NCBI GenBank assembly: GCA_964634325.1
Contig: CAZWJF010000009.1
Coordinates: 94,028-158,027, forward strand
DNA length: 64,000 nt
Source of the DNA: an uncultured Rhodoblastus sp.
GTDB taxonomy: Bacteria > Pseudomonadota > Alphaproteobacteria > Rhizobiales > Beijerinckiaceae
Direction: 5' to 3'
Shown here: positions 1 to 64,000 of the stretch, piece by piece
Layout of the letters: the number at the start of each line of letters is the position of its first letter
Numbering within the stretch: the first letter of the stretch is position 1
Position numbers and translations under genes: made by a program
The notes under the pieces: model-generated
What the model saw: only the letters and a program-made list of their open reading frames with translations
Databases searched by the model: none
What the model was told of the DNA's origin: nothing

Positions 1-65
1 GTGCTGCCGCCAGAGCCTCCGCCCGAAGAACGGCCGCCAGCCAAGGCGCGCGGCAAACGCGCGCG

Positions 66-1292
66 CTAGCTCCGGAACGCGCCCGATGCGATCTTGGCGA
101 CGTCCGGTCGCTGAACGCGCGCGTGGCCGTGCTGCAACAGCGCGAAAGCGAAGCCCGACAGCGCGAGCAGGGTGACCCACCACACTGGCGCGACGCCGAG
201 CCCGAAGGCGCTCATGACATAGGCGGACGTGAGGCCTGAAATCAGGAAGGGCGCGAGCGTCGGCCCGGACCGGCCGGCGCGCCGCACGATCTGCGCCCAC
301 AGGACGGCCGCCGTCGCCACGCCGACGAGCCCGAGTTCGAACCAGGCCTCGAACAGCAGCGAGCGGGGAGTGGCCGGCGGCAGGTAGCCCATCGCGACCC
401 CGAGCCGCGCCGCATCGAAGCCATGGCCGACCAGGGCGTAGAAGCCGTCGTGCACGATATAGGAGCCCCAGACCAGCGCCGGCAGGATCGGGCTGGCCGG
501 GGTCATGCGAACGGCGGCGTAGAGGACAAGCGCGACGACGGGCGCAATCAGGAACAGGGCGGCGCCCGCGATCGCAAGCCATCGCGCGGTCGTCTGCTTG
601 TCGGCCATGGCGGCTGCAAAGACGAGCGCGCCGAGCGCGGTCGCCGCCAGGGCCAGCGGCACCGCGGCGAACAACTCGGCGATCACGACGACCACCGCCA
701 GTCCGATCGCCCATTTCGCCTTGTCGCGCACGATCAGCGCGCCGAGCGCCGGCCAGACGAGCAGGGCGAGGCCGAAGGCGGCGCGCGCCACGAGAGAAAC
801 TTCCGGATCTCCCGATCGCAACGACGGCGATTTCGAGATGGCGACCAGCAGAACGATCGCGATCGCGCCCGCCGCAACGCCGATCGGCAGCAGATAGAGG
901 TTCGACGTACGCGTGCGTTCCGGCAGCAGCGCCGCCGCCGTCGCCGCCAGAATGAAGGTGCTCGCGGATTTGACGAAACGCTCGGACGGACCCGTGCCGA
1001 ACGGGGTCCAGATGAGCGACAGCGCCGCCCAGCAGCCGAGAAAGACGACGAGCAGCCCGGTCGACGAGAAGATCGCCGCGCGCAGCTGACGCGGTCCACG
1101 GCCGCCGGGCTCAAGAAGCCAGGCGACCAGCGTCAGCGCCACGCCGACCGGCGCGAGCACGTAGATCGCGCTCCGCGTGCCGACCGAAGCGATAGGAGTA
1201 ACGATAAGAAGAAGCGCGATCGCCAAACGCGTGATCAGATGCGCGGCTTCCGCAGCCGGATCGTCGAAATGGCGCATGGGTTTCACGGTCAT
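66..1292 (-). CDS. Polytopic inner-membrane protein, O-antigen ligase/polymerase-like (Wzy_C-type)
   Basis: 408-aa ORF with about 10 hydrophobic helices. The C-terminal half has a ligase-like loop and helix (GHGFDAARLG...SLLFEAWFELGLVG). Family call by eye only. Confidence 0.5.
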   Translation of the reverse strand: MTVKPMRHFDDPAAEAAHLITRLAIALLLIVTPIASVGTRSAIYVLAPVGVALTLVAWLLEPGGRGPRQLRAAIFSSTGLLVVFLGCWAALSLIWTPFGTGPSERFVKSASTFILAATAAALLPERTRTSNLYLLPIGVAAGAIAIVLLVAISKSPSLRSGDPEVSLVARAAFGLALLVWPALGALIVRDKAKWAIGLAVVVVIAELFAAVPLALAATALGALVFAAAMADKQTTARWLAIAGAALFLIAPVVALVLYAAVRMTPASPILPALVWGSYIVHDGFYALVGHGFDAARLGVAMGYLPPATPRSLLFEAWFELGLVGVATAAVLWAQIVRRAGRSGPTLAPFLISGLTSAYVMSAFGLGVAPVWWVTLLALSGFAFALLQHGHARVQRPDVAKIASGAFRS

Positions 1293-1416
1293 TGCCCAAA
1301 CCTGTGGCCGCCCTGCTCTCGGACAGGCGCGATGGATCGAAGCCTACATCGGGCGCGGCCCGTCGCCTGTATGCGCGCCGCAACACATCGCGGCGATTTT
1401 CGGGCATGGCTAATGA

Positions 1417-1842
1417 TCAGTCATCGTCGGCTGGCCGTCGCCGAAGGGCCTTTCGGCCCGCCGTTGCGCGCTTGGTCTGAAGGCGCTCGCGTTTTTGAGC
1501 GCGGGGCACAGCGGTCTTGCGGCGTGGCGGAGGCGGCGGCTCAGCCGCCTTGCGCACGAGCGCGCTCAGACGGTCGAATGCGTCGCGGCGGTTGGCGTCC
1601 TGCGTCCGAAACCGCTGCGCCTGGATCACCAAAACGCCATCGCGATTGAGGCGACCGCCGGCCAGTCTTGCGAGACGCTCGCGAATGGCGACGGGCAATG
1701 AACTGTTGGCGGCGAGATCGAAGCGCAGCTCGACCGCGGTCGACAGCTTGTTGACGTTTTGTCCTCCGGGGCCGGCGGCCCGGACGAACCGCAGCGTGAG
1801 ATCTCTCTCGTCGATCCACAGGCCGGGCGCAATTTCGATCAT
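1417..1842 (-). CDS. arfB: Alternative ribosome-rescue factor ArfB (peptidyl-tRNA hydrolase, YaeJ family)
   Basis: 141 aa. GGQ motif in AAGPGGQNVNKLSTAVELRF plus a basic C-terminal tail (RRKTAVPRAQKRERLQTKR). Confidence 0.9.
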   Translation of the reverse strand: MIEIAPGLWIDERDLTLRFVRAAGPGGQNVNKLSTAVELRFDLAANSSLPVAIRERLARLAGGRLNRDGVLVIQAQRFRTQDANRRDAFDRLSALVRKAAEPPPPPRRKTAVPRAQKRERLQTKRATAGRKALRRRPADDD

Positions 1843-2036
1843 CTCCTCGCCTCGAAAAACAGGCGCCCAACTATTAAGCGCTTAGAATCTGCTCGCCTAA
1901 GAAATAGGCGAATACGGCTCACGATTTGAGCGCAGAGCGCGGCGCGGATGCTCGTTTCCGCGTCTGGCGCCAAAAAATCGGCCGTCGATGCCGCATCTTG
2001 GGCGAAATGCCTTTGGATTCCAATGCGCTGAACCAA

Positions 2037-2051
2037 TGGCACGCCGGTTGC
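2037..2051 (+). promoter_or_regulatory. Sigma-54 (-24/-12) promoter upstream of urtA
   Basis: TGGCAC-gccgg-TTGC. GG at 2038-2039 and GC at 2050-2051 give the canonical GG-N10-GC spacing. About 70 nt upstream of the urtA ATG. Confidence 0.6.
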
Positions 2052-2122
2052 AGACGATATCGCGTCCGCAAGGACGACAACCGGACCAGGCGAACGGTCC
2101 TGCACCATGATGGGGAACGCGT

Positions 2123-3415
2123 ATGTCCTTTACACGGCGATTTGTGATGCGCGCCGCGGGCTTGGCCGTCAGTGGGGCGATCGCCCTCTCGGCGGTCGGC
2201 GCCAAAGCGGCTGACGATACGATCAAGGTCGGCATCCTCCATTCGCTCTCGGGCACGATGGCCATCAGCGAGACGACGCTGAAGGACGTGATGCTCATGC
2301 TGATCGAAGAGCAGAACAAGAAGGGCGGCCTGCTCGGCAAGAAACTCGAGGCGGTCGTCGTCGATCCCGCCTCCAACTGGCCGCTGTTCGCCGAAAAGGC
2401 GCGCGAGCTGATCGCCAAGGACAAGGTGGCGGCGGTGTTCGGCTGCTGGACGTCGGTGTCGCGCAAGTCGGTGCTGCCGGTCTTCAAGGAGCTCAACAAC
2501 ATCCTGTTCTATCCCGTCCAGTATGAGGGCGAGGAAAGCGAGCGCAACGTCTTCTACACCGGCGCAGCCCCGAACCAGCAAGCCATTCCCGCCGTCGACT
2601 ACCTGATGAAGGAAGAGAAGGTGAAGCGTTGGGTGCTCGCGGGCACCGACTACGTCTATCCGCGCACGACCAACAAGATCCTCGAGGCCTATCTGAAGGC
2701 CAAGGGCGTCGCGCCCGAGGACATCATGATCAACTACACGCCGTTCGGCCATTCCGACTGGCAGACGATCGTCGCCGAAATCAAGAAGTTCGGCTCGGCC
2801 GGCAAGAAGACGGCCGTCGTGTCGACCATCAACGGCGACGCGAACGTTCCCTTCTACAAGGAGCTCGGCAACCAGGGCATCAAGGCCAAGGACATTCCCG
2901 TCGTCGCCTTCTCGGTCGGCGAGGAGGAACTCGCCGGCATCGACACCAAGCCGCTCGTCGGCCATCTGGCGGCGTGGAACTACTTCATGTCGGTCGACAC
3001 TCCGGCCAACAAGGAGTTCATCAAGAAGTGGCAGGCCTTCACCAAGAATCCGAAGCGCGTGACCAACGATCCGATGGAAGCGCATGTCATCGGCTTCAAC
3101 ATGTGGGTGCAGGCGGTTGAAAAGGCCAAGACCACCGATCCGGACAAGGTCATCGACGCCATTGTCGGCGTAAAGGCGCCGAACCTGACGGGCGGCGTGT
3201 CCGAAATGCTGCCGAACCACCACATCACCAAGCCCGTGCTGATCGGCGAGATCAAGGCGGACGGCCAGTTCGACGTGGTGTGGAAGACCGACAAGCTGGT
3301 GCCGGGCGACGCATGGTCCAAGTATCTCGAAGGGTCGAAAGACCTGATCGGGGACTGGAAAGACAAGAAGTGCGGCAACTGGAACACCAAGACCAACAAG
3401 TGCGGCGGCGCCTGA
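2123..3415 (+). CDS. urtA: Urea ABC transporter substrate-binding protein UrtA
   Basis: 430 aa. Signal peptide, then TIKVGILHSLSGTMAISE...AVFGCWTSVSRKSVLPVFKE...FYPVQYEGEE (UrtA-type LivK fold). First gene of a urtABCDE-ordered operon next to urease genes. Confidence 0.93.
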   Translation: MSFTRRFVMRAAGLAVSGAIALSAVGAKAADDTIKVGILHSLSGTMAISETTLKDVMLMLIEEQNKKGGLLGKKLEAVVVDPASNWPLFAEKARELIAKDKVAAVFGCWTSVSRKSVLPVFKELNNILFYPVQYEGEESERNVFYTGAAPNQQAIPAVDYLMKEEKVKRWVLAGTDYVYPRTTNKILEAYLKAKGVAPEDIMINYTPFGHSDWQTIVAEIKKFGSAGKKTAVVSTINGDANVPFYKELGNQGIKAKDIPVVAFSVGEEELAGIDTKPLVGHLAAWNYFMSVDTPANKEFIKKWQAFTKNPKRVTNDPMEAHVIGFNMWVQAVEKAKTTDPDKVIDAIVGVKAPNLTGGVSEMLPNHHITKPVLIGEIKADGQFDVVWKTDKLVPGDAWSKYLEGSKDLIGDWKDKKCGNWNTKTNKCGGA

Positions 3416-3593
3416 TCGCGTCGCATGCGGCAGGGGCGACAAGCGCCCCTGCCGTCTTTCCAGGCGCGATCGGCTGATTGCGCGGCCGGCGCATTGCTGG
3501 CGCAAGTCCAAACGAACCCAACGACGTCCTGCCGTCGCGACCCTCGGTCGCGCACGCGAACTGGACGCCGCCGCCCCGAATTCGAGTGTCGAC

Positions 3594-5198
3594 ATGCGGA
3601 AGTTGATTGCGCGCATCAGTCTCGTCTTCGCGCTGCTTGGGGGCCTGATCCCGGCGCACGCCGCAGGCGCGGACCTTGGAGCCGCGCTCGGCGGTTTCGC
3701 CGCCGACAGCTTTTCAGCGACAGGCGATGCGATCGAAGCGGTCGCGCAGAGCGGAGCGGATCGCGCGCCGACGATCATCGAGGCGCTGCAGGACGAACGC
3801 CTGCTCTACTCGCCGACCACAAAACAGATCATTGTCAAATCCAAATCGGGCGGGCTCGAGGATGCGGCGTCCGGCGCGGCTGTCGCGGCTGCGCCCGACG
3901 ATCTGAAGGCGGTGCGGTTGAACAATCGGCTGCGCCGCGCCGTCGATGCCGCTGTCGGCGCATTGACGCTGATGTCGAGCAATCCCGCCCGCCGCCGGGA
4001 AGCGGCCGGCGCCGTCTTCAAGTCGCGCGACGAAGCCACGCTGCCGACCCTCCAGAAGGCCATCGCCAAAGAGACGGATGACACGATCAGGACCGCGCTC
4101 GAACAGGCGCGGGCTTCCGTTCTTCTCGCCAAGGACGACGCCACCGACGCGCAGAAGATCGACGCGATTTCGACATTGCGCGCGCGCGGCGACCAGGAGG
4201 CTCTGGCGCTTCTGACAGGCGCGGCGTCGGGCCCTGAAACCATCGTCAAACAGGCCGCGCAGGCGGCCGTCGCCGCCATCCAGTCGCGTCTCGCGCTGTG
4301 GCAGAACATCCAGAACGTCTGGTACGGCCTGTCGCTCGGCTCGGTCCTGCTGCTCGCCGCCATCGGCCTCGCCATCACCTTCGGCGTGATGGGCGTCATC
4401 AACATGGCGCATGGCGAAATGGTCATGCTCGGCGCCTACACGACATTCGTCGTTCAGGAATATCTGCGCACGCACAATCCAGGACTGTTCGACTATTCGC
4501 TGTTCATCGCCATTCCGCTCGCTTTTCTGTTCACCGGCGCGGTCGGCGTCGCCATCGAACGGACCATCATCCGCTTCCTCTACGGCCGTCCGCTCGAAAC
4601 GCTGCTGGCGACCTTCGGCGTGTCCTTGATCCTTCAGCAGGCGGTGCGAACGATCTTCGGCGCAAACAACCGCGAGGTCGGCGCGCCCGGGTTCATGTCC
4701 GGGGCGTTCAAGTTCGCCGGTCTTGAAATCACCTACGGTCGTATGTGGATCATCGTCTTCGCGCTGATCGTTTTCGCCGCGCTGCAACTGCTTCTGCGCT
4801 TCACCTCGTTCGGCCTGCGGATGCGCGCCGTCACGCAAAACCGTCGCATGGCCTCGTCCATGGGCATCGACACCAATCGCATCGACGCGCTCGCCTTCGG
4901 TCTCGGGTCGGGCATCGCCGGCATGGCGGGCGTCGCGCTGTCGCAGATCGACAACGTCTCGCCCAATCTCGGCCAGAGCTACATCATCGACAGCTTCATG
5001 GTCGTGGTGTTCGGCGGCGTCGGCAACCTCTGGGGCACGCTGCTCGGCGCGGCCACGCTCGGCGTCGCCAACAAGTTCCTGGAGCCCTTCGCGGGCGCCG
5101 TGCTCGGCAAGATCGCGTTGCTCGTCTTCATCATCCTGTTCATCCAGAAGCGTCCGCGCGGCTTGTTCGCGCTGAAGGGCCGGGCGGTGGAGGCCTGA
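3594..5198 (+). CDS. urtB: Urea ABC transporter permease UrtB, with a long N-terminal secreted extension
   Basis: 534 aa. The C-terminal ~300 aa is a LivH-type permease core (GVINMAHGEMVMLGAYTTF...). The N-terminus has a signal-like MRKLIARISLVFALLGGLIPAHAAG. Confidence 0.9.
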   Translation: MRKLIARISLVFALLGGLIPAHAAGADLGAALGGFAADSFSATGDAIEAVAQSGADRAPTIIEALQDERLLYSPTTKQIIVKSKSGGLEDAASGAAVAAAPDDLKAVRLNNRLRRAVDAAVGALTLMSSNPARRREAAGAVFKSRDEATLPTLQKAIAKETDDTIRTALEQARASVLLAKDDATDAQKIDAISTLRARGDQEALALLTGAASGPETIVKQAAQAAVAAIQSRLALWQNIQNVWYGLSLGSVLLLAAIGLAITFGVMGVINMAHGEMVMLGAYTTFVVQEYLRTHNPGLFDYSLFIAIPLAFLFTGAVGVAIERTIIRFLYGRPLETLLATFGVSLILQQAVRTIFGANNREVGAPGFMSGAFKFAGLEITYGRMWIIVFALIVFAALQLLLRFTSFGLRMRAVTQNRRMASSMGIDTNRIDALAFGLGSGIAGMAGVALSQIDNVSPNLGQSYIIDSFMVVVFGGVGNLWGTLLGAATLGVANKFLEPFAGAVLGKIALLVFIILFIQKRPRGLFALKGRAVEA

Positions 5199-5199
5199 C

Positions 5200-6351
5200 A
5201 TGCTGACGTCCCGCCTTCTCGCGCTGCTCGATCGTCGATCTCTCGTCGCGGTCGCGCTTCTCGCCGCCGCCGCGATCCTCGTGCCGGTTCTTCTCCTGAT
5301 GACGCCGCAGAGCTTTCCGTTGCACATGCCGCCGTATGTCGTGGCGTTGCTCGGAAAATATCTGTGTTACGCGATCCTCGCCGTCGCGCTCGATCTGGTG
5401 TGGGGCTATTGCGGCATTCTCTCGCTCGGCCACGGCGCATTTTTCGCCCTCGGCGGCTACGCCATGGGCATGTATCTCATGCGCCAGATCGGAGCGCGCG
5501 GCGTCTACGCCGACCCGATCCTGCCGGACTTCATGGTCTTCCTCAACTGGAAGGAATTGCCCGTCACCTGGTGGGGGTTCAATTTCTTCCCGTACGCCAT
5601 GTTGATGGTGCTGATCGTGCCGGGCGTTCTAGCCTTCGCCTTCGGCTGGCTGGCCTTTCGTTCGCGCGTGACCGGCGTCTACCTCTCGATCATCACGCAA
5701 GCGATGACCTACGCCCTTCTGCTCGCCTTCTTCCGCAACGATATGGGTTTCGGCGGCAACAACGGCCTCACCGACTTCAAGGACATCCTCGGGTTCAACG
5801 TGCAGTCGGACGCGACCCGCGCCGGCTTGTTCTCGATCACGGCCATCGCCCTCATCGCCTCGATCCTGATCGGTCGCTATCTCGTGACCTCGAAGTTCGG
5901 CAAGGTGCTGATCGCCATTCGCGACGCTGAATCGCGGGCGCGCTTCCTCGGATACCGCGTCGAGAACTACAAGCTCGCCGTCTTCACGCTATCGGCCATG
6001 ATGGCGGGGCTCGCCGGCGCGCTCTACGTGCCGCAGGTCGGCATCATCAATCCTTCGGAATTCTCGCCCGCGCAGTCGATCGAGGCGGTCATCTGGGTCG
6101 CGGTCGGCGGGCGCGGCACGCTGGTCGGCGCGGCGCTCGGCGCGTTGCTCGTCAACTTCGGAAAGACCTACTTCACAGGGGCGCTGCCGGAATACTGGCT
6201 GTTTGCGCTCGGCCTGCTGTTCGTTCTCGTTACGCTCTTCCTTCCGAAGGGCGTCCTGGGCCTGCTCGACAGCCTGCGGAGCAAGAAGGCCGCAGCGTCC
6301 GAAAACGGGGGCTTTCCCGAAGAAACGAAAGCGCCGACTGCGGCGAGCTGA
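5200..6351 (+). CDS. urtC: Urea ABC transporter permease UrtC
   Basis: 383 aa LivM-type permease (LDLVWGYCGILSLGHGAFFALGGY). Starts 1 nt after the urtB stop. Confidence 0.9.
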   Translation: MLTSRLLALLDRRSLVAVALLAAAAILVPVLLLMTPQSFPLHMPPYVVALLGKYLCYAILAVALDLVWGYCGILSLGHGAFFALGGYAMGMYLMRQIGARGVYADPILPDFMVFLNWKELPVTWWGFNFFPYAMLMVLIVPGVLAFAFGWLAFRSRVTGVYLSIITQAMTYALLLAFFRNDMGFGGNNGLTDFKDILGFNVQSDATRAGLFSITAIALIASILIGRYLVTSKFGKVLIAIRDAESRARFLGYRVENYKLAVFTLSAMMAGLAGALYVPQVGIINPSEFSPAQSIEAVIWVAVGGRGTLVGAALGALLVNFGKTYFTGALPEYWLFALGLLFVLVTLFLPKGVLGLLDSLRSKKAAASENGGFPEETKAPTAAS

Positions 6352-6368
6352 GCGAGGACGAGCCAATC

Positions 6369-7124
6369 ATGGACGAAGCGATCCTGACCTCTTCGCTGCT
6401 GTATCTGGACGGCGTCGCGGTTTCCTTTGACGGCTACAAGGCGCTGCGCGGCCTCTCGCTTACGCTCGCGCCCGGCGAGATGCGCGCCATCATCGGTCCG
6501 AACGGCGCCGGCAAGACCACGATGATGGACGTCATCACCGGCAAGACGCGGCCCGACGAAGGCGTCGTCTATTTCGGCGGATCGCACGATCTGACCCAAC
6601 TCGACGAGGCCTCGATCGCCGATCTCGGCATCGGCCGAAAATTCCAGAAGCCGACCGTATTCGAAAGCCAGTCCGTAGAGGACAACATCCTGCTGGCGCT
6701 CAAGGCGCCGCGCACCGCGCGCGCCACCCTGTTTGGCAAGCCAGCGCCAGAGACCGCCGAGCGTATCGACAGGATTCTCGAGACGACCAAGCTGACGGAC
6801 CATCGCGCGCGCATGGCGGCCGATCTGTCGCATGGCCAGAAGCAATGGCTGGAGATCGGCATGCTTCTGGCGCAGGACCCCAAACTGCTCCTGGTCGACG
6901 AACCTGTGGCTGGCATGACCGACGCGGAGACGATGCAAACGGCCGAACTCTTGCGCGAGATCGCCAGGGATCATTCCGTCGTCGTGGTCGAGCACGACAT
7001 GGATTTCGTGCGCGAACTCGGCGTGAAGGTGACGGTTCTGCACGAGGGCGCGGTCCTCGCCGAAGGCCCGTTGGATCAGGTTTCGGCCGATCCGCAGGTC
7101 GTCGAAGTCTATCTGGGACGCTGA
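6369..7124 (+). CDS. urtD: Urea ABC transporter ATP-binding protein UrtD
   Basis: 251 aa. Walker A GPNGAGKTT, signature LSHGQKQWLEIG, Walker B LLLVDEP. Confidence 0.9.
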   Translation: MDEAILTSSLLYLDGVAVSFDGYKALRGLSLTLAPGEMRAIIGPNGAGKTTMMDVITGKTRPDEGVVYFGGSHDLTQLDEASIADLGIGRKFQKPTVFESQSVEDNILLALKAPRTARATLFGKPAPETAERIDRILETTKLTDHRARMAADLSHGQKQWLEIGMLLAQDPKLLLVDEPVAGMTDAETMQTAELLREIARDHSVVVVEHDMDFVRELGVKVTVLHEGAVLAEGPLDQVSADPQVVEVYLGR

Positions 7125-7125
7125 C

Positions 7126-7821
7126 ATGCTGAACGTCGAAGCGATCGACCTCTATTACGGCGCGGCGCAGGCGTTGCGCGGCGTGTCGCTCAAGGCCGCC
7201 GTCGGCAAGGTCACCTGCGTGCTGGGCCGCAACGGCGTCGGCAAGTCCTCGCTGTTGCGCGCCATCGTCGGACATCAGCCGATCAGGGCTGGCGCGATCA
7301 AATGGGACGACGAAGACATTTCCAAGCTCGCGCCGCATATGCGGGCGCGCAAAGGCGTCGCCTATGTGCCGCAGGGTCGCGAAATTTTCCCATTGCTGAC
7401 GGTGAAGGAAAATCTCGAAACCGGCTATGCGGCGGCCCCGAAGGGCGAGCGTTTCACGCCTGACGAAGTGTTCGATCTCTTCCCGGTGCTCGCCACCATG
7501 ATGGGACGGCGCGGCGGCGATCTGTCTGGCGGCCAGCAGCAGCAGCTCGCCATCGGCCGCGCTCTCGTCGCGCGTCCGAAACTGCTCGTGCTGGACGAAC
7601 CGACCGAAGGCATCCAGCCCTCGATCATCAAGGACATCGGGCGCGCCATCCAGTACCTGCGCAACAAGGGCGACATGGCGATCGTGCTGGTGGAGCAATA
7701 TTTCGACTTCGCCAAGGAGCTCGCCGACGATTTCATCGTCATGGACCGCGGGCAGGTGGTCATGGCCGGCGACCGCGCCTCGATGAACGAGACGGACGTG
7801 CGCCAGAGGATTTCGGTGTAG
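7126..7821 (+). CDS. urtE: Urea ABC transporter ATP-binding protein UrtE
   Basis: 231 aa. Walker A GRNGVGKSS, LSGGQQQQLAIGRAL, LLVLDEP. Starts 1 nt after the urtD stop. Confidence 0.9.
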   Translation: MLNVEAIDLYYGAAQALRGVSLKAAVGKVTCVLGRNGVGKSSLLRAIVGHQPIRAGAIKWDDEDISKLAPHMRARKGVAYVPQGREIFPLLTVKENLETGYAAAPKGERFTPDEVFDLFPVLATMMGRRGGDLSGGQQQQLAIGRALVARPKLLVLDEPTEGIQPSIIKDIGRAIQYLRNKGDMAIVLVEQYFDFAKELADDFIVMDRGQVVMAGDRASMNETDVRQRISV

Positions 7822-7862
7822 GGTTCGTCACGAATGAACGCCGCACCCTCTCCCGTGGCCAC

Positions 7863-7884
7863 GAAGTCGGCTGTCGCCGACTTT
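7863..7884. repeat. Hairpin repeat family A, copy 1 (GAAGTCGGC-TGTC-GCCGACTT)
   Basis: 9-bp perfect stem, 4-nt loop, followed by TTTGTTT. Lies 42 nt after the urtE stop. Identical core at 11199-11220. Confidence 0.85.
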
Positions 7885-7930
7885 GTTTGATACGGGGGGC
7901 GGGCAAGGGAGAGAGCAAAGCCGCTCGTTG

Positions 7931-8791
7931 ATGCTGGACGCAAGGCCCCCTCTTCAACTCTCCCCTGCTTCGCGGGAGAGAGGGGCGCAAACATCGCCGA
8001 CGCCCCCCCGCGCCAGAGGCGAAATCCGCGCCGACTTCGCCGCGCACGGCGATCGCACCCGCATCGGCCGGCTGTACGAGACCGGCGGCCTGCGCCTGCG
8101 TTTTCCGAAGGCGCGCGAAGTCTGCGAAGGCGTGATCGTCAATACGGCGGGCGGCGTCGTCGGCGGCGATCGCGCGCAATTGTCATTCAACGCCGCAGCC
8201 GGATCGCGCGTGGTTCTCACCACGCAATCGGCGGAAAAGATCTACCGGACCGACGGCCCGCCTGCCCGTATCGAGACATCGTTGACCCTGGAGGAGGGCG
8301 CGAGCCTCGACTGGCTTCCGCAGGAGACGATCCTGTTCGACCACGCCACGCTTGTTCGCGCGCTCGATGTCGACATGGCTCCCGACGCCCGGCTCGTCGC
8401 CTGTGAAAGCGTCGTCTTCGGCCGCCTCGCGATGGGGGAATTGTGTGCGTCGGGCGGTTTTCGGGATCGCTGGCGCGTGCGGCGCGGCGGCGAACTCATT
8501 TTCGCTGAAGACACGCGACTGGATAACCCCGCCGCGCTGCTCGATCGCCCCGCGATCGGCGCCGGCGCGCGCGCGCTGGCGACGCTCCTCTTCGTCGCGC
8601 CCGACGCCCCCGCGCGGCTCGACGATTGCCGCGCCGCTCTCGCCGACGCCGGCTGCGAGTCCGGCGTTAGCGCGCTCGACGGTTTCCTCGTCGCGCGGCT
8701 CCTTTCGCCCTCGCCAGAAAATTTGCGCGCCGCTATTGTGGCGCTGTTTTCCCGTCTCCTCGGCCGCGCGACGCCGCGGGTCTGGCAGTGA
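7931..8791 (+). CDS. ureD: Urease accessory protein UreD
   Basis: Core GEIRADFAAHGDRTRIGRLYETGGLRLRFP...VIVNTAGGVVGGD...LDWLPQETILF is UreD-like. Start is uncertain: ATG 7931 is the nearest canonical in-frame start (the TTG at 7928 and the ORF start at 7883 lie further upstream), and it places repeat B inside the N-terminus. Confidence 0.8.
   Translation: MLDARPPLQLSPASRERGAQTSPTPPRARGEIRADFAAHGDRTRIGRLYETGGLRLRFPKAREVCEGVIVNTAGGVVGGDRAQLSFNAAAGSRVVLTTQSAEKIYRTDGPPARIETSLTLEEGASLDWLPQETILFDHATLVRALDVDMAPDARLVACESVVFGRLAMGELCASGGFRDRWRVRRGGELIFAEDTRLDNPAALLDRPAIGAGARALATLLFVAPDAPARLDDCRAALADAGCESGVSALDGFLVARLLSPSPENLRAAIVALFSRLLGRATPRVWQ
7958..7985. repeat. Palindromic repeat family B, copy 1 (CTCTCCCC..GC..GGGGAGAG type)
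   Basis: ctctcccctgcttcgcgggagagagggg. Related palindromes at 13539-13566 and 32850-32869. Confidence 0.8.
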
Positions 8792-8812
8792 GGCCAAAAC
8801 GCGGAGGATAAG

Positions 8813-9433
8813 ATGAATCTCACGCCGCGTGAGAAAGACAAATTGCTGATCGCCATGGCCGCCATGGTCGCGCGCCGGCGCCTCGAGCGCGGCGCGAAGC
8901 TCAACCACCCGGAGGCCATCGCGCTCATCACCGATTTCGTGGTCGAAGGCGCGCGCGACGGCAAGAGCGTCGCCGAGCTGATGGAGGCCGGCGCGCATGT
9001 GCTGACGACCGAGCAGGTGATGGATGGCATCGCGGAGATGATCCACGACGTGCAGGTGGAAGCGACTTTCCCGGACGGCACCAAGCTCGTGACCGTGCAT
9101 CATCCGATCCGTGGACCGCATTCGAAACTCACGCCCGGCGAGATCGTCACGCCCGAAGGCGACATCGAGATGAATGTCGGCCGCGAGACGTTGACGCTCA
9201 CCGTCGCCAATACCGGCGACCGGCCGATCCAGGTCGGCTCGCACTATCATTTCTTCGAGACCAACCCCGCTCTCAAATTCGAGCGCGAGCGCACGAAGGG
9301 AATGCGCCTCGACATTCCCGCCGGCACAGCGGTGCGCTTCGAGCCCGGACAATCCCGCGAGGTGCGGCTCGTCGCGATTGCGGGCAAGCGCGAGGTCTAC
9401 GGGTTCAGGCAGGACGTGATGGGCAGGGTGTGA
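8813..9433 (+). CDS. ureAB: Urease gamma-beta fusion subunit (UreA::UreB)
   Basis: 206 aa. Residues 1-~100 are the gamma subunit ([13 protein letters not shown]...[10 protein letters not shown]). After a short linker (RGPHSKL) the beta subunit follows ([19 protein letters not shown]...[15 protein letters not shown]...). GGAGGA Shine-Dalgarno upstream. Confidence 0.9.
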
Positions 9434-9440
9434 GGCGATC

Positions 9441-11162
<1,722 letters not shown>

Positions 11163-11177
11163 TCTGCCGGTTCGCAA

Positions 11178-11300
11178 GCCGTCATTGCGAGCCCGACAGA
11201 AGTCGGCTGTCGCCGACTTCGTCCGAAAGCGAAGCAATCCAACGTCCCGGCGAACCGCATGGATGGATTGCTTTGTCGTTTCATTCCGCGCAATGACGGC
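11178..11300. repeat. Composite nested-palindrome element (MITE/REP-like) containing hairpin A copy 2
   Basis: Outer 12-bp inverted repeat gccgtcattgcg (11178-11189) / cgcaatgacggc (11289-11300). Hairpin A copy at 11199-11220. Inner 9-bp inverted repeat aagcaatcc (11232-11240) / ggattgctt (11265-11273). Confidence 0.8.
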
Positions 11301-11318
11301 GAGGAGGAAACGAACAAC

Positions 11319-11615
11319 ATGATCCATGTCATCGCCACGCTCACCATCAAACCGGAATTGCGCGAGCAGACGCTCGCCGCCGCGCGCATCAACATCGCCG
11401 CGACGCAGCAAGAGGCCGGTTGCGTCTATTACGATATGTATGAAAGCGTCACGCGGCCGGGAACCTATGTCGTCGTGGAGAAATGGGAAGACCGAGAGGC
11501 GCTCAACGCCCACATGAACGCCGAGCATTTCAAGGTCTGGCGTAAGGCCGGCGCGGAAGGCATCACGTCTCGCAAGATCGAGATCGTGATGGGCGGCAAG
11601 GTCGAGGTGATGTGA
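11319..11615 (+). CDS. ABM-domain (antibiotic biosynthesis monooxygenase-like) small protein embedded in the urease operon
   Basis: 98 aa from ATG 11319, preceded by [19 protein letters not shown]...CVYYDMYES...[25 protein letters not shown] is a typical ferredoxin-like ABM fold signature. The longer track ORF (from 11259) would run through the repeat. Confidence 0.7.
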
Positions 11616-11616
11616 G

Positions 11617-12225
11617 ATGACGCAGGTGCGAGCGATTTCTGTAAAGGCGGCCGGCTCCTGGCGCGACGATCCCGTAGACACCGTCGTGCTGGAATTCGAC
11701 GAACGGCATCGTCGGCGCGTGGCGATGACGGGGATTCGTGGCTTCGAATTCCTGCTCGACCTTCCCGAAGCGATCATGCTGCGGTCGGGCGACGCGCTCG
11801 CGCTGGAGGACGGCCGCGTCGTCGAGGTTCTGTCTGCGCCCGAACCGCTCGCCGAAATCTCCGCGCGTGACTCCAAACACCTCGTCCGCGTCGCCTGGCA
11901 TCTCGGCAACCGGCATCTGCCGACGCAGATCCTCGGCTCGAAGCTGCGTATCCGTCGGGATCACGTGATCGAGGAGATGGCGCGCGGCCTCGGCGCGGAA
12001 GTGAAGCAGATCGAGGCGCCCTTCGATCCCGAAGGCGGCGCCTACGCGCAGCACGTGGCGACGCATGGCCACGACCACGCTCACGGACATGAACACGGCC
12101 ACGACCATCATCATGACCACGATCATTGCGGTTGCGGACACGACCATGGCCATGAACATCATGAAGGTCATGATCACGCGCATGGTCAGGGCCACGCGCA
12201 TAAACACGAACACAAGCACGGCTGA
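11617..12225 (+). CDS. ureE: Urease accessory nickel chaperone UreE with a long His-rich tail
   Basis: 202 aa. N-terminal UreE fold ([17 protein letters not shown]...[10 protein letters not shown]). The C-terminal ~55 aa are [53 protein letters not shown]. Confidence 0.9.
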
Positions 12226-12918
12226 ATGCCGCGGCGGGTCAGCTTGTCTCCGGACATCCTTCTTACAATCTGGCTGTCGCCGTCCTTTCCGGTCGGCGCC
12301 TTCGCTTACAGTCACGGCCTCGAATGGGCGGTCGAGGCGGGCGACGTGCGCGATGAGGCGTCTCTCGTCGCGTGGCTGACCGATCTTGTCGAACACGGCG
12401 GCGCCCGCGCCGACGCGATCCTGCTCGCTGAGGCCTGGCGCACGACGAAAGCGCGCGACGCGGCGGCGCTGCGCGAGGTCGACGCTCTCGCGCTTGCGCT
12501 CGCGCCGTCGACGGAGCGCCGTCTCGAAACCGCGCAGCAGGGGCGGTCCTTCCTCTCGGCCCTGAGCGCAGCATGGCCTGCATCCGCGGTCGGCTGGGCC
12601 GAAGACGTATTGCGCGAAGAAGTCGCCTATCCAGTCGCCGTCGGCGTCGCTTGTGCGGCGCATGACGTTCCGCTCGCGCGCGCTTGCGAATCGTTTGCGC
12701 TCGGCTTTGTCGCCAATCTCGTCTCGGCTGCGGTGCGCCTAAGCGTCATCGGGCAGACGCAGGGCCAGAAGGTTCTGGCCGCGCTCACTGCGCCGGTTTC
12801 CGCGCTCGGCGTCTTTGCCGCGGCAGCGACGCTCGACGATCTCGGCTCCGCCGCCTTTCGCTCGGACATCGCCTCCATGCGGCATGAAACGCAATATTCC
12901 CATCTCTTCAGGAGTTGA
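12226..12918 (+). CDS. ureF: Urease accessory protein UreF
   Basis: 230 aa. [28 protein letters not shown] is the UreF N-terminal signature. Abuts the ureE stop. Confidence 0.9.
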
Positions 12919-13535
12919 ACATGGCCTCGTTCAATGGACCGTTGCGCGTCGGCATCGGCGGCCCGGTCGGTTCCGGCAAGACCGCGCTGATGGAAGTCCT
13001 GTGCAAACGTTTGCGTGAAAAATTCGAGATCGCGGCGATCACCAACGACATCTACACGAAGGAGGACGCGCGCATCCTCGCCGAATCCGGCGCGCTCGCC
13101 GCCGACCGCATCATGGGCGTGGAGACCGGCGGCTGCCCGCACACAGCGATCCGTGAGGACGCGTCCATCAATCTCGCGGCCATCGCCGACATGCGGAAGA
13201 AATTTCCCGACCTCGACATCATTCTGGTGGAGTCGGGCGGCGACAACCTGGCGGCGACCTTCTCGCCTGAACTTGCCGATCTCACCATCTACGTGATCGA
13301 TGTGTCGGGAGGCGAGAAAATCCCGCGCAAGGGCGGGCCGGGCGTCACGCGTTCCGACCTGCTGGTCATCAACAAGACTGACCTCGCGCCCTACGTCGGC
13401 GCCTCTCTGGAAGTCATGGCGCGCGACGCCAAGGTCCAGCGCCGCGACCGCCCCTTCGTGATGGCCAACATGAAGACGGGCGAAGGCGCGGATGCGATCG
13501 AGCGGTTCATTCTGGAGCGGGGTGGGTTGGGTTGA
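12915..13535 (+). CDS. ureG: Urease accessory GTPase UreG
   Basis: 206 aa. P-loop [11 protein letters not shown], ...[13 protein letters not shown]..., NKTDLAP. 4-nt overlap with ureF. Confidence 0.95.
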
Positions 13536-13538
13536 TCT

Positions 13539-13566
13539 CCCTCTCCCCGCACAAGCGGGGAGAGGG
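13539..13566. repeat. Palindromic repeat family B, copy 2
   Basis: ccctctccccgcacaagcggggagaggg between the convergent stops of ureG (13535) and the acyl-CoA dehydrogenase (13593). Probably a bidirectional terminator or REP. Confidence 0.8.
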
Positions 13567-13592
13567 CGCAGCCCCCATGTTCGTGCGGCTGA

Positions 13593-14735
13593 TTAGCGCC
13601 CCACCAGTCCTCTTGCCACGATCACACGCATGATCTCGTTCGTGCCCTCGAGAATCTGGTGCACGCGCAGGTCGCGCACGATCTTCTCGATGCCGTAATC
13701 GGCGAGATAGCCGTAGCCGCCGTGCAATTGCAGCGCGGAATTGGCGATCTCGAATCCCGCGTCGGTCGTGAATTTCTTGGCCATGGCGCAGAGCCGCGTG
13801 GCGTCCGCCGATTTCTGATCGAGCGCGGCCGCCGCGCGCCACAAGAAGGTGCGCGCGGCCTCGAGGTCGATCGCCATGTCCGCGAGCTTGAATTGCAGCG
13901 CCTGGAATTCGTCGAGCCTCTTGCCGAAGGCCTTGCGTTCGCCCATGTAGCCGATGGCCTTGTCGAGCGCAGCCTGCGCGCCGCCGAGCGAGCAGGCGGC
14001 GATGTTGAGGCGCCCGCCATCGAGGCCGGCCATCGCGATCTTGAAGCCGATGCCTTCCGGCCCGATGCGGTTTTCGACCGGCACGCGGCATTTGTCGAAG
14101 ATCACGGCGCGCGTCGGCTGCGCGTTCCAGCCCATCTTCTTTTCGTTTGCGCCGAAGGATAGGCCCGGCGTCCCGCCGGGCACGACGATGGTCGAGACGC
14201 CCTTCGGCCCGTCCTCGCCGGTGCGCGCCATCACGACATAGAAATCGTGCGGATTGCCGGCGCCGGAGATGAACTGCTTCTGTCCGGTGATGACGTAGTG
14301 GTCGCCGTCGCGTTCGGCGCGCGTGCGCAGAGCGGCGGCGTCCGAACCCGCGCCCGGCTCGGTCAGGCAATAGGAGGCGAGCTTCTCCATCGTGCAGAGG
14401 TCGGGCAGCCATTTGTGGCGCTGCTCGTCCGAGCCGAAATTGTCGATCATCCACGCGCACATGTTGTGGATGGAAATGTAGGCGGCCACCGTCGGGCAGC
14501 CCGTCGCCAGCGCCTCGAAGATCAGCGCGGCGTCGAGGCGTCCGAGGCCGGAGCCGCCGACGTCTTCCTTGATGTAGACGCCGCCCATGCCGAGCGCCGC
14601 GGCCTCGCGCAGCGTGTCGACGGGAAAAAATTTCTTCTCGTCCCATTCGAGCGCATGGGGGCCGAGCTTTTCACGCGCGAAATCGCGCGCCATGTCGCGA
14701 ATGGCGATCCTGTCCTCGGAAAGGTCGAAATTCAT
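13593..14735 (-). CDS. Acyl-CoA dehydrogenase (short/branched-chain type)
   Basis: 380 aa from ATG 14735 (GAGGA upstream). ...[14 protein letters not shown]..., ...[34 protein letters not shown]... Confidence 0.9.
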
Positions 14736-14835
14736 GCGGCGTTCCTCTGGGCTTTGCCGCTTGCGTAGCAGAAAACCGCGCCGAAGAAACGCCAATCGGC
14801 GGAAGGCGGCTGTGCCGGATTGCGCCTTCGGTGGA

Positions 14836-14912
14836 TGGCGGTCCCGAAGGGATTCGAACCCCTGACCTTCGGTTTAGGAAACCGCTGCTCTATCCTGCTG
14901 AGCTACGGGACC
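14836..14912 (-). tRNA. tRNA-Arg (anticodon CCT)
   Basis: Hand-folded 77 nt: GGTCCCG-TA-GCTC-AGCAGGATA-GAGC-A-GCGGT-TTCCTAA-ACCGA-AGGTC-AGGGG-TTCGAAT-CCCTT-CGGGACC-G-CCA. Encoded CCA end, anticodon loop TT-CCT-AA. Confidence 0.9.
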
Positions 14913-14984
14913 GGCGCGCCTGTCTTGCCGCAATTCGCGAAAAAAGCAAAGACGGGTCCGGGCTCGGCGCATTCAGGAACATCG

Positions 14985-15458
14985 ATGGTTCGCCTGCTGA
15001 AAAGTTTCGTCGCGGGGTTCGCCGGCACGCTCGCGCAGATGACGCTCAGCTATCTCAAGGCGCGCCTCGGCATATTGCCCGAGTTTCAGCCCTACGATGA
15101 ATTCCAGCGCGCGTTGCAGGCGCTGACCGGCGCATCGGTTTCGCCGTCGTTCGCCTATGCGCTCACCTTCGTCAACGGCGCGGTCATCTGGGGTTTCGTT
15201 TTCGCGCGCCTGTACCGGCGGCTGCCGGGCCGCACGCCGTTGCGCAAGGGCCTGTTCTTCGCGCTCTGCGCGTGGATCGGGTCGGGCCTCGTTCTCCTGC
15301 CGTTCATGGGGCTCGGGCCCTTCGCGCTCCGCGCCGGGCTGGGCGTCCGTCCCGCGCTTTTCATGGCGCTGGGGCTTTGCGTCTATTCCTGCGTCATGAG
15401 CTTCGCCTATCGCGCGCTGGTCGGCGACGGGCGGGAGGGCGATGCGGCGCGGCCTTGA
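14985..15458 (+). CDS. Small integral membrane protein (unknown function)
   Basis: 157 aa from ATG 14985 with about 4 hydrophobic helices. The track ORF start at 14820 overlaps the tRNA and was rejected. Confidence 0.5.
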   Translation: MVRLLKSFVAGFAGTLAQMTLSYLKARLGILPEFQPYDEFQRALQALTGASVSPSFAYALTFVNGAVIWGFVFARLYRRLPGRTPLRKGLFFALCAWIGSGLVLLPFMGLGPFALRAGLGVRPALFMALGLCVYSCVMSFAYRALVGDGREGDAARP

Positions 15459-15510
15459 CGCGGAGCGGCTTGCCCGCCCAATCTTGTCCGATCAAAACGG
15501 GAGACAAATT

Positions 15511-16602
15511 ATGAAGGCCGCCGTCCTCACGGAGATCAACAAGCCGCTCGAAATCCTCGACCTCGAGCTCGATCCGCCGAAGGCCGGCGAAGCGCGCGTG
15601 CGCATGAAGGCGTCGGGCGTCTGCATGTCCGACTGGCATATGATGAACGGCGACTGGCCGGCGAAGCTTCCGCTCGTACCCGGCCACGAGGCGGCGGGAA
15701 TCGTCACGGAAGTAGGCCCCGGGCCGTCGCACGTTTCGGTCGGCGACCACGTCATCTTCTCCTTTTCCTCGCATTGCGGCCATTGCCGCTACTGCAATTC
15801 CGGCAAGTCGGTGCTCTGCAACGGCCATTCGGCGCCGGGCTTCCTGCTGCCGGACGGTTCGACCCGCATGCGGTTCAAGGCCGAGCCCGTCTACCAGATG
15901 GCGCGAATCGGCACCTTCCGCGAGGAAGTCGTCTGCTCCACTGAAAATCTCGTGCCGATCCGCAAGGATCTGCCCTGGACGGTCGCGGCCATCATCGGCT
16001 GTTCGGTCGCGACCGGCGTCGGCGCCGTCTATCGCGCGGCGAAGGTGGAGGCGGGCTCGAGCGTCGTGGTCGTCGGCTGCGGCGGCGTCGGCCTCAACAT
16101 CGTTCAGGGCGCAAAGCTCGTCGGCGCCGGCAAGATCATCGCGGTCGACCTGCTCGACAACAAGCTCGAATACGCCAAGCAGTTCGGCGCGACGCACACC
16201 ATCAACGCCAAGACCGCGAACGTCGTGAAGGAAGTGCGCGCGATCACCGGCGGCGGCGCGGATTACGCCTTCGACGCCATTGGCTCTGAGGCGACCGTGC
16301 TGCAGATCGTCGACTGCATCTGCGCTGGCGGCCGCGCCACCATGGTCGGCATTCCCTCGGTCACCGTAAAGGCGGGCATTTCGCCGGCCGGCATGGTCTT
16401 CCAGGAAAAGACGCTGACGTCGTCCTTTTACGGCTCCGTGCAGCCGGACATCGACTTCCCGATCCTCGCCGATCTCTACATGGACAAGAAGCTCGATCTC
16501 GACTCGCTGATCTCGCGCACCTATGCGCTCGACGAGATCAACGAGGGCTTCGAACAATTGCGCAAAGGCGGCGTCGCGCGCGGGGTCGTGGTTTTTGACT
16601 GA
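15511..16602 (+). CDS. Zinc-dependent alcohol dehydrogenase family protein
   Basis: 363 aa from ATG 15511. GVCMSDWHMMNGDW...PLVPGHEAAGIVTEVG, structural-Zn Cys cluster CGHCRYCNSGKSVLC, Rossmann VVVVGCGGVGLN. Confidence 0.85.
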   Translation: MKAAVLTEINKPLEILDLELDPPKAGEARVRMKASGVCMSDWHMMNGDWPAKLPLVPGHEAAGIVTEVGPGPSHVSVGDHVIFSFSSHCGHCRYCNSGKSVLCNGHSAPGFLLPDGSTRMRFKAEPVYQMARIGTFREEVVCSTENLVPIRKDLPWTVAAIIGCSVATGVGAVYRAAKVEAGSSVVVVGCGGVGLNIVQGAKLVGAGKIIAVDLLDNKLEYAKQFGATHTINAKTANVVKEVRAITGGGADYAFDAIGSEATVLQIVDCICAGGRATMVGIPSVTVKAGISPAGMVFQEKTLTSSFYGSVQPDIDFPILADLYMDKKLDLDSLISRTYALDEINEGFEQLRKGGVARGVVVFD

Positions 16603-16685
16603 ATTGTGACAGTCGCGCGCATGAACTAGGTTGTGACACATCTTTCCGCTACAAGCGCTGCGAGGCCGCGTAGCGGAGTTTTGTC

Positions 16686-18110
16686 ATGGCCCGAAAAGAC
16701 GTTTCAGACGACGAAACGCGTCGCGCGCGGTATGCGCGCGGCAAGGCGCTGCGAAAAGCGAACGCGCGCGAGAAGCACGGCGAATTTGCGGGCGAACACG
16801 ATCGCGATCCTGTCGCCATTCTCGGCGAGAGCGACAGCGGCCGCATCGCCAGGCTCCTGCCGCTTCGCTATGCGCGGATGACGCAATCGCCATTCGCCTT
16901 CCTGCGAGGGGCGGCTGCGGTGATGGCCGCCGATCTCGCGAGCGAACCCATCGCTGGCGTCGACGTGCAGGGTTGCGGAGACTGCCATCTGATGAATTTC
17001 GGCGTGTTCGCGTCGCCGGAAGACAACATTCTTTTCGACATCAACGATTTCGACGAGACATTGCCCGGCGTCGACTTCACGCTGGATGTGAAGCGTCTGG
17101 CGGCCTCGGTTGCGGTCGCCGCGCAAGCCGGCGGCAATTCGGATCGTAAGGCGCGCGCTTTCGCGGCGGGCGCGATCGCCGCCTATCGCCGCCACATGCA
17201 GGATCTGGCGCTGCTCTCGCCGATCGAAATCTGGCGCAGCCGCATCGATCTGCCGCTCGAGATCGCAGCCTTTTCCAATCCGTCGCTCGCCAGGCGCCTG
17301 CGCGGCGCCTTGATGAAGGTCGGGCCGGACCTCGATCGCGACGACAACTTTCCGCATCTGGCGACATCGAAGAAAGGCGTCGCGCGCATCGCAGATCGCG
17401 ACGACACGATCTTCCATCTCGATCCGACCGAGGCCGGCGAAGCTTTCGATCCGCAGGCGGCTTTCGCCGGCTATCTCAGAGGCCTGACGCCCGAACGCGC
17501 CGCGCTTCTGGCGCGCTACAGGCTTGTCGACTTCGCGTTCAAGGTCGTCGGCGTCGGCTCTGTCGGCACGTTTTGCGCCATCGGCCTGTTTCTGTCGGGC
17601 GATGGCGAGCCGCTGTTCCTTCAGATCAAGGAAGCCCAGCGTTCCGTGCTGGAGCGGGTCGCACCGCGCTCGGTTTGGGCGCTCGGTCAAGGACGCCGTG
17701 TGGTCGAAGGCCAGCGCGTTCTGCAAGCGGCCAGCGACGTTCTGCTCGGCTGGGTCGAGGAACCCGAGCACAACAGACATTTCTACGTTCGCCAGCTCAA
17801 GAACCGCCATCTTGGCTCGCTCGGCGAAGTTCTGGAAGGCGAGGCCCTGCCGGCCTATGCGCGACTGTGCGGCCGTACGCTGGCGCGCGCGCATGCGCGT
17901 TCGGGCGATCCGGCTGTGATCGCCGGTTACATGGGCCGGAGCGAGGTCTTCGACGACGCGATGGCCTCGTTTGCGATGAAATACGCACGCCAGACACGGA
18001 AGGACCACGCCGCGCTGGTTGCGGCGAAGGGGCCGCCTCCGGGCGCCGCGCCGTCACGGAACAAGGCCGGTAAAGCGAAAGCCAAGGCAGCCGCGAACGC
18101 GTCGGCCTGA
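16686..18110 (+). CDS. DUF2252-family protein
   Basis: 474 aa. RYARMTQSPFAFLRGAAAVMAADL...GDCHLMNFGVF...FDINDFDETLPG matches my recollection of DUF2252. Confidence 0.7.
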   Translation: MARKDVSDDETRRARYARGKALRKANAREKHGEFAGEHDRDPVAILGESDSGRIARLLPLRYARMTQSPFAFLRGAAAVMAADLASEPIAGVDVQGCGDCHLMNFGVFASPEDNILFDINDFDETLPGVDFTLDVKRLAASVAVAAQAGGNSDRKARAFAAGAIAAYRRHMQDLALLSPIEIWRSRIDLPLEIAAFSNPSLARRLRGALMKVGPDLDRDDNFPHLATSKKGVARIADRDDTIFHLDPTEAGEAFDPQAAFAGYLRGLTPERAALLARYRLVDFAFKVVGVGSVGTFCAIGLFLSGDGEPLFLQIKEAQRSVLERVAPRSVWALGQGRRVVEGQRVLQAASDVLLGWVEEPEHNRHFYVRQLKNRHLGSLGEVLEGEALPAYARLCGRTLARAHARSGDPAVIAGYMGRSEVFDDAMASFAMKYARQTRKDHAALVAAKGPPPGAAPSRNKAGKAKAKAAANASA

Positions 18111-18193
18111 TCGGCGGCGCGATCGGGACAGCCCCGATCGCGAAAGTCGCGAACGGCCTGCGAAGCTGAGACGCAGACCGCCCGCGCGCAGCG

Positions 18194-19090
18194 CTACACG
18201 GCGTGGCTGCGGGCGAGCCAATCTTCGCGCGTGATCCAGGCTTCGAGCAGCTTGACGTGCTCGGCTTCCTCCTTGGCGAATTCCTTGGCCGCCGCGACGA
18301 TCTCGGGATCGTTCGAGGTGCCGGCGACGCTGTAGTAGAATTCGTATCCGCGCTTCTCGCCGTCGAGCGCCGCCTTCAGCGCGTCGAGCCGCGTCATGGC
18401 CGGGTCGCCAGCCAGGATCGACGTGCGCTCTGGCGTCGCATGGTCCGGCCACACGTAGTCCGGCGGGATGTGCGCGCTGACATCCTTGCCCTTGCAGCGC
18501 TGCTGCGCCTCCGCCAGATGCAGGCGGGAATAGCCGGCGAGCTGTCGAAACAGCTTTGCGACCTCCGCGTTGCCGCACTGGTCCATTTCTGCCGCCAGCC
18601 CGTCGAAATGGCGCGCGGCTTCCTCCTCCACCTTGACCGCGTGGCCGAGGAAGTGATCGACGGAATTGATCTCGATGCCGCCCTTGAAGCGGCGCGCGGC
18701 GTGCGTCAGGTGCGGCGCCTGCTTGGGCAGCGTCTCGTCGCCCGCGAAGACCACCATGATGTCTTCGTTGCGCACGAAGCATTGGCACGCCAGGCGATAG
18801 CGCGGCGGCATGTCGTTGACTTCGGCGTTGACGATCTCCTCCTTGGTGATCTTGCCGAGTTGCCGCAGCATCTCCTTTTCCTTTTCGGTGAGCGCGATGG
18901 CGTAGGGCCTCTCGCCGCTCAGGTGCTTCACCTCAACCAGGCAGGATCCGCAATTGCCATCCTGGCAATCGAAGGGAATCGGAATCTTGTGCGCCTTGGC
19001 GACCGCCAGAACGGTGCCTCGGTCGCCAGCGACGGCGTAGACGGTGACATCGCGCGCCATCGACGGCGATGAGAAGGTGACATTGGCCAT
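18194..19090 (-). CDS. 2Fe-2S ferredoxin (long-insert, Shethna/FeSII-like) fused to a ferritin/rubrerythrin-like four-helix domain
   Basis: 298 aa from ATG 19090 (AGGAGA upstream). The N-terminal domain has CQDGNCGSC (C-X4-C-X2-C), with the fourth Cys 51 residues later in RLACQC. The C-terminal ~170 aa is helical with ...GEKRGYEFY... and ...KEEAEH... (ExxH). Confidence 0.8.
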   Translation of the reverse strand: MANVTFSSPSMARDVTVYAVAGDRGTVLAVAKAHKIPIPFDCQDGNCGSCLVEVKHLSGERPYAIALTEKEKEMLRQLGKITKEEIVNAEVNDMPPRYRLACQCFVRNEDIMVVFAGDETLPKQAPHLTHAARRFKGGIEINSVDHFLGHAVKVEEEAARHFDGLAAEMDQCGNAEVAKLFRQLAGYSRLHLAEAQQRCKGKDVSAHIPPDYVWPDHATPERTSILAGDPAMTRLDALKAALDGEKRGYEFYYSVAGTSNDPEIVAAAKEFAKEEAEHVKLLEAWITREDWLARSHAV

Positions 19091-19193
19091 TGGCGTTCTC
19101 CTGAGCCGGGACGCGTCACAGCAAGCGCCGGGTCTCGCCGGAGACGGGCGTTGCGATCGCATCGGGTTGCAGACTGGGTCCGGCTGGCGGCGA

Positions 19194-19208
19194 GCAACGC
19201 GCGTGCCA
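19194..19208 (-). promoter_or_regulatory. Sigma-54 (-24/-12) promoter for the ferredoxin::ferritin-like gene
   Basis: The minus strand reads TGGCAC-gcgcg-TTGC (GG-N10-GC), about 105 nt upstream of ATG 19090. A TGT-N10-ACA motif lies at 19238-19253. Confidence 0.55.
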
Positions 19209-19341
19209 GCGGATTCGACGCCGTTTTGTCGGAGATTTGTCCTGATCGCCACAGGTTGGGCCGCGCCCGCACAGTGTTGCGACGGGCGTCCGCGCCATCA
19301 GCAAGCGCGCAGGCTCGCGGCGCCGACGGCGTGTCCAAAGC

Positions 19342-19379
19342 AAAAAAAAAGCCGGCGCGGCGAAATCGCCTGCGCCGGC
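19342..19379 (-). terminator. Rho-independent terminator of efp
   Basis: GC-rich hairpin gccggcgc...gcgccggc (19351-19379) followed on the minus strand by a run of 9 T (19342-19350), 20 nt after the efp stop. Confidence 0.75.
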
Positions 19380-19399
19380 TTGAAGCGAAACGGTCGCGC

Positions 19400-19969
19400 T
19401 CAGTCCTTGGCGCGTTCCACGTAGGAGCCGTCTTCCGTCTGAACGACGACGCGCGTGCCGGTCTGGATGTGCGGCGGCACCATGATCTTGGCGCCGTTCG
19501 ACAGGATCGCCGGCTTGTAGGACGAGGACGCCGTCTGGTTCTTGATCGCCGGCTCCGTCTCGGTGATTTCCAGCGTCACGCGCGGCGGCAGCTGGATGGC
19601 GACCGCATTGCCGTTGAAGATCGACAGGATGACCTTCATGCCCTCCTGAAGCCACACGGCCTGATCGCCGATCGTATCCTTGGTGACGATCACCTGCTCG
19701 TAGTTCTCGTCGTTCATGAAGGTGTAGCCGTCGCCGTCCTCGTAGAGATACGAGAAGTCGTGGTCTTCCACGAAGGCGCGCTCGACCTGCTCGGTCGTCT
19801 TGTAGCGGTTCGACACCTTGGTGCCGTCCGACAGGCGGCGCATGTCGATCTGCGTGGTCGGGGTGCCCTTGCCCGGATGAAAGCTTTCGGCGGTCAGCAC
19901 GACGTAGAGCTGGCCGTCTTCGTGCTCGATGATGTTGCCCTTGCGGATGGAAGAGGCGATGACTCTCAT
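19400..19969 (-). CDS. efp: Elongation factor P
   Basis: 189 aa. [18 protein letters not shown]...[17 protein letters not shown] (modifiable Lys in the PGKG loop)...[17 protein letters not shown]. Confidence 0.95.
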
Positions 19970-20073
19970 TGTGGTCCTCGATTGATGGCTGCGGGCGCCC
20001 GGACTATGGTCCGCCGGACTTCAGGGGACGCCCTTCGGCGATCCGGCCTGCCGCAACAAACAGAAATGGTCTG

Positions 20074-21117
20074 ATGCTCGAAGCTTCGCCCTGGTGGGCG
20101 CCGCACGTTTACGCCGATCGCCGTGATTTCCTCAAGGCGCGCGGCCGGATTGCTATAGCGTGCCGCGCCTTTTTTCAAGCCGAGGGTTTTGCCGAGGTCG
20201 AGACCGCCTGCCTGCAGGTCTCGCCCGGCAATGAGATCCACCTGCGCGCCTTTGCGACCGATCTCGTCGCCGGCGACGGCTCGACCTCGCGCATGTACCT
20301 GCACACCTCGCCTGAATTCGCCTGCAAGAAGCTGCTGGTGGCGGGCGAGGAAGCAATCTTCACCTTCGCCCGCGCCTTCCGCAACGGCGAGCGCTCGGCC
20401 CTCCACCATCCCGAATTCACGATGCTCGAATGGTATCGGGCCCGCGCGCCCTATGCCGCGATCATGGCCGATTGCGTGGCGCTCGCGCGCGCCGTCGCCG
20501 AGGCCGCGGGCGGGCGCACGTTGAGCTGGCGCGGCCAGACGGCCGATCCCTTCGCCGAGCCTGAAATCCTGACCGTGGCGGAGGCTTTTTCCCGTCACGC
20601 TGGCCTCGAACTCATGGGGGCGCTCGACGACCGCGCGGCGCTGGCCGAAACCGCGCGCCGTCTGTCGATCCGGGTGGCGGACGACGACGACTGGTCCGAC
20701 CTGTTCTCGAGAATTCTGAACGTCGCCATCGAGCCCGAACTCGGCCGGGGGCGGCTGACGCTGCTGACCGAATATCCGGCCCGCGAGGCGGCGCTGGCGC
20801 GGCTCAAGCCCGGCGACGCGCGCGTCGCCGAGCGGTTCGAGATGTACGCCTGCGGCGTGGAGCTGGCGAACGGCTTTGGCGAGCTGGTCGACCCCGTCGA
20901 GCAGCGCGCGCGTTTCTTGGCCGCTATGGCCGAGAAGCAGAAGCGCTACGGGGAGGCCTATCCGATCGACGAGGATTTTCTGCGGGCCCTGCAAATCATG
21001 CCCGAAGCGAGCGGCGTCGCGCTCGGCTTCGATCGGCTTGTGATGCTGGCCGCCGGCGCCGAACGGATCGAGCAGGTCTTGTGGACCCCGGTGGCGAACG
21101 GCGGTTCGCCGGTGTAA
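20074..21117 (+). CDS. epmA: EF-P-lysine lysyltransferase EpmA (PoxA/GenX)
   Basis: 347 aa from ATG 20074. Truncated class II LysRS-like: ...LHTSPEFACKKLL..., FRNGE...HHPEFTMLEWY, ...ELANGFGEL... Divergent from efp. Confidence 0.85.
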   Translation: MLEASPWWAPHVYADRRDFLKARGRIAIACRAFFQAEGFAEVETACLQVSPGNEIHLRAFATDLVAGDGSTSRMYLHTSPEFACKKLLVAGEEAIFTFARAFRNGERSALHHPEFTMLEWYRARAPYAAIMADCVALARAVAEAAGGRTLSWRGQTADPFAEPEILTVAEAFSRHAGLELMGALDDRAALAETARRLSIRVADDDDWSDLFSRILNVAIEPELGRGRLTLLTEYPAREAALARLKPGDARVAERFEMYACGVELANGFGELVDPVEQRARFLAAMAEKQKRYGEAYPIDEDFLRALQIMPEASGVALGFDRLVMLAAGAERIEQVLWTPVANGGSPV

Positions 21118-21125
21118 GCCGAGCC

Positions 21126-22190
21126 ATGAGCCGCCCCGAGCCGCCCCGTCCCCGTACGCTGACCACGCCCGACGACTTCGTCGCCGCAGGCTTGATCGCG
21201 CCGGAGGCCGCTGCGGCCGCCGCTCGCGTGACCGCGCGCTATTCGGCGGCCATGACGCGCCGCCTTGTGGACCTCGTCGATCGCGCGGACCCCGCCGATC
21301 CCATCGCCCGCCAGTTCACGCCCGATCCGCGCGAACTCGCCATATCGCCGCAAGACCGCGCAGACCCCATCGGCGATAGCGCGCATTCGCCTTGCGAAGG
21401 GCTTGTCCATCGCTATCCGGATCGCGTGCTGCTCAAGCTCGTGTCCGCCTGCCCGGTCTACTGCCGATTCTGTTTCCGCCGCGAGACCGTGGGCGCGGCC
21501 AAGGGCGGGATGCTGGCGCCCGAGAAGGTCGCCGCTGCGCTCGATTACGTCCGCGCGCGGCCGGAAATCTGGGAGGTGATCCTGACCGGCGGCGACCCGC
21601 TGGCCCTTTCGCCGCGCCGGCTCGCCGACGCCGTTCGCGCCATCGCCGCGATCGGCCACGTGAAGGTGGTCCGCATCCATACGCGCGTCCCGGCGGTTGC
21701 GCCCGACCTCGTCACCGGCGATCTCGTCGCAGCGCTCAAGGCCCCGGGCGTGTCGACCTGGGTGGCGTTGCACGCCAACCATCCGCGTGAGCTGACGCAG
21801 CTCGCGCGCGAAAAGCTGGCGATGTTCACGGAGGCGGGCGTTCCGCTGGTCAGCCAGACGGTGCTGCTGCGCGGGATCAACGACGATCCGGACACGCTCG
21901 CCGCGCTGATGCGCGCCTTCGTCGAGGCCGGCGTCAAACCCTATTACCTGCACCATCCCGATCTCGCGCCCGGCACCGGTCATTTCCGGCTGCCGATCGA
22001 GGAGGGCCGCCGGATCGTCGCGGAACTGATGCGCCGCGTCTCGGGCCTCGCCCGACCCGCCTACGTTCTGGATATTCCCGGCGGCTACGGAAAGATTTTG
22101 CTCACGTCGGAGGCGGCGGCGCCGGACGGCGCCGGGGGCTGGCGACTGACCGATCCGGCGGGCCGCGTCCATTCCTACTCCGACGATTGA
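21126..22190 (+). CDS. epmB: EF-P beta-lysylation protein EpmB (lysine 2,3-aminomutase-like radical SAM)
   Basis: 354 aa from ATG 21126. CPVYCRFCFRRE radical-SAM cluster, ...EVILTGGDPL... Immediately after epmA. Confidence 0.85.
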   Translation: MSRPEPPRPRTLTTPDDFVAAGLIAPEAAAAAARVTARYSAAMTRRLVDLVDRADPADPIARQFTPDPRELAISPQDRADPIGDSAHSPCEGLVHRYPDRVLLKLVSACPVYCRFCFRRETVGAAKGGMLAPEKVAAALDYVRARPEIWEVILTGGDPLALSPRRLADAVRAIAAIGHVKVVRIHTRVPAVAPDLVTGDLVAALKAPGVSTWVALHANHPRELTQLAREKLAMFTEAGVPLVSQTVLLRGINDDPDTLAALMRAFVEAGVKPYYLHHPDLAPGTGHFRLPIEEGRRIVAELMRRVSGLARPAYVLDIPGGYGKILLTSEAAAPDGAGGWRLTDPAGRVHSYSDD

Positions 22191-22266
22191 AGCGCAACGG
22201 CGCGAAACCGTGCGGCGTCGCCCGATCCGTGCGAAATTCGCCGCAATCCGATTCGATTTGCCGGCC

Positions 22267-24786
22267 ATGACCGTTCGCCTCGTCCGCACTCTGCTCAGCG
22301 CCGCGCTCGCCGCAGCCGTCGTCTGGCCGCTCGCCCTCCATGCGCAAGCCCCGGCGGCGGCGCCGCCGGCGAGCCAGGCCGCGCCTGCTCCGGCGCCCGA
22401 CGCCGCGCCGGCGCCCGCGCCCCGCGTCGCGCCCGGCTCGCCCGACGCGACCGAACCGCCGCGCGTGCGCACCTCGGAACTCATCGAGCAGGCGAAGAGC
22501 AGGCTCGATCAGGTGACAGCCGCGCTGCGCCGCGATTCGCTCGACGATGCGACGTTGTCGACCCTCAGGGACTCGTTGACGCCTGCGGCCGACCAGATCA
22601 AACAGGCGATCGCGACGCTGACGCCGCGCATCGCCGAAGCCAAGGATCGTCTCGACAAGCTCGGCCCGAAGCCCGACGCCAAGGCGCCGCCGGAAAGCGC
22701 CGACGTCGCGGCCGACCGGGCCGAGCAGCAGCGCCGCTTCGACCGCGCGACCGATCTTTTGAAGCGCGCGCAATTGCTCGCCGTTCAGATAGACCAGACG
22801 AGCGCGCGGATCGTTTCGCGCCGTCGCGAATTATTCGTCGGCACGCTGATGCAGCGCTCCTACAGTCTTCTGTCGCCGGCCCTTTGGGCGGCGGCGGTCA
22901 AGGAACTGCCGGGCGATTTTCGCGCGCTGGGCCTGGTGGCCGGAGACTTCGTCGGCAACGCCGCCGACCGGCTGGCCGGCTGGCGCCTCGCGGCGTTCTT
23001 TGCGCTCGCCGCGCTGGTCGCCTCCCTCAACGGTCCGATCTATCGCTACGCCCGGCGCGTGCTCAGCCGCGAGCCGACGGTTGCGGAGCCGACGCGCTTG
23101 CGCAAGGCGCTCGGCGCCTGCTGGACGGCGCTTCTCGTGGCGGCGCCGCCGCTCGTGACGATCTTCGCGCTGTTCGCGCTGCTCGACGCGTTCGATCTCA
23201 TGAGCGTCCGGCTGACGCCCTTCAAGCGCGCCTTCATCGAGGGCGTCGCCCGGGTGGCTTTCGTCGCTGGCGTGGCGCGCGGCCTGTTTGCGCCGTCGCG
23301 GCCGAGCTGGCGGCTGATGCCCGTCTCCGATGTAACCGCCGAACGTCTGAGCCGGCTCGCCATCGCGCAGGCTGCGATCGTCTCGATCGTCAATGTCGCG
23401 GAAGCCCTGACCGACATCTCCGCGTCCTCGTTGCCGGTCACGGCCGCGGTTCAGGGCGTCGGCGCGGTCGTATTCGGCGCCGTCACGGCGGGCGCCATCT
23501 ACGGCCTCGGCGAAGATGACGAAGACGACGAATGCCTCGGACCGCGCGTGACGCCGCGTCCGCGCTGGATCGGCTTCGTCCGCCTCGTCGCCTGGATCGT
23601 GGTCGCGGTCATGATGCTGGCGGCGTTCGCCGGCTATATTCCGGCCGCCTGGTTTCTCAGCGAGCAGTTCGTTTGGGCGGCCGGCGTCGTGGGCCTTGTG
23701 TCGATCGCGCTTCCGCTGGCGATGTCCGCGATCGAGGCGACCTTTCAGCCGACCACGCCGTTCGGCCGGACGATGATGTCCGGCCTCGGGGTGCGGCGCG
23801 ACGGCGTCACGCAGCTCGGCATAATCCTGTCGGGCGTCGTTCACATTCTGCTGTTCGTCGTGGCGCTGGTCGCGATCGTGGCGCCCTGGGGCCTTCAGTC
23901 GGACGATCTGTTCGGCGGCCTGCGCAACGCCTATTTCGGCTTCAAGGTCGGCGGCGTCACCATCTCGCCATCGAATGTCGTGGTCGCCGTCGTGCTGTTC
24001 GCGCTCGGCTATCTGGCGACTCGCGCGCTGCAGAACTGGCTGGACGACAGGCTGATGCCTGCCACCAGCCTCGACGCCGGTCTGCGCAATTCGATCCGCA
24101 CCAGCGTCGGCTACGTCGGCGTGTTCGTGGCGCTTGCGATGGCGCTCGGCCAGGTCGGTCTCGGCATCCAGAAGATCGCCATCGTCGCCGGCGCGCTTTC
24201 GGTCGGTATCGGTTTCGGCCTCCAGTCGATCGTCAACAATTTCGTCTCCGGCCTCATTCTGCTGTGGGAGCGTTCGATCCGAGTCGGCGACTGGGTCGTG
24301 GTCGGCGACGAGCAGGGCTATGTGCGTAAGATCAATGTACGCTCGACGGAGATCGAGACCTTCGACCGCGCCACGATGATCGTGCCGAATTCCAATCTCA
24401 TCTCCGGCGTCGTGAAGAACTGGGTGCGCAACGACCGCGTCGGCCGAATTCGCGTTCCGCTGACGCTCAATACGGGCGTCGATCCCGAAAAGGTGCGCGA
24501 AATCATGACCGGCGCGGCGAAAGGTCACGAGAAGGTTTCGAAGATTCCCGCGCCCACTACGCTGTTCGTCGGGATGGAGCCGACCGGGCTCAAGTTCGAG
24601 CTCATCTGTTTCGTCGACGACGTCGAGGCCTCGGGCCGGATCAAGAGCGATCTCCACTACGAGATATTCCGGGAGTTTTCCGAGGCCGGCATCTCGATCG
24701 CGGCGCCCGCGGCCGTATCGCAGGTGGCGTTGCAGGGGCCGGTCGCCGAGGCCGTCGCCGACGCCATTCGCAAGACCGGCGCGTAG
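22267..24786 (+). CDS. Large MscS-family mechanosensitive channel (MscK/DUF3772-type)
   Basis: 839 aa from ATG 22267. Signal peptide, Pro/Ala-rich linker, coiled-coil periplasmic domain, multiple TM helices, MscS core (GFGLQSIVNNFVSGLILLWERSIRVGDWVVVGDEQGYVRKINVRSTEIETFDRATMIVPNSNLI). Confidence 0.85.
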   Translation: MTVRLVRTLLSAALAAAVVWPLALHAQAPAAAPPASQAAPAPAPDAAPAPAPRVAPGSPDATEPPRVRTSELIEQAKSRLDQVTAALRRDSLDDATLSTLRDSLTPAADQIKQAIATLTPRIAEAKDRLDKLGPKPDAKAPPESADVAADRAEQQRRFDRATDLLKRAQLLAVQIDQTSARIVSRRRELFVGTLMQRSYSLLSPALWAAAVKELPGDFRALGLVAGDFVGNAADRLAGWRLAAFFALAALVASLNGPIYRYARRVLSREPTVAEPTRLRKALGACWTALLVAAPPLVTIFALFALLDAFDLMSVRLTPFKRAFIEGVARVAFVAGVARGLFAPSRPSWRLMPVSDVTAERLSRLAIAQAAIVSIVNVAEALTDISASSLPVTAAVQGVGAVVFGAVTAGAIYGLGEDDEDDECLGPRVTPRPRWIGFVRLVAWIVVAVMMLAAFAGYIPAAWFLSEQFVWAAGVVGLVSIALPLAMSAIEATFQPTTPFGRTMMSGLGVRRDGVTQLGIILSGVVHILLFVVALVAIVAPWGLQSDDLFGGLRNAYFGFKVGGVTISPSNVVVAVVLFALGYLATRALQNWLDDRLMPATSLDAGLRNSIRTSVGYVGVFVALAMALGQVGLGIQKIAIVAGALSVGIGFGLQSIVNNFVSGLILLWERSIRVGDWVVVGDEQGYVRKINVRSTEIETFDRATMIVPNSNLISGVVKNWVRNDRVGRIRVPLTLNTGVDPEKVREIMTGAAKGHEKVSKIPAPTTLFVGMEPTGLKFELICFVDDVEASGRIKSDLHYEIFREFSEAGISIAAPAAVSQVALQGPVAEAVADAIRKTGA

Positions 24787-24862
24787 AACGCGCGAGGCGT
24801 TCACACCGTCTTAGCCACGCGCGCGCTATCTGCGTCCGCTACCGATCAAGTCAGGTGCCTCC

Positions 24863-25375
24863 ATGACACGTTTTGCGCCCGCCGCCCTGCTTCTGCCGCT
24901 GCTGATCGCCGGGTGCGCCGACTCGCCGACGCCGGCGCTCGCGCCCGCGTCGCAGGAGCCGTCCATGTATCGCTCGCTCGCGGCGCCCGGCGCTGTCGTT
25001 GACGCCGAGGCTGCGCGCTCGATGATCTCCCTCTACCGCTCCAACAAGGGGCTCGGGCCCCTCGCGGTCGATCCGGGGTTGCAGCGCATCGCCGAAGCGC
25101 AGGCGCGCGCCATGGCCGCCGACGGCAAGATCAGCCACGACGCGCACGGTTCGCTGGCGCAACGGCTGAACGCTGCGGGTTACGGCAAGAACGCCGCGGT
25201 CGAGAACGTCTCGGCCGGCTATCACACGCTGGCCGAGGCTTTTTCCGGCTGGCGCGATTCGCCGCCGCACAACGCCAACATGCTGGCCAAAGGCGCAAGG
25301 CGCATGGGGATCGCCGCGGCCTACGCGCCCGGCGCGAAATACAAGGTGTTCTGGACGCTGGTGATGACGGACTAG
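24863..25375 (+). CDS. CAP/SCP-domain lipoprotein
   Basis: 170 aa. Lipobox LLIAGC. ...GWRDSPPHNANML...VFWTLVM is typical of the CAP (cysteine-rich secretory/PR-1) domain. Confidence 0.75.
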   Translation: MTRFAPAALLLPLLIAGCADSPTPALAPASQEPSMYRSLAAPGAVVDAEAARSMISLYRSNKGLGPLAVDPGLQRIAEAQARAMAADGKISHDAHGSLAQRLNAAGYGKNAAVENVSAGYHTLAEAFSGWRDSPPHNANMLAKGARRMGIAAAYAPGAKYKVFWTLVMTD

Positions 25376-26208
25376 ACGGGCGCTGCGGCCATTGCCGGCG
25401 CCGCGTCCCGACTGAACGCTTCCGCCGGGCGTCGCGTCTCCCGCTTTTCGCCGCTGGCCAGCCAGTTGCGCAGGAACGTGTCGAGCCATGCGCCGACCGC
25501 GCGGTCGTGCTGGAACCAGCCTGACAAATGTTCGTGCGGCTGCTGGGCGTTGGGCGACTGCATGCGCTCGAAGGCCCGGGTCGTCCAGCGGCACATCATC
25601 GCGTAGGTGACTTCGGGGTGGAATTGCAGCGCGACCGCGTTCGGCCCGTAGACGAACGCTTGCGTGTGGAACAGATCGCCTTCCGCCAGAAGCCGCGCGC
25701 CGTTCGGCAGGCCGAACCCTTCTCGATGCCACTGATAGACGACGCGGGGCATCGGACCGCCGAAACAGGCGTCTCCAGCTTGCGTCGGGCGGATCGGGTA
25801 ATAGCCGATCTCCGCCGAGCCGCAGGGTTGCGAATAGACCTTGTCGCCGAGGTGGCGCGCCAGCATCTGGCCGCCGAGGCACACGCCGAGAAAAGGCTTC
25901 TTCTCCCTGAGCGGCACGCCGATCCAGTCGGTCTCGCGGGTCAACCAGTCGTCGGGATCGTTGGCGCTCATTGGGCCGCCGAAAATCACCGCGCCGGCGT
26001 GGCCCTCCATCGTCTCTGGCAGGGGGTCGCCGAAGCGCGGCCGCCGGATGTCGAGTTCGCAGCCCTGCTCCTCGAGCAGGCGACCGATCCTGCCCGGCGT
26101 CGAATGTTCCTGGTGCAGGATGAGCAGAACGCGACGCTGGGGAGAATTCGGGGTCATTTCAGCTGTGTTTCCGTCGGTTTGCAGTCCATTGCAAGCGTTT
26201 GTGGTCAT
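25372..26208 (-). CDS. Class I glutamine amidotransferase-like protein
   Basis: GATase1 blocks (VIFGGPMSANDP..., KPFLGVCLGGQMLA, ...LQFHPEV). Start set at ATG 26208, which overlaps the upstream SDR stop as ATGA. ATG 26157 is an alternative. Confidence 0.7.
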   Translation of the reverse strand: MTTNACNGLQTDGNTAEMTPNSPQRRVLLILHQEHSTPGRIGRLLEEQGCELDIRRPRFGDPLPETMEGHAGAVIFGGPMSANDPDDWLTRETDWIGVPLREKKPFLGVCLGGQMLARHLGDKVYSQPCGSAEIGYYPIRPTQAGDACFGGPMPRVVYQWHREGFGLPNGARLLAEGDLFHTQAFVYGPNAVALQFHPEVTYAMMCRWTTRAFERMQSPNAQQPHEHLSGWFQHDRAVGAWLDTFLRNWLASGEKRETRRPAEAFSRDAAPAMAAAPV

Positions 26209-27008
26209 TTTTCGTTCGCCGGCCGTCTGTTGGCCTGCCGGGCGGCGATCTTCGGCAGGGTCAGCGAATGCGGGATCCATGCCAGTCCCGCGGCGAGCGC
26301 CTGGTTGACGAGGCCGGGGGTAACGACCCGGCGCCCCGCCATCAGCCCGTCGTAGCCGGCTTCCACGGTTTCGCGCGCGCCGGAGACGCCGGGCGGCGCG
26401 GCCGAAGCCGAGGCCGCCATGCCCGCCCGGTTCTGGAAGCCGGTCGCGACCGGTCCCGGGCAGAGGGCGGTCACGCGCACGCCGTGCGGCCGCAGCTCCT
26501 CCGCCAGAGCTTCTGACAGGGACAGAACATAGGCCTTGGTCGCGTAATAGACCGCCATCCCGGGGCCCGGCGCAAAGGCGGCGATCGAGGCGACGTTGAG
26601 CATGCCGCCGCGATTGGCGCGCAGGTCCGGCGAAAACCGATGGGCGAGCGCTGTCAGCGCGCGGACGTTGACGTCGATCATCGCCAGTTCGTCGTCGAGC
26701 GGCAGCGCGTCGAACGGTCCGTTCAGGCCGTAGCCGGCGTTGTTGACCAGATATTCGACACTGGCGTCGGCCTCCGCCATCGCGGCGACCAAGAGAGCCG
26801 GCGCCTCCGGTCTGGCCAGATCGAGCGGAACGACGAGCGGGCGAAGCCGGCCCCGGCCGGCGATCTCGTCGGCCAGAGCCTCGAGCCGGCCGGCGCGCCG
26901 CGCGACCAGCGCGAGGTCATGGCCGCGTTCGGCGAACAGTCGCGCGAATTCGACGCCGAGCCCTTCGGAAGCGCCGGTGACGAGCGCGACCTTTCGCGGT
27001 TGCGTCAT
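26205..27008 (-). CDS. SDR-family oxidoreductase
   Basis: 267 aa from ATG 27008. VALVTGASEGLG, NNAG, YYATKAYV (YxxxK). ATGA overlap with the upstream terB-like gene. Confidence 0.85.
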   Translation of the reverse strand: MTQPRKVALVTGASEGLGVEFARLFAERGHDLALVARRAGRLEALADEIAGRGRLRPLVVPLDLARPEAPALLVAAMAEADASVEYLVNNAGYGLNGPFDALPLDDELAMIDVNVRALTALAHRFSPDLRANRGGMLNVASIAAFAPGPGMAVYYATKAYVLSLSEALAEELRPHGVRVTALCPGPVATGFQNRAGMAASASAAPPGVSGARETVEAGYDGLMAGRRVVTPGLVNQALAAGLAWIPHSLTLPKIAARQANRRPANEK

Positions 27009-27505
27009 ATGCCGCCTCCCGCGTCGTCCCAGGGGTTCTCGGGAAGCCCCTCGGCGCCGGCGGCTTGCGACTTGCGTTTCAGCTCCATGCGGTCGCGCGT
27101 GGACACGCCCAGCAACTCGGCGATGCGCCAGACGATGTTTTCTTCGAGTTCGTCCGCGGCGCCGTCGGCGTAGGCCATGTCCCACAGGAGTTCGACGACC
27201 GCGACGCGGCCCGGCTCGTCGAGCGTACGTTTCAGAACGCTGGTGAACTGGAAAAGATCGACGGCCTCGCGCTCGCTTTCCTCGGCGCGGCGGATCAGGC
27301 GGCGCGCGGCGGCAGGCTCCAGCTCGAAACGCTGTTCGACGATCCGGCGCAGGCGCCTTTGCTCCTGCGGCGCGACATGCCCGTCGGCCATCGCCATATG
27401 GACCAGCAGGGCGGCGGCCGCGATGCGATAATCGTCCGGCGCGAAGTCCCGCGTGGGGCCGCTGCCGCGGAGATCGTCGAAAAAAGACTTGAGCTTGAAC
27501 CGCAT
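27005..27505 (-). CDS. TerB-family (tellurite-resistance-like) protein
   Basis: 166 aa. AAAALLVHMAMADGHVAPQEQ...VVELLWDMAYADGAADELEENIVWRIAELLGV is the TerB two-repeat pattern. Confidence 0.7.
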   Translation of the reverse strand: MRFKLKSFFDDLRGSGPTRDFAPDDYRIAAAALLVHMAMADGHVAPQEQRRLRRIVEQRFELEPAAARRLIRRAEESEREAVDLFQFTSVLKRTLDEPGRVAVVELLWDMAYADGAADELEENIVWRIAELLGVSTRDRMELKRKSQAAGAEGLPENPWDDAGGGI

Positions 27506-27700
27506 CGCCCCCTCATGCTGCCGCGGAATTGGTTAACAATATGCTGACGGCTGGGTCAAAATGGAACGCCGCAAGCTCGGCGGAAACGTCTCTTGCAGGC
27601 CGGCCGACGCTCGATCGGCGGCGTTCATGGAAGAAATATTACATTCACATAGAAGGATAGGTCCTTCTTGACATTGCGCGCCGAGCCGCGAGCGCGCGGC

Positions 27701-28141
27701 CTAGGGGCATTCCTGCGGCTTCACGTCGATCAGCGGCGTACCGTCGACGCAATCGAGCCCGCGGACCAGCAGCCCGTCCGGCTCCACCGCCTCCAGTTTC
27801 AGCACGGACGAAGCAATCGGATTCGGCCGGACCGGCGACCGCAACGCGAACGTGCCGTATAGCGCGTCCTTGCCCTTGGGCGCCTGCAGAAGCAGGTCGC
27901 GGCGGGCCAGATGCATGAAATAGAGCGCCTGAACGTAGGCGCGCCCTTCGAGCCCCTTCAGCGCCGGGCGCCAGCGGTCGTCGATTTCGAGTCGGCAGAG
28001 GGGGCCGTCATGCGCCCCGCGCCGCGGACATTCGCCGCGCTCGCGCCACGGGGTGCGGATGCGCCCGATAAAGTAGAGCCCGGCGTCGAACGTCTCGGGC
28101 AGGCTCCCGGCGATCTCGCCGGGACGAATGTCGAAATCCAT
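27701..28141 (-). CDS. TsaA/TrmO-like tRNA methyltransferase family protein
   Basis: 146 aa. ...IGRIRTPW...GTFALRSPVRPNPIASSVLKL...GLDCVDGTPLIDVKP is the YaeB/TsaA beta-barrel signature. Confidence 0.75.
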   Translation of the reverse strand: MDFDIRPGEIAGSLPETFDAGLYFIGRIRTPWRERGECPRRGAHDGPLCRLEIDDRWRPALKGLEGRAYVQALYFMHLARRDLLLQAPKGKDALYGTFALRSPVRPNPIASSVLKLEAVEPDGLLVRGLDCVDGTPLIDVKPQECP

Positions 28142-28234
28142 TTGTGCACCCCGTCCGGAAGTCGTCTCCGAAGTCCGGACGGATCATAGATCGTCGATGG
28201 CGCGCCCGCTTGAAATTGCGCAAGCGCCCATAAA

Positions 28235-28462
28235 TTAGGCAGCCGTGATCACCAGTTGAGCGTCCGAGCCGAGATCGCGGATCGCGGCGTGCAAAGCCGA
28301 TTCGACCTCCTCCGCGCGCCCGCGCGAGGGCTTCAGGCGCACATTGACCATCACTTGAGGCGCGGCCGGCGCCTTGGCGGCCGAAAATTGCGGCGCGCCG
28401 ATCTTCCCCTCGGCCACAAAAGGCGCGAGGCGGCGGCGAACCTTGTCTTCGATGACGCTCAT
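28235..28462 (-). CDS. Hypothetical small protein
   Basis: 75 aa from ATG 28462. No family recognised. Coding status rests only on ORF context. Confidence 0.3.
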   Translation of the reverse strand: MSVIEDKVRRRLAPFVAEGKIGAPQFSAAKAPAAPQVMVNVRLKPSRGRAEEVESALHAAIRDLGSDAQLVITAA

Positions 28463-28572
28463 GCAGTGGCTCCGTAACTTGAGTGCGCGGAGACCCATGC
28501 AAATTTCAGGCCCCGCTTCCGGCTACCATCGCTCCGTGACAACGATGCGACGCGGGTTCGGGACAGGCGGCC

Positions 28573-29232
28573 TCAGAGCGACCGAAAACGCCAGACATGC
28601 GTCTTCTTGATTTCCGCGTCCTCGAGCGCGCGCGTCACCGGCACGCGATAGCACGCGATCGGCTCCAGCCGCTCGCGCGCCAGATAGGACCGGCCGGGGT
28701 CGCCGATCAGGACGGTCGCGCCGCGCCGCGCCAAACTCGCCAGCCAATCAGTGACTTGCGCAGCCATGTCGCGTTCGTAGGAGACGTCGCCCGCCAGCAC
28801 CACGTCCCAGCCCTCGTCGAGACCGATCACGTCGCCGGCGCGCGGCGCGACTTGCACGCCGTTCGCCTGCGCGTTGATCGAAATCGCCTCGATCGCGAAG
28901 TCGTCGATTTCGCTCGCCTCGACCTTCGCGGCGCCCGCCCTGGCCGCCGCAATGGCGACCAGCCCCGAGCCCGAGGCGAAATCCAGCGCGCGTTTGTCGG
29001 CGACGATGTCGGGATTGTCGAGAATGTGACGCGCGAGCGCTTGCCCTCCCGCCCAGGCGAAGGCCCAGAACGGCGGCGGAAGCCCGATCTCGCCGAGCTC
29101 CTCTTCGGTCTTCTCCCACAGCGCGGTCGCTTCGTCGGCGAGTTGCAGGGAAATCTCAGGCGCGTGCGGAACCTGAAGCAGCCGTGTGTTCGCGCGAATG
29201 AAGGCGGCGCGGTCGGAGATCGGTTTGGTCAT
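28573..29232 (-). CDS. Class I SAM-dependent methyltransferase
   Basis: 219 aa from ATG 29232. ...ALDFASGSGLVAIAAARAGA (motif I)...VVLAGDVSYE... ATGA overlap with the upstream GNAT gene. The long N-terminal extension of the track ORF was rejected. Confidence 0.75.
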   Translation of the reverse strand: MTKPISDRAAFIRANTRLLQVPHAPEISLQLADEATALWEKTEEELGEIGLPPPFWAFAWAGGQALARHILDNPDIVADKRALDFASGSGLVAIAAARAGAAKVEASEIDDFAIEAISINAQANGVQVAPRAGDVIGLDEGWDVVLAGDVSYERDMAAQVTDWLASLARRGATVLIGDPGRSYLARERLEPIACYRVPVTRALEDAEIKKTHVWRFRSL

Positions 29233-29669
29233 GAGTTCGACAGGTTCAAGACGAATTTCTGTTCGCGGACTTTGACGCCCCAGCTCTCGGCGTCGAGCGC
29301 CAGAGCGAGCCGGAAGCCGCGCGCTTCGTACAGGCGGCGCGCGGCGTGAAGACCTTCGAAGGTCCACAGATACAGGCTCTCGAAGCCCGATTCGCGGCTG
29401 AACGCGACGGCCTCGTCGAGCAGCGCCGCGCCCAGGCCCGTTCCCCGCGCATCGTCGTCGAGAATGAACCAGCGCAGATGCGCGCCCGCCTCGGCTGCGC
29501 GCCGCCCATCGATTGCGATCGAGCCGATGGCGCGGCCGTCGCGCAGGGCGAACCAGAGCCGCGAGTCGGGTCGCGGCAGGGCGCTCAGGAATTCTGCGGC
29601 CTCCGCGGCCACGCGCGCCTCGAAGAAGGCGCCGAATCCCCACGCGCGCGCGTAATAGGCCGCGTGCAT
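29229..29669 (-). CDS. GNAT-family N-acetyltransferase
   Basis: 146 aa. ...WFILDDDARGTGLGAALLDEAVAFSRE...LYLWTF...ARRLYEARGF (acetyl-CoA binding Q/RxxGxG/A motif). The N-terminus may be incomplete (see findings). Confidence 0.75.
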   Translation of the reverse strand: MHAAYYARAWGFGAFFEARVAAEAAEFLSALPRPDSRLWFALRDGRAIGSIAIDGRRAAEAGAHLRWFILDDDARGTGLGAALLDEAVAFSRESGFESLYLWTFEGLHAARRLYEARGFRLALALDAESWGVKVREQKFVLNLSNS

Positions 29670-29902
29670 CTCGATGAGGCGGCCGAGCGCGCCGGGCGAA
29701 TAGTCGGCTGTGATTTCGGCGCGGTCGAAGATGCAGTTGCTCCCGGCGGTGAGGCCGCGCAGCGCGCGGCGGCGACCGACCGCGTCAAATCAACGCGAAA
29801 GCAGACGCGCGGTCAAACAATCGCCTTGGCGAGGTTGCATTGCGCCTCCTGCGCAAACCGGCTAGGCAGGCCGGCGATCGGGGCGAAATCGGAGCGCGTT
29901 GA

Positions 29903-31204
29903 ATGCGCATAGCGATGATTGGTTCGGGCTATGTCGGGCTCGTGTCTGGCGTATGCTTTTCGGATTTCGGCCACGACGTCGTGTGCATCGACAAGGATGC
30001 GGCCAAGATCGCTCAGCTCGAAGCTGGCGTCATGCCGATTTACGAACCGGGTCTCAAGGAGATCGTCGACAAGAACGTCCGCGAGGGGCGGTTGTCGTTC
30101 ACGACCGATCTCCCGGCGGGCGTGAAGGGCGCGAAGGCCATCTTCATCGCGGTCGGCACGCCTTCGCGCCGTGGCGACGGCTACGCGGATCTGTCCTATG
30201 TCTATGCGGCGGCCAAAGAGCTCGCCGAGCACGCCGATCGCGACGCGGTCGTCGTCACCAAGTCGACCGTGCCGGTCGGCACTGGCGACGAGGTCGAACG
30301 CATCGTGCGCGAGATCAGGCCCAATTCGCAGATCGCGGTCGTCTCCAATCCAGAATTCCTGCGCGAAGGCGCCGCCATCGCCGACTTCAAACATCCCGAC
30401 CGCATCGTCATCGGCACGGACGATGCTCGCGCCCGCGACGTGATGCAGGAGGCCTATCGGCCGCTCTATCTCAATAATCAGCCGCTGCTGTTCATGGCGC
30501 GCCGTACGGCGGAGCTGACCAAATACGCGGCCAACGCCTTTCTGGCGACCAAGATCACCTTCATCAACGAAATCGCCGATCTCTGCGAGGCGACCGGCGC
30601 CAACGTGCAGGACGTCGCCCGCGGCATCGGCCTCGACAACCGCATCGGCCGCAAGTTCTTGCACGCTGGCCCCGGCTACGGCGGAAGCTGCTTCCCGAAG
30701 GATACGCTCGCGCTGGTCAAGACCGGGCATGACGCAGGCAGCCCGCTGCGCATCGTGGAGACGGTCGTCGCCATCAACGATCAGCGCAAGCGCGCGATGG
30801 CGCGAAAAGTGATTGCGGCCTGCGGCGGCTCGGTGCGCGGCAAGACGATCGCGCTGCTCGGCCTGACCTTCAAGCCGAACACCGACGACATGCGCGACGC
30901 GCCCTCGCTGATGATCATTCCGGCGCTGCAGGACAATGGCGCGAAGGTGCGCGCCTACGATCCCGAAGGCATGGGCCAGGCGAAGGCTCTGCTCGACAAC
31001 GTCGAATTTGCGCAGAGCGCCTATGCGGCGATCGAAGGCGCCGACGCGCTCGTGATCGTCACCGAATGGGACGCCTTCCGCGCCCTCGATCTCGGCAAGG
31101 TCAAGACTTTGCTGAAGTCTCCCGTCGTCGTCGACCTTCGCAACGTCTACCGGCCCGATGAAATGGAGCGGCTCGGCTTCGACTATGTGAGCGTTGGCCG
31201 CTGA
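29903..31204 (+). CDS. ugd: UDP-glucose 6-dehydrogenase
   Basis: 433 aa. MRIAMIGSGYVGLVSG..., ...GPGYGGSCFPKD (catalytic Cys)..., LGLTFKPNTDDMRDAP. Confidence 0.93.
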   Translation: MRIAMIGSGYVGLVSGVCFSDFGHDVVCIDKDAAKIAQLEAGVMPIYEPGLKEIVDKNVREGRLSFTTDLPAGVKGAKAIFIAVGTPSRRGDGYADLSYVYAAAKELAEHADRDAVVVTKSTVPVGTGDEVERIVREIRPNSQIAVVSNPEFLREGAAIADFKHPDRIVIGTDDARARDVMQEAYRPLYLNNQPLLFMARRTAELTKYAANAFLATKITFINEIADLCEATGANVQDVARGIGLDNRIGRKFLHAGPGYGGSCFPKDTLALVKTGHDAGSPLRIVETVVAINDQRKRAMARKVIAACGGSVRGKTIALLGLTFKPNTDDMRDAPSLMIIPALQDNGAKVRAYDPEGMGQAKALLDNVEFAQSAYAAIEGADALVIVTEWDAFRALDLGKVKTLLKSPVVVDLRNVYRPDEMERLGFDYVSVGR

Positions 31205-31329
31205 TTTTGGCGCGTTGATTTCATTCTGCGGAACGACCGCCCGCTTGCCGAACGGGCGCGCGCCCTGCATTCTCCGGCTCGAGAAGTCGCGCTGAAAGTC
31301 GCGACACGGGAAACGCCAGAGCAGGGCTC

Positions 31330-32841
31330 ATGAACGCGACAGCGACACTCGAGCGTCCGGCTGCAAGAGCCGGCGCAAAGACCGAACATTTCGACGTACT
31401 TATCGTCGGCGCGGGCATCTCCGGCGTCGGCTCGGCCTATCATCTGATTCATCAATGCCCCGGCATGAGCTTCGTCGTGCTCGAGACCCAGGAAAGTTTC
31501 GGCGGCACCTGGATCACGCACAAATATCCCGGCATCCGTTCGGACAGCGATCTCCACACCTTCGGCTATCGTTTCAAGCCATGGGTCGGCAAACCGATCG
31601 CGACGGCCGAGGAGATTCTGAAATACATGGGCGAGGTGATCGAGGAGAATGTTCTTTCGCCCCACATCCGCTATCGCCACAAGATTCGCGATGCGCGCTG
31701 GTCGAGCGCGGACAATCTCTGGACGATCGACGCGGAGCGTCTCGACACCGGCGAGCGGCTGACCTTCACCTGCAACTTCCTGTGGATGTGCCAGGGCTAT
31801 TACCGCCATTCCGAAGGCTACACGCCGGAATGGAAGGACATGGACAAATATGAGGGCCGCATCGTCCATCCGCAGACCTGGCCGCAAGACCTGGATTACA
31901 AGGGCAAGCAGGTTCTCGTCATCGGCTCCGGGGCGACGGCGGCGACCGTCATTCCGGCGATGGCGCCCGACGCTGCGCATGTGACGATGTTGCAGCGTTC
32001 GCCGACCTATTTCATTCCCGGCCGCAACGCGATCGACATCGCCGAGCAATTGCGCAAGCTGCAGATCGACGAGGCCTGGATTCACGAGATCGTACGCAAG
32101 CAGATCCTCTACAACCAGGCCGACTTCACGCGCCGCTGCCTCGAGGAGACCGAGGCGGTGAAGAAGGAATTGCTCGGCGCTGTGCGCGCCTATCTCGGCC
32201 CCGACTATGATATCGAGAAGCATTTCACACCGAAATACCGCCCGTGGCGCCAGCGCATCGCCTTCGTGCCGGACGGCGATCTCTTCAAGGGCATCGCGTC
32301 GGGCAAGGCGAGCGTCGTCACGGACGAGATCGATCGTTTCACGAAGAAGGGCGTGCTCCTGAAATCCGGCAAGGAGCTCGAGGCCGACATCACCGTCACC
32401 GCGACTGGCTTCAACCTCTGCATGATGGGCGACATCGCCTTCGAGATCGACGGCCAACCGTTGAACTGGGCCGACACGATCACCTATCGCGGCCTGATGT
32501 TCACCGGCGTGCCGAACCTCGCCTGGGTGTTCGGCTACTTCCGCGCGAGCTGGACGCTGCGCACCGACATGGTGGCCGATTTCGTCTGCGCGCTGCTCAA
32601 CCACATGAAGGCGAAGGGCGCGAAGCGGGTTGAAGTGGCGCTGCGGCCGCAGGACCGCGACGAACCCGTCCTGCCGTGGATCGATCCCGAGAATTTCAAT
32701 CCCGGCTACATGATGCGCGGCATGGACATCCTGCCCAAACGACTCGACAAGCCGGAATGGCAGCACAGCCAGGATTACTGGACCGAGAAGGACGAGATTC
32801 CGAAAACGAATTTCGACGACGCGGCGTTCGTGTATTCGTGA
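31330..32841 (+). CDS. Flavin-dependent (Baeyer-Villiger / EthA-type) monooxygenase
   Basis: 503 aa. FAD GxGxxG (VLIVGAGISGVG), BVMO fingerprint-like FGGTW...YPGIRSDSD, second dinucleotide site VLVIGSGATA. Confidence 0.85.
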   Translation: MNATATLERPAARAGAKTEHFDVLIVGAGISGVGSAYHLIHQCPGMSFVVLETQESFGGTWITHKYPGIRSDSDLHTFGYRFKPWVGKPIATAEEILKYMGEVIEENVLSPHIRYRHKIRDARWSSADNLWTIDAERLDTGERLTFTCNFLWMCQGYYRHSEGYTPEWKDMDKYEGRIVHPQTWPQDLDYKGKQVLVIGSGATAATVIPAMAPDAAHVTMLQRSPTYFIPGRNAIDIAEQLRKLQIDEAWIHEIVRKQILYNQADFTRRCLEETEAVKKELLGAVRAYLGPDYDIEKHFTPKYRPWRQRIAFVPDGDLFKGIASGKASVVTDEIDRFTKKGVLLKSGKELEADITVTATGFNLCMMGDIAFEIDGQPLNWADTITYRGLMFTGVPNLAWVFGYFRASWTLRTDMVADFVCALLNHMKAKGAKRVEVALRPQDRDEPVLPWIDPENFNPGYMMRGMDILPKRLDKPEWQHSQDYWTEKDEIPKTNFDDAAFVYS

Positions 32842-32849
32842 TCATTCTC

Positions 32850-32869
32850 TCTCCCCGCTTGCGGGGAGA
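32850..32869. repeat. Palindromic repeat family B, copy 3
   Basis: tctccccgcttgcggggaga between the convergent stops at 32841 and 32876. Confidence 0.8.
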
Positions 32870-32875
32870 AGGAGA

Positions 32876-33706
32876 TCACTTCCCCCACCCCACGTTCCAC
32901 GCGGGCTTTCGTTTCTCGACGAACGCCCGCGTGCCTTCAGCGCCCTCCGGACTGCGAACCGCCGACACGAAATCCTCCGCCGCGCGGTCGAGCAAGGAAT
33001 CCATCGGCTCGCCGCCCTTGGCGACGCGATGCATCAGCGCCTTGGTGACCGCGACCGCTTCCGGCGCGCATTTGAGGATTTGCGCGATCGTGGCGTCAAT
33101 CAGCGCCTCCAGCGCTTCGGACGTCTCGGCGACCTCGTGCGCAATGCCGACATCGCGCGCCTGAAATCCATTGAGCTTGGCGCCCGAAACGCCGAAACGC
33201 CGCGCCGCGGTCAGGCCGATCCGGCGCACGACAAAGGGCGAGATCTGCGCCGGCACGATGCCGAGCATCGTCTCGCTCATCGCGAATTGCGCATCGGCCT
33301 TCGCGATCGTGATGTCGCCGAGACACGCCATTCCAAAGCCGCCGCCCATGGCGAAGCCTTCGACCACGACGATGACCGCCTGTCGGGCCTCGTCGATCAT
33401 CTGAAACAGCGCGCCGCCCTGCCGGTTCGCTTCCTTCAGCGCATCGTGCTCGCCCGGCGCGAGCGGTTTCGATGCGGCGCTGAACCCCTTGATGTCGCCG
33501 CCGGCGCAAAACGTGCCGCCCGCGCCGCGCAGCACGGCCACGCGCACGTCGGGCATGTCCTGCAGCGCCGCGAATGTTCGCCGCAGTTCCGCGCCCATGC
33601 CGGCCACCAGCGCATTGCGCGCCTCGGGCTTGTTCAGCCAGACGGTGAGGACGGGCCCCTTGCGTTCGAGCTTGATGAATTCCGGCGTTTCCGGCAGGCC
33701 CGCCAT
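32876..33706 (-). CDS. Enoyl-CoA hydratase/isomerase (crotonase) family protein
   Basis: 276 aa. ...VAVLRGAGGTFCAGGDIKGF...VVEGFAMGGGFGMAC... oxyanion-hole motifs. Confidence 0.85.
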   Translation of the reverse strand: MAGLPETPEFIKLERKGPVLTVWLNKPEARNALVAGMGAELRRTFAALQDMPDVRVAVLRGAGGTFCAGGDIKGFSAASKPLAPGEHDALKEANRQGGALFQMIDEARQAVIVVVEGFAMGGGFGMACLGDITIAKADAQFAMSETMLGIVPAQISPFVVRRIGLTAARRFGVSGAKLNGFQARDVGIAHEVAETSEALEALIDATIAQILKCAPEAVAVTKALMHRVAKGGEPMDSLLDRAAEDFVSAVRSPEGAEGTRAFVEKRKPAWNVGWGK

Positions 33707-33839
33707 TGATTTTTCTCCCGTTTCGCGGCCGTGCGCGGCCGTCTCGAATCCGATCTTACGAAATTCTGAGGATGGTTCAAATTTTTCCGCGGGGCGGGTA
33801 TGATGAGGCCAATCACAGAATTTTCAGGGAAGAAACGCC

Positions 33840-35654
33840 ATGGCCAGCGACGCGAAAAAATCCATCCGCATCGGCGGCGCCTCGGGCTATTGGGGCGATT
33901 CGAACGCCGCGCCCGCGCAACTCGTCGACAAGGGGAACATCGACTATCTCGTTTTCGATTATCTCGCCGAAGTGACGATGGCGATCCTCGCCAAACTCAA
34001 GAGCCGCAAGGACGATCAGGGCTACGCGCACGATTTCGTCTACGGCGTGATGAAGCCGCTGATCAAGAAGATCGCTGACAAGAAGATCAAGGTCATCGCC
34101 AACGCCGGCGGCGTCAATCTGGAAGCGTGCCGCAAGGCGCTCGAACAGGTGGCGCAGGAAGCGGGCGTCACGCTGAAGATCGGCACCGTCGAGGGCGACA
34201 ATCTCCTCGCGCGCGAAGACGAATTGCGCGCGATGGACATCAAGGAAATGCAGTCCGGCGCGCCGCCGCCGGCCAAACTGATGAGCGTCAACGCCTATCT
34301 TGGCGCCTTTCCGATCGCCGCCGCGCTCGACGCCGGCGCCGATATCGTCCTCACCGGCCGCTGCGTGGATTCGGCCGTCTCGCTCGCGCCCCTCATCCAT
34401 GAATTCGGGTGGAAGCCGACTGATTACGATCTGCTCGCGCAAGGCTCGCTCTGCGGCCATCTGCTCGAGTGCGGCGCGCAGGTCACGGGCGGCAATTTCA
34501 CCGATTGGAAAGACGTGGAAGCCGGTTGGGAAGATGTCGGCTGGCCGGTGGCGGAATGCTTCGCCGACGGGTCCTTCATCGTCACCAAGCCCGAAGGCAC
34601 GGGCGGCGCTGTCACGCCGCTGACCGTGGCCGAACAGATGCTCTACGAGATCGGCGATCCAGCCGCCTACATTCTGCCCGACGTCGTATGCGATTTCACC
34701 GGCGTGACGATGGTTCCGGACGGCGCGGATCGCGTGCGCGTCGCCGGCGCCAAAGGCCGGACGCCCACCCGCACCTACAAGGTTTCCGCGACTTATCCCG
34801 GCGGCTTCCGTCTTGTCTCTTCATCGGTGATCGCCGGCTACGACGCGCCTCTGAAAGCGCGGCGCGTCGCCGCGGCGGTGCTCAATCGCGTCGGCAAGAT
34901 GCTCGCCGACGCCGGCCTCGCGCCTTTCGGCGACGTCGCCGTCGACGTCATCGGCGACGAGGCGCTCTACGGCGCCAGCGCCGATCCGCGCCGCACGCCG
35001 CCGCGCGAAGTCGTGTTGCGCGTCTGCGTGCAGCACGCACGCCCGGAAGCCTGCGAATTATTCGCCAAGGAGAGCGTCGGCACGGCGCTGGCCATGACGA
35101 CCGGGCGTTGCGCCATCGACGCCGGACGCCCGTCCGCCTCGCCGATGGTGCGACTTTACTCGTTCCTGATCGACAAGGCGTTCGTGAAGATTTCCGTACG
35201 TCTCGACGGCGCCGAGATTCCGTTCGCGCCGTTCCTGCCTCCGAAAGACCACGTCGATGTCGTTACGCATCCGACGGTCGCGGACACGCCGCTGCCGGCC
35301 GGCCGACGTATCGAGGTTCCGCTCGTCAGGCTTGCGGTCGCGCGCTCCGGCGACAAGGGCGACGGCTCGAACATCGGCGTGATCGCGCGCAGGCCGGACT
35401 ATTGGCCAGCGATTCGCGCCAGCCTCACGGCCGATGCGGTGAAGGCCTATTTTGCGCATTACGCGAAGGGCGAAGTCCAGCGGTTCGACTTGCCCGGCGT
35501 GCACGCGGTCAATTTCCTGCTGCACAACAGCCTCGGCGGCGGCGGCACGTCGTCGGTCCGGCTCGACACGCAAGCCAAGACCTTCGGGCAATTGCTGCTG
35601 TCGATCCCCGTATCGGTGCCGGAGGCCTGGAGTAACGAACTCGGCGCGGCTTGA
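33840..35654 (+). CDS. AtuA-like (DUF1446) acyclic-terpene-utilisation family protein
   Basis: 604 aa. IRIGGASGYWGDS...IDYLVFDYLAEVTMAIL... is the DUF1446 N-terminal signature as I recall it. Confidence 0.7.
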   Translation: MASDAKKSIRIGGASGYWGDSNAAPAQLVDKGNIDYLVFDYLAEVTMAILAKLKSRKDDQGYAHDFVYGVMKPLIKKIADKKIKVIANAGGVNLEACRKALEQVAQEAGVTLKIGTVEGDNLLAREDELRAMDIKEMQSGAPPPAKLMSVNAYLGAFPIAAALDAGADIVLTGRCVDSAVSLAPLIHEFGWKPTDYDLLAQGSLCGHLLECGAQVTGGNFTDWKDVEAGWEDVGWPVAECFADGSFIVTKPEGTGGAVTPLTVAEQMLYEIGDPAAYILPDVVCDFTGVTMVPDGADRVRVAGAKGRTPTRTYKVSATYPGGFRLVSSSVIAGYDAPLKARRVAAAVLNRVGKMLADAGLAPFGDVAVDVIGDEALYGASADPRRTPPREVVLRVCVQHARPEACELFAKESVGTALAMTTGRCAIDAGRPSASPMVRLYSFLIDKAFVKISVRLDGAEIPFAPFLPPKDHVDVVTHPTVADTPLPAGRRIEVPLVRLAVARSGDKGDGSNIGVIARRPDYWPAIRASLTADAVKAYFAHYAKGEVQRFDLPGVHAVNFLLHNSLGGGGTSSVRLDTQAKTFGQLLLSIPVSVPEAWSNELGAA

Positions 35655-35726
35655 TCTGTCGCAATTTCATCGGAGCGGCCGAGGGCTATCAGATCGCCCC
35701 GGTCGCAATGGAGCCGATGAGGACAG

Positions 35727-36179
35727 ATGTCGACGCCTGAGATCGCTGCGTCCCCCACGTTTTCAGTGACGCGGAAAATCCGTTTCGGTCACACCGATTC
35801 GGCAGGCATCGTCTATTACCCGCATTATTTCGACATGTTCAACGGCGTGGTCGAGGACTTCTTCGACGATTGCGTCGGCGCGTCGTTTCAGGCGATGCGT
35901 GCGGCCCATTCGGTCGTCACGCCGCTGCGAAACGTGGAGGCGGATTTCGTCGCGCCATGCCGCATCGGCGACAAGCTCGACCTGTCGCTGACGCTGGTCG
36001 AACGCGGACGCACGTCGCTGAAATTGCGGATCGACGGCGCCGTCGACGGCAGCCCGCGCCTGCGCGCCAAACTCGCCATCGTCTTCGTCTCGACGGTCGA
36101 CGGGCGGGCGGTCGAGCCGCCGGCTCCGGTCGCCGCGCGGCTGAAGGAGCTCGCCGCCGCCGGCTGCGCGGGGCGCTGA
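35727..36179 (+). CDS. 4HBT/YbgC-type acyl-CoA thioesterase
   Basis: 150 aa. ...IRFGHTDSAGIVYYPHYFDMF... hotdog-fold thioesterase motif. Confidence 0.75.
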   Translation: MSTPEIAASPTFSVTRKIRFGHTDSAGIVYYPHYFDMFNGVVEDFFDDCVGASFQAMRAAHSVVTPLRNVEADFVAPCRIGDKLDLSLTLVERGRTSLKLRIDGAVDGSPRLRAKLAIVFVSTVDGRAVEPPAPVAARLKELAAAGCAGR

Positions 36180-36319
36180 TCACGCGTGTCGGCCGCCGTC
36201 CTGGCCCGTAAATGTTGGATTTGCGCCGTCTCCGAAATTTGTTATGATTCATACCTAATTGCGCCGTCGCCGCTGTGCGGACAGGAGAGCGCAAGGGTCG
36301 AATCGAACGGGAGGCGAGA

Positions 36320-37987
36320 TTGTCCGAGCCGCTGGCCGCGACGCCCTATGCCGCAAAACCCTGGCTGGCGCTCTATACGCAGGGCCTACCGAAGCGGATC
36401 GCGCCGGCGCATGGCGACGCTCTTTCCATGTTTCGCGCCGCCGTCGCGCGCGCGGCGGACAGACCGGCGCTGATCTATTTCGACGGCGCGCTGTCGTACC
36501 GCGACCTCGACCGCATGAGCGACGCGCTTGCGGCCGTGCTCGTCGCACGCGGCTTTGCGGCCGGCGATCGCCTCGCGATCTACATGCAGAACATGCCGCA
36601 ATTCCTGATCGCCGCGCTCGGCGCATGGAAGGCGGGCGGCGTCGCGGTTCCCATCAATCCCATGAACCGCGAGCGCGAGCTGACGCTGATCTTTCAGGAC
36701 GCGCAGCCCAAGGCGCTCGTTTGCCTCGATACTCTTTGTGCAGAAGTCGTCGACATCCTCCCGGCCGCGGTCGCGCGCCCCGCGATCGTGCTGACGACCT
36801 CACCCCTCGACCTCCAGACCCGCAACGACGCGCGCGTCCTGCCGCACGCGCGAGCAGCGACCCCGGGCGGCGCGGAAGATTTGCTCGCCGCCATCGCCGC
36901 GCACCAGGACGCGCCGCCGGCGCAGACCTCGCCCACACCCGACGACATCGCCTTCCTCGTCTACACCTCGGGCACGACGGGACTGCCGAAAGCGGCGATG
37001 AACACCCACGCCAACGTCGCCTTCAACGCGCAGGCGATCGCCGACTGGTATTCCTTGCAGGACGGCGACGCCATTCTCGGGATGGCGCCGCTGTTTCACG
37101 TCACGGGCCTGATCGCGCATGTCGCCATGTCCTGGCGGCTCGCCGCGCCGCTCATCCTGTCCTTCCGCTTCGATCCGGGCGTCGTGCTTGAAGCGCTCGC
37201 CGAGCGGCGGCCCGCCTATATGGTCAGCGCGATCACCGCCTTCATCGCGCTGCTCAATCATGCCGACTGCACGGCCGACAAATTCGCGAGCCTCAAGGCC
37301 GTCGTCTCGGGCGGCGCGCCGATCCCGCCCGCCGTCGTCGACGAATTTCGCGCGCGCACCGGCCATTACATTCACAACGGCTATGGCCTGACCGAGACCA
37401 ACGCCGGCGTGATCGCCGTGCCGCACAAGGTTGTCGCTCCGGTCGATCCGGCCAGCGGCGCGCTGGCGATCGGCGTTCCGAAATTCAACGCCGACGTCTG
37501 GATCGCCGACGAGACGGGCGCGCCCGCGCCGGTCGGGCAGCCCGGCGAAATCGTCGTCAGCGGGCCGAGCGTCTCGCCGGGCTATTGGCGCAAGCCGGCC
37601 GAGACTGCGGACGCGATGCGCGGCGACGGTTTCCGCACCGGCGACGTCGCGTTCATGGACGAGCGCGGCTGGTTCTATATCGTCGATCGCAAGAAGGACA
37701 TGATCGTCGCATCGGGCTTCAAGGTCTGGCCGCGCGAGGTGGAGGACGTGCTCTACATGCATCCTGCGGTGCGCGAGGCCGCCGTGATCGGCGTCAAGGA
37801 CGCCTATCGCGGCGAGACGGTCAAGGCCGTGGTCAGTCTGCGGCCCGGCGCGCAAGCGACGCGGGAAGAGCTCGTCGAGCATTGCCGCGCGAAAATGGCC
37901 GCCTACAAAAGACCGCAGGACATCGAGATCGTCGACGACCTGCCCAAGACCGTGACCGGCAAGATTTTGCGGCGCATGCTGCGCTGA
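36320..37987 (+). CDS. AMP-dependent acyl-CoA synthetase/ligase
   Basis: AMP motif LVYTSGTTGLPKAAM, ...GYGLTET..., ...FRTGDVA..., ...PKTVTGKILRR. Start set at TTG 36320 (GGGAGG 6 nt upstream). The GTG at 36275 is possible. Confidence 0.85.
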   Translation: MSEPLAATPYAAKPWLALYTQGLPKRIAPAHGDALSMFRAAVARAADRPALIYFDGALSYRDLDRMSDALAAVLVARGFAAGDRLAIYMQNMPQFLIAALGAWKAGGVAVPINPMNRERELTLIFQDAQPKALVCLDTLCAEVVDILPAAVARPAIVLTTSPLDLQTRNDARVLPHARAATPGGAEDLLAAIAAHQDAPPAQTSPTPDDIAFLVYTSGTTGLPKAAMNTHANVAFNAQAIADWYSLQDGDAILGMAPLFHVTGLIAHVAMSWRLAAPLILSFRFDPGVVLEALAERRPAYMVSAITAFIALLNHADCTADKFASLKAVVSGGAPIPPAVVDEFRARTGHYIHNGYGLTETNAGVIAVPHKVVAPVDPASGALAIGVPKFNADVWIADETGAPAPVGQPGEIVVSGPSVSPGYWRKPAETADAMRGDGFRTGDVAFMDERGWFYIVDRKKDMIVASGFKVWPREVEDVLYMHPAVREAAVIGVKDAYRGETVKAVVSLRPGAQATREELVEHCRAKMAAYKRPQDIEIVDDLPKTVTGKILRRMLR

Positions 37988-38020
37988 ATCCGAGACAGAC
38001 CTACTCGACTGGAGCCTGAG

Positions 38021-39808
38021 ATGACCTATCGCGCGCCTGTTTCCGACATGATCTTTGCGATGAACCACGCAGCCGGCCTGCAAAGCGGGATCGAGAGCGG
38101 CGTGTACGCCGATCTTGCGGACGGCATGGCCGAGACGATGCTCAACGAGGCCGCGAAATTTGCCGAGAACGTTCTCAATCCCCTGCATCGCGACGGAGAC
38201 CGCATCGGCGCGAAGTGGGCGGACGGAGTCGTCACGACGCCGCCCGGCTGGATCGACGCCTATCGCCAGTTCGTCGAGGGCGGCTGGCAGAGCATGACTG
38301 GCGGCGCCGGCCACGGCGGGATGGGTCTGCCGCAGGTGCTGCTGGCGGGCTGTCTCGACATGTGGAGCGCCGCCAACATGGCCTTCATGCTCGGTCCCGT
38401 GCTCACCTTCGGCGCGATCGACGCGCTGGAGGCTCATGCGTCGGACGAGATCAAGCACACCTATCTCGAGAAGATGATCTCCGGCGTCTGGCCGGCGACC
38501 ATGAACCTGACCGAGCCCGGCGCCGGCTCCGACCTGAACCCGCTGCGCACAAAGGCCGAGCGCCAGCCGGATGGAACCTACAGGATTTCCGGGCAGAAGA
38601 TTTTCATCACCTACGGCGAGCACGATATGGCGGAGAACATCGTCCACCTCGTGCTTGCGCGCCTGCCGGATGCGCCGGGGGGGACAAAGGGCATCTCGCT
38701 GTTCGTCGTGCCGAAGTTTCTGGTGAACGCCGACGGTTCGCTTGGCGCGCGCAACGACGTGCGCTGCGCCGGCATCGAACACAAGATGGGCATTCACGGA
38801 TCGCCGACCTGCATCATGGTCTATGGCGACGCCGGCGGCGCCACGGGCTATCTCGTCGGCGAGGAGAACAAGGGGCTGGCCTGCATGTTCACGATGATGA
38901 ACGACGCACGGCTCGCCACCGGCCTGCAGGGCGTCGCCATCGGCGAGGCCTCGTATCAGCATGCGCTGGCCTACGCGCAGGAGCGAAAGCAGGGCCGCGC
39001 CGAAGGCGCTCCCGGATTAGCGCCGATCATCGCCCATCCAGACGTCAAGCGTATGCTGATGACCATGAAGGCGCTGACCGAGAGCGCGCGGGCGATCTGC
39101 TATCTCACCGCCGGCGTGATCGACCGCTCGCGTCGCGAAGCCGACCCCGCCGCGCGCAAGGCGGCTGGCGATCGCGCCGGCCTGCTGACGCCCATCGCCA
39201 AGGCCTATTCCGGCGACATCGGCAACGAAGTGTCCTCGCTCGGCGTGCAGGTTCATGGCGGCATGGGCTTCATCGAGGAGACGGGCGCGGCGCAGTTCAT
39301 GCGCGATTCCCGCATCATCTCGATTTACGAAGGCACGAACGGCATCCAGGCGATCGACCTCGTCACGCGCAAGCTGCCGCTCTCCGGCGGCGCCGTGATT
39401 CGCGCCGAAATCGCCGACATGCGCGCCGTTGCGGAAGCCCTGCGCGCGACCAACGATCCGGCGTTCGGCGCGAGCGCGCAGCGTCTCGCGGAAGCGATCG
39501 ACGCGTTCGATCGCGCGACCGCTTTCATGCTCGACAAGGTCGCCAGCGCGCCGCAGGACGCGCTGGCTGGCGCGACGCCCTATCTGCGGCTGTTCGGCCT
39601 CGTTCGCGGCGGCGCCTCGCTCGGCGCCATTGCGCTAGCCGCCCATGCCGCGCGCGTCGCCGGCGAGAGCGCGCCGACCCATGCGAGCCGCATCGCTGTC
39701 GCGCGCTTCTTCGCCGAGAATATCGTGACGGGCGCGGGCGGACTCGAGACGGCGATCGTCGGCGCGGCGGAGTCGGTTCTGTCGGCGGACATCGCGCTCG
39801 CGATGTGA
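38021..39808 (+). CDS. Large acyl-CoA dehydrogenase with extra C-terminal domain (FadE/AidB-like)
   Basis: 595 aa. ...[11 protein letters not shown]..., ...QVHGGMGFIEETGAAQFMRDSRIISIYEGTNGIQ..., plus ~150 aa of additional helical C-terminus. Confidence 0.85.
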   Translation: MTYRAPVSDMIFAMNHAAGLQSGIESGVYADLADGMAETMLNEAAKFAENVLNPLHRDGDRIGAKWADGVVTTPPGWIDAYRQFVEGGWQSMTGGAGHGGMGLPQVLLAGCLDMWSAANMAFMLGPVLTFGAIDALEAHASDEIKHTYLEKMISGVWPATMNLTEPGAGSDLNPLRTKAERQPDGTYRISGQKIFITYGEHDMAENIVHLVLARLPDAPGGTKGISLFVVPKFLVNADGSLGARNDVRCAGIEHKMGIHGSPTCIMVYGDAGGATGYLVGEENKGLACMFTMMNDARLATGLQGVAIGEASYQHALAYAQERKQGRAEGAPGLAPIIAHPDVKRMLMTMKALTESARAICYLTAGVIDRSRREADPAARKAAGDRAGLLTPIAKAYSGDIGNEVSSLGVQVHGGMGFIEETGAAQFMRDSRIISIYEGTNGIQAIDLVTRKLPLSGGAVIRAEIADMRAVAEALRATNDPAFGASAQRLAEAIDAFDRATAFMLDKVASAPQDALAGATPYLRLFGLVRGGASLGAIALAAHAARVAGESAPTHASRIAVARFFAENIVTGAGGLETAIVGAAESVLSADIALAM

Positions 39809-39886
39809 CGAAAACGTAGTGAACGAAACCTTTTCGATACCAATCCTGCCTTAGACTGCCGCCTCGTTCCACCGAGGCGGGCTCTC

Positions 39887-40561
39887 TTGCAAGTCGATCT
39901 GTCGGGCAGGGTTGCGCTGGTGACAGGCGCGAGCAGGGGCATCGGCGCCGCCGTTGCGTTCGCTCTGGGCTCCGCCGGCGCGAGAGTGGTCGGTGTCTCT
40001 CGAGCGCAGGGCGTCGACCTGCTCGATCGCGACAGCCGCGCAAAGCTCGATGCGGATGTCGACATCCTCGTGAACTGCGCCGGCATGCAGGCGTCGTCTC
40101 CGGCGCTCGACTATCGGCTCGATATCTGGGACCGCGAAATCGAGATCAATCTGACGGCGATGTTCGATCTCGCGCGTCGCGCCGCGCCCTTCATGATCGC
40201 GCGCGGCTGGGGGCGCATCGTCAATTTCACGAGCATTGCGGGAATTCAGGGCACGCGCGGAATCGTCGGCTATTCGGTCGCCAAGGCCGGCGTGATCGAA
40301 CTGACCAAATGCCTCAGCAACGAATGGAGCCCTCACGGCGTCACGGTCAATTGCGTCGCGCCCGGTTACATCGAAACCGAGATGCTGAGGCCCCTGACCG
40401 GCAACCCCGCCGCGGCTGAGACGACCAAAGGACGAATCCCGATCGGACGGTTCGGCGCGCCTGAAGAAGTGGCGAGCGCGGTCCTGTATCTGTGCAGCAA
40501 TGAATCGAAATACATCACCGGCGTCACGCTGCCGGTCGATGGAGGATGGATGGCGAGATGA
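39887..40561 (+). CDS. Short-chain dehydrogenase/reductase (compact, 224 aa)
   Basis: TTG start. VALVTGASRGIG, NCAG, YSVAKAGV (YxxxK), PGYIETEM. Its stop overlaps the radical-SAM start as ATGA. Confidence 0.8.
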   Translation: MQVDLSGRVALVTGASRGIGAAVAFALGSAGARVVGVSRAQGVDLLDRDSRAKLDADVDILVNCAGMQASSPALDYRLDIWDREIEINLTAMFDLARRAAPFMIARGWGRIVNFTSIAGIQGTRGIVGYSVAKAGVIELTKCLSNEWSPHGVTVNCVAPGYIETEMLRPLTGNPAAAETTKGRIPIGRFGAPEEVASAVLYLCSNESKYITGVTLPVDGGWMAR

Positions 40562-41598
40562 AGATTCAAACGATCGACCTTCGGCATAACAAGCGGGTCA
40601 ATCTCGGCGAGGCGGCCCCGTTGCCCGCGCCGTTTTCGCTGTACCTCGAGCCAACCAGCCTGTGCAACATGCGCTGCGAATTCTGCCCGACCGGCGATGC
40701 GAACCTGCGCAAGCAGCGCCCTAACGGCATGATGGATCTGGCGCTGGTCGACAAGCTCGTCGCCGATATCAAGGATTGGGGGATCCAGCTTCGCCGCATC
40801 AATCTCTACAAGGACGGCGAGCCTACGCTGCACAAGCAATTCGTGGAGATCGTCGAGACCCTCAAACGGGGCGCCGTTGCCCGAGAATTGTGGACCAAGA
40901 CGAACGGCCTGCTGCTGAACCCCGATCTCAACCAGCGGCTGATCGGAAGCGGACTCGACATGATCGGCGTGTCGATCAACGCGGTCAGCGGCGACGGCTA
41001 CATGCGGGTGACGCGCACGAAACTCGATTACGACAGACTCGTCGCCGGCGTGACAGACCTGTGCGAGCGCGCAAAGTCGGCGAATGTCCGCGTCCTCGTG
41101 AAGATCGCGGATTCGGGCTTCACGCCGGAGGAAATCCAGAAATTCCATTCGGACTTCGCAGCGGCGCAATATCTGTCGGTCGAGCAATTGCACGGCTGGG
41201 CCGCGTCCGACGCCAAGGACTGGACGCTCGGCACGAACCCCACGACATTCGAGGGCGCTGCGCTGACCGACAAGATCGCGTGCCCGCTCCCCTTCTTCAT
41301 GCTCGCTGTCAACTGGAACGGAACGGTCGGCCTGTGCAACGACGACTGGCTGCACGCCACATTGTGCGGCGATCTGCGCAAGCAGTCTCTGAAGGACATC
41401 TGGCACGGCGAGGAGTTGCGCAAGCTGCGTCTCATGCATCTCGAGGACCGTCGCCGGGAGAACGGGGCCTGTGGCAATTGCAGCAACCTGCGCACGCTGC
41501 CGGACAACATCGACGCTCATCGCCTCGGCATCTGGAAGCGGATGCACGAGCGCAGCGAGGCAGAGGCGGGGAGCGACGCCGGCAGGATCGCGGTGTAG
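40558..41598 (+). CDS. Radical SAM enzyme with C-terminal SPASM/twitch-like Cys-rich domain
   Basis: 346 aa from ATG 40558. CNMRCEFC (CxxxCxxC). C-terminal cysteines CPLPFF...GLCNDDW...LCGDL...ACGNCSN. Confidence 0.8.
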   Translation: MKIQTIDLRHNKRVNLGEAAPLPAPFSLYLEPTSLCNMRCEFCPTGDANLRKQRPNGMMDLALVDKLVADIKDWGIQLRRINLYKDGEPTLHKQFVEIVETLKRGAVARELWTKTNGLLLNPDLNQRLIGSGLDMIGVSINAVSGDGYMRVTRTKLDYDRLVAGVTDLCERAKSANVRVLVKIADSGFTPEEIQKFHSDFAAAQYLSVEQLHGWAASDAKDWTLGTNPTTFEGAALTDKIACPLPFFMLAVNWNGTVGLCNDDWLHATLCGDLRKQSLKDIWHGEELRKLRLMHLEDRRRENGACGNCSNLRTLPDNIDAHRLGIWKRMHERSEAEAGSDAGRIAV

Positions 41599-41610
41599 GC
41601 CCGCAACGCG

Positions 41611-42576
41611 TCAGAAGTTGATGCGTTCCTTCTCGATCACGAGCGGAAAATTGCGCGCGTAGTTCAGCAAGAGGCCAATGTATTCTCCGACGACGCCGAG
41701 CGCGAAGAGCTGTATCGAACTCAGGAAGAACACCGCGATCAGAACCGGCGCGACCCCGATCGGAAAGCTGTTCCAGAAGAGCAGCTTGACGATGAGGTAG
41801 ACCAACCCGGCCGCGAAACTGAGCAACGACGCGAAAAAGCCGAGAAACGTCATCAGCCGCAGCGGCGCGCGCGAGGAAGTCGACAGGCCGACAAGCGCGT
41901 AGTCTGCGAGCGAATACAGCGTGTAGCTGGAGCGCCCGTGCCGGCGGGGCGGCTGTTCGTATTCGACGAATGCGCGCTCGAACCCGACTTCCATCACGAG
42001 GCCCCGGAAGTAGGGTTCCGGTTCGTTGAGGGCGCGCATGGCGTCGATCACGCAGCGATCGTAGAGCCCGTATCCCATGTAATGCGGGATTTGTTCGATC
42101 TTCGACAGCCGCCGGATGAGCCAGTAGAAGGCGCTGCGCGCGAGCCCCAGAAGCGGATTCTCGGGCATCGGCTTCTTGACCGCGATGACGGTCTTGGCGC
42201 CCTGTCGCCACAGGCGAACCATTTCGGGGATGAGCGACGGCGGGGTCTGCAGGTCGGCCAGGACGGGCACGACCGCGTCGCCGCTCGCCAGAAGCGTCGC
42301 GTGGAACGGCGACCGCTGCGGCCCGAAATTGCGGGAATTGACGATCACCTTGACGCGCTTGTCGCCGGCGGCGATCTCCCGCAGCAGATCGACCGTACGG
42401 TCGCGCGAGCAATTGTCGATGAAGATGTGCTCGTAGGAGACGTCCGCCAGGTCGCGCGCCATGACGTCGCGGACGCTCTCGTAGCAGGCGACGATGCCGC
42501 CTTCCTCATTGTAGCAGGGCGTGACGATGCTCAGGACGGGCATGGACGAAGGCTCGGTAGCGTAAGCGCGCACCAT
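41611..42576 (-). CDS. GT2 polyprenyl-phosphate glycosyltransferase (GtrB/ArnC/DPM1-like)
   Basis: 321 aa. LSIVTPCYNEE...FIDNCSRD (DxD-like)...SRNFG... and two C-terminal TM helices ending VVGEYIGLLLNYARNFPLVIEKE, the hallmark of lipid-phosphate sugar synthases. Confidence 0.85.
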   Translation of the reverse strand: MVRAYATEPSSMPVLSIVTPCYNEEGGIVACYESVRDVMARDLADVSYEHIFIDNCSRDRTVDLLREIAAGDKRVKVIVNSRNFGPQRSPFHATLLASGDAVVPVLADLQTPPSLIPEMVRLWRQGAKTVIAVKKPMPENPLLGLARSAFYWLIRRLSKIEQIPHYMGYGLYDRCVIDAMRALNEPEPYFRGLVMEVGFERAFVEYEQPPRRHGRSSYTLYSLADYALVGLSTSSRAPLRLMTFLGFFASLLSFAAGLVYLIVKLLFWNSFPIGVAPVLIAVFFLSSIQLFALGVVGEYIGLLLNYARNFPLVIEKERINF

Positions 42577-42588
42577 GCCGGATCATCA

Positions 42589-43736
42589 TTAATTTTCCGC
42601 CATCGCGCCGGCCGTCAGGTTCGGAGGCTCTGCGACGCGCATGCGTTTCAGCCAAGCGGTCAGGCGACGATTGGCTGGCGCTTCGAATTTCGTGTGAATG
42701 GCCGAGGCGAGCGCCATGGCGAGCGCGGCGAACAGCAGCGTGGCGATCTCGCCCGTCCACGCATTCGCAAGCAGGGCCGGAGCGAACAGCAGCAGCGCGA
42801 TCTTGTAGAGCGGCAGCGCGAGCGCGTGCGTCATGTAGAGCGCGAAGGAAGCCTCGCCCGCTGCGACGAGCGGCTTCCAATGCAGGAACGACGCCCTGCC
42901 GGCCATGTCGCGCGCACCCAGCGACGCGATGAGAACGAGCGCGCCCGGAACGAATAGATAGTTGAGCGTCGCTTCGCTCTGGACATTCTGCGCGCCGTCG
43001 CGATGCAGCGCAAACGCGACGACCATCAGGCCGAGGCCGAGAAGCGGATGACCGAAACGCCATCGCCGCGCACCAGGACGGCGGCGAGCCCGCCGAGCGC
43101 GAACTCCGCGAAATGCGGCAGGGGATGGTGCTTCAGAAAGTCTGACGCTCCCGCCGCGTCCGTCGCGGCGGCTGCGATCGCCGCGCCGAGGACGCCGACA
43201 TAGGCGCCGCATGCGATTGTCCCGACCGACACGCGATTGGCCAGCAAGGCGCGGAAGAACGAGGGCGCGACAAGGTAGAAGGCGAATTCGCAGGACAGCG
43301 ACCATGACACGCCGTTCCATGCCTGCCGGATTTCCGGAGCGCCGATCGTCAGGTCGTGCAGCAGCAGGAAGTTGAGAACGGTCCCGCCAGGCGTTCCCTC
43401 GTAGCCTCCGATCGGCGCGCCGAGCAGGGCGAACAGCCAGAGCGAGACGAGCAGCGTCGCGACATGCAGCGGATAGATGCGAAAGATGCGGCGGGCGATG
43501 AAATCGCCCCATGTCGCGCGCCGGTCGAAGCCGTACATCAGCACGAAGCCCGACAGGACGAAAAACAGCGGCACGCCGAGCCAGCCGACCTCGCCGAGCG
43601 CGCGGACGACAGGAAAATGCGGCCAGGCGTCGCGCGTGTGATGCACCACGACCGCCAGCGCCGCGAAGGCGCGCAGCGACGTGAGCGCCGGAAGGACGCG
43701 CGGAGGCGAAGGCGTAGGGGCGACGGCCTGGTGCAT
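42589..43736 (-). pseudogene. Acyltransferase-3 (OafA-type O-acyltransferase) gene interrupted by a frameshift
   Basis: The N-terminal 2/3 is in one frame (43736->43026: LTSLRAFAALAVVVHH...WSLSCEFAFY...). The C-terminal 1/3 is in another frame (about 43075->42589: GHPLLGLGLMVV...LVAAGEASFALYMTHALAL...). The span is 1148 nt, not divisible by 3. Confidence 0.7.
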
Positions 43737-43813
43737 GGCCGCAATTTAGACGACGCGCATTGAACGCCTGTTCCAGGCTTGTCTCAAAGCCGATGCGCTT
43801 TGTTAAGCCGGTG

Positions 43814-45223
43814 TTAACCGGCGCGACGAGCCAGCGACGCCAGCGCCGAGACCGGCAGCAGGCGGTCGTCGATATAGAAGTCCGCGGCCGGTTTGCCGAA
43901 GTGCAATTCGTGATAACGCAGGCCCCAGCGCGCAAATTGATCCTCGGTCACCTTCCGCCAGTCCATGCCTGTGGCCGATCCGCGTGCGGTGAACATCACG
44001 ATGCGATGGCCCTGGTCGAAGAGCTCGTTGACCGCCGCAATCGCCTGCTCCAACGGTTCGGCGAGCGTGTAGTCATTGCCGGGCGTGAGGCTTGCGACGA
44101 CGCCGTCCACATCGACGACGAAGGTCAGCCGCGCATCGCTTGCATGTTCGTTCCGGTGGAGCGCCGGGCTCGGCGCGGGCGAGTGGCTTCGCGCGCGGGC
44201 ATGGTCGACCGTCTTGAGGATCGCCGAATCGAGCGACGTCCAGACGTCGAGGCCGAGCGCACGCGCCCGCGCGATCGAGGGAATGTAACGCGACCGCGCT
44301 GCATTCGCGTTCGCTTCGCCCTTGATGATTGCGCGTCGCCCGTCGGCCGCATGATGCGCGGCCTTGCGCGCGAGATCGCCAATCGCAATCGGCTCGTCGG
44401 AGCCGACGTTATAGGCGGCCCCCGCGCGGCCTTTCGCCAGCAGCGTCAGAAGCCATACTGCAAGATCGCCGGCGTAAAGATAGCTGCGCAAGGGCGAGCC
44501 GTCGCCCGCGACGACAACGTCGCGCCCGGCGACCGCGTCGCCAATGAAATTGCCGATCGCGAAATGCGCATCGAGCGGCAGGCCGGGTCCAACGAAGGCG
44601 AAGGCGCGCGCGATCACCGGCTGCAATGCGCCCTTCGCCATGGCGCATACGCACATCTGTTCGGCGACCCGCTTCGCCTGTCCGTAGGCCGAGCGTGGAT
44701 CGCATGGATCTGGCGCGCCACGATAATCCTCGTCGATGGCGTCGATGTCGGTTGGTTGGGGGCCGTAGACCGCGCCTGAACTGACGTAGAGCAGGCGCTC
44801 GGCGCGGGCCGCCGCGGCGAACTCGAGCACGCGCGCCGTTCCCGAGACAATCGTGTCGATCAGCGTCGCGGAATCGGAATCGGCCGCGACGCTTGTGTCC
44901 GTCGCCGCGTGAATGACATGACTGAAGCGGCCTTTCGGAAATTCGAAATAGCGCACGTCGCCATGCGCGAGGCTGATCGCCGCATGGTCTGCGAGCGCAG
45001 GATATGCAGCCCGGAACGCTTGCGGATTGCGCGTGAGCGCTGTGGCGCGAATGCCGAATTGGCGGTGCGCGCGCGCGATCGTCGCAAGCAGCCAGCGCCC
45101 GAAGAATCCCGTGCCGCCGGTGATGAACAGATTTGCGCCGCGCAGGCTCTCGAGCGCCGGGCCGCAATGCGCGATCGCCTCGTCGAGATCGCGCGGATCG
45201 AGCCCGTCGTAATCCTCGGTCAT
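43814..45223 (-). CDS. NAD-dependent sugar epimerase/reductase (extended SDR) fused to a HAD-like phosphatase domain
   Basis: 469 aa. N-terminal ~330 aa has ITGGTGFFG and SAYGQAK (YxxxK). The C-terminal ~120 aa has FVVDVDGVV (DxDG nucleophile motif)...MFTARG...GKPAADFYIDDR. ATGA overlap with the upstream ThDP enzyme. Confidence 0.8.
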   Translation of the reverse strand: MTEDYDGLDPRDLDEAIAHCGPALESLRGANLFITGGTGFFGRWLLATIARAHRQFGIRATALTRNPQAFRAAYPALADHAAISLAHGDVRYFEFPKGRFSHVIHAATDTSVAADSDSATLIDTIVSGTARVLEFAAAARAERLLYVSSGAVYGPQPTDIDAIDEDYRGAPDPCDPRSAYGQAKRVAEQMCVCAMAKGALQPVIARAFAFVGPGLPLDAHFAIGNFIGDAVAGRDVVVAGDGSPLRSYLYAGDLAVWLLTLLAKGRAGAAYNVGSDEPIAIGDLARKAAHHAADGRRAIIKGEANANAARSRYIPSIARARALGLDVWTSLDSAILKTVDHARARSHSPAPSPALHRNEHASDARLTFVVDVDGVVASLTPGNDYTLAEPLEQAIAAVNELFDQGHRIVMFTARGSATGMDWRKVTEDQFARWGLRYHELHFGKPAADFYIDDRLLPVSALASLARRAG

Positions 45224-47106
45224 GCCGGTTCGCGCGCCGCGGCTTTCGGCAGGAGATGCGCTGGCGCGGAGTCAGACGCGGGGTCGAGCGGTACGATCAT
45301 GTTGGCCCGCAGTTCGTCGCGCGGCAGAAGCGGCGACATGTCTTCGAGCGGCATGGAGCGCATCGATCCGTCGGCCTGCGGCAGCGCGGCCGATTTCGGG
45401 AAGAGCGCTTCGTCGGCGACGACTTTCACGTCGACCAGCAGCGGCCCGCAATGCGACAGCGCGCGTTGCAGACCCTCGTGCAGATCGGCCGCGTCTTCGA
45501 TCCGGAAGGCTTCCCATCCGAATGTCTTCGCCAGCGCCACGAAATCCGGAATGTCGAGCTTTCCGGCAGATCCGCTGCCGACATATCGGCCATCGAAGTA
45601 GTTGCGCTGCGTATTGCGGATCGAGGCGTAGCCGTTGTTGTTGAATACGATCAGCCGTAGCGGAATCTTCTGGCTGGCGATGGTCTGCATCTCCTGCAGA
45701 TTCATCATCAGCGAACCGTCGCTTTCGATTCCCACGAACGGCCGGCGATCCGACGCCATATAGGCGCCGATCATAGCGGGCAGCCCATAGCCCATCGCAC
45801 CGAGGCCCGAAGTCAGGAAGACGCGCTGGCCTTCCTTGTTCTGAAAGCCCGTGTAGAAAAATTCGATTGCGAGGCCCGAGCTTCCGGTGACGATCAGCGA
45901 ATGCGCCGGCAATTCATCGGACAGCGCTTGCGTCAAATGGAAGTGGCTGATGGGGCCGCGCGTCGGAAACGGGGCGCCGTCGTTGATCGGATAACGCCGC
46001 TTCCAGTCCGCGCAGCGCGCGAGCCACGCGCTGCGGTCGCGCGGGTTCGACTGGCGCGCAATCGGGATCATCGTCTCGATGAAATCGCGCGCGTCAGCCT
46101 GCACGCGCAGGACGAAGCTTTCGACGCCATCGAACTTGGCGAGCTCAGCCGGGTCGACGTCGACCATCACTTTCTTCGCATGTCGTCCGAATTTTTCCGG
46201 ATTGTGCGCGGTCACCACATTGTCCAGCCGGGCGCCGACAGCGATCACGAGATCGGAATTCTGGATCGCGAAATTCGGAGCGCGCAATGCGACGACGCCC
46301 GGCTTGCCGACGCTGAGCGGATGATCGGCGGGCGCCAGGTCGGTCGCGTTCCAGGTCGTCACGACCGGAATGCGCAAGGTCTCGTAGAGCGTGCGAAACT
46401 GCTCGGCGGCTTCCGCCAGACGAACGCCGTGGCCAGCAAGGATGATCGGCCGCTCGGCCTCCTCGATCAGGTCCATGATTTGCGCGCAAGCGTCGCTAAG
46501 CGCGGCGCTCGAATCTGAAGAAACCGGGGCGTCGAAAGGACGAAGCGAGGCGGGATCGATGGAAGCCGCCTGCACGTCGAGCGGTATGTCGATCCAGACG
46601 GGGCCGCGCCGGCCTGTCGTCGCCAGATGGACAGCTTGTTCGAGATGAACACGTATGTCCTGCGGATCGAGCACGGTCGCCGCATACTTGGTGATCGGCC
46701 GGACGATGGAGACGATGTCGACTTCTTGCGGCCCCATCTGGCGCACACCGCTGTCGCCCATCATGTCGGACCGTTTCACCTGACCCGAAATGATAAGAAG
46801 CGGCACGGATTCGATCCACGCGCCGGCGCAGGCCGTCACGGCGTTCGTGCCGCCGGGCCCCGTCGTCACGAGCGCGCAGCCGAGATGGCCGTTGACGCGC
46901 GAATAGGCTTCCGCAGCGATCGAGGACGCCTGTTCGTGATGGTTGGGCACATAGTCGAGCCCCGGCGTATTGCCGAAGGCGTCGCAGAGATACATCGCTC
47001 CGCCGCCGGGGACGAGAAACACAGAGCCGACGCCCTGGTCGCGAACGAAGGCGGCGACATAGTCCGCGAGACGAATCGTATTCGGGCCGGTCATGCGCGC
47101 GTCCAT
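45220..47106 (-). CDS. Thiamine-diphosphate enzyme of the acetolactate-synthase superfamily (YerE-like candidate)
   Basis: 628 aa. N-terminal Pyr domain (VFLVPGGGAMY...HHEQASSIAAEAYSR...TTGPGGTNA). ThDP motif IESDGSLMMNLQE-X-LIVFNNNGY (DG-X24-NN). Confidence 0.85.
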   Translation of the reverse strand: MDARMTGPNTIRLADYVAAFVRDQGVGSVFLVPGGGAMYLCDAFGNTPGLDYVPNHHEQASSIAAEAYSRVNGHLGCALVTTGPGGTNAVTACAGAWIESVPLLIISGQVKRSDMMGDSGVRQMGPQEVDIVSIVRPITKYAATVLDPQDIRVHLEQAVHLATTGRRGPVWIDIPLDVQAASIDPASLRPFDAPVSSDSSAALSDACAQIMDLIEEAERPIILAGHGVRLAEAAEQFRTLYETLRIPVVTTWNATDLAPADHPLSVGKPGVVALRAPNFAIQNSDLVIAVGARLDNVVTAHNPEKFGRHAKKVMVDVDPAELAKFDGVESFVLRVQADARDFIETMIPIARQSNPRDRSAWLARCADWKRRYPINDGAPFPTRGPISHFHLTQALSDELPAHSLIVTGSSGLAIEFFYTGFQNKEGQRVFLTSGLGAMGYGLPAMIGAYMASDRRPFVGIESDGSLMMNLQEMQTIASQKIPLRLIVFNNNGYASIRNTQRNYFDGRYVGSGSAGKLDIPDFVALAKTFGWEAFRIEDAADLHEGLQRALSHCGPLLVDVKVVADEALFPKSAALPQADGSMRSMPLEDMSPLLPRDELRANMIVPLDPASDSAPAHLLPKAAAREPA

Positions 47107-47111
47107 GCCTC

Positions 47112-48638
47112 TCAGATCCAGTAGCGCAGGATCGTCTTGCGGTTCGGATTCTCGTTGATCGCTTCATCGGTGTAGAAGGAGTCGTTGACGAAATGCGTCG
47201 ACGAAATCTCCTCGAACACCGCGCCGGTGTCGCTCTCGAAAGCGTGCCGGACGCCCGGCGCGATGGTCACGACCGCGCCCGGTCCGCAGATGCGCTCTTC
47301 GCCGTCGAGCTGCAATTTCAATTCGCCATGCAGGACGTGGAAGGTCTCTTCCTTCAGCTTGTGGAATTGCTCGGGATGTCGCTGACCGGGCAGGACGACG
47401 ATGAGCTTCTTGCAGTAGCCGCGGTTCACGACGGTCACCATGGTCAGGCCATAGGCGTCGAACCGCTCGATCCCGAAGTGATGCGAAATCTCCAGTTCCG
47501 CCTCGCCTGGCACGACGCCCTTGCTCTCCTTGAGCAATTGCTTCACCCGTCCGACGATGGACAGCACCTTGGCGCGAACTTCCTTGCGCTCGGTCGCTTC
47601 CGCCATGACGGGCGCGTCGGCCGGCAGGTCGCGCGTCGCCGTGAATTGCGAATACTTCGACCAGTCGTTGGCGGTTATCTGTCCGGACTGCGTCGGAATC
47701 GCGAAGAACACGTCGTCCGATTTGATCCTTTGTCCCTTGGCGACCGGGCGTTTGAGGAACGCGCCGCGACGCAAATCGCGCAAGGCGGCGAGTTCGTCCG
47801 GGGTGGGATCGATGCGCTCGCCGACGACGCCGGCGATTTGATAGGCCTTGCGCGCCGCTTCGAGCCAGGCGCGGGCCTGCTGCGGATTGGCGGAATAGTT
47901 GTTCAACGGATAGGCGTCGGTCGGCACGCCGATATGCTTCTCGAACAACGCCGCGCCTTTGGCGATCGCCATGGCCACAGGCATGGTCTCGTTCGGATCC
48001 TCGTGCGTCGAATAGCCGATGCGCAGCTGCGGATAGCGATGCTTCAATATGTCGATCTGGTTGAGCTGCAACGCCGCGTTCTGCGTCGGATATTGCGCGA
48101 CGCAGGCCATCAGCGCGAAATCCTTGTCGCGGTGCGTCAGGAACGCCACGACATTGTCCATGTCGGAATATTCGACGCCCGCAGTCGAGCCGACGATCGG
48201 CAGATTGACGGTCGCGATCTTTTCGAGCAGCGGCCAGTCCGTGAACGAGCAACTGGCGATTTTCAGTATGTCGAACCCGTCTTCGACGATGCGGTCCACG
48301 GACGGTTCGTCAAACGGCGTGCACATCGCCAGAAAGTCGTTGGACTTGATCTCGTCCACCAGACGTCTCGTCTCGTCACGGCTCAACCGCGTTTCCGAAA
48401 AGCGCTTGATGTACTTGATGTCCATACGGCCCTTGAAGGCCGGATGGATGAAGGTGTCGAGCTCGCGAAACTGCAGCTTGAAGGCGAAAGTGAAATCGAA
48501 ATCCTTCGCGAGAGCGCCGAACTCCCGGATGACGCGCAGTCCGTGTTCGACGTCGCCCATGTGATTGTTGGCGAGTTCGAAGATGAACAGCGGATTGGGC
48601 AGGCTGTTGCGCGGCATGGCGACCGTCTTGTCCAGCAT
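47112..48638 (-). CDS. NeuB-type sialic-acid-synthase-like domain + SAF domain + C-terminal cupin (D-lyxose/mannose-isomerase-like)
   Basis: 508 aa from ATG 48638 (GAGGGA upstream). LFIFELANNHMGD...FKLQ...KIASCSFTDWPLLEKIA...PIVGSTAG...YSTHE...FEKHIG (NeuB TIM barrel). LRRGAFLKRPVAKGQRIKSDDV (SAF). QRHPEQFHKLKEETFHVLHGELKL...GVRHAF (cupin). Confidence 0.8.
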   Translation of the reverse strand: MLDKTVAMPRNSLPNPLFIFELANNHMGDVEHGLRVIREFGALAKDFDFTFAFKLQFRELDTFIHPAFKGRMDIKYIKRFSETRLSRDETRRLVDEIKSNDFLAMCTPFDEPSVDRIVEDGFDILKIASCSFTDWPLLEKIATVNLPIVGSTAGVEYSDMDNVVAFLTHRDKDFALMACVAQYPTQNAALQLNQIDILKHRYPQLRIGYSTHEDPNETMPVAMAIAKGAALFEKHIGVPTDAYPLNNYSANPQQARAWLEAARKAYQIAGVVGERIDPTPDELAALRDLRRGAFLKRPVAKGQRIKSDDVFFAIPTQSGQITANDWSKYSQFTATRDLPADAPVMAEATERKEVRAKVLSIVGRVKQLLKESKGVVPGEAELEISHHFGIERFDAYGLTMVTVVNRGYCKKLIVVLPGQRHPEQFHKLKEETFHVLHGELKLQLDGEERICGPGAVVTIAPGVRHAFESDTGAVFEEISSTHFVNDSFYTDEAINENPNRKTILRYWI

Positions 48639-48749
48639 CGACTGCTCCCTCGGATCGCCGGCTGCGTCGGCGCAAATCAATTGATGTCGGCGCTCGCGGG
48701 CGCCTGATGAGACTCACGACCAGTCTCGCGGCGGAGGGTAAATTTTTCC

Positions 48750-50339
48750 TTAGCGGCTGTCCGCCTTTGGAACAGTTTTCCCGCTCACTCCAGGGGAGAA
48801 GGTCGGATCGACGCCATAGCCGAAATCCGGCCAGCACTGGCGCACGTCGACGGGGCGATGCGTCGCGCCGTCGGAGTTCATCAACCAGGCCGGCATCGTC
48901 CGGCGGTCGACCGCGTAATTGCTCGGCGCGTCCTCGCCGGCCAACGCCGCATTGGCTTCAAACAGCGAGCAATCGCTGATCGGATACCGCTGGAAGACGG
49001 CGGCGCGCGTGAGTTCGACGGCGGCCGAGGGCGCGCAGAGCCCGAGGACCAGAGCGCCGAGATAGCGTGCGAACGTGCCGCGGCGCGCCGGATCGAGCAG
49101 GACAGAGCCGAAGCAGAAGGCCACAATCGTAAGCGCCGAAATCGAGCCGCGCATCACCAGATCGTTGGCAGGTCCAAACCGCCCGAGCGGCAGGGCGACG
49201 AGCAGGATCAGGCTGAAGATCAGCAGACCGCGGTCCGCGGAGGGCACGTAGCGTCGGTACAGCGCGATATAGCCGACAGGAACGAAAGCGGCGAGGATGA
49301 AGACGATATAAAGCAGCCAGAATTCTTCGCGGTCGCTGCTCAATCCGTGATCGATCGTCTCCGCGCCGATGACCATATAGGCCGCGACCGGGATGAAGCC
49401 CACGGCGACCGCGGCCACCGACCACAGTCGCGCGGAGGTCAGGCTGACCCGAAAATTCGCGGCGATCCGAAGCACGATCCACAAGGCTGCGGGCAGGATG
49501 GCTAGCGGCGACCAGAACAGGGCGCCGCCGATGGAAACGGCCACGGTCGCCTCGTCGAGCTGACGTCGCGCGAGCAGCAACAGCAGCATGGCCAGCCACC
49601 AGCCTGGCAGCGCATGGTTCGGAACCCAGAAGAACTGGACGAGAGACGCGGAATACTGGAAATGCGGGTTCCAGGAATCAAAGCCGATATAAAGCAACCG
49701 GCCGAGCGTGAGCGGCATTTCGCCGACCATCACCAGCACGATGCCCAGCGCCGAACAGCCAGCGAGCAGAACCATGACGACGACATGCCGGAACCCGTGT
49801 CCGATCGTGGCGATCAGATAGAAGACGGCGCCGAGAAACAGGCTGTTCTGCGCGAACAACGCGACATGAGCGGCGTACAGGCCAAACGCGCGGCCGACGA
49901 GGGCCGGCAGCATATACATGCCGAGCGGCGCGCGCGTGACGTAGTCGACGCCTTTGTAGTCGTAGGCAGACGGAAAACCCGTCGTGACGAGATCGCCGAG
50001 CACCGCGTCGCGGATGCGCCAGTCGAGCGGCGTGTGAAGCAGATGCAACTGTCCGCCCAGAAGGAAGATCGCTGCGGCGAACGCGACCGCGACCGCAAGA
50101 CGGTTGCGCTGGATCGGTTCGTCGAGAAGGCCGTCGCAGGACGGCGCGCGCGCGATGAGGACCATCGCGCCGACGCACGCTCCAAGAAGAAGGGCTGCAG
50201 GCGCAGGGCGCAAATGCAACGCAAGCAACGCCGACGACGCGAACATCAGGAACGAGGTGAAAGCGACGAGCGCGCGGTTGGTCAGCGTCGCGCTGCGGAC
50301 CGATGCGCTGACGTCCGAACCAACCGCGAAATCGCTCAT
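48750..50339 (-). CDS. Large polytopic membrane protein, candidate GT-C-type lipid-carrier-dependent glycosyltransferase (GtrC analogue)
   Basis: 529 aa from ATG 50339 (ATGA overlap with the gtrA stop). More than 12 predicted TM helices and a ~100-aa non-hydrophobic C-terminus. The function is positional inference only. Confidence 0.5.
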   Translation of the reverse strand: MSDFAVGSDVSASVRSATLTNRALVAFTSFLMFASSALLALHLRPAPAALLLGACVGAMVLIARAPSCDGLLDEPIQRNRLAVAVAFAAAIFLLGGQLHLLHTPLDWRIRDAVLGDLVTTGFPSAYDYKGVDYVTRAPLGMYMLPALVGRAFGLYAAHVALFAQNSLFLGAVFYLIATIGHGFRHVVVMVLLAGCSALGIVLVMVGEMPLTLGRLLYIGFDSWNPHFQYSASLVQFFWVPNHALPGWWLAMLLLLLARRQLDEATVAVSIGGALFWSPLAILPAALWIVLRIAANFRVSLTSARLWSVAAVAVGFIPVAAYMVIGAETIDHGLSSDREEFWLLYIVFILAAFVPVGYIALYRRYVPSADRGLLIFSLILLVALPLGRFGPANDLVMRGSISALTIVAFCFGSVLLDPARRGTFARYLGALVLGLCAPSAAVELTRAAVFQRYPISDCSLFEANAALAGEDAPSNYAVDRRTMPAWLMNSDGATHRPVDVRQCWPDFGYGVDPTFSPGVSGKTVPKADSR

Positions 50340-50791
50340 GTCGCGCTCCGGAAGACAAAGTCGCGGCTCAGGACGTAGGAAATCGTCACGGCGCCGGGCA
50401 GAAGCAGCAGGCCGGCGAGCCATGGTGCGACATGAGCTTGCTCCAGAGCCGCGAGACCAGCCGCGTTGTAGACGAACACCACGCCATAGACGCCGAAGAA
50501 CCGGACGAGATTGCCGGCGCCGTGGGCGCGGAACACGAAGCGTCCGGTCGTGCGGAAGTTGAACAGAATGCCGAGGATCGTCGAGATGACGAGCGCAGAA
50601 AACGTCGTCGGCATGATCGCCAGCGCGACAAGGAATAATCCGTATCCGAAAGCCGTATTCACGCCGCCGACGATCAGAAACCGCAAGACTCGGTGGCGTT
50701 CCAGCAGGCCGCGCGTCGAGGCGACGATGTTGTGAAGCCCAGCGCGGCGTGGCGCGGGTCGCTCCTCGCGATCGTCGACGGACGGAATCAC
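50336..50791 (-). CDS. gtrA: GtrA-family small membrane protein (lipid-linked sugar translocation)
   Basis: 151 aa. ...[18 protein letters not shown]... and four TM helices ending [14 protein letters not shown] overlap with the upstream ddhC stop. Confidence 0.8.
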
Positions 50792-52131
50792 GCGACCTCG
50801 CGCGGCAGATTGCGGGCGAGGCCGCGCAGCGTCTCGATGACGAAATCGATTTCAGCCTCGCCGAGGCCCGGATAGACGCCGATCCAGAATGTACGGTCGA
50901 CCACGATATCGGCGTTCGTCAGCGGGCCGGCGATGCGATAGTCGCGGCCCTTCATGTACGGCTGGCGCACGAGATTTCCGCCGAACAGCAGACGTGTGCC
51001 GATGTTGCGCGCCTGCAGTTCGAGCAGCAGAGCATGGCGCGACAGCGGCGCGTCCTTGCGCAGGGTGATCGGAAATCCGAACCACGAGGGTTCCGTTCCC
51101 GGCGTCGCCTCCGGCAGGATGAACACGTCCTCAAGCGACGCGAGGCCATCGCGCAACCGTGCGAAATTGCGACGGCGCGCGGCGATGAATTCGTCGAGGC
51201 GTTCGAGCTGCGCGACGCCCACCGCCGCCTGCATGTCGGTGATCTTCAGATTGTAGCCGAGATGCGAATAGACGTACTTGTGATCGTAGCCCTTGGGCAG
51301 GTCGCCGAGCCGCCAGCCGTAGCGCTTGTTGCAGCTGTTGTCCTTGCCTGGATCGCAATAGCAGTCGCGGCCCCAGTCGCGAAACGATTCCATGATCTTG
51401 TCGAGATTGGCGTCGTTCGTGAACACAGCGCCGCCCTCGCCCATCGTGATGTGATGGGCGGGATAGAAGCTCAGCGTGCCGATGTCGCCGAACGTGCCGA
51501 CATGCTTTCCGCCCACGGTCGCGCCGAGCGCGTCGCAGCAATCTTCGATCAGAAACAGGCCATGCCGATCGCACAACTTGCGGAGCGCCAGCACGTCGAA
51601 CGGATTGCCGAGCGTGTGGGCGACCATGATCGCGCGCGTGCGCGGTCCGATCGCCGCTTCCAGGGCCGCGACGTCGATGTTGTAGGTCGGTATGTCCACA
51701 TCGACAAAGACGGGGACCATATTGTGTTGCAGGATCGGATTGACGGTGGTCGGAAACCCGGTCGCACAGGTTACGACCTCGTCGCCGGGCTTGAGTTGAC
51801 GCTGCTTGAGGCGCGGCGAGGTGAGCGCCGAAAACGCGACCAGATTGGCCGACGAGCCGGAATTGACGGTCAACGCGTATTTTGCGCCGATGCGGCGGGC
51901 GAGTCTGTCCTCGAATTCGTCGTTGAACCGGCCCGTCGTCAGCCAGAAGTCGAGTGCGGAATCGACCAGCATCTGCATGTCGCGCGCGCCGTAGACGCGG
52001 CCCGACACCGGGACGTTGGGGCGTGAAGGATCGAAGGGCGCACGCTGATGCGCGGCCGCGTGATAGCGCGCGGTCAATTCGAGAATCTGGGCGCGCAGCG
52101 CCTGCGGATCGTCAGGCGCGCTTGCGCTCAT
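50788..52131 (-). CDS. ddhC: CDP-6-deoxy-L-threo-D-glycero-4-hexulose-3-dehydrase (E1; RfbH/DdhC)
   Basis: 447 aa DegT/DnrJ-fold. [14 protein letters not shown] (His in place of the Schiff-base Lys). Cys pattern DC-C...(57 residues)...[11 protein letters not shown] equals C-X57-C-X1-C-X7-C. Confidence 0.9.
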
Positions 52132-53242
52132 GGCGGGGCTCTTGTGTCGGGCGGTCGACGACGCCGGCGTGGGGAGCGTCGAGACGCACGCGTTGACCGA
52201 GATAGGAATCGACCTGTTCGAATGTCGCGCGCCGCACGTCGTCGCCGCGTGCGTAGGCGCCGTACCAGGCGGCCGTCCACGCGAGCGCTTCGTCGAAATC
52301 GAGCAGCGGGCGCCAGCCGAGCGTCGCGTTCGCGCGCGACGTGTCGAGCCGCAGGAGATTGGCTTCGTGCGGATGATGCGCCCGATCGTGCGTCCATCCG
52401 CCGTCGACGCCCATCGCGCGATAGAAGGCGTCGAGCAATTGCGCGACGTTGCGCTCGCCTTCGACGCCCGGACCGAAATTGAATCCGCCTGATACTCCCT
52501 CCTGCGTCAGCGTTCGTTCCGCGAGCAGAAGGTAGCCGTAGAGCGGCTCCAGCACGTGCTGCCAGGGCCGCACGGCGCCGGGGCTGCGAACCATCAGCTT
52601 TTCGCCGGCGATCCGAGCGCGCACGGCGTCGGGCAGGATCCGGTTTTCCGCGAAGTCGCCGCCGCCGATGACATTGCCGGCGCGCGCCGATACGACGCGT
52701 ACGCCGGTCGCGGCGAGAAAGCTCTCGGAATAGGCGGAGGTCACGAGTTCAGCGCAGGCCTTGCTGCTGGCGTAAGGATCGCGGCCGCCGAGACGGTCGG
52801 TCTCGCGATAGCCCCAAACCCATTCCCGGTTGTCGTAGCACTTGTCGGTGGTGACCACGACGACGGCGCGCACGCTCGGCGTTCTGCGAACGGCCTCCAG
52901 CAGCGCGACTGCGCCCATCACGTTCACGCGGTAGGTCTCGACCGGATCGCGATAGCCCCAGCTGACCAGAGGCTGCGCGGCCATGTGGAACACGATGTCC
53001 GGTTCGCTCGCAGCCAGCGCCGCCTCGAGCGGGGCGAGGTCGGCGATGTCCCCGCGCCGGTCGTCGATCAGCGCCCCGGCGCCGATCATGTCGAACAAGC
53101 TCGGATTGGTCGGCGGCGCCAGTGCGTAGCCGGTCGCGCGCGCATTCAGCCGCTCCAGCATCGCCGACAGCCATGCGCCCTTGAAGCCCGTGTGGCCGGT
53201 GACGAAGACGCGTTTGCCGCTCCAGAAGGAGGAGGAGATCAC
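52112..53242 (-). CDS. rfbG: CDP-glucose 4,6-dehydratase
   Basis: 376 aa from GTG 53242 (GTGA overlap with the rfbF stop). [20 protein letters not shown]..., YASSKACAE (YxxxK). The 73-codon upstream extension of the track ORF overlaps rfbF and was rejected. Confidence 0.88.
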
Positions 53243-54009
53243 CAGCGCCTCCACTTCGCCTGGTCCGACGCCCATTCCTCTTCCAGGAACATCTTGTCGC
53301 GCAGCGTATCCATGGGATGCCAGAAGCCGTCGTGCAGATAGGCGCGCATCTGGTCCTCGTCGACCAGACTCGACATGGGGCCGCGCTCCCAGATCGTTTC
53401 GTCGCCCTCGATGCGGTCGATCACGCGCGGCGACAGCAGGAAGAAGCCGGCGCTGACCCAATCTTCGCGGTTTTCAGGCTTTTCGCGGAACGAGAGAATT
53501 CGGTCGCCGGTCAGGTTGATCTCGCCGAACTGGCGCTTCGGCCGGACGGCGGCCACCGTAGCAAGCCTGCCGTGCGCGCGATGAAACGCAAGCTCCGCCC
53601 TGAGGTCGATGTCGGAGACGCCGTCGCCATAGGTCAGCGCGAAAACGTCGTCGTCTTGCAGATGGTCGCGGACGCGCTTGATTCGCCCGCCGGTCATCGT
53701 CCTTTCGCCCGTATCCACCAGCGTGACGCGCCAGGGTTCGGCGGTCTGGCGATGCACTTCCATGCGATTGTTGGCCAGGTCGAACGTGACGTCCGACATG
53801 TGCAGGAAGTAGTTCGCGAAAAATTCCTTGATGTAATAGCCCTTGTATCCCAGGCAGATCACGAACTCGTTGAACCCCTGCGACGAGTATATTTTCATGA
53901 TGTGCCAGAGGATCGGCCGGCCGCCGATTTCGACCATGGGCTTGGGCCGGATCGTCGTTTCCTCGACGAGCCGCGTGCCTAGCCCGCCGGCGAGGATGAC
54001 GACCTTCAT
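53239..54009 (-). CDS. rfbF: Glucose-1-phosphate cytidylyltransferase
   Basis: 256 aa. MKVVILAGGLGTRL.EET..RPKPMVEIGGRPILWHIMKIYS..GF.EFVICLGYKGY.IKEFF.NY is the RfbF signature. Confidence 0.92.
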   Translation of the reverse strand: MKVVILAGGLGTRLVEETTIRPKPMVEIGGRPILWHIMKIYSSQGFNEFVICLGYKGYYIKEFFANYFLHMSDVTFDLANNRMEVHRQTAEPWRVTLVDTGERTMTGGRIKRVRDHLQDDDVFALTYGDGVSDIDLRAELAFHRAHGRLATVAAVRPKRQFGEINLTGDRILSFREKPENREDWVSAGFFLLSPRVIDRIEGDETIWERGPMSSLVDEDQMRAYLHDGFWHPMDTLRDKMFLEEEWASDQAKWRRW

Positions 54010-54134
54010 GGGTTTCCGTTTCGCGTCTGCGCCGCGCGGGCGCTCCGCCGCGAATTTTCAGGCGAACTCACTTAAATTTCGGTGAATTTGGGCCCTGTCG
54101 CGGTAACAATTCGCGCCGGCCGACGTCGCTTTCG

Positions 54135-56009
54135 TCAGCTCAGGATTTTCAGGATCGCCTCGACGCAGGCGTCGGGATCGAGTTCGGCGGTCAGCAGATG
54201 CGCCTCCGGCGCCTGCGGCGGCTCGTAGGGGCTGTCGACGCCGGTGAAGTTCTTGAGCTTTCCGGCGCGGGCGAGCGCATAGAGCCCCTTGGCGTCGCGC
54301 CGTTCGCACTCTTCGATCGGCGCGTCGACGAAGGCCTCCTTGAAGGTTCCTTCAGCGAACAGATTGCGCGCCATCTGCCGCTCGCTGCGGAAGGGCGAGA
54401 TGAAGCTGACGAGCACGATCAGTCCCGCGTCCACCATCAGCCGGGCGACTTCCGCGACGCGGCGGATGTTCTCGACGCGGTCCGCCTCTGTGAATCCGAG
54501 GTCGCGATTGAGCCCGTGACGTACGTTGTCGCCGTCGAGCAGATAGGTATGGCGACCTTCGGCGTTGAGGCGCTTGTCGAGCAGATTGGCGATCGTCGAC
54601 TTGCCGGACCCCGAAAGGCCGGTGAACCAGACGCACTGCGGCGTTTGATGCTTCTGCGCCGCGCGCGAGGCGGGACGGACCTCGATCGCCTGCCAATGGA
54701 TGTTGCGGGCCCGACGCAGGGCGAAGTCGATCGTTCCCGCGCCGACGGTCGCAAACGTCAGCTTGTCGATCAGGATGAACGAACCGAGCGAGCGATTGAC
54801 GCCATAAGGTTCGAACGGCAATTGCGCGCCCGTTGAGAACGTGATGCGGCCGATTTCGTTCAGGGCCAGCGTCTTGGTCGAAAGATGCGCGCCGGTGTCG
54901 ACGTCTTCCCGATATTTGATTTCGGAAATCGTCGCAGTCGTTTCCTTTGCGCCGAGCTTGAGGAGATATTGGCGCCCCGCGGCCATCGGATTTTCGTCCA
55001 GCCACAGGAGCCGGCCTTCGAACTGATCGGCGGCCTCCGATGGCGCGGCGGCTGCGACGAGCGCATCGCCGCGGCTGATGTCGATCTCGTCGTCCAGCGT
55101 CAGCGTCACGGAATCGCCTGCGCGTGCGTCGACCGCCTGATCGAAGCCGCGGAGAATCGAACGAACGCGCGTCGTCGTTCCCGACGGTACGACGCGAACC
55201 GGATCGCCGGGTCGGACCTCGCCTTGCGCGATCCGCCCGCAATACCCGCGGAAGTCGAGATTCGGACGATTGACGAACTGGACGGACATCCGAAACGGCC
55301 TGTCGACCGCCGCATCCCCGATCTCGATCGCGTCGAGTGCGTCCATGAGGCAAGCGCCAGCGTACCAAGGCGTCGCGGCGCTCTTGGTCATGACGTTGTC
55401 GCCGGCGAGCGCCGAAACCGGAATTGCGGCTATTGTCGCAAGATCGAAACCGGCGGCGAAGGCGCGGTAATCGTCGACGATCCGTTCGAACACGACGCGG
55501 TCGTAGCCGACAAGGTCCATCTTGTTGATGGCGAGAATGACATGACGCACGCCCATCATGGCGACGATGCGCGTATGGCGGCGCGTCTGCACGAGCACGC
55601 CCTTGCGCGCATCGATCAGCAGGACGGCGACGTCGGCCGTTGAAGCGCCCGTCGCCATGTTGCGCGTGTATTGTTCGTGGCCCGGCGTGTCCGCGACGAT
55701 GTAGCGCCGGCGTTCGCTGGCGAAATAGCGGTAGGCGACGTCGATTGTGATGCCCTGCTCGCGCTCGGCTTGCAGGCCGTCGACGAGCAGGGCGAAATCG
55801 ATCTTCTCGCCCTGAGTGCCATATTGGCGAGAGTCGGATTCGAGCGATTGCAGCTGATCGTCGAAGATGCTCTTGCTTTCGAACAGCAGCCGGCCGATCA
55901 GCGTGCTCTTGCCGTCGTCGACGCTGCCGCACGTGATGAACCGCAGCGTGGTCTTGTCGCGTTGCGCGGCGAGGGTCGCTCCGACCAGATGAGACGCAGG
56001 CTGCGGCAT
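54135..56009 (-). CDS. cysNC: Bifunctional sulfate adenylyltransferase subunit 1 / adenylylsulfate kinase (CysN-CysC, NodQ-type)
   Basis: 624 aa. GTPase [33 protein letters not shown]-terminal APS kinase [17 protein letters not shown]. Confidence 0.93.
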
Positions 56010-56893
56010 CAGAAATAGCCTTCCTGCTTGCGTTGCTCCATCGACGCCGGCCGGTCGAAATCGATCAACCGACCCTGCCGTTCGGAGCTGCGTGCGGCGA
56101 AGGTTTCTGCGATGACCTCTTCAATGGTCGAAGCCTCGCTCTCGATCGCTGCGGTCAGCGGCCAGCAGCCGAGCGTACGGAATCGAACCTTGAGCATTTC
56201 GGGCTTTTCGTCCGGCTCGAACGGAAAGCGCTCGTCGTCGACCATCAACAGCTGGCCGTCGCGCCGCACGACCGGACGTTCCGCCGCGAGGTAGAGCGGA
56301 ACGATCGGAATGTTCTCCTGATGGATGTATTGCCAGACGTCCAGTTCGGTCCAGTTGCTCAGCGGAAAGACGCGGATCGTCTCGCCGGGTTTGATATGCG
56401 TGTTGTAGAGCGACCAGAGTTCCGGGCGCTGGCTCTTGGGGTCCCAGCGATGGCCGGGCGCGCGAAACGAGAAGATGCGCTCCTTGGCGCGGCTCTTTTC
56501 CTCATCGCGTCGCGCGCCGCCGAAGACGATGTCGAACTTGTGGAGATCGAGCGCGTCCTTCAGCGCCTGCGTCTTCATCACGTCGGTATGGTAGTTGCTG
56601 CCGTGCGTGAACGGGCCGACGCCGGCCGCGACCCCTTCCGGATTGATATAGGTGAGCAGTTTCGCGCCGCTTTCGGCGACCATGCGGTCGCGATGCGCGT
56701 ACATCGCCTTGAACTTCCAGCCGGTGTCGATGTGCAGCAGTGGAAACGGCGGCGGCGCCGGATAGAAGGCCTTGCGTGCGAGATGGAGAAGGACCGACGA
56801 ATCCTTGCCGATCGAATAGAGCATGACCGGATTGAGCGCGGACGCCACGGCTTCACGAATGATCTCGATCGATTCGGATTCGAGTGAACTCAT
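56009..56893 (-). CDS. cysD: Sulfate adenylyltransferase subunit 2
   Basis: 294 aa. ...[20 protein letters not shown]...[11 protein letters not shown]... Its stop shares one base with the cysNC ATG (TGATG). Confidence 0.93.
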
Positions 56894-57073
56894 TTCCCCC
56901 GTCCGCAGGCCGGATGCGTCGCGACGTCAAAGCCAAGTTCAAGCCAGTGCGGCCGACGTCATGGTCGCCGATGTACTGAAGGCGGCGACCATTTGTTCCT
57001 CCTAGTCGATCCATCTGGCGTTGCAAAGCGACCAAAGTCGATGCGCGCCCTGCGATGCAGGGACGTCACACCA

Positions 57074-57877
57074 TCACCTGCAGGCCCGGGCGCGAAGCAG
57101 CTCCGCTGTAGCTTCGTCGGCGGGATAGAATGTTTCGATCGCCAGCTCCGATAAGGTGATGTCGACAGGCGTGCCGAAGATTGTGATCGTCGAAATGAAC
57201 GAAAGGAGGCTGTCGCCGGATCGCAGAAAAAGCGGAACCGCGATCGCCGGCGCCTCGTTCGACGTGCGCTCGGACCGGGGCCGGCTCTGCGCGCCTGAAG
57301 GCGGCGCATAGGACAGGACCTCGTCGAGCAGGTCCGCGAGGCCGGCGTCGCCGCTCGTGGCGAACTGTTGTTGCAGACGCGCGACGAGATGCGCGCGCCA
57401 TTCCCCGAAATTGACGATGTGCGGCGCAAGACCTTCCGGATGCAGCGCCAGACGCATCGCGTTGGGCTTGTCGAGCAGCGCCGGCGCGACGCCGTCCAGG
57501 AAGCCAGCGGCGCCTGCGTTGAACGCGACGATATTCCACAATCGGTCGACCGCTAGGGCAGGGAAGGGCGCACAGCCCGCCAGCACCGCGTCGACCGCGG
57601 CGCGCGCCGCCGACATCGCAGGATCGTCCAGCGTCCTTTCCGCGTAGAGCGGCGCGAAGCCCGCGGCGAGCAGGATGGCGTTGCGCTCGCGCAGCGGCAC
57701 GGCCAGCGTCTCGGCGAGATGCACGATCATGTCGCGCGAGGGCTGCGCGCGGCCGGTCTCCACGAAACTCAGATGGCGCGCGGAAATCTCGGCTTCGAGC
57801 GCGAGTTCGAGCTGGCTCATGCGCCGACGCTGGCGCCACTGGCGCAGGTATTCGCCTGCAGGTCGGTGGTATCCCAT
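57074..57877 (-). CDS. MmyB-like XRE-family helix-turn-helix transcriptional regulator
   Basis: 267 aa. YLRQWRQRRRMSQLELALEAEISARHLSFVETGRAQPSRDMIVHLAETLAVPLRERN, then an MmyB-type ligand domain. Confidence 0.8.
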   Translation of the reverse strand: MGYHRPAGEYLRQWRQRRRMSQLELALEAEISARHLSFVETGRAQPSRDMIVHLAETLAVPLRERNAILLAAGFAPLYAERTLDDPAMSAARAAVDAVLAGCAPFPALAVDRLWNIVAFNAGAAGFLDGVAPALLDKPNAMRLALHPEGLAPHIVNFGEWRAHLVARLQQQFATSGDAGLADLLDEVLSYAPPSGAQSRPRSERTSNEAPAIAVPLFLRSGDSLLSFISTITIFGTPVDITLSELAIETFYPADEATAELLRARACR

Positions 57878-58000
57878 GTCCGCAATCTAGCGCGCCGGCG
57901 CGGCCATCCAATTACCTCGCGCGTAATCGACGCCAGCGTCCCCCTGGCTCAGGCTTTCTCCATTCCGCTTTCCGCAGCGGTCGAAGAAAGGAGAAGTTCC

Positions 58001-58396
58001 ATGCGCTTCGTCGTCCCGTCCCCGCTCTTGCGCAATGTCCTGATCGTCGACGCCGCCTTCAGCGGCGCGTCGGGCCTGACGCTCGCCGCGGCGGCCGAGC
58101 CGTTGGCCGCCGCCTTCGCGTTGCCGCACGCGCTCCTGCTGGGCGCCGGCGTGTTCTGCATGGTCTACGCCGTCATTGTCGGCTCGCTCGGCCTGGCGGC
58201 CATGCTGCCGCGCGGCCTCGTGTGGTTCGTCGTGGCGGGCAACGCGCTCTGGACGATCGAAAGTCTCGTCCTGCTCGCGCAAACCTCGCCGACGTCGCTT
58301 GGGATCGCCGCGGTCGTCGCGCAGGCGACGGTCGTCGCGGCGATTGCGGCGGGACAGTGGATCGGGCTGAAGCGGTCCGAGCCCGCGCCGGCCTGA
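58001..58396 (+). CDS. Small membrane protein divergent from the MmyB-like regulator
   Basis: 131 aa from ATG 58001 (AGGAGA upstream) with four hydrophobic helices. The longer track ORF (from 57719) overlaps the regulator gene. Confidence 0.5.
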   Translation: MRFVVPSPLLRNVLIVDAAFSGASGLTLAAAAEPLAAAFALPHALLLGAGVFCMVYAVIVGSLGLAAMLPRGLVWFVVAGNALWTIESLVLLAQTSPTSLGIAAVVAQATVVAAIAAGQWIGLKRSEPAPA

Positions 58397-58413
58397 CGCT
58401 TCGGCGTCAGCGC

Positions 58414-58917
58414 CTAACGGCCGATCAGCGGCGCGAATGCGGCGACGACCTGCTCGTAGACTTCCCGCTTGAACGGGATGATCAGGTCTGGCAATCGCGC
58501 CGCCTCTTCCCAGCGCCAGGCGTCGAATTCCGGCTTGTGGCCGGGGCCGGGATCGTGAATGTCGATTTCGCTTTCCTCGCCGGTGAACCGCAGCGCGAAC
58601 CATTTCTGCGTCTGCCCGCGATAGCCGCCGCGCCAGCTCTTCCTCGCCACATTGTTTGGCAGGTCGTAGGAATACCAATCCGGCGCTTCCGCCATCAATT
58701 CGACCGAGCGAACGTTGGTCTCCTCGCGCAGTTCCCGGAGGGCGGCTGCGTAGGGCTCCTCCCCCGGGTCGATGCCGCCCTGCGGCATCTGCCATTCGTG
58801 TCCCGGCGCGACGTGCTCGGGTTGGCGCTTGTTCTTGCGGCGGCCGACGAAGACCAGGCCTTGCGGGTTCACCAGCATTACGCCGACGCAGGGGCGGTAT
58901 GGAAGCGACTTGGTCAC
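58414..58917 (-). CDS. rppH: RNA pyrophosphohydrolase RppH (Nudix)
   Basis: 167 aa, GTG start. [11 protein letters not shown]...[27 protein letters not shown] (Nudix box). Confidence 0.88.
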
Positions 58918-60146
58918 GGGCGTCTGTTCTCGGCTTGCGGGGCGCTTGCACGCAACAATATGGCGCTCGCCGGCACGAGCGCGACGCCGCGCTTCTCGAG
59001 GCCGCGCGCGAAACGGTCGACGAGCGCGATGCTCTGGGGGATCGCGCTCGCCACGCCGAGCGCGTAGCCCTTCGTCCGCGCGATGGTCTCGAGCCGCGTC
59101 AGCGCGGCCTCGATGGACTCGGCTCGTTGGTCGGCGTCGATCACGACGTCGGCGCGCGCCATCGCCGCCCCGACGCTCGCGCCGACCTGGGCGGAAAGGG
59201 ATTGCGGCGCCGATCCGTCGTCCACGAACGCGACGCCGCGTTGCGCCAGCTCGCGCAGCACCGGTGTGAGGGCCGCCGAATTGGACAGGAACCGCGCGCC
59301 GAGAAAATTCATCACCCCGACATAGCCGGTAAAGCGGCTCATCAGCCAGTGGAGGTCGCCGGTCAGCTCCTGATCGGAGGCGCGGGCGGTCAGCGTATGC
59401 GGGCCAGGGTCGTTCTGGGGATAGTCGAACGGCTCCATGGGCGCCTGCAGAAACGCCTCATGCCCGCGGTCGCGCGCACGTGCGGCGAGGCTTTGCAGGT
59501 CGTTTCCGTAGGGGGCGAAGGCGAAAGAGATGTCGGCCGGCAGCCTGTCCATCGCCGCGTCGGTCGTCGTCGACGACAGCCCGAGGCCGCCCACGATCAC
59601 CGCGATGCGCGGCGCATCGCTCTTCAGCTTCTGCGACGTCACTACCGGGCGCGCGTAGACTTCATATGACTTCGAGCCGTCGGCGCCGATGCGCGGCAGC
59701 GGACCTGCGCGGCCGCGTTCGATCAGGCGCTTGTCAGGCGCCGGGGCGAGACTGACGCCCGAAGGCTGGTCGAGCTGGATGATCAGCGCGCCCGGCGCGC
59801 CGCCGCCGCCCGCGCGCGTCACTTTCACGCCCGACTGGTTCTCGACGTCCTGCGCAGTCTGGCGCTCGGAGTGCTGCAATTCGGTCTGCCGCTGGCCGAC
59901 GGTCCCTGTCGGCGCGCTATCGCGTTGGCTTGCGATCGGCGGCGGCGCGTAGGGTTCGATCTTCGCTACGACCCGCGGCCAGCCGCCGTTCGGGTCGCCG
60001 TACTTGAGGACGTAGGCGCCGGCGGAGAGGATCGTCGCGCTCGCGGCGACCGTCAGGATGGCCTTTGGCGAAATGCGCCGCTGCACGCCGGGCGTCGCCC
60101 GCTGTGGCGCGCCCTGGCCGAGAGGTTGGTGGAGTTCGTCCGACAT
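58914..60146 (-). CDS. Divergent polysaccharide deacetylase family protein (YibQ-like)
   Basis: N-terminal TM helix, then ...[12 protein letters not shown]...ISFAFAPYG...[16 protein letters not shown]... Start is uncertain (ATG 60146 or 60194). Confidence 0.72.
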
Positions 60147-60301
60147 CCGCCGATTTCCGCCGCCTTGAGCCACGTCGTCCCCGGGGCGCTCCACGCTCGC
60201 GAATCGGTCCCGCGAATCAGACGCCCGGCGCGCATTCTGTCGATGCGGGCCGGGCGCGTCGAGGCGGCGAGAGCAGGGCGCGGCTGGACGCCGCGCCTGC
60301 G

Positions 60302-61708
60302 TCAGTTCTTCTTGTCGCTATCGAGGGTCTTGCCGTCCGGCAGCGCGTCCTTCGGCGTATCCTTGGTTTCAGGCGCCTTGGGTTCGACCGAAACCGCCGG
60401 TTGCTGCTGGGCGAGCTGCTGGGCGGTTTTGATTCCGCGCAGCAGTTCGTCGGCGGCGATCAACTGCCTGTCCTTGGACGCGTCCGGCGGAACATAGGCC
60501 TGCGAGCCATGTTCTTCGGCGTCGCCGTTCTTCAGGTGGCCCTTGAGCGAGGCCTCGCCCTTGAGATCGTCCTTGCCTTTCAGTTCGGCCGGAACCTCCT
60601 GCAGGACGACGATGTCGGGCTCGATGCCCTTGGCCTGGATCGAGCGGCCCGACGGCGTGTAGTAGCGCGCCGTGGTCAGCCGCAGCGCGCCGTTGTTCTG
60701 GCCGAGCGGGATGATGGTCTGGACCGACCCCTTGCCGAACGAGCGCGTGCCGATCAAGGTCGCGCGCTTGTGGTCCTGCAGCGCGCCCGACACGATTTCG
60801 GACGCCGACGCGGACCCGCCGTTGATCAGCACGACCAGCGGCTTGCCTTTCGAAATGTCGATCGGCCGGGCGTTGTAGCGCTGGGTCTCGTCGGCGTTGC
60901 GGCCGCGCGTCGAGACGATCTCGCCGCGGTCGATGAACGCGTTCGAGACGGCGACCGACTGGTCGAGCAGGCCGCCCGGGTTGTTGCGCAGGTCGAGCAC
61001 ATAGCCCTTGAACTTGTCGGCCGGAATTTCCTGCTGGAACTTCTGCATCGCGGCCTTCAGCCCGTCGTAGGTCTGCTCGTTGAACTGCGTGATGCGGATA
61101 TAGCCGATGTCGTCGCCTTCCTTGCGCGAACGCACCGACTTGATCTGGATGATCGCGCGCGTGAGCTTCACTTCGAGCTTGTTCTTGTCCTTCCCGCGCA
61201 GAACGGTCAGCGTGACGTTGGTGTTCACCGCGCCGCGCATCTTGTCGACGGCCTGATTGAGCGTCATGCCCTGCACGGTTTCCCCGTCGATGGCGGTGAT
61301 GAAATCGCCCGCCAGAATGCCCGCGCGCGCGGCCGGGGTGTCGTCGATCGGCGTCACGACCTTGACGACGCCCTCTTCCTGCGTGACTTCGATCCCGAGC
61401 CCGCCGAACTCGCCGCGCGTCTGCACCTGCATGTCGCGGAAGCTCTTTGAATCCATGTAGCTCGAGTGCGGATCGAGCGAGGTGAGCATGCCGTTGATCG
61501 CGGCCTCGACCAGCTTCTGGTCGTCCGGCTTCTCGACATAGTCGCTGCGGACCTTCTCGAAGACGTCGCCGAACAGATTCAGACTGCGATAGGTGTCCGA
61601 AACGGCGGCCGTGGCCGGAGCGCCGAACAGATCGGCCTTGTGCGCGACGGCCAAGGCCGACGCGCCGATCACGGCGCCAACGAGCACGAGATTCACATTG
61701 CGCATCAT
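60302..61708 (-). CDS. ctpA: Carboxy-terminal processing (S41) peptidase
   Basis: 468 aa. PDZ (GILAGDFITAIDG) and S41 core (LVVLINGGSASASEIVSGALQD...GTRSFGKGSVQT). ATGA overlap with the upstream envC-like stop. Confidence 0.9.
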   Translation of the reverse strand: MMRNVNLVLVGAVIGASALAVAHKADLFGAPATAAVSDTYRSLNLFGDVFEKVRSDYVEKPDDQKLVEAAINGMLTSLDPHSSYMDSKSFRDMQVQTRGEFGGLGIEVTQEEGVVKVVTPIDDTPAARAGILAGDFITAIDGETVQGMTLNQAVDKMRGAVNTNVTLTVLRGKDKNKLEVKLTRAIIQIKSVRSRKEGDDIGYIRITQFNEQTYDGLKAAMQKFQQEIPADKFKGYVLDLRNNPGGLLDQSVAVSNAFIDRGEIVSTRGRNADETQRYNARPIDISKGKPLVVLINGGSASASEIVSGALQDHKRATLIGTRSFGKGSVQTIIPLGQNNGALRLTTARYYTPSGRSIQAKGIEPDIVVLQEVPAELKGKDDLKGEASLKGHLKNGDAEEHGSQAYVPPDASKDRQLIAADELLRGIKTAQQLAQQQPAVSVEPKAPETKDTPKDALPDGKTLDSDKKN

Positions 61709-63030
61709 CCACGAACCTTTTTCAAATCGGGCCGGGCCCACCAGGGTGTCGGGTCGATCGGGGCGCCGTCTTTTCTGAACTCAACATAGAGGACGGGCTG
61801 GCTTGCGCCAATGGCGACGGCCGAGGCTGTCCGCGTCGATCCATCGCCCATGACGCCAATCGGTTCGCCCGCCAGAACGAATTGTCCGACCGCGACATTG
61901 ATCCTGTCCATGCCGGCCAGGACTATATAATAGCCGTCCCCTGCGTTGACGATGAGCAATTGCCCATAAGTTCGATAGGGGCCGGCGAAAAGCACCCAGC
62001 CGTCGGCGGGGGAGACCACGGTGGCGCGCGGACGCACGCCGATGGACAGCCCTTTTTCCGAGCCGCCGAACGCGTCCGCCGCGCCGAACGTCTTGACGAT
62101 TTCGCCGCTGGCCGGCATCGGCAGTCGCCCGCGCGTCTTGGAAAAGGCCACGGCCGGCGCGAGCCGTGCGGGGTCCTTGAACGGCGAAGCCTCTATTTTT
62201 GCTTGCTGTTCCTGCGTTTCGGCGGCCGCCTTCGCCTGGCGCTCCTCGTCCGCCTTGCGCGCCTCTTCGGCGGCTTTCCGCGCGGCGGCGCTGTCGCGCT
62301 CCATCCGCGCGATCAGGTCTTTCAGGCTGGTCGCCTGGCCGGCGAGCTCCGCGGCCCGCTTCTGCTCTGCCTCCAGCGCGCTCTGCGCCTCGCCCAGCGC
62401 CGTCTGGCGCGCCTCGATCAGCGCGGCAAGACGCAGCCGCTGCTCGTCGAGCCCCTTGCGCTCGCGGGCCAGATTGTCCTTTTCGCTGGCGATCGCGGCG
62501 CGCAGATTGACGAGGTCCCTGAGATCGCCGGCCAGCGCCTCGGTCTCCGAGCGCAGTTGCGGCAGGACGGCGCCCAGCGTCATCGAGGTGCGGATCGCTT
62601 GCAGCACGTCCTCCGGGCTCACCAGCAGGGCGGGCGGGGTGCGATGGCCCATGCGCTGGAGCACCGCGAGCACGTTGGCGACGACTTCGCGGCGGCCTTC
62701 GAGCGAGCGGCGGATCGCCTCCTCGCTGCCGGTCAGCCGGTCGAGACGTTGCTCCACCTTCGCCAGGCGGTCGTCGGCGGCCTCGACCTTGCCCGAAGCG
62801 TCCAGAAGCGCCTGATTGAGCTTGGCGCGATCGGCGCTGATCGACTCGATTTCCTTCTGGATCTGCGCGCGCTGTTCGGCGGAGGCCGCGATCGTATCCT
62901 CGACGCCCCGCAACTCCATGCGTTTGCCGACGACCGGATCGGCGGCGGGCTCGGTCGCAGGCTGGGCGGAGGCCGGCGCAGCCGACAGCGCCGTCGCCGC
63001 GCAGGCGGCGACTGCGGCGAAGCGGCGCAT
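61705..63030 (-). CDS. EnvC-like murein hydrolase activator (coiled-coil + M23/LytM domain)
   Basis: 441 aa from ATG 63030. Signal peptide MRRFAAVAACAATALSAAPASA, long coiled coil, C-terminal LytM-type domain (GWVLFAGPYRTYGQLLIVNAGDGYYIVLAGM). The 714-aa track ORF was rejected because it overlaps rlmH. Confidence 0.85.
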   Translation of the reverse strand: MRRFAAVAACAATALSAAPASAQPATEPAADPVVGKRMELRGVEDTIAASAEQRAQIQKEIESISADRAKLNQALLDASGKVEAADDRLAKVEQRLDRLTGSEEAIRRSLEGRREVVANVLAVLQRMGHRTPPALLVSPEDVLQAIRTSMTLGAVLPQLRSETEALAGDLRDLVNLRAAIASEKDNLARERKGLDEQRLRLAALIEARQTALGEAQSALEAEQKRAAELAGQATSLKDLIARMERDSAAARKAAEEARKADEERQAKAAAETQEQQAKIEASPFKDPARLAPAVAFSKTRGRLPMPASGEIVKTFGAADAFGGSEKGLSIGVRPRATVVSPADGWVLFAGPYRTYGQLLIVNAGDGYYIVLAGMDRINVAVGQFVLAGEPIGVMGDGSTRTASAVAIGASQPVLYVEFRKDGAPIDPTPWWARPDLKKVRG

Positions 63031-63131
63031 CGTCGTAAGTCCCAGAAGCAAATGCGTCCCGCAAACCGGTCCGGAGCTGTCGGCTCCCGTCAATAATCCC
63101 GCGAATGCGCCGGTATTGCGGCGCGATTCGG

Positions 63132-63614
63132 TCACGCGCGATGATAGGGATGGCCGGCGAGGATGGAAATCGCGCGATAGAGCTGCTCGGCGACGAGCGC
63201 GCGCACGATCTGGTGCGGCAGAGTGGCCGCGCCGAACGAGAACGTCAGCGCCGCCTGCGCCCGCAATGTCGAATCGAGGCCGTCCGCCCCGCCGATCACG
63301 AAGCACAGATCGCGCTGGCCGGCGTCGCGCCAGCCGCCGATCTCGGCGGCGAATTGTTTGCTGGTCAGAGCCTTGCCGCGTTCGTCGAGCGCGACGATCC
63401 GGGCGCCTTGCGGAATCGCACCGCCCAGCGCCCGCGCTTCCTCGGCCTTGCGGTCTTCGGGCCGCCGTGCGCGGCTTTCGTCGATCTCCCGCAGGGCCAG
63501 TTCGCTGAGGCCGACCGTTTTTCCGGTCGCCGCGATGCGCTCCACGTATCGCGCGAACAATTCCCGCTCCGGGCCGGCCTTCATGCGGCCGACCGCAGCC
63601 AGTGTGAGGCGCAT
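63132..63614 (-). CDS. rlmH: 23S rRNA (pseudouridine1915-N3)-methyltransferase RlmH
   Basis: 160 aa. SPOUT knot C-terminus ...FVIGGADGL...LSFGAATLPHQIVRALVAEQLYRA. Confidence 0.92.
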   Translation of the reverse strand: MRLTLAAVGRMKAGPERELFARYVERIAATGKTVGLSELALREIDESRARRPEDRKAEEARALGGAIPQGARIVALDERGKALTSKQFAAEIGGWRDAGQRDLCFVIGGADGLDSTLRAQAALTFSFGAATLPHQIVRALVAEQLYRAISILAGHPYHRA

Positions 63615-63632
63615 GGCGGTCGCTCGGGCCCG

Positions 63633-64000
63633 TCAGCCCGCGCGCCGCGCGCTCGGCTTCGTCGCTCCGGCGGCTTTCGGCGCGGGCCGGTCGCTCGGCC
63701 GGTCGCCGCTCCACATCTTCTCGAGATTGTAGAATTGCCGCACCTCGGGCCGGAAGATGTGGACGATCACGTCGCCCGCATCGACCAGCACCCAGTCGTT
63801 GTGCGGCATGCCCTCGACCCGCGGCGCGGCGACGCCCATTTCCTTGCACGCCTTGATGACGCGCTCGGCGATGGCGCCGACATGCGTGTTCGAACGGCCC
63901 GAGGCGATCGCCATCGTATCGGCCAGCGTGGTCTTGCCGGCCAATCCGATCGCGACGACGTTTTCCGCCTTGGAATCGTCGAGGCTGTCGAGGATTTTTT
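63633..64000 (-). CDS. rsfS: Ribosome silencing factor RsfS (5' end beyond the window)
   Basis: ...LDDSKAENVVAIGLAGKTTLADTMAIASGRSNTHVGAIAERV...WVLVDAGDVIVHIFRPEVRQFYNLEKMW. The reading frame stays open to the window edge. Confidence 0.85.
   Translation of the reverse strand, partial: KILDSLDDSKAENVVAIGLAGKTTLADTMAIASGRSNTHVGAIAERVIKACKEMGVAAPRVEGMPHNDWVLVDAGDVIVHIFRPEVRQFYNLEKMWSGDRPSDRPAPKAAGATKPSARRAG

Follow-up and report, generated by a model that had tools for sequence, protein, structure and literature searches.

The locus described here raises the question of what is made by a sialic-acid-synthase-like enzyme that carries its own isomerase-like domain, and of which enzyme takes up the product. 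The gene lies at 47112..48638 of the window, by which is meant the whole 64,000-nucleotide stretch of DNA that was analysed, on the reverse (-) strand, as do all of the features given below, and it encodes 508 amino acids plus a stop codon. Its ATG start stands 8 nt past a GAGGGAG ribosome-binding site, and its TGA stop occupies 47112-47114. The protein consists of a NeuB-type TIM barrel (about residues 12-275, 47814..48605; Pfam, Foldseek and orthologue alignment), an SAF or antifreeze-like domain (about residues 285-350, 47589..47786; Pfam and alignment) and a D-lyxose-isomerase-like cupin (about residues 355-508, 47115..47576; Pfam, sequence, Foldseek and alignment). All of the motifs quoted in the preliminary description of this DNA are present in the translation: ELANNHMGD at residues 21-29, FKLQ at 53-56, KIASCSF at 126-132, STAG at 151-154, STHE at 210-213, EKHIG at 233-237, HPEQFHKLKEETFHVLHG at 421-438 and GVRHAF at 462-467.

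Pfam recognizes the NeuB domain (PF03102) over residues 54-270 (E = 1e-34, 120.3 bits against a cut-off of 22.1), the SAF domain over residues 291-347 (21.6 bits against 21), Cupin_2 over residues 413-471 (E = 7e-11) and, as a partial match, Lyx_isomer (PF07385) over residues 387-432 (22.5 bits against 20.8). When an AlphaFold2 model of the fusion (mean pLDDT 91.9) is compared with solved structures by Foldseek, the N-terminal two thirds match 3g8r (TM 0.96, target-normalised) as well as NeuB and PseI, and the top matches of the cupin part, the C-terminal ~165 residues, are D-lyxose isomerases; 2y0o superposes on the C-terminus with an rmsd of 1.8 A over 164 columns, and 7nzo-q and 3kmh also match. 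The same structure, 2y0o, is found by phmmer at 9e-9 in an alignment which spans both cupin motifs. Pfam, the PDB and Foldseek concur that the fusion is a sialic-acid-synthase-like enzyme joined to a lyxose-isomerase-like domain. The three-domain architecture claimed in the preliminary description is therefore borne out domain by domain, as is the likeness of the cupin to D-lyxose isomerases, since its best sequence match and its best fold match are both enzymes of that kind.

Residue conservation was scored over 43 orthologues of the fusion with 49-84% identity, using as a guide the sites of N. meningitidis NeuB (1xuz), which we take to be H215 and H236 for the metal and E25, K53/Q55, K129/S132, S154, S213 and E234 for PEP and substrate. 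The corresponding PEP and metal residues of the fusion barrel, E21, K54/Q56, K126/S129, S151, S210/H212 and E233/H235, together with T107, are invariant in 43/43 orthologues, so the check on the NeuB ligands proposed when the gene was first described comes out in favour of an intact site. In the SAF domain R291 and G292 are invariant. The position equivalent to R314 of N. meningitidis NeuB, the SAF-domain arginine that touches the N-acetyl group of the substrate, is I314 in the fusion and is I, F or M across the family. Cupin residues H426, K429, E431 and H465 do not vary, and position 424 holds Gln in most members but His in some; the putative metal ligands are Q424 (or the His that replaces it), H426, E431 and H465. 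In type I phosphomannose isomerase a Gln coordinates the metal. Conservation of the barrel's metal residues and of the putative metal ligands of the cupin is consistent with the earlier suggestion that the fused isomerase could produce in situ the aldose used by the NeuB domain. Basic residues specific to the fusion family are found at R58, K75, K78, R79, R500 and K501.

The fusion shares with NeuB, PseI and LegI (PF03102) the TIM barrel and SAF domain, both metal histidines and the PEP-binding residues, but it falls far under the equivalog cut-offs for NeuB (TIGR03569, 119.7 bits against 399.65) and PseI (TIGR03586, 94.8 against 340.25), it has neither the N-acetyl-reading Arg nor the NeuA/NeuC, Pse or Leg partners of these enzymes, and it carries the added cupin. 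The cupin in turn matches the full-length fold of the D-lyxose/D-mannose isomerases (B. subtilis YdaE, 2y0o; Thermofilum, 7nzo; E. coli Z5688, 3kmh) and shares with them YCxK, PGQ..PE, KxETF, the final His and, probably, the metal site. It differs from them in that the HxH motif begins with Gln rather than His in most members, six residues are deleted past that motif, R500, K501 and W507 are invariant in a C-terminal tail, the domain is joined to a synthase, and its substrate may be phosphorylated. The structure 3g8r, a Chromobacterium violaceum protein labelled "probable spore coat polysaccharide biosynthesis protein E", aligns with residues 12-349 of the fusion (E = 2e-125) and shares 85% of its residues with the N-terminal portion of a full-length C. 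subtsugae fusion, so that it is most likely a solved NeuB+SAF fragment of the fusion family, although the crystallised construct is without the cupin domain and has no assigned function.

The neighbouring genes bear on the fate of the product. A YerE/JanthE/MyGE-like ThDP carboligase is encoded at 45220..47106, with its ATG 5 nt past the fusion stop codon; the tie between the two enzymes was not drawn in the preliminary description. The best solved relative of this enzyme is 8rph (E = 2e-114, compared with 8e-82 for acetolactate synthase), and by its sequence the carboligase is YerE-like. Directly downstream of it, an extended SDR, putatively the side-chain ketoreductase in the YerF/MygF role, is fused to a small capless HAD phosphatase (residues ~365-469) at 43814..45223. 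The genes for CDP-4-keto-3,6-dideoxyglucose all score above their equivalog cut-offs: RfbF, glucose-1-phosphate cytidylyltransferase (53239..54009; 413 bits, cut-off 300), RfbG, CDP-glucose 4,6-dehydratase (52112..53242; 449 bits, cut-off 278), and RfbH/E1, CDP-6-deoxy-4-hexulose 3-dehydrase (50788..52131; 724 bits, cut-off 423). Also present are a GtrA-family small membrane protein (50336..50791), a GT2 polyprenyl-phosphate sugar synthase of the ArnC/GtrB/PgfS-like type (41611..42576) and a large 529-aa protein (48750..50339), putatively a polytopic membrane protein and a candidate periplasmic transferase of a Gtr-type system, for which a Pfam search returned no family and whose orthologues adjoin the cassette in 6 loci. 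The window's operon contains no CMP-ulosonate synthetase (NeuA/KdsB-like), no Pse/Leg aminotransferase or acetyltransferase and no NeuA/NeuC, PseB-H or LegB-H partner genes, as had been stated for the first three of these functions, and its sole DegT-fold gene scores as RfbH (the E1 3-dehydrase); no E3 reductase was seen in the locus. The fusion is the only PF03102 gene of the genome.

The association of these genes was followed through 80 orthologous loci from Proteobacteria, Mycobacterium, Acidobacteriota, Nitrospirota, Patescibacteria, Bacteroidales and other groups. An orthologous ThDP gene accompanies the fusion gene, close by and on the same strand, in 77/80, lying downstream of it in 75, and the three loci without one all stop at a contig edge. 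The two genes are directly adjacent in 42 loci and separated by 150-1100 bp in 33, where the gap contains a small HAD gene in the loci examined. The percent identities of the fusion and of the ThDP enzyme to the window copies are correlated across loci (r = 0.91). Within 10 kb of the fusion, RfbH is found in 58/80 loci and an SDR in 54/80. HAD phosphatases of four different subfamilies occur in the cassette in 62/80 loci, a variation which amounts to the non-orthologous displacement of one function. In 22/80 loci RfbH is not found within 10 kb, and in 18/80 no HAD is recognised, so the acceptor or the dephosphorylation may be different or have its genes elsewhere. Flagellar genes adjoin the cassette in some loci.

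One of these loci belongs to an organism whose branched sugar has been described. The cassette of Mycobacterium gastri comprises GtrA, RfbG, RfbH, RfbF, GT2, NeuB-cupin, ThDP, HAD, two methyltransferases and an SDR, and it adjoins a polyketide synthase gene (type I PKS by its Pfam domains); the M. gastri orthologues are 63% (NeuB-cupin) and 69% (ThDP enzyme) identical to those of the window. The side chain of the M. gastri sugar gastriose was reportedly described by Gilleron et al. in 1993 as a 1,3-dimethoxy-4,5,6,7-tetrahydroxyheptyl group. A C7 branch points to a C8 keto acid, that is, to PEP plus a pentose. The M. gastri lipooligosaccharide bears gastriose, a C7-branched, highly hydroxylated 3,6-dideoxyhexose which has been assigned to the ThDP enzyme MyGE, an "aldolase MygI" and the reductase MygF, and MyGE accepts C3-C8 alpha-keto acids, while YerE uses pyruvate (Steitz et al. 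2022, PMC9306805). The same authors published a "unifying scheme" for acyl-branched sugars in which the keto acids come from pyruvate aldolases (Steitz et al. 2022, PMC9306805). Within 10 kb of the M. gastri cassette no aldolase of the HpcH or BphI type was found, and we infer from this that MygI is the NeuB-cupin protein. A literature search for work linking YerE/ThDP sugar branching to a neuraminate or sialic acid synthase, or on the M. gastri sugar, returned nothing beyond the Mueller-group papers, and no assay was found in the literature for any NeuB-SAF-cupin fusion member.

We consider it likely that the fusion supplies the keto-acid donor for a pathway to a long-branched deoxysugar. The cupin domain would convert a ketose or its phosphate, most probably a pentulose such as xylulose or ribulose, possibly as the 5-phosphate, into the matching aldose, which the NeuB domain would condense with PEP to give a 3-deoxy-2-ulosonic acid, most likely 3-deoxy-octulosonate, a Kdo-like C8 acid. 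The HAD phosphatase, fused here to the SDR, would remove the phosphate group from the sugar, acting ahead of the isomerase or else following the synthase; known lyxose isomerases work on unphosphorylated sugars, which fits the order in which the phosphatase acts first. The ThDP enzyme would then decarboxylate the ulosonic acid and transfer the C7 acyl-anion equivalent to C4 of CDP-4-keto-3,6-dideoxy-D-glucose, the acceptor expected from RfbF, RfbG and RfbH, after which the SDR would reduce the new side-chain ketone, and GT2, GtrA and the large protein would pass the branched sugar, carried on polyprenyl phosphate, to an envelope glycan. The chain length in the window organism is an extrapolation from M. 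gastri at 63% identity and is accordingly given here as a prediction. It counts against the pathway that ThDP enzymes require the open-chain keto form, whereas ulosonic acids in solution are mostly cyclic.

This pathway is best read as the scheme of Steitz et al. 2022, whose core chemistry is already known, in a form that depends on PEP; linkage in 77/80 loci suggests that NeuB-cupin fills the slot of the alpha-keto-acid donor. The window shares with the gastriose cluster orthologous NeuB-cupin and ThDP enzymes, RfbF/G/H, GT2, GtrA, HAD and SDR, and presumably the logic of a keto acid joined to CDP-4-keto-3,6-dideoxyglucose by a ThDP enzyme and then reduced. It differs in having no O-methyltransferases in its operon, in a HAD of another subfamily which is fused to the SDR, and in its host, an alphaproteobacterium with a Gtr-type transfer module. 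The erwiniose (ErwI/J/E/F) and caryophyllose (MMAR_2331/2332) systems likewise have a dedicated C-C bond-forming enzyme, whose product, a gamma-hydroxy alpha-keto acid, is attached by a YerE-like ThDP enzyme at C4 of a CDP-dideoxyketohexose, but there the supplier is a BphI or HpcH/citrate-lyase pyruvate aldolase acting on small aldehydes and the branches are C4 or C6, whereas the supplier in the window would be a NeuB-fold synthase that depends on PEP and carries its own isomerase, and a longer polyhydroxylated branch is predicted. The predicted succession of isomerase, PEP-dependent synthase and HAD phosphatase is also that of the KdsD/KdsA/KdsC route to Kdo and of the route from Man-6-P through KDN-9-P synthase and phosphatase. 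In these routes the isomerase fold (SIS, as against cupin here) and the synthase family are unrelated to those of the fusion, and the fusion product, unlike those of the Kdo and KDN routes, is proposed to be used by a ThDP enzyme rather than CMP-activated.

Two fates for the product had been suggested in the preliminary description. That it extends the deoxyhexose made by the neighbouring genes is upheld as far as the link to those genes is concerned, but direct PEP-dependent chain extension of the deoxyhexose is rejected, because C1 of the CDP-sugar is blocked and there is no free aldehyde. A role of the cupin as an RmlC-like epimerase on the CDP-sugar was also rejected, its fold and motif matches being specific to metal-dependent lyxose isomerases. 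The other suggestion, a KDN-like free acid built into a glycan, finds no support, given an operon without a CMP-activating enzyme and the pairing with the ThDP carboligase. In its general form, in which the fusion makes a KDN- or Kdo-like constituent activated by a cytidylyltransferase encoded elsewhere while the ThDP enzyme independently makes, for example, a two-carbon yersiniose-type branch from pyruvate, this reading is improbable. Glycan ulosonic acids are the normal products of NeuB-family enzymes, pyruvate is the donor for YerE itself, and two PF02348 (KdsB/NeuA-type) genes are present elsewhere in the genome, which could in principle activate a ulosonic acid and to that extent speak against the donor pathway; but the operon's want of such an enzyme is joined by the position of the pair on one strand, usually near-abutting, in nearly all loci, by the 69% identity of the ThDP enzyme to that of the C7-branch pathway of M. 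gastri, and by the hydrophobic residue at the N-acetyl-reading R314 position. A reversed order, in which the ThDP enzyme first builds an unusual ketose, an acyloin, from small precursors, the cupin turns this into an aldose and addition of PEP by the NeuB domain gives a novel free ulosonic acid, is very unlikely. ThDP carboligases do form alpha-hydroxyketones, which count as ketoses, and the loci without nearby RfbH would suit such an order, but the ThDP enzyme falls in the YerE/JanthE-like group that acts on ketone acceptors, most loci pair it with the genes for a CDP-3,6-dideoxy-4-ketohexose, the end product would have no activation enzyme, and M. gastri makes a branched 3,6-dideoxyhexose.

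The state of Kdo synthesis in this genome must also be weighed. The genome is 96% complete and retains KdsB and WaaA, yet KdsA, KdsD and KdsC are not detectable in it, so that the fusion, whose predicted product is an octulosonate, might also supply Kdo to the LPS core. That the fusion and the HAD form a self-contained analogue of KdsD/KdsA/KdsC built on NeuB and cupin folds, taking a pentulose phosphate to 3-deoxy-octulosonate for the LPS core besides the branch donor, is highly doubtful. That the fusion simply stands in for the missing KdsD/KdsA and gives Kdo(8-P) to the core is likewise highly improbable: KdsA is also missing in 17/18 sampled relatives of the same family, the fusion is present in just 2/16 other genomes of the genus, and its gene is part of an accessory glycan island and is linked to that of the ThDP enzyme. 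Since nearly all of the sampled relatives lack KdsA and so few genomes of the genus carry the fusion, the lineage must have another Kdo route, and KdsA/KdsD replacement was rejected as the main reading.

If the donor role of the fusion is correct, the finding extends a known scheme whose core chemistry was published earlier, and its consequences would reach beyond the window. The orphan structure 3g8r would gain a likely function, and biocatalysis would have a one-protein route that turns common ketoses into chiral C8 keto acids usable by MyGE-type carboligases. The signature of NeuB-SAF-cupin, a YerE-like ThDP enzyme and a HAD phosphatase would predict, in many phyla, long-branched polyhydroxylated 3,6-dideoxyhexoses decorating surface glycans, sugars which to our knowledge are undescribed in nearly all of the organisms that carry it. 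The role of the NeuB family would then widen from sugars displayed on glycans to include carbon-branch donors for thiamine-dependent sugar branching.

A 508-codon minus-strand open reading frame, with its ATG at 48638, its TGA at 47112-47114 and a GAGGGAG ribosome-binding site 8 nt 5' of the start, encodes the fusion protein. Every motif quoted for it in the preliminary description is present in the translation, and the tri-domain architecture proposed there, a NeuB-like synthase followed by a SAF domain and an isomerase-like cupin, is correct, because the corresponding domain matches are recovered by Pfam, by phmmer and by Foldseek searches with an AlphaFold2 model. Pfam places a NeuB domain at residues 54-270 (E = 1e-34), a SAF domain at residues 291-347 (slightly above the cut-off) and a Cupin_2 domain at residues 413-471 (E = 7e-11), together with a partial match to D-lyxose isomerase (22.5 bits against a cut-off of 20.8). 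The model, computed from an alignment of 43 orthologues, is confident (mean pLDDT 91.9); in the PDB its first ~340 residues match 3g8r best (TM 0.96, target-normalised), followed by NeuB and PseI, and for its last ~165 residues D-lyxose isomerases rank ahead of all other cupins (2y0o at an rmsd of 1.8 Å over 164 columns, with further matches to 7nzo-q and 3kmh). The phmmer alignment of the cupin with 2y0o and 7nzo extends over the two cupin motifs as well as the YCxK and SST...D..FTD blocks that flank them. The entry 3g8r is a crystallised C. violaceum protein of 350 residues that shares 85% identity with the N-terminal portion of the complete C. subtsugae fusion, and is most likely a truncated member of the same family, so that a structure of the NeuB and SAF part would already exist, without an assigned function.

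The catalytic residues of the NeuB domain are intact. Across the 43 orthologues (49-84% identity), E21, K54/Q56, T107, K126/S129, S151, S210/H212 and E233/H235 are invariant, and these are the aligned counterparts of the metal and PEP/substrate residues of N. meningitidis NeuB. The SAF-domain arginine R314 of that enzyme, which recognises the N-acetyl group of ManNAc and which was placed by means of 4ipi and 4ipj, two entries that differ at that residue only, corresponds to I314 in the fusion and to I, F or M among the orthologues. Because this counterpart is not conserved, the aldose substrate of the fusion is predicted not to be an N-acetylated sugar. The fusion also scores far below the cut-offs of both the NeuB and the PseI equivalogs of NCBIfam, and forms a subfamily of PF03102 of its own. 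Within the cupin, the same alignment shows no variation at H426, K429, E431 and H465. Where lyxose isomerases have the first ligand of their HxH motif, most orthologues have Gln and several have His (loci L038, L050, L061, L074 and L080), both of which are able to bind metal; this domain, too, looks catalytically competent.

The gene sits within a tightly packed minus-strand operon transcribed in the order cysD, cysNC, rfbF, rfbG, rfbH, gtrA, a gene for a 529-aa protein without a family match, the fusion gene, a ThDP enzyme gene, an SDR-HAD gene, a 448-aa open reading frame with weak similarity to Acyl_transf_3 (E about 1e-3) and, last, an ArnC/GtrB-like GT2 gene. The products of rfbF, rfbG and rfbH each score above their equivalog cut-offs and together constitute the CDP-4-keto-3,6-dideoxyglucose route. 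The E1 dehydrase RfbH is the sole DegT-fold protein of the operon, and no E3 (AscD/RfbI-type) reductase partner for it was seen among the operon genes scanned (the rfb genes at 50788-54009 and the island). The ThDP enzyme, a member of the acetolactate-synthase superfamily, is encoded at 45220-47106, its ATG 5 nt past the fusion stop codon, and its nearest solved relative is 8rph (E = 2e-114 over the full length, against 8e-82 for acetolactate synthase). The ThDP-binding motif, canonically GDG, reads SDG in this enzyme (ESDGSLMMNLQ) and CDG in 8rph. In the next gene the SDR is fused to a small capless HAD phosphatase, whose top PDB relative is 9iqw, a 'capsule biosynthesis protein'. The PAPS-synthesis genes cysD and cysNC (54135-56893, minus strand) run in the same direction 125 nt upstream of rfbF; the two open reading frames upstream of them (57066-58951) have no match in Pfam or NCBIfam, and no sulfotransferase was recognised within the window.

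Eighty full-length fusion orthologues were recovered when one genome per species was scanned; they span Alpha-, Beta- and Gammaproteobacteria, Mycobacterium, Acidobacteriota, Nitrospirota, Patescibacteria, Bacteroidales, Verrucomicrobiota and others, and the neighbouring proteins of the window were compared with these loci by tblastn. In 77 of the 80 loci an orthologue of the ThDP enzyme is encoded close to the fusion gene and in the same orientation, downstream in 75 and upstream in two; in the remaining three (L052, L061 and L065) a contig edge directly follows the fusion gene. The pairs are directly adjacent in 42 cases and separated by 150-1100 bp in 33, a gap that in the loci inspected contains a gene for a HAD-like protein of ~195 aa that has a DVDD motif. 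Across loci, the percentage identity of the fusion to its counterpart in the window is correlated with that of the ThDP enzyme (r = 0.91), which, because related genomes are not independent, shows co-inheritance only. Within 10 kb, RfbH occurs in 58 loci and an SDR in 54; HAD phosphatases occur in 62 loci and come from four different subfamilies: EcbF/BcbF-like as in the window, phosphoglycolate-phosphatase-like as in M. gastri, the DVDD-motif HAD-like type and the Cof type. That different phosphatases occupy one slot argues for dephosphorylation as one of the steps of the pathway.

Also often encoded nearby are sugar C-methyltransferase-like proteins, FkbM methyltransferases, radical-SAM enzymes (in 33 of the 80 loci) and Nudix hydrolases. 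In the window, a 224-aa classical SDR gene translationally coupled to a radical-SAM/SPASM gene (39887-41598, plus strand) is convergent with the island; the pair is conserved at 79% and 76% beside the cassette (the NeuB-cupin and ThDP genes with their usual neighbours) in locus L008, and these genes may serve in side-chain tailoring. A sulfotransferase lies near the cassette in an assembly labelled M. marinum (L091:1642-2649). Flagellin-like and FliD filament cap-like sequences, recognised by eye, adjoin it in several loci from an Acidobacteriaceae genome and Sulfuricellaceae/Sulfuricella genomes (e.g. L072:101-1633 and L024:5797-6513), which suggests that flagellin is glycosylated with the predicted branched sugar in those organisms.

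A unifying scheme for long-branched 3,6-dideoxyhexoses has been proposed and partly demonstrated, in which a YerE-like ThDP enzyme (ErwE, MMAR_2332 or MyGE) joins a functionalised alpha-keto acid to CDP-4-keto-3,6-dideoxyglucose and the product then goes on to a reductase, giving the C4 branch of erwiniose, the C6 branch of caryophyllose and the C7 branch of the M. gastri sugar 'gastriose' (Steitz et al. 2022, PMC9306805). Pyruvate aldolases of the BphI or HpcH/citrate-lyase type supply the keto acids there, and MyGE accepts keto acids of C3-C8; the corresponding M. gastri enzyme is named simply 'aldolase MygI' (PMC9306805). The M. gastri locus has the order polyketide synthase, GtrA, RfbG, RfbH, RfbF, GT2, NeuB-cupin, ThDP, HAD, two methyltransferases and SDR, and no HpcH- or BphI-type aldolase lies within 10 kb (ten open reading frames assessed by Pfam, and the remainder, RfbF/G/H, NeuB-cupin and the ThDP enzyme, by similarity). 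Its NeuB-cupin protein is 63% identical to the window's fusion, and the same cassette is also present in M. canettii- and M. marinum-labelled assemblies. We take MygI to be the M. gastri orthologue of the fusion protein.

A ThDP enzyme acting on a 2-keto acid removes C1 and transfers the remainder, and therefore a 3-deoxy-2-ulosonic acid donor would yield a branch with oxygen at C1', a methylene derived from PEP C3 at C2' and a polyhydroxylated remainder. This is the pattern of caryophyllose, and the gastriose side chain has the same arrangement of oxygen, methylene and polyhydroxyl groups. A C7 branch would require a C8 acid built from PEP and a pentose, and the lyxose-isomerase-like domain could convert a pentulose of central metabolism into an uncommon aldopentose; the data show the identities of the domains, their intact catalytic residues and the gene linkage, and the substrates, the donor role and the chain length in this organism are what we infer. 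Because a phosphatase is conserved, carbon would enter as a sugar phosphate, proceeding either from ketose phosphate through aldose phosphate and ulosonate phosphate to ulosonate, like the Kdo and KDN-9-P routes, or from ketose phosphate through ketose and aldose to ulosonate. Known lyxose isomerases and bacterial NeuB enzymes use unphosphorylated substrates, which fits the phosphatase-first order.

If the ulosonic acid were instead a glycan constituent in its own right, it would need activation, but the activation gene is missing (no CMP-ulosonate synthetase is found among the operon genes) and the pairing with the ThDP gene is fixed, so this reading is disfavoured. The reversed order, in which the ThDP product feeds the fusion, is likewise disfavoured by the YerE-like character of the ThDP enzyme and by the presence of the CDP-sugar genes. 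The proposal that the fusion substitutes for KdsA and KdsD is attractive at first sight, since KdsB and WaaA are present in the source genome, which is 96% complete, and KdsA, KdsD and KdsC are undetected: KDO8P synthase gave no match with TIGR01362, PF00793 or tblastn with a relative's KdsA, no KdsD scored above the cut-off, and KdsC gave no match. Two KdsB-like genes lie on contigs C9, which carries the window, and C189 (C9:49306-49938 and C189:476-1108), and the Kdo transferase WaaA on contig C10 (C10:48334-48858). However, within the same family KdsA is lacking from 17 of the 18 genomes sampled (present in one), 7- to 20-contig assemblies included, but 10 of the 12 other families in the order have it, and only two of the genus's 16 other genomes carry the fusion. 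The fusion gene belongs to an accessory island, and the family would have another source of Kdo.

The feature is real and the fusion family is widespread. Its probable role is that of a PEP-dependent, isomerase-coupled variant of the published biosynthetic scheme, in contrast to the pyruvate aldolases that are the published keto-acid suppliers.
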